A stretch of 20,000 nt of DNA, taken from IMG/VR virus record IMGVR_UViG_3300025927_000002. One strand, 5' to 3'. Under the pieces are notes generated by a model, which saw only the letters and a list, made by a program, of their open reading frames with translations, was not told the DNA's origin and searched no databases. Position 1 is the first letter of the stretch; the number at the start of each line of letters is the position of its first letter. Made by a program: the position numbers and the translations under genes. Source of the stretch: an uncultured virus (IMG/VR IMGVR_UViG_3300025927_000002) (taxonomy: Duplodnaviria > Heunggongvirae > Uroviricota > Caudoviricetes). This document shows, one piece after another, positions 1 to 20,000 of this stretch.

Positions 1-185
1 AGTCCGACGGTCACGGCCATACCGAACAGACCGTTGCCGCACGTTGCTCAGGGGACCGCGCAAGTCTGCGCCAATCCGGCCGCCTATGCCCGCACGCCTC
101 ATATCGCCAACTGGGTATGGCGGACGCTGCGCCACCCTTGACGCCCTGGCCGCCATTGCACAATGGCGACCAGGATAAGCTCAAG

Positions 186-836
186 CTACAGCAGCCAGCG
201 TCGCCTGCTATATAGCCCAAACCCTGTCAAAGCTGCGCCGAGCAAGGCCAGGCTGGCGGGCTCAGGAACCTCCGTCTGGCTATAAGTTTGGTCGATAATC
301 GAGATCGTCGCTTGCCCGTGCTCTGGCCCGATATACTCGATATCCTTGAAAACCCGGATATTGAGCGCCGCTTCCGACAGATCGACGTGATCGGTGAATT
401 GCGCCGGCGGGTTCAGCACGTTGAGCACCCCGATCAGATGCCCGTTGTCGATATTGAAGATCATCTCATTGATCGAGCTGATCGGCGTTCCGTTGAAAAA
501 CATCGACGCGTCGGTGAACGCGCTGCCGGCGATATGCGCGTCATAGCTGATAGCGGTGTCGCCAAACTGGCCGGGCAGCGCGTTGAACGCGCCGTTGATC
601 CTGATGCCAAACTCACCCGGGAACGGATCGGGCGGCGTCGTGCTGACGTAAGGCTCGACATTGATCTGGCCGCAGGGGACTCCGGTGCTCGTGCAGGTAA
701 AGTTGTCGAATGTAATGTTTCCCGACGCGACGATCGGACTTGGCAGGATCGGCTGGGCATCAACTGGCCCCGACGCGATCGCAGCAGCGACCAGCGCCGC
801 CGACACTGCGGTTGAGGTTATGAATGGTCGATGCAT
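186..836 (-). CDS. PEP-CTERM sorting domain protein (exosortase substrate)
   Basis: N-terminal signal peptide (ending VDA-Q) and C-terminal VPEPASLALLGAALTGFGLYSRRR (PEP motif, TM helix, Arg cluster); GGAG SD upstream. Confidence 0.95.
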   Translation of the reverse strand: MHRPFITSTAVSAALVAAAIASGPVDAQPILPSPIVASGNITFDNFTCTSTGVPCGQINVEPYVSTTPPDPFPGEFGIRINGAFNALPGQFGDTAISYDAHIAGSAFTDASMFFNGTPISSINEMIFNIDNGHLIGVLNVLNPPAQFTDHVDLSEAALNIRVFKDIEYIGPEHGQATISIIDQTYSQTEVPEPASLALLGAALTGFGLYSRRRWLL

Positions 837-880
837 TTACAGGCTCCTATGGGTCGCGGAGTGCGACATCTGAGACGGCC

Positions 881-896
881 TGCATGTACCGTGCCA
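881..896 (-). promoter_or_regulatory. Sigma54 (-24/-12) promoter of the PEP-CTERM gene
   Basis: Minus strand TGGCACGGTACATGCA fits GG-N10-GC / TGGCAC-N5-TTGCW with one mismatch. Confidence 0.85.
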
Positions 897-902
897 TATC
901 GA

Positions 903-928
903 TAAATGATTGATATATCAATGGGTTA
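903..928. promoter_or_regulatory. Back-to-back IHF-type sites
   Basis: WATCAANNNNTTR matches at 916-928 (+, TATCAATGGGTTA) and 903-915 (-, TATCAATCATTTA); a third at 1013-1025 (AATCAATGGGTTA). Confidence 0.7.
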
Positions 929-960
929 GTTGTAAGGTCTTGGTCTCGGGAACACTGATT

Positions 961-977
961 TGTAAAATTTCCCGACA
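961..977. promoter_or_regulatory. Enhancer-binding-protein site (PEP-CTERM/PrsR-type box) 1
   Basis: TGTAAAATTTCCCGACA (TGT-N11-ACA) about 65 bp upstream of the sigma54 site. Confidence 0.7.
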
Positions 978-1049
978 CCGCTACAGGATTCCGAAAATCT
1001 CGAATCTAATGAAATCAATGGGTTAAGCGTTCACGGATTCCGTTGTCGC

Positions 1050-1066
1050 TGTCGGATTTTTTTACG
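1050..1066. promoter_or_regulatory. Enhancer-binding-protein site (PEP-CTERM/PrsR-type box) 2
   Basis: Reverse complement CGTAAAAAAATCCGACA, an inverted near-copy of the 961-977 box. Confidence 0.65.
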
Positions 1067-1316
1067 CACTGACCTCAGCCCGAATCCCCTTGCCGACGCG
1101 GGATTCTTGCGGGAACATAGAAGAGCGCGCGGGGGTCGCGCGTGATCGCGGAGGACGCGATGCGTAGATAAAGCAAGCCCGCTTCCGTGGCGGAAAGCGG
1201 GCTAGCATACCGGCCGTCGCCGGAGGAATCGCGTGTGAGCAACGCGATCCTCTGACATCCGCTCGGCAAAAGCAAGCTCTTTCTTGCCATGGGCGAGCTG
1301 CGCTCGGAGTGCAGCC

Positions 1317-1871
1317 ATGCCGTTTGCAATCGTAGCCGTAAATCACGAGACCTACCGCCAACTCCCATCGCCGCAAGCCCGCTGGCTCCTGATGTGCCTG
1401 GCGCGTTATGCCGATCGCGATGGTCGGTGCTGGCCGAGCATGCGACAGCTCGCCGCGGATTCCCGCATGAGCCTCGCGACCGTGTGCCGTTATCTGAAAT
1501 CGATGGCGGAATTAGGCGTGTTTCAGCGCGCCCGACGCGGCGTCGGCCGATACAGCTACCGGCTCGCGGAAGCCTACGTTCCGCGCCTGCCGGGGCGTGT
1601 TTCATCCGCGCCAACCCGGACGTTTCAAGGCAAGGAACACGATAAGCAGGATCACAGGAGAAGCTATAAAAATCACACCGATTACGATAAGCAGAGCATC
1701 AAGCATGCCGATTCCCCTCCCCCCGAGCCCCCGCTCACCCCTGCTGAGCGCGCCGGGTTTGCGAAGCGGCTGGGCGATTTGGTCGCGTCACTTAGAGCTG
1801 ACGTCACTCCGCCTGAGCGGGCTTGGCGGGCACAACCATGGGCGCGTGCAGGATTGGAGGCAGCAGGCTAA
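1317..1871 (+). CDS. Winged-HTH (HTH_36-like) protein resembling a phage replication initiator N-terminus
   Basis: ARWLLMCLARYADRDGRCWPSMRQLAADSRMSLATVCRYLKSMAELG; GGAG SD before ATG 1317. Confidence 0.75.
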   Translation: MPFAIVAVNHETYRQLPSPQARWLLMCLARYADRDGRCWPSMRQLAADSRMSLATVCRYLKSMAELGVFQRARRGVGRYSYRLAEAYVPRLPGRVSSAPTRTFQGKEHDKQDHRRSYKNHTDYDKQSIKHADSPPPEPPLTPAERAGFAKRLGDLVASLRADVTPPERAWRAQPWARAGLEAAG

Positions 1872-1998
1872 GCCTAGCTAGCTTCCTCTGCAGAATGCGG
1901 AGATCAAGCCGCCTGCCGTTTTCGGCAGCGGTTACGACCGTCTGCGCTTCCTCGGCGACATCACGCAGATAGGCTAGCTCTCGTGCCGTGTCAGTCAT
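1804..1998 (-). CDS. Hypothetical phage protein
   Basis: ATG at 1998 overlaps the end of the upstream ORF (ATGACTGA); 3' end overlaps the convergent HTH gene. Confidence 0.45.
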   Translation of the reverse strand: MTDTARELAYLRDVAEEAQTVVTAAENGRRLDLRILQRKLARLSLLPPILHAPMVVPAKPAQAE

Positions 1999-2245
1999 CG
2001 CGCAGTGACTCGTGGTCACCGCTGGCAATGCAGTCGGCGGCATCCATTACAGCTCCGTACTCAGGGCCGGTCTCACAAAATACGTCTTTCGCCGCCATGT
2101 GCAGCCACGCGACAATTGCGGCGCGCTCCCCGGCGGCGATTTCTACCTGCATGCGCTCCGCCGTCTCGCAGGGGCCATCACCCTCAGCTTTCGGACCATC
2201 GCATGTAATAACATGACAAAATTTCTCGCATACCTTATTCATCAA
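1991..2245 (-). CDS. Hypothetical phage protein
   Basis: 84-aa ORF abutting the upstream stop; ERAAIVAWL segment typical of small phage proteins. Confidence 0.6.
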   Translation of the reverse strand: MMNKVCEKFCHVITCDGPKAEGDGPCETAERMQVEIAAGERAAIVAWLHMAAKDVFCETGPEYGAVMDAADCIASGDHESLRDD

Positions 2246-2464
2246 TCACCTGATCCCCCATATCACCCACAGCACGCCGAGCACGCCGAGCATCGCGCCG
2301 GTGGCAAAGGCAACCACGCGGTCGATGACAAGCGGCCAGTCGCGCCGGAGGCGCGGCATCGGCGCGGCTATTGAGTAACCAGCGACGAGCCGGTCGAGAT
2401 GCAGCTCGGCAAGCTGCTGCACAAGGATTTTTTCGTACCGCGCTTGCGCGCCCTCATCTCGCAT
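2246..2464 (-). CDS. Small membrane protein
   Basis: AGGGAG SD at 2471-2476, start MRDEGAQ; C-terminal hydrophobic helix. The longer ORF-track call runs into the non-coding array. Confidence 0.65.
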   Translation of the reverse strand: MRDEGAQARYEKILVQQLAELHLDRLVAGYSIAAPMPRLRRDWPLVIDRVVAFATGAMLGVLGVLWVIWGIR

Positions 2465-2476
2465 TGCCATCTCCCT

Positions 2477-3020
2477 GCCTACCGCGCCGAGCCGAGCCAA
2501 ACCCCGCCGTGCCAAACCCTGCCATGCCTGCCGGGCCAGTCCCTGCCGCGCCCCGCCAAGCCAAGTCATGCCTGCCAAGCCGGGCCACGCCCCGCCAATC
2601 CAAACCGTGCCACGCCAAGCCGCGCCTGCCGGGCCACGCCCCGCCAATCCAAACCGTGCCCCGCCAAGCCCCGCCTGCCGGGCCATACCTCGCCCATCCG
2701 CGCCACGCCTTGCCTAGCCCGCTAAGCCGGGCCACGCCCCGCCAATCCAAACCGTGCCTCGCCGGGCCTGCCATGCCAACCGCGCCAAGCCCCGTCCCGC
2801 CCAGCCAAGCCAGCTCTGCCACGCCGATCCGAGCCCAGCGCTGCCGTGCCGATCCGAGCCTTTCCGCGCCAGCCATGCCACGCCCTGCCCCGTCCCACCG
2901 TGCCTTGCCGCGCCAGCCTGGCCGCGCCAAGCCCCGCCGCGCCGAGCCGGACCATGCCTGCCCAGCCAAGCCCCGCCTCGCCTTCCCAGCCTCGCCCTGC
3001 CCTGCCGAGCCTGCCGTGTC
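2477..3020 (-). ncRNA. GGY-NN pentamer array of ~11 units, putative VIPR-type guide RNA array
   Basis: Near-strict 5-nt period: RCC-NN on + strand = GGY-NN on - strand (some GGA/GAC/AGC variants), ~97 variable dinucleotides, junctions mostly GGCAGGC/GGCTGGC every 43-59 nt; begins ~10 nt after the stop of 3031-3480. Confidence 0.85.
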
Positions 3021-3030
3021 CAAATGTTCG

Positions 3031-3480
3031 TTATTCCACCGGCTCGACGAGCTGCTCGCTTTTCCGTTCGCTTACTCGGCCGACATCTACTCGGTCGGCT
3101 GCCTCGAAAATGCGGACAAGCTCTCGCATGTACTGATACTTACGTTGCCAAACCCGAAACTCGGAGAGTGCTTGTGAAAGAGCCAACGCGCGCAACTCGG
3201 TATCGGACATCACCTCATCGATAGAGCGATATCCACCCTCGGTATGGCGATCTTGTATAAGCGAAATTGTTGCTCGTTTGCCTTCGTCCGAAACCACATG
3301 CACCGCGATCAAACGACGAACCTGCTGTAGGCGCCACTCTTCGGCCGCGAGGCCGTCGTCCCACTCTAAGCGCTTATGCAACTCGCTCTCAGGGTTCTTG
3401 CGAGCCCATTCAACAACGTTGTGCGGTTTGATAAACCCGGCACTATCAGTCAGATCAAGAAGCTCCCGCTCTACAGTCAT
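3031..3480 (-). CDS. Conserved phage protein, accessory partner of the RAMP-like gene
   Basis: IKPHNVVEWARKNPESELHKRLEWDDGLAAEEWRLQQVRRLI motif; ATGA overlap with the RAMP-like gene stop. Confidence 0.85.
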   Translation of the reverse strand: MTVERELLDLTDSAGFIKPHNVVEWARKNPESELHKRLEWDDGLAAEEWRLQQVRRLIAVHVVSDEGKRATISLIQDRHTEGGYRSIDEVMSDTELRALALSQALSEFRVWQRKYQYMRELVRIFEAADRVDVGRVSERKSEQLVEPVE

Positions 3481-4133
3481 GATGCCAACTCCCATGTACC
3501 AAAGCCGATGCCATTGCTATTTTTACTGAATGGCCGGCCTTCTCCGATACCGACCTGGATGCCGGCACGTGCCAGCAAATTTACGACGTCACCAGCCGAG
3601 AATTGATCACCATCCCAGCGCAGATTCACGACGCACTCCCACTTCGACCATATCGGCCGACAGCGTAGATCGACGACACCAGAATCGTTGCGGACCGGGA
3701 TAATTTTATGATCCTCGTCTGGGGCGCCCTCGATCCGTAAAAGCGGTGTTCCGTCTTCGGCGTCGTACCCATCCGCCTCGACAAAGATACTCATCTTTGC
3801 CCGTGTCATTTGGAACCCGCTCATACGACAGGCATCAATAAGGGCGGCGCGGAACCCAGGGGCCGGGATGCCATACCAGCCATCCGTTGCAACGTGAGCT
3901 GCGGCTTTCCAGTCCGCCTCGAAATCACGGGCGTCACGTTTGGCGCCCTTTTTTGAGCGCGCCCCCATCCGATGCTTTTCTTCGAGGATATCCAGGGCCT
4001 TCTTGGAGAACTTGTGCTGCATATACGGGGCTGTGCCGCGGATACGGATCGCACCTCGATCAAACTTTGGTGCCGCGATCGTAATCGCGGAATCTGACGT
4101 CGCGGCGGTGCTATTCAGAATGTCAAGAGGCAT
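3477..4133 (-). CDS. Stand-alone RAMP/Cas7-like protein (Vipr-like)
   Basis: N-terminal strand IRIRGTAPYMQH, IPAPGFRAALIDAC helix, CRPIWSKWEC strand, C-terminal Gly-rich loop GIQVGIGEGRP...GIGFGTW; GGAGA SD at 4141-4145 (alternative ATG 4136). Confidence 0.85.
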   Translation of the reverse strand: MPLDILNSTAATSDSAITIAAPKFDRGAIRIRGTAPYMQHKFSKKALDILEEKHRMGARSKKGAKRDARDFEADWKAAAHVATDGWYGIPAPGFRAALIDACRMSGFQMTRAKMSIFVEADGYDAEDGTPLLRIEGAPDEDHKIIPVRNDSGVVDLRCRPIWSKWECVVNLRWDGDQFSAGDVVNLLARAGIQVGIGEGRPFSKNSNGIGFGTWELAS

Positions 4134-4164
4134 CATAGATTCTCCGGATGGTTGGTTGAAATAC

Positions 4165-4452
4165 CTACAAGGCACGACTAAAATAATCGCGCCGCTCCTC
4201 CCGCCGTTCAGCGGACGAAGCGCTCGCCTCCAGCTCATCGAGCCTGGCTTCGAGTTCGGCGATGATCCGGCCAACGTGATCGGCGCGGTGCTCCCATGTC
4301 GAGATTGCCGCGCGCACGGTCTCGATGTTGTCGCTGCCGATTTCGTGCGGCATCGGCGGGCTGGGGTGACCAGCATCTTCGGCAATATCGGCAGTGCGCT
4401 CTGCCTCGTGTGAGGCGAGGTAATCCGGCCAAAAGGTATCGGGCACGGTCAT
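4165..4452 (-). CDS. Hypothetical phage protein (coiled coil)
   Basis: 95-aa ORF, ATGA overlap with the upstream gene. Confidence 0.65.
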   Translation of the reverse strand: MTVPDTFWPDYLASHEAERTADIAEDAGHPSPPMPHEIGSDNIETVRAAISTWEHRADHVGRIIAELEARLDELEASASSAERREERRDYFSRAL

Positions 4453-4661
4453 GGCGGATACTCAAACGGAGCCCGCTCATTCCAGGCGATCGCGGCGAGT
4501 TCTTCCGCCCCCTTGCCGTGAACTTCAGGACCCCGGCAATCGCAGTGCGCACACCCAACGTATGCGCTTACGGTTTCCCAGGATTCACCTGCGGTAATAC
4601 TGATCCCGTAGCCTCCTGCTCCGCAGAACGGGCAATGCTTTAATGGCGCGATGTCATTCAT
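4449..4661 (-). CDS. Lar-family restriction alleviation protein
   Basis: LKHCPFCG...VGCAHCDCRGP...AAIAWNER zinc-ribbon signature. Confidence 0.85.
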   Translation of the reverse strand: MNDIAPLKHCPFCGAGGYGISITAGESWETVSAYVGCAHCDCRGPEVHGKGAEELAAIAWNERAPFEYPP

Positions 4662-5094
4662 CGCTGCGTCCTCCTAAGCCCGCCGGCGCAGGGGGGATTG
4701 CGCCGGCGGGTAGGCACGCGCCGCGGCCAGGAGTCGGAGCCCGCGCGCTCTCGGCACTAGCGTCGTGATTCGCCCACCGAGGGTCTGGTGAAGAGGATGG
4801 ATCGCTGGCTTTCGCGAGCGCAGCTATTACCTGCTGCCGCACCGCTCCATTTGTATGGGTGTACGGCTCAGCCGCTTTCAGCGCGGCGACCAAATAATCG
4901 AAAGCATTAACCGCACGGACGATTAGACGGGCATTGGCCTCGGCTTCAGACCCATGCGGAGCTGTCGTCCAGCATGTCGCAATCAGACCACAAGCGACAA
5001 AGGTGCTCTCGTCTATGTGCCATATCCCAGGCTGTGATTGATTGCATACCCACGGGAGCGAGGTTGCGCTCACCGGCTTTTTTGTGGCGCTCAT
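4654..5094 (-). CDS. Conserved phage hypothetical protein
   Basis: LPW...EAEANARLIVRAVNAFDYLVAALKA motif common in temperate phage early genes; overlaps both neighbours. Confidence 0.75.
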   Translation of the reverse strand: MSATKKPVSATSLPWVCNQSQPGIWHIDESTFVACGLIATCWTTAPHGSEAEANARLIVRAVNAFDYLVAALKAAEPYTHTNGAVRQQVIAALAKASDPSSSPDPRWANHDASAESARAPTPGRGACLPAGAIPPAPAGLGGRSDE

Positions 5095-5774
5095 GACTGG
5101 CGACCCCCCATGAACAGATCGACAACCATCTCATTGAACCGCTTTTTGGCGGCGGCCCAGGCGGCGGCCCTGGCGGCGTCGGCGGCGGCCCTGGCGGCGG
5201 CCCTGGCGGCGGCCCTGGCGGCGTCGCCGGCGGCCCAGGCGGCGTCGGCGGCGGCGCAGGCGGCGGCCCAGGCGGCCCAGGCGGCGGCGGCGGTGCCGGC
5301 GGCGGTGCAGGCGGCGGTGCAGGCGGCCCCCGCGGCGGCGCCGGTGGCGGCCCTGGCGGCCTCCCTGGAGGCGGTGCAGGCGGCGGCTCTGAGCGTCTCG
5401 TCGCCCGCTTCGAGGTATTCTTTGACAACGGGCGGCGCCTCCCAAAAGTGGATCACCGACAATGCCTGCTCGCGCGCAAACTTCCGCAGCGTGTTTGTTG
5501 CATTGCGCATATCGACATATTCACGATACCTCGCACCCAGTTTATCATCATCCTCGACAACATCGCCCCAACAGCGGACCCGGTACAAATACTGTCCAGG
5601 GGCGTAGGTCAAAGCATCAAACGGGTCGCGAGATGCGTGGAGCGCGTTGTCGCAAAGGACGATATCGCCACCAACCGAATGCGATTCGCCGACGACAATT
5701 AGGCGACCATCGCCATGCGGCAGGCAATCGGACGCGGAGAACCACCACGCATCAATCTTCTTCGGAGCGCTCAC
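5091..5774 (-). CDS. Phage protein with Ala-rich AAWAA/AARA repeats
   Basis: Globular N-terminus (LCDNALHASRDPFDALTYAPG) followed by low-complexity Ala repeats; ATGA overlap. Confidence 0.8.
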   Translation of the reverse strand: MSAPKKIDAWWFSASDCLPHGDGRLIVVGESHSVGGDIVLCDNALHASRDPFDALTYAPGQYLYRVRCWGDVVEDDDKLGARYREYVDMRNATNTLRKFAREQALSVIHFWEAPPVVKEYLEAGDETLRAAACTASREAARAATGAAAGAACTAACTAAGTAAAAWAAWAAACAAADAAWAAGDAARAAARAAARAAADAARAAAWAAAKKRFNEMVVDLFMGGRQS

Positions 5775-5959
5775 GACCGCATCTCGCGATCGAGCGTGGC
5801 GAGATACTCGCCGACAACATCCGCGGCGCTCAGGGCGCTGTCGATGCGGCCGAGTTTTATCGCCTGCCGCAGGGTGAAGAGCGCCTGCGTTGCTCTCGCG
5901 AGTGTCGCGGGTCGCACCGCATAAAGGGTGTCGTCGTCCGTTCCGGTGCCGTCATCCAT
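5771..5959 (-). CDS. Hypothetical protein, first gene of the leftward operon
   Basis: GGGGAGA SD; ATGA overlap with the next gene; downstream of the pL-like promoter. Confidence 0.65.
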   Translation of the reverse strand: MDDGTGTDDDTLYAVRPATLARATQALFTLRQAIKLGRIDSALSAADVVGEYLATLDREMRS

Positions 5960-6020
5960 GACCGCTCTCCCCGATCAGCCGTCGCCCTCCTGGGCGGATA
6001 GATCCGGTCTGACAAAGAGC

Positions 6021-6050
6021 ACCCTAGTGGGAAGTTTCCCACACCGTCAA
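6021..6050 (-). promoter_or_regulatory. pL-like promoter with operator OL
   Basis: TTGACG (-35), 18 nt, TAGGGT (-10); palindrome GTGGGAAGTTTCCCAC at 6027-6042 lies in the spacer. Confidence 0.8.
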
Positions 6051-6339
6051 GCGGAAAATCGCGCGGTCCGGAAACCGGAATGATCTTACCTGGAATAACC
6101 TTTGTACGAAAACGTACTTTATGCCGTAAGATGCGGCGTTGTCGTCAATCTGAGTGGCGGCAACCCCTCCGAACAGGTAGCGTTAATAAGGGAAATAGTG
6201 TGATGCTGGCGATAGTCGGAGGGGCGGACACGGAAACCACGAAGATGGCCACAACCCTAGGCGTCCCCCCGCTTACAGCGTTAAAAATCCGTGAATTTGC
6301 CGGCGTTTTTGCCGTGATGATGCTGGCGCTCGACCCCGA

Positions 6340-6831
6340 CTACGATTTCACACGCTCGAATTTCGCCAGCTCCGACCTCAACATCACTGATATCATGTGC
6401 AGGGCGGCCGTATTATCCAGCGCGTTAGAGTCAATCCGGCGCAACTCAATCAATTGTTGATGCGCTAGCGCGGCCAGGCCGGCGATGACGTGTGGCTTGG
6501 TTATCAACGGGTTGTCGTGATTTTTCATATCCATCGCTGCCGCGACCAGCTCTAGCGCGACATGCAACAGCCGCGGGTCGCAGCGATTGTCGGGGGCCTC
6601 AGTGACCCCAAGCAGCTCAGGAACCCCGCCAGGAAACTTAAAAGCCGCGGCAAGCTGCACGAGCTTGCGCAGGTTCGGCCAATGGCCAGTCTCCATATCA
6701 TGGATGGCTTTTGCCTGAACTTTCGAGCGCTTTAAGAGCGCGGTCCGCGACATGCCAAGTCGCTCAACTTGGGCATCTATGCGGCGCGCTATATTAACAG
6801 GGTGCCACGGGGCATCAGGTGTTATCAGCAT
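6340..6831 (-). CDS. CI-like XRE-HTH repressor (no S24 peptidase domain seen)
   Basis: RLGMSRTALLKRSKVQAKAIHDMETGHWPNLRKLVQLA HTH; divergent from the cro-like gene and flanked by operators. Confidence 0.75.
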   Translation of the reverse strand: MLITPDAPWHPVNIARRIDAQVERLGMSRTALLKRSKVQAKAIHDMETGHWPNLRKLVQLAAAFKFPGGVPELLGVTEAPDNRCDPRLLHVALELVAAAMDMKNHDNPLITKPHVIAGLAALAHQQLIELRRIDSNALDNTAALHMISVMLRSELAKFERVKS

Positions 6832-6847
6832 GTCCGAGCATACCAGA

Positions 6848-6863
6848 GTGGGAACTTTCCCAC
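6848..6863. promoter_or_regulatory. Operator within the pRM-like promoter
   Basis: GTGGGAACTTTCCCAC; extended -10 TGG-TATGCT (-10 at 6842-6837, minus) 5 nt before the repressor ATG. Confidence 0.8.
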
Positions 6864-6882
6864 CAAGCGAGATATTTTTCGC

Positions 6883-6911
6883 TTGCCCCGTGGGAATTTT
6901 CCCACTAGCCT
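6883..6911 (+). promoter_or_regulatory. pR-like promoter with operator
   Basis: TTGCCC, 17 nt, TAGCCT; palindrome GTGGGAATTTTCCCAC at 6890-6905 lies in the spacer. Confidence 0.8.
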
Positions 6912-6917
6912 GCGGCA

Positions 6918-7163
6918 ATGTTGACGTCTCGCCATCTGGCAACGCTCGCGGAGGCATTTGTCTCCTCAGGGAAAATGTCCCTCACTGGGCTGGGAAAGAG
7001 CTTATTCAACGATCACCGGTTTTTCAAACGTTTGATCGCGGGGAGAGATTGCACCACCGATAGCGCAGCGACGGCAACGCGCTTTTTCGTCGCAAATTGG
7101 CCCGCTGAGGCTGTGTGGCCTGCGGAAGTTCCGCGCCCGCCTTTGCCGGAGACCGCACCATGA
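6918..7163 (+). CDS. Cro-like regulator
   Basis: LFNDHRFFKRLIAGRDCT...FFVANWPAEAVWPAEVPRP, a pattern typical of alphaproteobacterial phage Cro-like proteins; divergent from the repressor. Confidence 0.8.
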   Translation: MLTSRHLATLAEAFVSSGKMSLTGLGKSLFNDHRFFKRLIAGRDCTTDSAATATRFFVANWPAEAVWPAEVPRPPLPETAP

Positions 7164-7522
7164 GCCACTGCCGAGGCTGCGGCAACCCGATCCCGCCGCG
7201 TAGGTACGCGCCGGCGCATTGCGGCCCGGCATGCGTGGATCTGGCGGTCGAGCGCGCCATCACGAAGGCGATAGGCCCAAAAGCTCCGGCTAATCGGCGC
7301 AAGGGCGTGACGCGATGCGCTCGGTGTGGCGCCGACCTGCCCCCCAAGCGACTGAAATTTTGTTCAGCCATCTGTGTCAAAGCACATCGGGCGGATGCGA
7401 AATCCCAGGCCACGACACGATGGTGTCTGGAGTGCGGCAACGATTTGTCGCCGAAGCATTTGCGCTTTTGTTCGCGCATTTGCAGCGACGATTACAAACG
7501 CGCCATGAGGGCATTAGCATGA
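7160..7522 (+). CDS. Protein with three CxxC...C(G/S)xxC zinc fingers
   Basis: CRGC..CGPAC, CARC..CSAIC, CLEC..CSRIC; ATGA overlap with cro. Confidence 0.75.
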   Translation: MSHCRGCGNPIPPRRYAPAHCGPACVDLAVERAITKAIGPKAPANRRKGVTRCARCGADLPPKRLKFCSAICVKAHRADAKSQATTRWCLECGNDLSPKHLRFCSRICSDDYKRAMRALA

Positions 7523-7620
7523 TCCAGTTTCGACTCACTCCATGCGGATGGACGATGTTTGGCGTGTCGGCCTTCTGGGTCAGCATCGTTGAATACCTGC
7601 ATTTCACCGGATGGCTGTGA
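7519..7620 (+). CDS. 33-aa hydrophobic peptide
   Basis: ATGA overlap; MIQFRLTPCGWTMFGVSAFWVSIVEYLHFTGWL. Confidence 0.5.
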   Translation: MIQFRLTPCGWTMFGVSAFWVSIVEYLHFTGWL

Positions 7621-7792
7621 TCGGCCGTCCTGTTAAGCGCGAAAAGCGCGGTTGCCGCCGCGCTCTGCGTGAACTTGCCTATTCCTTGGATTGCCTCTCG
7701 GCTTGCCGGCCTGGGGGCCTCAGTAGGTTTGTGATCCTCGCTTACTCCGTTCGCCATGGCTGACAACCTATCGACGGATATCGAGCTAGGAA

Positions 7793-8164
7793 ATGTCCAA
7801 AAGGGTCATCCAGGTGAGCGTCACAACAGCAGCCATCCTTCGCGATGTCTACGGAGCCAACGCCCGCAAGAAAATATCGCGCCAGTTCGGCGTTGCCCAG
7901 CGCACCGCTAAGGCGTGGCTCGATGGCCTGTTCCCCGAATCCCGAACAGCAGAACTCGCTGCGGTCGTGCGTGAAGACCTGGCCCAGCGCCAGACGCGTT
8001 ACGCAGAAATCCTAACGCAAATTGGAAAACATAATGAAAAAGCCGGGAGTAGCGAGACGCGGACTGCAGCGGGGGGCGATGCGCGCAGCGAAGGTCACGG
8101 TGCGCGCCACGAAGATTCTGAACAGCATCGCCGAAGAGTTACTGCGGTTCGCCGATCCCGATAA
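7793..8164 (+). CDS. CII-like HTH protein
   Basis: ARKKISRQFGVAQRTAKAWLDG HTH; located downstream of cro. Confidence 0.6.
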   Translation: MSKRVIQVSVTTAAILRDVYGANARKKISRQFGVAQRTAKAWLDGLFPESRTAELAAVVREDLAQRQTRYAEILTQIGKHNEKAGSSETRTAAGGDARSEGHGARHEDSEQHRRRVTAVRRSR

Positions 8165-8369
8165 TCCTAAGAACCAATTTGTCACAATCGATGAGGCGAT
8201 CGCTGAACTGAACAGACGAATCGCGACGCACGAACGAGCCCTTTCCGAAACCGGGCTGTCGGGTGGCGATATCGACGACGTGGTCGGGCTGCTGCAAGAG
8301 CTGCGCGAGACCAGAGTGCGGCTGCAAGAGCTGCGCAATTTTAGGAATTATCTAACCGGCGCGGAGTGA
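8034..8369 (+). CDS. Hypothetical coiled-coil protein
   Basis: Protein-like ORF ending 3 nt before the next start; start uncertain. Confidence 0.55.
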   Translation: MKKPGVARRGLQRGAMRAAKVTVRATKILNSIAEELLRFADPDNPKNQFVTIDEAIAELNRRIATHERALSETGLSGGDIDDVVGLLQELRETRVRLQELRNFRNYLTGAE

Positions 8370-8372
8370 GGG

Positions 8373-8753
8373 ATGCTCGATAGCGAAACGCTCACGGCTC
8401 GGAACAGGGACATCGTGCGTCGGGTGCGAGCCGGCAAGACACGCCGGGAGATCGCTCGCGAAACCGGGCTGAATTACAAATGGATCACGATAATCCTGAA
8501 GCGCTACGAGCACGCCACCGGCGCGAGACTGCCGCGCGATGTGCATGGTTCGCCCTGCCGGCCGCTAACCGAGCGCGACTGTGTGATTGTCAATGAATAT
8601 CGACGGCTTGAGTCAGTGCGAAAGGTTGCGGCGCAACGCGGCGTTAGCCACGGTATCGTACGAGGCGCAATCCTGCGGTACGAGCGCGCCACCGGCGAGA
8701 TAATACCACGCACAATGAAGCAGGAAGCGTGGCTCGCGGAACGCGCGACATGA
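8373..8753 (+). CDS. Tandem HTH protein
   Basis: Two repeats (LTARNRDIV..TRREIARETGL..RYEHATG and LTERDCVIV..SVRKVAAQRGV..RYERATG). Confidence 0.75.
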   Translation: MLDSETLTARNRDIVRRVRAGKTRREIARETGLNYKWITIILKRYEHATGARLPRDVHGSPCRPLTERDCVIVNEYRRLESVRKVAAQRGVSHGIVRGAILRYERATGEIIPRTMKQEAWLAERAT

Positions 8754-9259
8754 ACGCGCTTTGCATCGTCTGCTCCAAGCCGGTCCCGCGACCTGATCGC
8801 CGCACATGCGGCGGCGCGTGTCTGCGGAAATTGCGCGCCAGCCTGGCGATCAACCTTAATTCCCTGCAACGGGCAGAGGCGATCGCAGCCTACGATCGTC
8901 CGGTATGCATGAACCCGGCATGCGGTGCGCCAATCGTAATCCGTAACGACGAATCTCCCCTCCATTGGAGCCGCCGCAAGACGTGTTCAAAGCCATGCCT
9001 CAACGCGCTCCGCGCAAAGTCCAACGCCGAAAGGCCCCGGCGTAAGGCGGCGCATAAACCGACAAAACGTGCGGTTGCTGCCAAAGAGGCGGCGGAGAGG
9101 TACGGATCTGACCCCTCCGGCCACAAGCCGCGAAGGCTATCGCGCCCGCCGCGACACGACTCGACATTCGAGACCGTCGCAGAGGCGCGCGCCCGCGGGG
9201 TGGAGATCAAGAAACTCCCGCCCGCATTCGCCGCGCCGAGCAGTGCGGCAATCAAATGA
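8750..9259 (+). CDS. Zinc-finger protein with basic C-terminus
   Basis: CIVC..CGGAC and CMNPAC..CSKPC; ATGA overlaps at both ends. Confidence 0.7.
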   Translation: MNALCIVCSKPVPRPDRRTCGGACLRKLRASLAINLNSLQRAEAIAAYDRPVCMNPACGAPIVIRNDESPLHWSRRKTCSKPCLNALRAKSNAERPRRKAAHKPTKRAVAAKEAAERYGSDPSGHKPRRLSRPPRHDSTFETVAEARARGVEIKKLPPAFAAPSSAAIK

Positions 9260-9672
9260 AGGCACCTTCCATCACGGAAGCACAGCTCCACCGGCAAGTC
9301 GCCGACTATCTGAGCTGGGCGCTCGACGGTACCTCTTTGTTTTTTCATATCCCGATGGGCGGCAGCCGTCATTTTCTTGAAGCGAAAAATCTGAAAAAGC
9401 TCGGCAGCAGAGCGGGAATTCCAGACATTGCAGTGCTCCATAACGGATGCGCGTTCTTTACCGAATTAAAGACTGACGAGGGGAAATTGTCCGTCTCTCA
9501 GAAATACATGATTCCGCTGATTGAGCAAGCCGGATGCCCGGTTGCGGTGTGCCGATCGCTGAAAGATGTGATCGCATTTCTACGCCATCACGGGGTGCCG
9601 CTTCGCTTTGAGCCCATTTCGACCGAGCGCATCCGGCGCGGGTTTGCGAATGCGATGAAGGATGCGGAATGA
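9256..9672 (+). CDS. VRR-NUC (PD-(D/E)XK) nuclease, resolvase-like
   Basis: TEAQLH...GIPDI...FTELKTDEGKLSVSQK...VAVCRS. Confidence 0.9.
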   Translation: MKAPSITEAQLHRQVADYLSWALDGTSLFFHIPMGGSRHFLEAKNLKKLGSRAGIPDIAVLHNGCAFFTELKTDEGKLSVSQKYMIPLIEQAGCPVAVCRSLKDVIAFLRHHGVPLRFEPISTERIRRGFANAMKDAE

Positions 9673-10046
9673 GCGAGTACGAAAAATTCAGCGACCGGGC
9701 AGTTAAAGAACAGCTCGTCGCTGAGCGCGCTGTGAAGGCACCGAACTTACTTTGCTTCATCGAACAATTTCCGTTGGCGATGGTCGCCGTTGCGGGATGC
9801 CACGATTACGAACGCGGGCCGCTCGTCAAAGGGGACTATCGCCCATCGCTGCTACGGCATCTGTTCAAGATCGGCGAGCATCCGGATCACGACGCGGCGG
9901 TCGCCTGGAACGCGGTGGCACAATTGGAAATCAAGCTCCGGCAGGCGCAGAGCGCGACACCGACAACATTTGGCCCAGCCGAAATCTACGCCGCATCAGC
10001 GCCGAGGGTGTGGCCAGTACACACCACAACCGCACCACGCGAATGA
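9669..10046 (+). CDS. dATP/dGTP diphosphohydrolase-like (DUF5664) protein, divergent
   Basis: FPLAMVAVA...YRPSLLRHL...HDAAVAWNAVAQLE. Confidence 0.6.
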   Translation: MSEYEKFSDRAVKEQLVAERAVKAPNLLCFIEQFPLAMVAVAGCHDYERGPLVKGDYRPSLLRHLFKIGEHPDHDAAVAWNAVAQLEIKLRQAQSATPTTFGPAEIYAASAPRVWPVHTTTAPRE

Positions 10047-10252
10047 TGGGTGAAATGACCACCAGAAAACCGCAGAAGCCACAAAATCGCGCATGGCCAT
10101 TAAGGGAGTGGCACGAAGACATGGGAGACCAACTGTGGTGGGTATTCCCAATTAACGAGCCACCATACCGCGGCTCTCCGTTATATAACGATTGGCCTGG
10201 GTATCATACCCACTTTACGTCTTATGTGGTTCCGGCATCGGGTAAAGATTAA
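10043..10252 (+). CDS. Conserved small Trp/Pro-rich phage protein
   Basis: EWHEDMGDQLWWVFPINEPPYRGSPLYNDWPGYHTHFT; ATGA overlap. Confidence 0.75.
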   Translation: MMGEMTTRKPQKPQNRAWPLREWHEDMGDQLWWVFPINEPPYRGSPLYNDWPGYHTHFTSYVVPASGKD

Positions 10253-10411
10253 ATGACCGCACCCGAACACGCGCCGCTGAGCGAAGCGGAATTAGAAGCT
10301 GACACCTGGGCGTCCTGGTGGCTTGCGCATCGTGTAATCGGTGAAGAAGTGCGAACCGGGCGCCGCGAGCTGCCGGAATTTTTCAAGAGCAGGCGGGAGC
10401 AGGCCAAATGA
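10253..10411 (+). CDS. 52-aa hypothetical protein (not in ORF track)
   Basis: ATG directly after the previous TAA; its TGA overlaps the next ATG. Confidence 0.55.
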   Translation: MTAPEHAPLSEAELEADTWASWWLAHRVIGEEVRTGRRELPEFFKSRREQAK

Positions 10412-10623
10412 TCCGCACTATCGACCCTGCGGCCGCAATCCCTGTGCTGGAGCACGCCCTCTGGTGCGCAGAGCAAGGCATGACGCCCGCCGACATCTTC
10501 CGTGCGCTGCAAAAACCGGCGCACGTCTGGCCGACCTGGGCGCGCGCCGTGCAGGCACTAATCGTCGAGCACAACGCGATCAAGAAGCGCCAGACGCAAA
10601 GCCTATTGCGGGAGGCCGCATGA
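10408..10623 (+). CDS. Hypothetical protein
   Basis: ATGA-coupled on both sides. Confidence 0.6.
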   Translation: MIRTIDPAAAIPVLEHALWCAEQGMTPADIFRALQKPAHVWPTWARAVQALIVEHNAIKKRQTQSLLREAA

Positions 10624-10997
10624 CCGCCCGCACCGGCGCCCTCGACAAAGCGCTCGGCGAGCGCACGAAGCTAGATAGCAACTACAAAGCCTCAAAGCGG
10701 GAAGAGTGGTTTGGGCTATATGCCGACCCGGAATGGGGCGAGCGTCTGTGGGATTTCACGAAGCGCCTGGGGCGTTTCGGCCCAGACGATGGCAACACGA
10801 TGATCGCTTACGTTACGGAACAGCAGCGCGATTGGCTACACACCGCGCCGTACGAATTCAAATGCGCGGCGCTAACAGCCTGCGCCAATCGGCAGATGCG
10901 GGTGCGCCTTAAGCAAGGGTTATTGGCTATCGATGATCCGCTGCCGGGTGAGCCGGATGATGTTTTTAGAGCTTGTAAACGAGTGCTTGAACTATGA
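10620..10997 (+). CDS. Hypothetical phage protein
   Basis: GGGAGG SD; ATGA overlap; start MTARTG. Confidence 0.7.
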   Translation: MTARTGALDKALGERTKLDSNYKASKREEWFGLYADPEWGERLWDFTKRLGRFGPDDGNTMIAYVTEQQRDWLHTAPYEFKCAALTACANRQMRVRLKQGLLAIDDPLPGEPDDVFRACKRVLEL

Positions 10998-11227
10998 GAC
11001 CAGCAGACGCAACCCTACAAGCACGAATTCTCGAATCGCTCATCAGCGGCGGTAAGATTACGGCGCTAGACGCGTTAGATCTATTCGGAACGATGCGCCT
11101 CGCCGCGCATATCCATGCGCTGCGACGGCGTGGGCACGAGATTATTTCCGTGCGGGAGTCGCTCGGGCGGCGATGGTGGGTGCGGTATTCATTGCAGAAA
11201 CTCGCTCCAAAAGCGGCGGCAGAATGA
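10994..11227 (+). CDS. HTH (HTH_39-like) protein
   Basis: RILESL..GKITALDALDLFGTMRLAAHIHALRRRGHEI. Confidence 0.8.
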   Translation: MRPADATLQARILESLISGGKITALDALDLFGTMRLAAHIHALRRRGHEIISVRESLGRRWWVRYSLQKLAPKAAAE

Positions 11228-12225
11228 ATATCAGCATCCGCGAGATTTTGCACCAATACGCCGCATCACGCACGCGAACTTGGGCGCATGACCGCAGCAA
11301 GACTGTGGGCGCAAGCGAGATTGGCCAGTGCGCACGGAAGACGTGGTTTTCCAAGCACGATGCGCCGCGCGATCCGGATTATGTCGATGGTTGGGGCGCG
11401 GCACTGCGCGGCACGACAATCGAAGACCATTATTGGGTGCCAGCGCTGCGCTCATCGCTGCCGGAAGGATGGGAGTTGCTTTTCGCGGGAGATGAACAGC
11501 AATCGCTGAAAGACGGATATCTTTCGGCGACTACGGACGGGTTGCTCAACCATATCGCAACGAGCATTTGCATAAATCTCGATTGCAAATCTATAGATTC
11601 GCGCGCCGACATTTCGAAGGCTAAGGCGCAGCATACCTTCCAGGTTCAAGCTCAGATGGGCTTGATCCGCGACAAGACAAAACACAAGCCAGAGAAAAGC
11701 ATTATCTCATATATCGACGCGAGTTTTTGGGATGTCGTGACCGAATTCGTCGTGCCGTTCTCATCCCGCATCTATGCCCATGCGCATGTCCGCGCGACGC
11801 AGATCATGACCGCGCGCGACGCACTGGACTTACCGCCGGAAGGCAAGATGGCGGGCGGCGATGAGTGCAAGTATTGCGCCTGGGCCTCGCATTGCGCGGA
11901 GGTGACGGTCGCGGGCGTGCCGCGAGACGAAAACGAGCTGGATGATGTGGAAGCGAAGATGCTCAAAGGCATGCGCGATGACCTTATCGCATGCCGCAAT
12001 GAAGCGGCCGGCTTCGAGGCGAAGGTCGCCGAGAAACAGGAGCGTATCAAGCTATTCTTAAGGGATCACAATACCCGCCGTCATCGCGGGGATGATTGGT
12101 CGGTGTCGTACTTCCCAGTAAACGGAAAGGCGACGCTCGATCTCGACGCGGTCAAAGCTGCCGGCGTTGACCTCGAACCATACTACAAGACCGGCAATCC
12201 TGGAGAGCGATTGAGGATAGTATGA
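11224..12225 (+). CDS. Cas4-like PD-(D/E)XK exonuclease
   Basis: GASEIGQCARK, TDG, DCKS, QVQAQM and CKYCAWASHC (four Fe-S-type cysteines). Confidence 0.85.
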   Translation: MNISIREILHQYAASRTRTWAHDRSKTVGASEIGQCARKTWFSKHDAPRDPDYVDGWGAALRGTTIEDHYWVPALRSSLPEGWELLFAGDEQQSLKDGYLSATTDGLLNHIATSICINLDCKSIDSRADISKAKAQHTFQVQAQMGLIRDKTKHKPEKSIISYIDASFWDVVTEFVVPFSSRIYAHAHVRATQIMTARDALDLPPEGKMAGGDECKYCAWASHCAEVTVAGVPRDENELDDVEAKMLKGMRDDLIACRNEAAGFEAKVAEKQERIKLFLRDHNTRRHRGDDWSVSYFPVNGKATLDLDAVKAAGVDLEPYYKTGNPGERLRIV

Positions 12226-12494
12226 GCACCAAAGAACTTGTCATAACGCTTCGAGTGCCGCTCAGCGGAGAGATGTTTGAGGACGCCGCTGCGATTACGA
12301 AAGCGGCCGATATCGTGTCCAAGCTTAGACGGGAACTCGACGAAGAATTCGGTTCGAACGGTCACAGCCTGGTCGTCGATACCGAAACCAAGCGTGCCTC
12401 GCGCGCCGATGCTGGCGTTGAACGCCCGCAGAGCCGCGGTCCGCGCAAGGCGAAGGGTAATAGCGCCGAGAGTACCGTCTTCATACCAACCTAA
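12222..12494 (+). CDS. Hypothetical protein
   Basis: GAGGA SD; ATGA overlap. Confidence 0.65.
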   Translation: MSTKELVITLRVPLSGEMFEDAAAITKAADIVSKLRRELDEEFGSNGHSLVVDTETKRASRADAGVERPQSRGPRKAKGNSAESTVFIPT

Positions 12495-12567
12495 CCAAGC
12501 CAACACAAGCTCGTCGGGGCGGCTGTCGCCTGCGGCCAGCTTACCAACATAACAGGATAACAAGGTA

Positions 12568-13293
12568 ATGGACGACACAGAACTGATGCTTCGTAGCGGC
12601 GAGCTTCCCAGCGCACCACAAAGAACCGGAACCGCACTGGCGATGCCGGGAGCCGATCCCTTCGCCGCATATGGGGCAAGCGCTCAGACCGGCGATTTTT
12701 TGTCCTTCAAGAATGGCGAGTGGCTGTTCGGGGTGGACGGGGAAATGCTCGATCTCGGGACGCGCTTAGTTGCTAACGTGGAGGGGCTTAAACGCGGCTG
12801 GCGATGCTGGAAAGAGAAGAAGCTGGTCGAGGATCTGACCCGCCCGCTGATCGCCATGATCCCACCAGAGCGCCGCAGCGATCTTGGGGATACTGACCCA
12901 GCAATGTGGGAACGCGACGCCGCCGGGAAGCCGATGGACCCCTACGTGCTCACCGACATGATCGAACTGGCCGACCCAGCTGCGGGGAAGCTGTTCGTCT
13001 ACGCCACCTCATCAAAGGGCGGCACCAACTGCATCAAGCGGTTATGTGCAACCTACAGCCAGCACCGACGCCAGTCGCCTGGCGAGGTGCCGATCGTGTC
13101 GCTCGGGCGTGACAGCTACAACCACCCAGAGTTTAAAAAAATCTACGTCCCAATGCTGGAGGTGGTCGGCTGGACGGATGCCGAGAACCCGTCGGTCGAT
13201 GGCGAGGCTGAGGGAGACGACATTCCGTTCGACGGGCCGACCATCCCGGCGCGCGCGGCGGTGGGTGCGCCCGCATCAAAGACACGGTTCTAA
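12568..13293 (+). CDS. Putative phage single-stranded DNA-binding protein
   Basis: Lies between exonuclease and primase; acidic tail GEAEGDDIPF; FLSFKNGEW and YATSSKGG motifs. Confidence 0.65.
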   Translation: MDDTELMLRSGELPSAPQRTGTALAMPGADPFAAYGASAQTGDFLSFKNGEWLFGVDGEMLDLGTRLVANVEGLKRGWRCWKEKKLVEDLTRPLIAMIPPERRSDLGDTDPAMWERDAAGKPMDPYVLTDMIELADPAAGKLFVYATSSKGGTNCIKRLCATYSQHRRQSPGEVPIVSLGRDSYNHPEFKKIYVPMLEVVGWTDAENPSVDGEAEGDDIPFDGPTIPARAAVGAPASKTRF

Positions 13294-13296
13294 TAG

Positions 13297-15669
13297 ATGC
13301 GGGCGACTGCAATGCGCAGCACTGGGATTGATTGGGCTGCGCACATTGAGGCAGTCGCCCGCCGCCTCCGCGGCGAGCCGAACCAGCATCTCTCCAGCAA
13401 GACAGAGTTGCGGTTCGGCTCAAACGGCGGATTGCGCGTAACTGTCGCCGGAGAGCATCGCGGAACCTGGACAGATTTCACCGACGGTAATGCCAGCGGC
13501 GGTGTCCTCGATTTGATCGCCCATGATCTCCATTGCACAAAAAGCGCCGCGTTCGATTGGCTGAAAACAGAATTAAAGGTTGACATGCCGGATGATAAGC
13601 CAGCGCCAAAAGTCGCTAAGCAAGCGGCGCGCCCGGCCGCGCCGCAGCGCGTTGTCGACATTTATCGATATAATGACGAGCAGGGCAGTGTCCTCTATCG
13701 GGTGCTGCGATGGGGACCGCACAAGACATTCACGCAAAATCCGCCGGACGGCAAGGGCGGATGGATCACCGGCCCGGGCTGCATGAATGGCGTGCGCCGC
13801 GTGCCGTACCACATCAACGAATGGCTGTGGCACCCGGATCGCCCGCTCTACATCGCCGAGGGTGAAAAGGACGCCGACCGATTACGCGCTCTCGGTCTGC
13901 TCGCAACATGCAATGCCGGCGGCGCCGGGAACTGGCTGCCAACCGATAAGGATAACGCCGCGGAATTCATCGCGCTGTTCAGCGACCGTACGATTGTCGT
14001 GCTGCCCGACAATGATGAAGACGGGCGCAAATATGCAGACGCGGTTGTTCGCAGTCTGCTCCCCGTAGCAGCAGAGATCCGTGTCGTCGCGCTGCCCGGT
14101 CTGGCCGAGAAGGGCGACGTGTCGGACTGGCTCGATGCTGGGGGCGACAAGGATGCGTTGCTGGCGCTGGCTGACGCCGCAGTCCCGGTGCGAGAGGCGC
14201 CTACTACGCCGGCTAATGTGGTGCGGTTGCGGGCGGTCGAGAGCGAGCCAAAGCCAGAGGGCGATGCGCTGGAGCTATTCGGCCACCCGCTTAATGATAT
14301 CGGGAATGCGGAACGACTTATAGCGCGATACGGTGACAAGCTGCGCTATGTCGTCAATGTTGGCTGGTTTGTGTGGGACGGGCGACGATTTCACTATGAC
14401 CCGGCCATAGTCAAGGCTCGCATATTTGCGCATGATACTGTGCGCGATATGCTGGTTAATGCCTTCGACGCACCGTCGCATAAAAAGGAGCAGGAAGAGC
14501 GCAAGAAAGGTCTTATTAAATTTGCCATCAGCTCCGGCAACACCGGAAAGATCAACGGTATGTTGGCGCAAGCTGAGCCGCAACAGGCGATTGAAAACGG
14601 CGACCTTGACCGTGACCCATGGCTGTTCAATTGTGCCAACGGCACGCTTGACTTGCGCAGTGGTGAGCTGCGCCCGCATAGTCAGGATGATTTGCTAAGT
14701 AAGCTATCGCCCGTAGCCTTCGACCCGAATGCAGAATGCCCAATATGGGAAAAGACAATATTGGAGATATTCGGTGGTGATAGGGAAATGGTGGATTATG
14801 TCCAACGCGCCATCGGGTATTCGGCGACCGGGCTAACCACAGAGCAGGTTATATTCATTATGCACGGTGCCGGGTCGAATGGCAAAAGTCTAATGCTAAC
14901 GATCCTCGATGCGGTATTCGGCGATTATAGCATCACCGCCGCCAGTAAAACGTTTGTGCAGGACGATAAGGGAGACACGGCGTCGAATGATGTTGCGCGG
15001 CTCGCCGGCTCTCGGTTCGTCTCTGTCATCGAGACCGAACAAGAGAAAAAGCTGGCCGAAGGCTTTGTTAAACAAGCTACCGGCGGTGATGTTATGTCGG
15101 CGCGGTTTTTATTTAAGGAGTATTTTGAATTTATTCCAGTATTCAAAATATGGATGGCGACCAACCACAAGCCGCGGGTGCGTGGAACCGATAATGCCAT
15201 CTGGCGGCGCATCAGGTTGCTGCCGTTTCTCATTATATTTGCTGATCCTGAAGAGGCGGAAGCGGGACAGCCTATCAAGGATCTCGGCTTAAAAGAAAAG
15301 CTAATGCAGGAACTCCCCGGTATACTTCGATGGGTTTTAGATGGCGTTGCCTCATGGCGCGTGCATGGTCTGACGCAAGCGCCGGCGGCCGTTATGGAGG
15401 CCACGAAAGAGTACCGGGAGAGTCAGGATGCAACCGAAGGTTTTATTGTCGAGTGCTGCCATGTGTCACCCGGTCTACAATCTACGGTTGGTGATTTGTT
15501 CAAGGCATATAAGATTTGGTGCATCTCCAACGGAGAGACCGCAATCAGCTCGACAGCGTTCGGGTTGGCCTTGGAGGAGAAGGGGTACCCATCGGCACGG
15601 GCACCGGGGGGGAAGAGGATGCGTAAGGGGTTGATGTTAAAGGAGGAATATAGTGTGGTGGAGGGGTGA
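13297..15669 (+). CDS. Primase-helicase (TOPRIM + D5_N + P4-family SF3 helicase)
   Basis: TOPRIM IAEGEKDAD...LPDNDEDG; NDIGNAERL; NGTLDL; Walker A GAGSNGKS; KQATGGD; ATNHKP; AIWRR. Alternative start 13312. Confidence 0.95.
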   Translation: MRATAMRSTGIDWAAHIEAVARRLRGEPNQHLSSKTELRFGSNGGLRVTVAGEHRGTWTDFTDGNASGGVLDLIAHDLHCTKSAAFDWLKTELKVDMPDDKPAPKVAKQAARPAAPQRVVDIYRYNDEQGSVLYRVLRWGPHKTFTQNPPDGKGGWITGPGCMNGVRRVPYHINEWLWHPDRPLYIAEGEKDADRLRALGLLATCNAGGAGNWLPTDKDNAAEFIALFSDRTIVVLPDNDEDGRKYADAVVRSLLPVAAEIRVVALPGLAEKGDVSDWLDAGGDKDALLALADAAVPVREAPTTPANVVRLRAVESEPKPEGDALELFGHPLNDIGNAERLIARYGDKLRYVVNVGWFVWDGRRFHYDPAIVKARIFAHDTVRDMLVNAFDAPSHKKEQEERKKGLIKFAISSGNTGKINGMLAQAEPQQAIENGDLDRDPWLFNCANGTLDLRSGELRPHSQDDLLSKLSPVAFDPNAECPIWEKTILEIFGGDREMVDYVQRAIGYSATGLTTEQVIFIMHGAGSNGKSLMLTILDAVFGDYSITAASKTFVQDDKGDTASNDVARLAGSRFVSVIETEQEKKLAEGFVKQATGGDVMSARFLFKEYFEFIPVFKIWMATNHKPRVRGTDNAIWRRIRLLPFLIIFADPEEAEAGQPIKDLGLKEKLMQELPGILRWVLDGVASWRVHGLTQAPAAVMEATKEYRESQDATEGFIVECCHVSPGLQSTVGDLFKAYKIWCISNGETAISSTAFGLALEEKGYPSARAPGGKRMRKGLMLKEEYSVVEG

Positions 15670-15688
15670 TATAATAAGCATGGCTTAC

Positions 15689-15793
15689 TGTGACATGTTG
15701 CGAGTTGTGACGCGAAATCTTTATAATAGCCTACACACATATTTTCTCACGCGCGGCATAAGGAAAACGTGTCACAACCCGCAACATGTCACA
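15689..15793. repeat. 26-bp inverted repeat around an AT-rich core, candidate replication origin
   Basis: 15689-15714 versus the reverse complement of 15768-15793 match 24/26; TGTGAC occurs twice in each arm. Confidence 0.75.
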
Positions 15794-15862
15794 CGTCAGC
15801 AAGGCTGACCTATTTTGCGACCGTCTTTTCGCGCGAGACGCGAGGGCTTTTGGAGGACTGAC

Positions 15863-16591
15863 GTGGACACCGACGACGTGCCGTTCGGCAAATATCAAGG
15901 CATGGATATCAATGTCCTACTGGCCGACCGCGGTTACTGCATGTGGCTTGTGCGGCAAGACTGGCTAGAGGAACGATATCCCGCTATATACGGGATGATT
16001 GTCGATCAATATGATGTCGATGTCAGCGAATATATTCCTAGCGAAAGAATTAGGCAGCCAAAGCAAACCAAGAGGCAGGCGGCAGCGGAGGCGCATGGGG
16101 CGGCGGTTGTTGCTGCCTCGATCGCGACGTCGGTGCGTCAGCGCATGATCGAGAAGCAATCCGCCGCTGCGGCCGTGTTTGAAGCGCGCTGGACTTTAAA
16201 CGCGTTGTTGCGCGAGGCGCCCGACTTGTACGAGGCGCTCCAGGATCAGCTCGGTATGTTTCACGCAAGTCTCGGGGCCGGGACAGACGAGCAGATTGTC
16301 GCGCATGGCGAGGCGATGTGTCGGGGCTGGGCGGCGGCGATCGCGGTGATGGAGAAATCCAACATCGCGGCCGATGCGATTCACATTGGCGAGTTCGGGG
16401 AGTGCGTGGTTGCGATCGGGCGCATGCAGAAGGCGCCGGGATGGCTGCGCGAGCAATACGGGGATGGGGTGGTGTACCTGTGTCCGCGCGAGGTCGCGAT
16501 GCTGTATTTGCGACTCGACGTGGCGCGCGCGCTGAAGGCGGAATGGCCGGATGCTGAACTTACGGAGATACGCGAAAAGGAGAACGCATGA
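15863..16591 (+). CDS. Phage protein with N-terminal PFGKY (DUF3820/ExoX C-terminal-like) motif
   Basis: GGAGGA SD with GTG start; VPFGKYQG...DRGYCMWL. Confidence 0.7.
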   Translation: MDTDDVPFGKYQGMDINVLLADRGYCMWLVRQDWLEERYPAIYGMIVDQYDVDVSEYIPSERIRQPKQTKRQAAAEAHGAAVVAASIATSVRQRMIEKQSAAAAVFEARWTLNALLREAPDLYEALQDQLGMFHASLGAGTDEQIVAHGEAMCRGWAAAIAVMEKSNIAADAIHIGEFGECVVAIGRMQKAPGWLREQYGDGVVYLCPREVAMLYLRLDVARALKAEWPDAELTEIREKENA

Positions 16592-16956
16592 CCAATGCGG
16601 AAACGCTGGAAACCCTAAAGATCATTTCTGTGAGCTTGTGGAGCATCGCTCGCAGAAATGAACGGCTCGAAAGGATGCTCCGAACTATCGATGTGAAGGT
16701 GGATACTGTTATGGGTTACAAAGAAGACCTGATGGAGCTTGTCGAGGGGCAAGAGACGTTGAAGCAATCGTTTGTTGCTTATGACGATGGCATCAAATCC
16801 CGCATCGATCAGCTGAAGGCCGAACTGCTGGCGGCGCTCAGTGGGAACCCGGCGCTCGCCGAGGTCGACGCGCTTGTCGCTAAGGCGAAGGCTGACATCA
16901 ATTCCGACTCGAACGAGGTATTTGACCGGATGCGGGCAAACACGCCGGAAGGCTGA
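16588..16956 (+). CDS. Coiled-coil hypothetical protein
   Basis: AAGGAG SD; ATGA overlap. Confidence 0.7.
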   Translation: MTNAETLETLKIISVSLWSIARRNERLERMLRTIDVKVDTVMGYKEDLMELVEGQETLKQSFVAYDDGIKSRIDQLKAELLAALSGNPALAEVDALVAKAKADINSDSNEVFDRMRANTPEG

Positions 16957-17017
16957 CAATTGAGAAAGGGGCGGCCTGCGGGCCGCCTCATCTGCAACCA
17001 TGCGAGAGGAATACACA

Positions 17018-17416
17018 ATGAACCGTTATGCTTTGATCCTGCCGATGTTGCTGATGGTGTCTCCTGCGATGGCGGCTGACCCGCCCCAAGCTCAGCCGCC
17101 GGCTCAGGCTCAGCCGCCGGCTCAGGCTCAGCCGCCGGCTCAGGCTCAGCCGCCGGCTCAGGCTCAGCCGCCGGCTCAGGCTCAGGACGAGCTGGCCAGT
17201 GCGATGAATTCGGCATTGCAAGACAGCGCCAAGGCTGCTGGCAATCTCGGTAATGCGGCCCGGGTTGCGATGCAGCAACGGGCGCAGTTGCAGGCACTGC
17301 TGGTCAGGGCGGTGGAGCTGTGCGCCGAGCGGTGCATCGAGCTGACGGGGCCGATTGCACCGGCTGAGCCAGCGCCTGCTGAGGTGAAGCCGGAAGTCGC
17401 GGCGCCACCGAAATGA
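17018..17416 (+). CDS. Secreted protein with AQPPAQ repeats
   Basis: Signal peptide ending SPAMA-A; GAGGA SD. Confidence 0.75.
   Translation: MNRYALILPMLLMVSPAMAADPPQAQPPAQAQPPAQAQPPAQAQPPAQAQPPAQAQDELASAMNSALQDSAKAAGNLGNAARVAMQQRAQLQALLVRAVELCAERCIELTGPIAPAEPAPAEVKPEVAAPPK
17090..17185 (+). repeat. Perfect 18-bp tandem repeat, 5.3 copies
   Basis: (GCTCAGCCGCCGGCTCAG)5 GCTCAG. Confidence 0.95.
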
Positions 17417-17841
17417 CCGACCGCGGCACGGTCGATTCGACGCGCCAACGGGGCGAGGACATCGCCCCCCAACTGCGGGCTGAAGTCGAGCGGCTGCGCG
17501 ATGATTTCGTGCAAGCATCTGATCAAGCCGATGAGCTGCAGGTTGAGATTGAGCGCCTGCGGGCTGAAGCTTTGCGAAACGAGGTTATCGCGACGGGGTT
17601 CAAGCTGGAGCTTGATGAACTGCGTGCGGCTATCCCGGAAATCGTCGGCTGTGCTTATGGCGAGGGGCTGGCGTGCCGACGCGATACTGACGGCCGGCAT
17701 GGGTGTTGCTTGGCGCGGTTGCGCGCGCTGCGGCTTGGCATCGGGGTGGCGCCCGAAGGCTGGGCACAGGCCGGCGAGGATTTCGCGGCGCGGTATCCGG
17801 TGACGTTGGCTAAGCTTGCGGAGGAGGACGATGGGGCATGA
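17413..17841 (+). CDS. Coiled-coil hypothetical protein
   Basis: LRAEVERLR/VEIERLRAE repeats; ATGA overlaps. Confidence 0.7.
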   Translation: MTDRGTVDSTRQRGEDIAPQLRAEVERLRDDFVQASDQADELQVEIERLRAEALRNEVIATGFKLELDELRAAIPEIVGCAYGEGLACRRDTDGRHGCCLARLRALRLGIGVAPEGWAQAGEDFAARYPVTLAKLAEEDDGA

Positions 17842-18059
17842 ACAAGGATGAAGATCTGGAAATTGTTGTGATGCCGCAAGTTTTGGAAGCCATAGCTGGC
17901 GATCCTGAGTTGGCGGAGATGCTTCGCGAATTCCTCGCCAACGCGCACCAGGCGCATGAAGCGGTTAGGTCGGGGCGATACGAGACCTTCCAGGATGCGA
18001 TAGAGGCTATCACGGGGTTTGAGCTGAAGGTGCTGGAGGACGAGGACGATGTTGCCTGA
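17838..18059 (+). CDS. Acidic hypothetical protein
   Basis: ATGA overlap; 73 aa. Confidence 0.65.
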   Translation: MNKDEDLEIVVMPQVLEAIAGDPELAEMLREFLANAHQAHEAVRSGRYETFQDAIEAITGFELKVLEDEDDVA

Positions 18060-18383
18060 TGGCGATTAGGCGCGATGCGGCGGTGCTGTGATGGCCGAAG
18101 AGGGGGCGTCGGCTACCCCTATGGCCGAAACGTCTGAAATCGCGTCCAGCGCCACCGCATGCGCTCTATGGACATGTCCGCCTTTGGCGTACGGGCTGCA
18201 CCGCCGACCGGGCTTCCGCTGCCGGCGGCATGGCGGTGAGTCCGTGTGCGGAATCTGCGCCGGCGATTTAGTCGATGCTGTCAGGACAAGGGAGGATGCT
18301 GTCCTGCATCCTGATGGTGCAGGATTTTTTATGCCATAGGCGAAGATTCTTGTTGACGCGACTTAATTTACGGAGCACCCTAA

Positions 18384-18953
18384 ATGCTAGGCACCAGATT
18401 TGCGACTGCTTCCCGCTCCGTGCAATCACGGGCTGGGTCGCGCAAGGCCAAGGCAAACCGCCACCATATCGGAGACGAGCTAACGCCTGAGCGGCGTCAG
18501 CACGGCTCGATCGTGCGTGCCGACGGGCCGGTCGAGGATGTCGACGGCAATTATGGGGTGCCCTATATCGCCCGCGACATTCTTGCGACCATGGAAGCGC
18601 GCGGCACGATTAGCGCAGAGATGCGGATTGCTGGCGATCAATTCAGAGAGAATTTCCGGCGGGCTCATTTGGACGAGATGCGCGCAGCCGATCTCGGGCG
18701 GGTTGCTGGCATCGGGGGATCGCTCGATGAGGATCTCAGAATCATGGCCGCAAAGGCTGCGGTTATGCGGGCAATCAAAGATGTTGGCGAACCTGGTGGC
18801 AGCATTTTGTGGAATGTTGTTGGCTTGGAGTGCTCGCTAAAAGATTGGGCGATCGGGCAAAGTTGGAACGGCCGCCCGACCAACGCGGCGGCCGCCAGCG
18901 GAATGCTCGTGGTGACGCTTGGGATGCTGGTCGCTCGGAGCAAGGGGCGCTAA
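18384..18953 (+). CDS. DUF6456-like protein, putative late-gene regulator
   Basis: LATMEARGTISAEMRIAGDQFRENF...SILWNVVGLECSLKDWA...ASGMLVVTLGML; last gene of the rightward block. Confidence 0.7.
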   Translation: MLGTRFATASRSVQSRAGSRKAKANRHHIGDELTPERRQHGSIVRADGPVEDVDGNYGVPYIARDILATMEARGTISAEMRIAGDQFRENFRRAHLDEMRAADLGRVAGIGGSLDEDLRIMAAKAAVMRAIKDVGEPGGSILWNVVGLECSLKDWAIGQSWNGRPTNAAAASGMLVVTLGMLVARSKGR

Positions 18954-19117
18954 GTGTCATCAGACCTCACCTCTCTATCTAGTAAGAGATGGAGGTCAGT
19001 TATTCTGATCCATTGTTCTCTAGTCCTATCGACCATCTCGATTAACATGAGCTGGTCAAACTCATCTTTTAGTGGTCTGGCGTAGTCTATAGCTTCGATA
19101 AGTTCGCGGTACGTCAT
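18950..19117 (-). CDS. Small hypothetical protein
   Basis: AAGGA SD; TGATG overlap with the upstream HTH gene. Confidence 0.55.
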   Translation of the reverse strand: MTYRELIEAIDYARPLKDEFDQLMLIEMVDRTREQWIRITDLHLLLDREVRSDDT

Positions 19118-19329
19118 CACTTCATTCCTTCTGCTTGTTGTCTCGCCCGCTCCCGCTCGATATACAGCCATACGTAATCAGGAATAGGTGTTGGCTTACC
19201 GGTGCGCGGGTCCGGTGCATCTGATATCCAGCGCTCAACGTGGCGCCATGATCGGTTGACGATCTTCGCAAACTCGGCCGGTGTCAGGCCGAGGGATGCG
19301 ATGGCGGCGCGGAGGTCGGCGGCGGTCAT
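19117..19329 (-). CDS. Small XRE-like HTH protein
   Basis: MTAADLRAAIASLGLTPAEFAKIVNRSWRHVERW...PIP; ATGA overlap. Confidence 0.8.
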   Translation of the reverse strand: MTAADLRAAIASLGLTPAEFAKIVNRSWRHVERWISDAPDPRTGKPTPIPDYVWLYIERERARQQAEGMK

Positions 19330-19556
19330 TCGCACCATTCGCCCAAACGCACGATGCGGCATTCTACCGGGCGGCCGGCCTCGGTGGCGCGTTTACGAAT
19401 TAGCCGCGTTAATGTTTGCGCGTTATCATACGATAGGGGCTTGCAGTTCGATGGTGTGTTTTTAACAGATAAATCAGTCTGGACGTAAAGCCATGGGTCG
19501 GCGCTCTGGCCTTTGTCACGAATGGCTATAGTGTAGGATGTTGAGTTCGTCATCAT
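19326..19556 (-). CDS. Hypothetical protein
   Basis: GGGAGA SD; coupled to the HTH gene. Confidence 0.65.
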   Translation of the reverse strand: MMTNSTSYTIAIRDKGQSADPWLYVQTDLSVKNTPSNCKPLSYDNAQTLTRLIRKRATEAGRPVECRIVRLGEWCE

Positions 19557-19608
19557 TCTCTCCCGTGAGCTGTATGCGGGGCCGTAGCCCCGGTTGGTTG
19601 CCGGGTGG

Positions 19609-19824
19609 TTAGTGCTGGACGTCTTCGTGGAGAACTTCGGCCAAGTTATTTTCTAGTTGATCCGCTTTATATCGGCGATCCATCTCGGCTAGATAGATAT
19701 CGCAGATGTCGCCGTTTCCGAGGATTGTGTTGCGGCCGTAAGCGGCCTCTAGTTCGCGATCAGTCATTGATACACAATGCTCGATTGCCCAAATGATCGC
19801 TTGTTCATGTGCGCTCTGTGTCAT
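19609..19824 (-). CDS. Hypothetical acidic protein
   Basis: GGGAGA SD before MTQSAHEQ. Confidence 0.65.
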   Translation of the reverse strand: MTQSAHEQAIIWAIEHCVSMTDRELEAAYGRNTILGNGDICDIYLAEMDRRYKADQLENNLAEVLHEDVQH

Positions 19825-19838
19825 GGTCGTCTCCCGTT

Positions 19839-19884
19839 GGGTTTCGCTCGTGCTCATCAGTTCCGGACTTGTACCGGAAGACCC
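19839..19884 (-). ncRNA. Type III hammerhead ribozyme
   Basis: GGGUC|UUCCGG-UACAAGU-CCGGAA-CUGAUGA-GC-ACGA-GC-GAA-ACCC: intact core, stem I 6 bp, stem II 2 bp, stem III 4 bp. Confidence 0.85.
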
Positions 19885-20000
19885 TTCCCCGGCTAGGCCG
19901 GTTCCGCCCTTGGGGCGATGTCGCGGGTTCTTTCTGTTTCCGCGCCGGGTTGCTTTGGCTATGGTGCCTCGGGTCCGGAGCCCGTGTCTGTCTGACCATC

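Follow-up and report, generated by a model that had tools for sequence, protein, structure and literature searches.

We analysed a 20,000-nt stretch of DNA from an uncultured virus of the class Caudoviricetes (hereafter the window) and found on its minus strand an array of GGY-NN pentanucleotides that is, in our judgment, very probably the vrRNA guide array of a phage VIPR (Viral Interference Programmable Repeat) system, with each junction-to-junction unit representing one guide. As judged by sequence comparison, the locus belongs to the Vipr family, its junctions are conserved, its units are guide-sized, and the targets of its guides end at junctions. The window array is a new member of VIPR, a kind of system known since 2026.

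VIPR has been described in three preprints of that year (10.64898/2026.04.26.720920, 10.64898/2026.04.26.720927, 10.64898/2026.10.15.759431). According to these, Vipr is a minimal RAMP protein, with an RRM core, a G-loop and a thumb, that is mostly encoded by phages or proviruses. Each vrRNA comprises 9-16 GGY/NN repeats, with one protomer bound per repeat (10.64898/2026.04.26.720920), and two adjacent protomers of SUSP1 Vipr share one GGY (10.64898/2026.04.26.720927). The NN pairs are reported to read dsDNA by skipping a single base for each pair, most often the one at the codon wobble position, and Vipr binding to silence transcription of rival phages and satellites (2026 VIPR preprints). 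Seven VIPR types are distinguished, and their architectures include “staggered arrays with overlapping vrRNAs”, in which neighbouring vrRNAs share 1 nt, so that one starts where the previous one ends (10.64898/2026.04.26.720920, legend of fig. S18). The main text of the same preprint gives sRNA-seq confirmation for hammerhead and single-vrRNA architectures only, implying that staggered arrays are so far, by that text, without it.

Results

One-Base Junctions Divide the Array

Between positions 2440 and 3040, the minus strand holds 88 GGC triplets spaced by 5 nt or multiples thereof, with 14 exceptions of 4 or 9 nt (GGC at 3011, 2982, 2958, 2914, 2870, 2811, 2777, 2768, 2719, 2675, 2626, 2572, 2528 and 2479). 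All 14 phase breaks are shifts of -1 and none is +1. A sequence-only reading of the window had proposed a 5-nt period broken at 12 junctions, all of which were recovered among these one-base-short breaks; the two extra slips that it had noted, at 2775-2781 and 2980-2986, are both present and both -1 like the others. Its count of seven exact minus-strand GGCAGGC words also agreed with ours within the array (3015, 2962, 2772, 2679, 2630, 2576 and 2532), the whole 20-kb window having 11 such words on the minus strand and three on the plus strand. The canonical word is found at 7 of the 14 junctions. The remainder read GGCT (two), GGAA, GGTT, GGTA, AGCT and AGCG, and these degenerate junctions may mean that some units of the window have decayed or fused.

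By a register-aware parse, the units measure 29, 24, 44, 44, 59, 34, 9, 49, 44, 49, 54, 44 and 49 nt, with zero non-repeat sequence between them (Table 1). Nine of the 13 are full-size (8-11 NN plus the junction pentamer) and four are short (1-6 NN), with too few repeats for a guide by the published range of 9-16. The range given earlier, 43-59 nt with 7-11 NN, holds once the 29- and 24-nt units and the 34- and 9-nt units are merged, but not for the units as parsed.

Positional entropy modulo 5 over the 97 pentamers was 0.08, 0.20 and 0.84 bits at positions 1-3, as against 1.87 and 1.88 bits at positions 4 and 5, bearing out the claim that the triplets are near-invariant and the NN variable. 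The triplets comprise 76 GGC, 9 GGT and 12 degenerate forms, and 15 of the 16 NN dinucleotides are in use. Pairs of GGC at a spacing of 5 nt numbered 55, compared with a mean of 2.2 (maximum 8) in 1000 shuffles. The tandem periods reported by TRF in the array are all either 5-nt based or 44/49-nt blocks, among them a 49-nt higher-order repeat at 2579-2763 with 78% matches; the units U9, U11 and U12 have six consecutive NN in common. The array starts 16 nt past the accessory gene, on the same strand as vipr, and ends approximately 9 nt short of the ATG of the next gene, with which it is probably co-transcribed. Across positions 1500-5000 Rfam returned no family and no hammerhead, and no sigma-70-like promoter or terminator-like site bounding the array was found on the minus strand.

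Table 1. Positions of the array, its units and the neighbouring genes in the window.
Feature	Position	Strand	Description
Small downstream gene	2246..2470	minus	74 aa, hydrophobic C-terminus; no PHROG or Pfam family match
Probable vrRNA array, staggered VIPR type	2479..3015	minus	97 GGY-NN pentamers, 14 one-base-short junctions
U14	2480-2528	minus	Full-size, 9 NN; no exact viral match (array parse, pattern scan)
U13	2529-2572	minus	Full-size, 8 NN; no target found (array parse)
U12	2573..2626	minus	10 NN plus junction word GGCA; exact natural targets (3 viral matches)
U11	2627..2675	minus	9 NN; third paralogue, best target match 16/18 in G002
U10	2676..2719	minus	8 NN; no target found (array parse, G002 scan)
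U9	2720..2768	minus	9 NN; paralogue of U11/U12, exact natural targets (2 exact matches)
U7 + U8	2769..2811	minus	Short: 34 nt, 6 NN and 9 nt, 1 NN; site of the extra slip at 2775-2781
U6	2812-2870	minus	Full-size, 11 NN; no exact viral match (array parse, pattern scan)
U5	2871-2914	minus	Full-size, 8 NN; no target found (array parse)
U4	2915-2958	minus	Full-size, 8 NN; no target found (array parse)
U2 + U3	2959..3011	minus	Short: 29 nt, 5 NN and 24 nt, 4 NN; site of the extra slip at 2980-2986
Accessory gene	3031..3495	minus	154 aa, phrog_15946 (E=5.4e-20)
vipr	3477..4136	minus	219 aa RAMP, phrog_4652 (E=1.9e-13)

Could the array encode a protein? On the minus strand an ORF of 189 aa (2454-3023) would give a G-x-A-x-x pentapeptide repeat, one forward frame is open through the whole array, and a GenBank record lists the homologous stretch of phage Donkeykong as a hypothetical protein (gp48). 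We give this reading almost no credence. In a GGC-NN repeat, TAG is the only possible stop, so that open frames come free; six of 11 homologous arrays (L014, L016, L002, L119, L123 and L160) have stops in all three forward frames. Moreover, 49 nt, the length of the repeat block, is not divisible by 3, the 189-aa ORF has no PHROG or Pfam match, and in phage Brocalys the same stretch is unannotated.

The window corresponds to the early region of a phage or prophage with 59% GC, and by Pfam and PHROGs its genes include those for a D5-type primase-helicase, an exonuclease of RecE/Cas4-like type, a VRR-NUC nuclease and a Lar-like protein. Near-identical DNA occurs in at least 22 rhizosphere metagenome runs, with no RNA run among the public runs listed. 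The short-read assemblies of four of these (X17, X18, X21 and X22) all break within the array, at approximately 2526-2724, and the contigs of these DNA runs displayed no unit-level variants over the 2000-3600 region. Assembly breaks at the 49-nt block repeats, and array length in such contigs is untrustworthy without long reads. A further genome, G001, is the same phage from window position 6017 on and holds no independent copy of the array.

Three other features of the window may be mentioned here. Within a minus-strand ORF (5091-5774) that matches DUF7666 weakly, a GGCGGC-rich tandem repeat with periods of 12, 21 and 33 nt (approximately 73% matches) occupies 5148-5387 and probably represents a repeat in low-complexity coding sequence. 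Positions 17090-17185, inside overlapping ORFs, consist of 5.3 copies of an 18-nt unit repeated perfectly in tandem (100% matches). Finally, a minus-strand ORF of 216 aa at 186-836 has a C-terminal PEP-CTERM sorting motif (Pfam E=2.2e-5), and may be either host flank or a phage-borne cell-surface gene.

The Neighbouring Genes Encode a Vipr Protein and an Accessory Protein

The vipr ORF is open up to 4385, with the start at 4136 being the most likely by family alignment. A profile built from 24 phrog_4652-type proteins matched a solved chain, PDB 36pp_D (“SUSP1 Vipr protein”), with E=1e-13, profile positions 24-211 aligning with chain residues 2-188 (187 residues). Pfam RAMPs matched seven of the 24 members of this family. 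An AlphaFold model of the window Vipr (pLDDT 86.2) gave 32 Foldseek matches in the PDB at E<=0.001, the best at 5.8e-5 and with modest TM-scores of 0.33-0.47; all the matches displayed were entries for CRISPR type III, III-E and VII effector complexes (Csm, Cmr, Cas7-11). The fold predicted for the window Vipr is thus of the Cas7/Csm3-like kind.

In SUSP1 Vipr, the residues that contact GGY are H17, R138, D177, W178 and R179 (10.64898/2026.04.26.720927). The window Vipr keeps four of these five, namely the H, the thumb R (R160), an acidic residue (E199 for D) and an R (R201), while W178 is replaced by G200. This mapping was made via the HMM profile alignment and the family alignment and involves no direct pairwise alignment.

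The accessory gene is most likely a vap. In its model (pLDDT 88.5), the protein has a small N-terminal domain and, after it, a helix of 50 residues. Foldseek returned zero matches for it at E<=0.001, and the best VIA-align hit (Z 5.5, 64 residues, rmsd 3.3) provides at most a weak winged-helix-like hint. Neither of the two protein models matched a solved nuclease.

Several other functions had been considered for the repeats, i.e., a sponge for a TRAP-like or CsrA-like protein, a Rho loading site, a G-quadruplex or R-loop origin and a Chi-like decoy; all were dropped once the RAMP/VIPR homology appeared.

Array, vipr and Accessory Gene Occur Together in Other Phages

A blastn search with 8 kb of the window against 50,697 phage records gave matches only via the array, in 27 Mycobacterium and two Gordonia records. 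Phage Donkeykong has the array followed by gp49 (phrog_4652, 1.7e-58) and gp50 (phrog_15946, 2.3e-89), which indicates that phages of unrelated hosts carry these three parts as a set. With vipr- and vap-like genes beside them, the arrays in these 29 Mycobacterium (Cheoctovirus) and Gordonia phage records look like VIPR loci that have gone unrecognised in well-studied phages; the one in Donkeykong (L001:2972-3358) is the stretch annotated as gp48 that carries no annotation in Brocalys.

We then assembled 83 loci, comprising 80 viral loci found via a phrog_15946 homologue, two Mycobacterium phage loci and the window. A phrog_4652 homologue was present on the strand of the accessory gene in 80 of these, and two of the three misses were cut contigs. 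Period-5 segments were found in 74 of the 83 loci, always beside the vipr/accessory genes, with none at the control lags of 4 and 7. Two loci of intermediate GC content (L014 and L016) carry GGT-NN arrays, with the punctuation CGGCAGGT.

Two further observations concern these relatives. In one locus (L028:5440-6100) and approximately 50 similar ones (about 41% GC, contigs of 50-90 kb), short period-5 tracts lie between vap-like and vipr-like genes; the gene-strand consensus is N-A-C-A-N, with GGCAG in register and inverted repeats flanking, so that they represent either another repeat consensus or the opposite strand. In addition, the array ends in L014:4380-4416, L016:3985-4020 and L008:3320-3345 share words (GGCAGGCAC GGYTAT) that directly precede the ribosome-binding site of the next gene. 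They may form a conserved element at the 3' end of such arrays; the window array has a different end.

The Junction Word, Its Direction and Its Spacing Are Conserved

It had been suggested that junction motifs be compared in homologous arrays. The GGY steps in 20 viral arrays comprised 833 of 5 nt, 114 of 4 nt and 18 of 6 nt. Fourteen of the 20 were segmented by phase, giving 82 shifts, of which 74 were -1, seven -2 and one +2, with zero +1; internal units in these segmented arrays had a median of 11 pentamers (n=70), inside the published range of 9-16 repeats.

Vipr alignment yielded a second, independent set, of 58 bacterial genome loci, with the best matches from Aestuariivirga and Bradyrhizobium (56-59% identity). 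GGY arrays were present in 40 of the 58, all on the vipr strand. Four-base steps outnumbered six-base steps by 214 to 16, and GGCAGG[CT] stood at 203 of the 214; GGC was kept at the junction even in GGT-NN arrays. Pairs of GGCAGG[CT] within 120 nt of each other numbered 229 on the vipr strand and one on the other strand. Their spacing was 4 mod 5 in 169 of the 229, with modes at 49 (33 pairs), 54 (32), 44 (20), 39 (17), 64 (16) and 59 (13) nt; the three highest modes equal about 10 repeats, in agreement with the published guide size of 9-16. Spacings as short as 4-19 nt, resembling those of the short units U7 and U8 in the window, recurred in 18 of the 229. Homologous arrays therefore do not lack periodic junctions. 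Given that the word, the -1 direction and the spacing recur in both bacterial and viral arrays, the junctions constitute a conserved punctuation that has a direction, a specific sequence and guide-sized intervals.

These data bear on the notion that the junctions are inert, functionless scars of the tandem duplication of a 44-54-nt block with one deletion. Such a history is in keeping with the 49-nt higher-order repeat (2579-2763, TRF) and with the six consecutive NN common to U9, U11 and U12. We consider it very unlikely, however, as the same word and the same -1 direction are found in arrays with unrelated NN, in bins of many phyla (Pseudomonadota to Actinomycetota) and in phages, and as the junction word occupies 203 of 214 steps, with 229 close pairs on the vipr strand versus one on the other. 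Furthermore, the NN at which the paralogous units differ are precisely those that follow the variants of a single target motif, as described below.

Guides Match Probable Packaging Genes of Other Phages up to the Junctions

Units were turned into one-base-skip patterns, and five of them (U6, U9, U11, U12 and U14) were scanned for exact matches in a viral collection. U12 (20 specified bases) matched three contigs and U9 (18) matched two, while U11 and U14 (18 bases each) and U6 (22) had no exact match in that collection. All five exact targets are on the antisense strand of an ORF, each skipped base falls on a codon wobble position, and all five encode KGTP(N/K)(K/N)V(T/S), on contigs of 35-61% GC. 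Both of the U9 matches are in frame on KGTPNKVSG. One target gene is a T7-type small terminase (phrog_445 1.1e-38; Pfam DNA_Packaging), and the target ORF in G002, a complete 60% GC provirus, is directly upstream of and overlaps the large-terminase gene. From these assignments, the target genes are probably small-terminase genes of other phages.

At the G002 site, U12 matched 20/20, U11 16/18 and U9 15/18 of the specified bases. Of 200 order-shuffled controls, none attained the score of U12, one that of U11 and five that of U9. Seven of the 10 units scanned against G002 scored no better than shuffled controls. By these sequence matches, at least three guides (U9, U11 and U12) appear to be aimed at one conserved motif, GG-R-x-K-G-T-P-N-K-V, at the 5' end of the target genes. 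The three paralogues (2573-2768; 49-nt block duplication) differ mainly in the NN for the variable residues that follow KGTPNKV, and the array looks as though it diversifies its guides so as to cover different alleles of a single rival gene.

Target matches stop at junctions. Beyond either junction, the NN of the neighbouring unit matched at 0-3 of 8 (five sites, three registers), compared with approximately 2 of 8 at random. Because a match was counted as exact only when it extended over the full unit, these matches do not on their own establish that the outermost NN are required. Together with the VIPR membership of the locus and the junctioned homologues, these end points support the original proposal that the junctions are processing or assembly boundaries playing the part of CRISPR repeats.

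In the 30.8 kb available of the phage's own sequence, no self-target above 81% was found, which counts in favour of the guide reading. Other target searches were negative. When 216 junction-delimited guides were scanned with one-base skips against 132 non-redundant loci, five matches resulted, compared with 11 and 16 in controls. In metagenome contigs U11 had 23 exact matches, none with the terminase motif and mostly in unrelated peptides, several in frames with stops; these look like chance level for 18 specified bases. A resemblance of U11 to the G-loop codons of rival vipr genes (16/18 in L061 and 14-16/18 in 13 of its 20 relatives) was rejected as probable chance, given that its paralogues U12 and U9 have exact matches on the opposite sense in terminase-like genes, where U11 too reaches 16/18.

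Discussion

How might such an array work? We infer transcription of the array, cleavage of its RNA, filament loading and silencing from the published systems and from the features reported above. The array would be transcribed from the minus strand, either along with vipr and the accessory gene or immediately after them, and each GGY-NN repeat would be bound by one Vipr protomer, as published for SUSP1. Protomers would flip out the GGY bases and display the NN pairs, which would bind dsDNA with one skipped base per pair and so silence transcription of the rival phage. Guides of approximately 8-11 NN each would follow head to tail, without tail sequence in between. Each would end in GGCA, with the next G already being the first G of the following guide's GGC, so that in GGCA/GGC the last pentamer can be taken as GGCAG, its final G being shared with the next GGC. 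The missing base would break the 5-nt register such that the Vipr filament could not continue into the next guide, thereby making each unit a separate guide. The transcript would probably also be cut at or near the junction.

The last of these steps is where an alternative has to be weighed, i.e., that the junctions are assembly boundaries only, with one long transcript carrying several Vipr filaments and no RNA cut. We regard this as possible, though not the likelier course. No nuclease or ribozyme is evident, with Rfam blank in 1500-5000 and neither protein model matching a solved nuclease; adjacent protomers share one GGY, such that a 4-nt step alone could end a filament (10.64898/2026.04.26.720927); and the sRNA-seq confirmation in the preprint's text concerns architectures other than the staggered one (10.64898/2026.04.26.720920). 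On the other hand, the legend of fig. S18 in the latter preprint speaks of “individual processed vrRNAs”. In addition, the near-invariant A, and a GGC that persists even in GGT arrays, look like a sequence signal and go beyond what a spacing defect would need, as any single N would suffice to break the register.

Tentatively, we would propose that GGCAGGY may be the whole “repeat”, a sequence-specific stop-and-cut signal that would be read by Vipr or by the accessory protein and would replace the pseudoknot tail of the SUSP1 type. Should this speculative proposal be true, an ancestral RAMP system would already join Cas6-like guide maturation and Cas7-like guide display, and the array would be the densest guide array known, having zero non-guide bases between guides.

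VIPR is known only from the 2026 preprints, by whose text the tail-less staggered array is the one architecture still without RNA-sequencing confirmation. The present locus and its relatives offer a handle on it, i.e., the conserved GGCAGGY, the distribution of unit sizes and named guide-target pairs (U12 and U9 versus the small-terminase motif), and with these pairs and the junction word the staggered architecture becomes directly testable. Our data also point to a class of target, the packaging genes of rival phages, and to VIPR arrays that bear a mistaken hypothetical-protein annotation in deposited genomes of Mycobacterium phages.

Several known systems invite comparison. TRAP binds 11 triplets with 2-3 nt spacers as a ring on an mRNA leader for attenuation, and resembles the array in having a conserved triplet with a variable dinucleotide and one protein subunit per repeat; its spacers, however, carry no information. 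The likeness to the Cas7 proteins of Class 1 CRISPR systems lies in a RAMP protein that polymerises on guide RNA with a fixed step and flipped-out bases, and in many guides held in one array with a recurring signal as delimiter. The step is 5 nt here compared with 6 in CRISPR Cas7, with three of five bases flipped out here and the target read with gaps, and the “repeat” is a single missing base, or one-base overlap, in GGCAGGY rather than a 21-48-nt handle. TRF found no CRISPR direct repeats (approximately 21-48 bp between unique spacers) in the array, and Pfam and PHROGs revealed neither cas1/cas2 nor any other cas family in 30 ORFs, save for the Cas4-like/RecE-like exonuclease of the replication module. 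Unlike CRISPR arrays, the window system is phage-carried.

Among the VIPR systems described, type II of SUSP1 and P. fulva has the same protein family, repeat code and one protomer per repeat. SUSP1 vrRNAs are, however, separate transcripts of approximately 100 nt with an invariable 3' tail of approximately 40 nt, a pseudoknot of which caps the filament (10.64898/2026.04.26.720927); in the window no tail lies between guides, just the GGCAGGY word, and the tail that marks type II in that description is absent. The window Vipr is itself distant from the Vipr proteins studied (profile E of 1e-13, W178 of the G-loop replaced by G), and half of the window's junctions are degenerate. The closest likeness is to staggered VIPR, with which the locus has in common a Vipr RAMP, an accessory gene and GGY/NN pentanucleotide repeats on one strand, guides of approximately 9-12 repeats with adjacent guides overlapping by one base, and targets in rival phage genes read with a one-base skip at the wobble position (10.64898/2026.04.26.720920). 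As far as that preprint's description of the staggered architecture goes, none of its defining features is contradicted by the window.

Follow-up and report, generated by a model that had tools for sequence, protein, structure and literature searches.

The question raised by this locus is what a long, GC-rich array of five-nucleotide repeats is doing in the genome of a phage, and what the variable bases within its repeats might specify. The array occupies positions 2475-3015 of the stretch of DNA that was analyzed (20,000 nt from the uncultured virus IMGVR_UViG_3300025927_000002 of IMG/VR, hereafter the window) and lies within a row of minus-strand genes, after the ORFs at 3477-4133 and 3031-3495 and before an ORF of 74 residues at 2246-2470. 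The window covers early and replication genes of a phage or provirus, among them those for a D5-type primase (13297-15666), a RecE-like exonuclease (11173-12222), a VRR-NUC nuclease (9256-9669) and a Lar-like protein (4449-4658), and a megablast search against GenBank phages identified no close relative, returning a 61-nt match in the primase only. Our reading, in which we place considerable confidence, is that the minus-strand segment 2475-4133 constitutes a VIPR (Viral Interference Programmable Repeat) locus in a phage of the temperate type, in which duplicated guides match a terminase-adjacent gene of presumed rivals. The locus is a further case of VIPR, which was published in 2026, and not a new kind of system.

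VIPR systems were first described in 2026 preprints, are mostly phage-encoded, and comprise 667 systems in the published set, with accessory genes designated vap1-6 (10.64898/2026.04.26.720920). As described in that preprint, Vipr is a RAMP protein of ~20 kDa that polymerizes on vrRNAs with one protomer per repeat, such that each GGY is hidden, and the NN dinucleotides pair with dsDNA with one base skipped between them, which in natural targets is usually the codon wobble base; binding silences transcription (10.64898/2026.04.26.720920). A vrRNA consists of 9-16 YNNGG repeats (the published search used a threshold of at least four repeats), and vrRNAs of type II, which alone among the VIPR types is characterized experimentally in depth in the 2026 preprints, end in an invariant 3′ tail of ~40 nt with a conserved structure (10.64898/2026.04.26.720920). 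The legend of fig. S18 also describes “staggered arrays,” in which neighboring vrRNAs share 1 nt and the end of one guide marks the start of the next (10.64898/2026.04.26.720920). A structural companion preprint reports Vipr solved in complex with vrRNA-type RNA (10.64898/2026.04.26.720927), and our search for literature on such arrays found nothing beyond these two preprints.

The array in the window is ~540 nt in length and, as determined by tokenization and periodicity, is composed of ~105 staggered pentamers that read GG[C/T]NN on the minus strand and NN[G]CC on the plus strand. Cutting the plus strand after each CC produced 87 tokens of five nucleotides, 14 of four nucleotides (seven of which are TGCC on the plus strand) and a few irregular ones. 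In the 87 five-nucleotide units the GGN triplet ends in C 69 times, in T 7 times, in A 10 times and in G once, hence GGY in 76 of 87, and all 16 possible dinucleotides are present at the NN positions. The repeats thus have the form expected of tandem YNNGG repeats beside a vipr gene, with GGY conserved and NN hypervariable. The GC content of the array is 0.75, with a strong skew of C over G on the plus strand. Its autocorrelation peaks at lags 5 (0.59) and 49 (0.61), versus values of 0.21-0.35 at lags that are neither multiples of 5 nor one short of one, and Tandem Repeats Finder reported periods of 5, 10 and 49, from which we conclude that the regularity of the array is far beyond chance. Where the array is regular it is interrupted every ~8-10 units by a four-nucleotide token, GGCA on the minus strand and TGCC on the plus strand, as at 2573-2576, and this gives rise to the 49-nt period. 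Other GGCA tokens on the minus strand are found at 2529, 2627, 2676, 2769, 2959, and 3012, and the pattern is irregular in the right half (2770-3015). A conserved 3′ tail or pseudoknot is absent between the units of the array, as abutting units are separated by the four-nucleotide token only. No Rfam family was identified at gathering score in the window or in four other array loci, and a scan of 1900-4700 for promoter and terminator consensus sequences gave nothing above shuffles on the minus strand.

An initial annotation of this DNA had noted an identical 33-nt core at three places, and the copies at 2579-2611, 2628-2660, and 2726-2758 match letter for letter. That these three copies share seven identical variable dinucleotides indicates duplication, not low complexity. 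The strings of NN dinucleotides proposed at that time were reproduced exactly when the plus strand was cut at each CC, and the units themselves are real, although their borders had been placed 1-3 nt off the tokens at 2573, 2627, 2676, and 2769.

The gene for the RAMP protein, vipr (3477-4133, minus strand, coordinates including the stop codon), encodes 218 residues and belongs to phrog_4652. A profile of 43 homologs matched the PDB entry 36pp_D, “SUSP1 Vipr protein,” with an E-value of 2e-6, and the single sequence matched SUSP1 Vipr at E = 9e-4, with residues 29-201 aligned to residues 6-180, i.e., over nearly the full length. An AF2 model of the protein (pLDDT 83.8) had CRISPR RAMPs throughout its top Foldseek matches in the PDB, including Csm3/Cas7 (8do6_E, E = 6e-5), type VII Cas7, Cmr, and Cas6. 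On these grounds the product of this gene qualifies as a Vipr protein, a type defined as a small RAMP homolog with an RRM core, a glycine-rich loop and a thumb. Its C-terminal G-loop, QVGIGEGRP, contains four residues (G195, E198, G199, and R200) that are invariant in the 43 homologs, as is R159. In SUSP1 Vipr the GGY contacts are made by H17, R138, D177, W178, and R179 (10.64898/2026.04.26.720927). In a pairwise alignment that is too distant for equivalent contacts to be provable from it, H17, R138, D177, and R179 lie opposite H40, R159, E198, and R200 of the 218-residue protein, and W178 aligns with the invariant glycine G199. We identified 1078 homologs, of ~215 residues, and a Pfam domain was present in none of the 120 listed; the family is present in many phyla, based on genome contigs, and the best match (65%) is in a Steroidobacteraceae MAG.

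The end of vipr overlaps by 19 nt with a candidate vap (vipr-accessory) gene (3031-3495, minus strand, 154 residues; phrog_15946, E = 5e-20), and the array begins 16 nt downstream of this gene, on the same strand as vipr. A scan of IMG/VR with the single accessory protein returned no relatives, but an HMM did find them: with an HMM of the relatives, a homologous ORF was located in 73 of 80 Vipr loci, on the same strand as vipr and in most cases immediately after it. At the level of homologs, this candidate vap gene is conserved in a minimal operon with vipr. The AF2 model of the accessory protein is mostly helical (pLDDT 90.9). No Pfam family was assigned to it and no PDB structure was matched by Foldseek at E ≤ 0.001; the best VIA-align match, on a helical hairpin, had a Z-score of 4.5.

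The association of such arrays with vipr is not peculiar to this phage. A scan of IMG/VR for a period-5 GCC pattern that was blind to genes identified at least 139 loci, and among the matches listed there were 68 loci whose arrays reach 20 units or more, in some cases exceeding 130 units. A Vipr-like ORF was found in the short flanks of 32 of these 68 listed loci (23 of 35 where the flanks are at least 2.5 kb), in every one of the 32 on the GGYNN strand. Conversely, of the best 80 loci with a Vipr homolog in IMG/VR, 73 have 12 or more GGNNN units arrayed on the same strand as vipr, compared with a single locus that has such an array on the opposite strand. The four-nucleotide tokens in the arrays of the 80 Vipr loci are GGCA in 493 of 584 instances, from which it follows that the punctuation behind the 49-nt period is conserved, in agreement with the staggered layout in the legend of fig. 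S18.

Two of the related loci in IMG/VR have a different organization. In L088:260-1090 there are three NNGCC arrays, of ~32, 33, and 60 units, with a conserved spacer of ~85 nt between them; this could be the ribozyme-interspersed layout mentioned in the preprint, and no hammerhead was identified in these spacers at the Rfam gathering score. The array at L107:290-800 (minus strand) has an 11-nt CTGAGGTAGCC token every 10-18 units in place of the four-nucleotide token, along with a four-fold internal duplication of ATGCC GAGCC AGGCC CTGCC, and may represent another array grammar.

Type II VIPR, as represented in the preprints by Escherichia phage SUSP1 and a Pseudomonas fulva prophage, provides the closest comparison. 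The locus in the window resembles it in several respects: its RAMP protein is small and a homolog of SUSP1 Vipr, vipr and the accessory gene form a two-gene operon carried by a phage, and NN is hypervariable in the GGY/NN pentamers. As in type II, the predicted targets obey the 1-nt skip at the wobble base and lie in other phages, and no self-target was found. Unlike the vrRNAs described for type II, the guides here lack the invariant 3′ tail of ~40 nt and form one continuous array with four-nucleotide GGCA tokens; this argues against membership in type II and not against VIPR, because staggered, tail-less arrays are described in the preprint. The 49-nt period (10 × 5 - 1) and the GGCA tokens fit the 1-nt offset given for staggered vrRNA arrays in the legend of fig. 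S18. Further differences are that the units here have 8-10 repeats where regular, compared with the published 9-16, that this Vipr is distant from that of SUSP1 at the level of single sequences and has Gly in place of W178, and that the accessory protein is without a DNA-binding fold recognizable in our searches. The predicted target is also different, being the 5′ end of a terminase-adjacent gene here and lysis-lysogeny regulators or a satellite in the type II systems as described.

A broader likeness is to the backbone of class 1 CRISPR-Cas systems, i.e., Cas7/Csm3 on crRNA, with which Vipr shares the RAMP fold, the occupancy of one protomer per short RNA period and the periodic flipping of bases (10.64898/2026.04.26.720927). 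As described in the preprints, VIPR differs from class 1 CRISPR-Cas in its 5-nt period, its three sequestered bases and the reading of two of every three bases of the target. The locus is not itself a CRISPR-Cas system: no CRISPR repeats and spacers, cas1, cas2 or other cas genes were identified among the 45 ORFs scanned in the window, and the ORF with a weak PHROG label of “CRISPR/Cas system associated” is the RecE/Cas4-like exonuclease at 11173-12222. A similar rhythm is also known from TRAP, which binds (G/U)AG triplets 2-3 nt apart in the Bacillus trp leader with one subunit per triplet, so that three conserved nucleotides alternate with two free ones some 10 times over. The spacers of a TRAP site are uninformative and its RNA is a regulatory target, unlike the present array, in which the spacers are predicted to be the information and the RNA the guide. 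A TRAP-like protein-binding array, a G-quadruplex, a Rho-loading site and an R-loop element were considered as candidates and were superseded by the identification of VIPR.

What the guides may specify was examined with the three that share the duplicated core, all on the minus strand. The plus-strand dinucleotides of G3 (2577-2626) are AA GG AC CC AA AA GT AC AA GC, which decode as [KN]GTP[KN][KN]VT[KN]A; those of G4 (2631-2675) are GG AC CC AA AA GT CC AA CC, decoding as GTP[KN][KN]VP[KN]P; and those of G6 (2724-2768) are AA GG AC CC AA AA GT TC GG, decoding as [KN]GTP[KN][KN]VSG. IMG/VR was scanned for exact NN matches with a 1-nt skip, with G3 and G4 combined in a merged pattern. The merged pattern produced five matches, corresponding to four distinct sequences and of the G3 type throughout, in ORFs of 306-408 nt. 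The skipped base was at codon position 3 in all five, and in four of them no other open frame at the site is longer than the matched ORF. Four loci (three distinct sequences) encode the peptide GTPNKVTKA and the remaining one GTPKNVTNA. The NN bases of G3 were matched 20/20 in three contigs and 18/20 in a fourth, with contig GC contents of 0.35, 0.36, 0.48, and 0.61, and the skipped bases differ between them. The G6 pattern matched IMG/VR exactly twice; both sites are in frame, inside GRKTGGRKKGTPNKVSGDMKA, and belong to the same protein family.

The reversed merged pattern, used as a control, matched IMG/VR twice, in both cases out of phase and with unrelated peptides, the in-phase frame being short. 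As five real matches against two in a single reversed-control scan is a modest enrichment, the decoding argument rests on codon phase and on convergence upon one gene family: the skip is at codon position 3 in seven of seven exact IMG/VR matches of G3 and G6 together and in neither of the two control matches, and six of the seven read GGRxKGTPNKVTKA or ...GGRKKGTPNKVSG, the seventh being KGTPKNVTNA of a T4-type small terminase. G3 and G6 thus both conform to the VIPR rule of skipping one nucleotide, usually the wobble base of a codon. When 200 shuffled-order versions of G3 were compared with the matched contigs, the maximum was 16-17 of 20.

The exact pattern of G4 had no match in IMG/VR, and G4 agrees with a G3-type site at 16/18 bases. 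In a far larger metagenome collection G4 had 23 exact matches, scattered in phase and without family context, as by chance, demonstrating that 18-base gapped patterns do match by chance in very large collections. The exact pattern of G9 was also without a match in IMG/VR. Guides G1, G2, G5, and G8-G11 gave nothing above shuffles against the three target contigs and 0.4 Mb of target-family loci, G5 being borderline (15/18 in the provirus G002, a value reached by 0.03 of shuffles).

Taken together, these results support the interpretation of the guides put forward in the initial annotation. It had proposed wobble-skipping guides with gaps at codon position 3, which is the mechanism published for VIPR vrRNAs, at a locus that we now find to have a Vipr protein, and the phase of all seven exact matches agrees with it; the GTPNKV-like motif it had decoded is the one read in the ORFs of six of them. 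The excess of gapped matches over controls that was anticipated is small as a count and distinct as a matter of phase. The suggestion that the guides had duplicated and diversified to cover variants of one gene is upheld for G3, which fits the VTKA variant, and for G6, which fits the VSG variant, but not for G4, which has no exact match within the family.

Three of the four distinct G3 matches are in small proteins of 96-127 residues (phrog_11043/15261/8771) with the N-terminus K(K)TGGRxKGTPNKVTKA. The residues that are matched (K/N, G, T, P, V, A, and S as TCN) each have a fixed two-base codon prefix, and consequently the peptide would be recognized whatever the codon usage. A search of IMG/VR for the target family identified 254 relatives. 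Among the 80 of these that were kept, G3 matched at least 16/20 bases in 52 and at least 19/20 in 30, counts that are inflated by construction as the relatives had been retrieved with the peptide TPNKVTK. The association of this motif with small proteins encoded beside terminase genes, which the initial annotation had brought up, is evident in the genomic neighborhoods: in 33 representative loci the ORF directly downstream of the target gene is a large terminase in 25, a glycosyltransferase in five, phrog_2472 alone in one, and nothing recognizable in two.

For the comparison of self with non-self, a virus record (L304) that is 100% identical to window positions 6017-20000 added 10.8 kb, for a total of 30.8 kb of phage, and the added sequence has genes for a portal, a scaffold protein, a large terminase, and a small terminase that belongs to a family (phrog_1482) other than that of the target. 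Within these 30.8 kb there is no self-target, as no guide beats its shuffled controls and the best self-match of G3 is 15/20. A look at the phage's own packaging genes had been recommended earlier, and its small terminase proved to be without the targeted N-terminal motif. One of the 20/20 targets of G3 lies in G002, a complete 45-kb provirus with a GC content of 0.60 that is a distant relative of the window phage, having collinear tblastx matches and 68% nucleotide identity in TerL over 482 nt; this provirus is a plausible natural competitor.

The small terminase of the phage itself (L304:655-1077) and a target protein (L293:1293-1580) have unrelated N-termini, and what they share is a C-terminal V(A/G)GDADNPL(K/N)V, the GDADNPL(K/N)V portion of which is all that the small terminase has in common with the target protein. 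The shared motif suggests a common tail that may dock to the large terminase, and to this extent would support a small-terminase role for the target family.

From the polarity of the array and its co-orientation with vipr, the guide RNA would be the minus-strand transcript (GGYNN), and the order on this strand, i.e., vipr (the RAMP gene), then the conserved accessory gene, then the putative long staggered vrRNA array, suggests the following course of events, in which we rely on SUSP1 as a model. Transcription of the array would proceed from the minus strand, giving an RNA of GGYNN pentamers that is presumably processed into guides, and in the ribonucleoprotein each repeat would be bound by one Vipr protomer with GGY sequestered. 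The exposed NN would then pair with dsDNA bearing complementary dinucleotides, with one base skipped between them. The three duplicated guides would be directed at the sense strand of codons for (K)GTPNKV(TKA/SG/PKP), a conserved N-terminal motif. The likely outcome is a CRISPRi-like silencing of the packaging operon in competing phages or prophages of the same host, with G002 representing the sort of phage that may be the natural target.

The locus is a clean natural example of VIPR from a clade that is different from type II and very large. New here are two diverged duplicate guides whose exact matches are to two separate natural variants of a single conserved site, a predicted target that is terminase-adjacent and heads a packaging operon, the GGCA punctuation of a tail-less clade, and an accessory protein without a recognized fold. 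The four-nucleotide punctuation may set the boundaries of guides without a structured tail. We would also entertain, as a tentative proposal that is somewhat more doubtful than not, that the clade as a whole (>1000 Vipr homologs in many bacterial phyla) has tail-less staggered arrays with GGCA as sole punctuation, in which guides duplicate and diverge locally, tracking the peptide variants of a conserved motif in the packaging gene of rival phages. Were that so, they would be broad-spectrum “peptide-motif” guides against the terminase operon, and neither such a target class nor such an array grammar appears in the main text of the preprints. The processing of staggered arrays and the use of wobble-skipping guides as broad-spectrum weapons against conserved protein motifs are questions that the locus makes testable. 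It is also of interest that the published recognition code was recoverable from sequence alone, without tools.

Three other explanations of the array deserve consideration. The one that concedes most to our reading, and which we regard as unlikely, is that the array is a genuine VIPR array whose guides act elsewhere, on a host gene or an uncollected element, and that the KGTPNKV matches are a by-product of a common motif. The motif family is indeed very common, as its 254 relatives in IMG/VR attest, and one of the 20/20 matches of G3 is in an unrelated AT-rich phage (L292), in a T4-type small terminase (phrog_445); as this phage cannot share a host with the window phage, exact matches need not be natural targets. 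In addition, when G3 was scanned with up to one mismatch against 401 genomes sampled from the class of the closest Vipr-bearing MAG, matches were found in five genomes, all of them 19/20, on the opposite strand, and in a cytochrome c assembly protein (PF01578) at the motif AFLTFFGVPF. Against this, the cytochrome match has one mismatch and involves a single gene family, versus two matches for the reversed control in the same 401 genomes, making it compatible with chance and a possible off-target. The terminase-adjacent reading is also favored by the independent divergence of G3 and G6, each of which is an exact match to its own natural variant of a single site in the target gene family, and by the presence of a 20/20 target in a distantly related provirus, G002, of the same GC content. 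As a separate observation on the genome matches, all five (L417-L421, in genomes G378, G089, G224, G141, and G067) fall at a conserved C-terminal VLAFLTFFGVPF of the PF01578 protein.

The other two explanations dispense with guides altogether. It is very improbable, in our estimation, that the array is no more than a GC-rich satellite or some structural element (a G-quadruplex, i-motif or protein-binding array), passively co-inherited with its neighbors: the array does duplicate like a satellite and the GG N3 spacing of its minus strand would permit two-tetrad quadruplexes, but nothing in a purely structural function would lead one to expect that the variable positions match a conserved gene exactly and in phase. 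Nor would it sit easily with the strict strand polarity relative to the RAMP gene (73 versus 1 of 80 loci, and 32 versus 0 in the loci of the blind scan) or with the homology of that neighboring gene's product to a protein which, according to the structural preprint, was solved in complex with such RNA. An even slimmer chance attaches to the array coding for a repeat protein by way of the minus-strand ORF 2454-3023 (189 residues). A single minus-strand frame is open through the entire array; however, in GGYNN units a stop would nearly always need NN = TA, and so open frames are to be expected from composition, the other two minus-strand frames do carry stops, and since 49 is not a multiple of 3 the copies of the repeat are read in different frames. 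This ORF has no Pfam or PHROG match, and in related arrays TAGCC units are frequent, which places stops on both strands, so that the related arrays are not coding.

Having returned to VIPR as the preferred reading, we note several minor features of the surrounding sequence. The ORF of 74 residues at 2246-2470 (minus strand), for which no Pfam or PHROG family was identified, starts 5 nt past the array, with GGAG before its ATG, and has a hydrophobic C-terminus. A perfect 18-nt tandem repeat, GCTCAGCCGCCGGCTCAG, is present in 5.3 copies (100% matches) at 17090-17185, inside an ORF at 17000-17413 (plus strand). An imperfect repeat of the GGCGGCGGCCCA type, with periods of 12, 21, and 33, is found at 5148-5387 in an ORF at 5091-5771 (minus strand) that has a DUF7666 N-terminus, and probably encodes a low-complexity linker. 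Near the start of the window, the ORF at 186-833 (minus strand) carries a PEP-CTERM sorting motif at its C-terminus (PF07589, E = 2e-5) and may be host DNA, in which case the end of the provirus would lie between ~900 and ~2200, close to the array.

Follow-up and report, generated by a model that had tools for sequence, protein, structure and literature searches.

A compact type III hammerhead motif ahead of a small-gene operon in an uncultured phage, and the widespread subfamily to which it belongs

The window, a 20,000-nucleotide stretch of DNA from an uncultured member of the Caudoviricetes (IMG/VR record IMGVR_UViG_3300025927_000002), carries at 19884-19839 on its minus strand an intact type III hammerhead ribozyme motif, confirmed here at the level of sequence and fold. 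This copy belongs to a compact, widespread phage subfamily that falls below Rfam thresholds and has a fixed geometry: a 6-bp stem I, a U-RNRA-G-U loop, a GC/GC stem II, and a short loop ending in A. Hammerheads as a class, their occurrence in phages, and stems II this short had been described before; the compact subfamily appears to be a variant of them not yet described. On balance, the motif probably cuts constitutively, 44 nt before the Shine-Dalgarno (SD) sequence, which would give a four-gene operon a defined, uniform, and decay-resistant mRNA 5′ end. The parts of the motif and the SD that follows it are these:

19839..19884, minus strand: compact type III hammerhead ribozyme motif, 46 bases, from sequence and fold
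19884-19881 paired with 19839-19842, minus strand: stem III, 4 bp, including U16.1-A15.1
19880/19879, minus strand: predicted cleavage site, 3′ of C17 (19880) in GUC, after the hammerhead consensus in a figure legend of PMC6155905
19879-19874 paired with 19861-19866, minus strand: stem I, six Watson-Crick pairs; the whole hairpin spans 19861..19879
19873-19867, minus strand: loop I, UACAAGU, 7 nt, pattern U-RNRA-G-U
19860-19854, minus strand: core CUGAUGA
G19853-C19846 and C19852-G19847, minus strand: stem II, 2 bp, GC/GC; the element spans 19846..19853
within stem II (19846..19853), minus strand: loop II, ACGA, its final A invariant across the subfamily
19845-19842, minus strand: core GAAA
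19835-19830, minus strand: Shine-Dalgarno-like GGGAGA, 5 nt ahead of the ATG at 19824 and 3 nt past stem III

The core of the window copy is complete for the hammerhead class (C3 U4 G5 A6 N7 G8 A9, G12 A13 A14, A15.1-U16.1, and H17) and is surrounded by three helices of 4, 6, and 2 pairs. Stems I and II are closed by loops and stem III is open, which is the type III permutation, and G10.1-C11.1 closes stem II in agreement with the R10.1-Y11.1 rule. Every core base and all 12 pairs are intact; three bases differ from the nearest subfamily cores, two of them as a compensated pair. An earlier note, made from the letters of the window, had read 19839..19884 as a type III hammerhead with a full core, a cut between 19880 and 19879, and a minimal 2-bp stem II, ending a few nucleotides before the GGGAGA SD. 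Each of these elements was found on the minus strand where the note had placed it, and its interpretation is supported. Self-cleavage 3′ of H17, leaving a 5′-OH and a 2′,3′-cyclic phosphate, is predicted for the window copy, and the 5′-OH end that the note had foreseen on the downstream small-gene mRNA stands as a prediction from the topology of the motif. What the note did not contain is the large subfamily, the paired stem I that would open the predicted 3′ product, and the fact that 2-bp stems II had already been described as common (in passages of PMC3088659).

The window forms the last part of a contig of 65,093 bases, whose 127-bp terminal repeat indicates a circular phage genome; terminase, portal, capsid, tail, and primase genes are all present. 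The region was found in 20 of 24 listed DNA runs, all of them from rhizosphere, and 16 are marked as a possible source. Only one copy of the motif occurs in the circular genome, and its surroundings are as follows:

19880..19996, minus strand: predicted 5′ cleavage fragment, about 117 nt with several short hairpins, its start taken from a weak promoter-like element
19889..19901, minus strand: 5-bp hairpin, 4 nt upstream of stem III, lacking a U-run; the subfamily shows an enrichment of similar hairpins at this position
19609..19824, minus strand: ORF1, 71 aa, no family, identical or partial copies only
19326..19556, minus strand: ORF2, 76 aa, no family
19117..19329, minus strand: ORF3, about 70 aa, start overlapping the ORF2 stop, weak match to helix-turn-helix (HTH) regulators
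18950..19117, minus strand: ORF4, about 55 aa, no family, start overlapping the ORF3 stop
18384-18953, plus strand: DUF6456-like gene, on which ORF4 converges

The four-gene operon sits between the DUF6456-like gene and divergent packaging genes, and the next gene upstream of the ribozyme, in the terminase small-subunit region, runs in the opposite direction. CGGGAGA precedes ORF2 as well as ORF1, and no further ATG in the genome has CGGGAGA at such spacing. Two further frames were set aside for lack of an SD: one of 64 aa that begins at 19999 and crosses the ribozyme, and a version of ORF1 extended to 82 aa by a start at 19857. Searches for relatives of ORF1 and ORF3 returned only identical copies and one weak HTH match; the matches of ORF3 lie below cut-off (PHROG regulator families, E about 0.001; Pfam HTH_23, E 0.0011). 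Across the circular junction, a weak promoter-like element (TTGCGC, 17 nt, CATATT; contig 130-158) points at the operon. It is a consensus match below threshold, and a promoter scanner called none. From this element, we infer that transcription starts near 19996, which would put a leader of about 117 nt ahead of the cut. The location in a 5′ leader that the earlier note had assumed is borne out in the same indirect way, by the circular contig, the divergent upstream gene, and the promoter-like element past the end of the window. A perfect 15-bp palindrome that occurs once in the genome (contig 133-147) overlaps the spacer and −10 box of the element; it is a possible operator, flanked by the divergent packaging genes on one side and on the other by the operon, which includes a small HTH gene, and autoregulation by the ORF3 protein is a guess.

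The core words alone are weak evidence for a hammerhead, being present in 32 of 200 shuffles. A generic type III descriptor matched once in the real circular genome and once across 600 genomes simulated with a Markov-3 model; none of the 600 gave a match when stem I had to be 6 bp long. The motif is not a product of chance. Assembly error is excluded as well, because the identical motif is found in four IMG/VR contigs (L063, L064, L081, L090). In the search with Rfam hammerhead models that the earlier note had proposed as a check, RF00008 (Hammerhead_3) aligns end to end, but its score, 23.4 bits over a 63-base stretch that we selected, is below the gathering score of 48.5 and hence short of membership. 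At gathering level, Rfam returned no match in the window or in the rest of the genome, and neither Rfam at that level nor a subfamily model, R1, located a second ribozyme in the phage. R1 scores the window copy at 69.8 bits with that copy included in its alignment. A type II reading (RF02276, 22.6 bits) was rejected, since its threading needs non-canonical pairs and breaks the core. Against 50,697 annotated phage records, blastn returned no match to 501 bases of the region and only partial matches, with E of 1-4, to two 52-base cores.

Members of the subfamily were collected by pattern scans of IMG/VR (first scan: 95 loci, 97 matches; second scan: at least 120 loci, 122 matches listed, about 170 estimated), GTDB genomes (16 loci), and metagenomes (at least 122 loci, about 350 estimated). 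Before subfamily counts were made, 14 of the 97 rows of the first set, 22 of 122 of the second, and 2 of 122 of the metagenome set (stem III shorter than 3 bp) were dropped. A loosened GTDB pattern gave 120 matches; 113 had no 6-bp stem I and were dropped, and six of the other seven were already known. The 212 records kept, from phage, metagenome, and genome collections, comprise at least 127 distinct cores in at least 97 unrelated flank clusters, with flank GC spanning 21-69% among the matches listed. The first pattern left the length of stem I and the U...AGU loop free, yet stem I is 6 bp long in 83 of its 97 matches, and the loop is shared by 77 of those 83. The GC/GC stem II, also unconstrained, is present in 97 of 100 full-stem matches versus 1 of 22 others among the matches listed in the second set, and all six stem I pairs are formed in 121 of 122 matches listed in the metagenome set. 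No hammerhead match was returned by Rfam at gathering level for 37 subfamily loci; the subfamily is missed at Rfam thresholds, so that routine annotation undercounts it.

The genomic context of the subfamily is that of phages, with terminase, portal, capsid, and tail genes. Flanking proteins rarely match a known family (Pfam, 10 of 146; PHROGs, 8 of 84), and no common family was found among the upstream genes. Phage context and small, non-conserved flanking genes agree with the class of ribozyme clusters around small phage genes; a twister or pistol ribozyme accompanies the motif at 2 of 37 loci, in the same orientation and no more than about 2 kb away, and none is present in the genome of the window. 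Pistol and twister-P5 ribozymes and a skipping-rope RNA lie near members on the same strand (L224:428-492 and 2566-2625, L051:976-1032, L001:528-608). Tandem copies are present in L038 and L059, the latter with a third copy at 2283-2334 that has the core variant CCGAUGA (U4C). In L233, a transposase gene on the opposite strand (3800-5020) is found inside a phage virion gene block. The named GTDB genome records include Clostridia, Butyrivibrio, Bacteroidales groups, Gemmata, and Woesearchaeota and Pacearchaeota bins. Eight AT-rich members (L227, L229, L258, L275, L302, L318, L332, L351) have a UUC triplet, an A/U-rich stem III, and an ATG directly behind stem III with no SD; L227 and L229 are the Woesearchaeota and Pacearchaeota bins.

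In a 68-row alignment of the subfamily, both partners change in 9 of the 13 pairs (198 cells versus 50 in shuffles), among them five of the six stem I pairs. The percentage of paired bases in these rows is circular, because the rows were selected for having stems. Stem II never covaries, so its support consists of invariance only, and the compensatory changes sit in stems I and III.

The loops carry a signal of their own. Loop II ends in A in 59 of 59 and 63 of 63 cores, a feature that was in no search pattern, and covariation links the second base of loop I to the penultimate base of loop II, a pair of positions that ranks fourth by MI-APC, among true stem pairs. Counted by cluster, the combinations are A/G in 66, A/other in 3, non-A/G in 0, and non-A/non-G in 27, where flank clusters are a partial correction for shared descent. 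The rule also holds in the later metagenome set, and three stem I sequences occur with both loop types. It is likely, from this covariation, that the two positions form a tertiary contact; they are the one loop-loop pair that covaries in the subfamily. The covarying positions offer a concrete target for the structure of a hammerhead with a 2-bp stem II.

According to passages of PMC2632901 on viroid hammerheads, activity is driven by the first U and an extrahelical 3′ U in a loop 1 of 7 nt and by the A at the end of loop 2; the two positions found here to covary in the phage subfamily had smaller effects. As in RF00008 and the viroid and satellite loop motif treated in those passages, the subfamily has an open stem III, a full core, and a 7-nt loop 1 starting with U, and its loop 2 begins with a purine and ends with A. 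In contrast to the viroid and satellite motif, the 3′ U of loop 1 is last and not penultimate, so that three of the four features of the U-Nm-Y-N/R-Nn-A motif (Dufour et al.) are present, the penultimate loop 1 base being G; atypical cases with such a loop 1 are named in the same passages. The shifted 3′ U suggests that docking has moved toward the core, where it would reach the short stem II. The subfamily differs from RF00008 also in its stem II, which is 2 bp where that of the model is longer, and in its DNA phage context. Nor is it the pseudoknotted type with at least four Watson-Crick loop pairs (Perreault et al.), since UACAAGU and ACGA allow no 4-bp helix.

The first base of loop I (19873) is U in the window copy and C in contigs from three of the four other runs. 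This site, an A/G polymorphism among runs, adjoins the start of the 127-bp terminal repeat, and the assembler probably opened the circle at the variant. For U to C at the first base of loop 1 in a viroid hammerhead, a passage of PMC2632901 gives a fall from 3.33 to 0.91 per minute. With C at this site, a pair with G6 of the loop could form, comparable to the U-A variant seen in L067.

In the minimum free energy (MFE) fold of a long leader, the window copy forms all three hammerhead stems, with stem probabilities of 0.6-0.7. Short fragments prefer a rival 8-bp helix between the cut-site strand and the SD region (probability about 0.6), and the stems are not formed in simulated nascent chains ending at 19838-19834. 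Folding z-scores of the window copy are not significant. The stem I hairpin is retained in the MFE fold of the predicted 3′ product. Such rival folds, together with the loop I polymorphism and the single copy in the genome, would fit a genuine subfamily member that is slow or inactive in this phage, misfolding or decaying, with an operon independent of it; according to passages of Perreault 2011 (PMC3088659), 4 of 18 consensus hammerheads tested were inactive and 14 active. We consider this the most improbable of the readings weighed here, given the intact core and pairs, the mostly compensated differences from the nearest cores, the presence of all three stems in the long leader, and the pairing open to the C allele. 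As modeled, ribozyme activity in its own context is likely.

Placement relative to genes links the subfamily measurably to ribosome sites. An SD, a start codon, and an ORF of at least 40 aa, all within 45 nt downstream, are found in 34 of 49 clusters, compared with 169 of 1960 randomly placed sites and with 1 of 48 when the other strand is read; among the matches listed, fresh metagenome clusters give 30 of 52 versus 164 of 2000. The median downstream ORF is about 71 aa. By a simple gene caller, 34 of 48 clusters have a same-strand gene that ends 7-47 nt upstream, six have such a gene further off, and eight face a divergent gene, the window copy being of this last kind. With a close co-directional gene upstream in 34 clusters and none in 14, the shared feature is the downstream gene.

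A hairpin just ahead of stem III is enriched: z is −2 or below in 21 of 52 clusters, compared with 5-7 of 52 for each of three windows lying further upstream and 2 of 52 on the downstream side. Only 5 of 52 show a U-run, so the hairpin is mostly not a terminator, and that reading was rejected. The enrichment would suit a model in which the upstream piece is the useful product, here a structured RNA of roughly 117 nt and in relatives an upstream mRNA with a hairpin-guarded 2′,3′-cyclic phosphate end. This is improbable, if slightly less so than an inactive copy: the 5′ fragment of the window folds little better than shuffles (z −1.66, not significant) and matches no Rfam family, the upstream genes share no family, and the link to the SD is downstream.

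Cleavage might instead unmask the ribosome site, with the SD paired in the uncut RNA and translation waiting for the cut. The 8-bp pairing of the cut-site strand with the SD region would allow this in the window copy, as would the long-leader MFE fold, in which four SD-region bases are paired with the 5′ fragment. Across the subfamily, an overlap between ribozyme and called SD is seen in 10 of 35 clusters, six times in the 3′ strand of stem III and four times in loop II, where the ATG is right behind stem III. However, opening the SD-to-AUG region costs 2.9-5.2 kcal/mol in precursors of varied length versus 3.8 in the product, with no consistent gain, and the median gain on cutting across the 35 clusters is only 0.4 kcal/mol (10 gain at least 1, and one loses at least 1). 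Unmasking is thus not supported by these models for the window copy or as a subfamily rule, and as an account of the motif it is unlikely, though the least so of the alternatives; it is possible for some members, namely those whose SD falls within stem III or loop II. Five members (L003, L017, L021, L025, L204) have an SD-like AGGA or GGAG in loop II and an ATG 2-3 nt past the core. By their sequences, ribosome binding and ribozyme folding would be mutually exclusive in these five.

Constitutive cutting, the reading we favor, starts from the intact core, the three stems, the compensatory changes, and the orientation and distance relative to the SD and start codon. Loop II would dock on loop I through two contacts, one between the first U of loop I and the last A of loop II and one between the second base of loop I and the penultimate base of loop II, offsetting the 2-bp stem II and permitting cutting at cellular Mg2+, and the weak 4-bp stem III would release the 5′ piece. 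From the topology, the 3′ piece is expected to open with a 5′-OH on the paired stem I base, with no unpaired 5′ base. Such a paired 5′-OH end may be a poor substrate for RppH and for 5′-monophosphate-stimulated RNase E, so that the small genes would get a uniform and more stable mRNA. Passages of PMC3997798 state that RppH and RNase E need single-stranded 5′ ends and that RNase E prefers a 5′ monophosphate, and it is on account of this reliance that a stable end is favored. In most relatives, where the cassette lies between two co-directional genes, cutting would in addition divide the transcript in two, and the upstream hairpin would protect the 3′ end of the first part.

As a counterpoint, the same passages report that RNase J1 degrades the 5′-OH product of glmS (PMC3997798). 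By analogy, the cut could damp the operon, exposing the 5′-OH product to a 5′ exonuclease such as RNase J and keeping small, possibly harmful proteins to a short burst; many of the named genome members are Bacillota, which would suit this. RNase J requires several unpaired 5′ bases. The predicted product has none, the motif gives no hint of ligand control, and the same form is kept at 21-69% GC, and we regard damping as unlikely, somewhat more so than unmasking.

A broader reading of the subfamily can be offered tentatively; we hold it to be possible and less probable than constitutive cutting at the window copy. The motif would be a portable 42-nt mRNA-end cassette, the smallest widespread type III hammerhead, with its own loop docking around a 2-bp stem II, carried by phages of bacteria and by elements in Woesearchaeota and Pacearchaeota bins. 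Placed directly before a ribosome site, it would give small early genes a hairpin-sealed 5′-OH start unreadable to host 5′-end decay, and in some members, where stem III or loop II contains the SD, it would make ribosome binding and ribozyme folding exclusive. If this is true, the cassette would lend itself directly to testing what purpose phage ribozymes serve. Because the subfamily is small and uniform, has a measurable SD distance, and comes in leader, intergenic, and SD-overlapping versions, models based on stability and on translation can be compared in one reporter series.

Among known systems, glmS is alike in its self-cleavage in a bacterial 5′ leader with a 5′-OH on the coding piece (passages of PMC3997798), but it has a different fold, is ligand-gated, and triggers decay, whereas the subfamily has no evident ligand site and its new end would be base-paired. 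Type I hammerheads of eukaryotic RNA viruses are likewise natural, located in 5′ leaders and linked to translation, many with a helix II of 1-2 bp; unlike the subfamily, they are type I and lack both the typical loop-loop contact and an SD. Closest in context are the hammerheads that, in passages of Perreault 2011 (PMC3088659), flank small genes of phages and prophages, commonly with 2-pair stems II and in one case 13 nt ahead of a start codon; relative to those described there, the subfamily has a single fixed geometry and a covarying loop-loop position. Portions of two reviews (PMC6155905, PMC6765202) also treat hammerheads flanking small phage and prophage genes and regard the role of hammerheads in bacteria and phages as still open. 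In the literature covered, in part as passages, no description of the subfamily or its loop covariation was found, and the type III part of Dataset S1 of Perreault 2011 may list members; the geometry is absent from passages of PMC13725137, PMC10085705, PMC10827157, and PMC5737381.

Elsewhere in the window, a long low-complexity stretch of short GC-rich repeated words (2246-3177) gives rise to repetitive frames on both strands. Two repeat ORFs were also seen: one at 5091-5774 has internal repeats and an alanine-rich block, and one at 17000-17416 carries five copies of a PPAQAQ-type unit behind a signal-like start.
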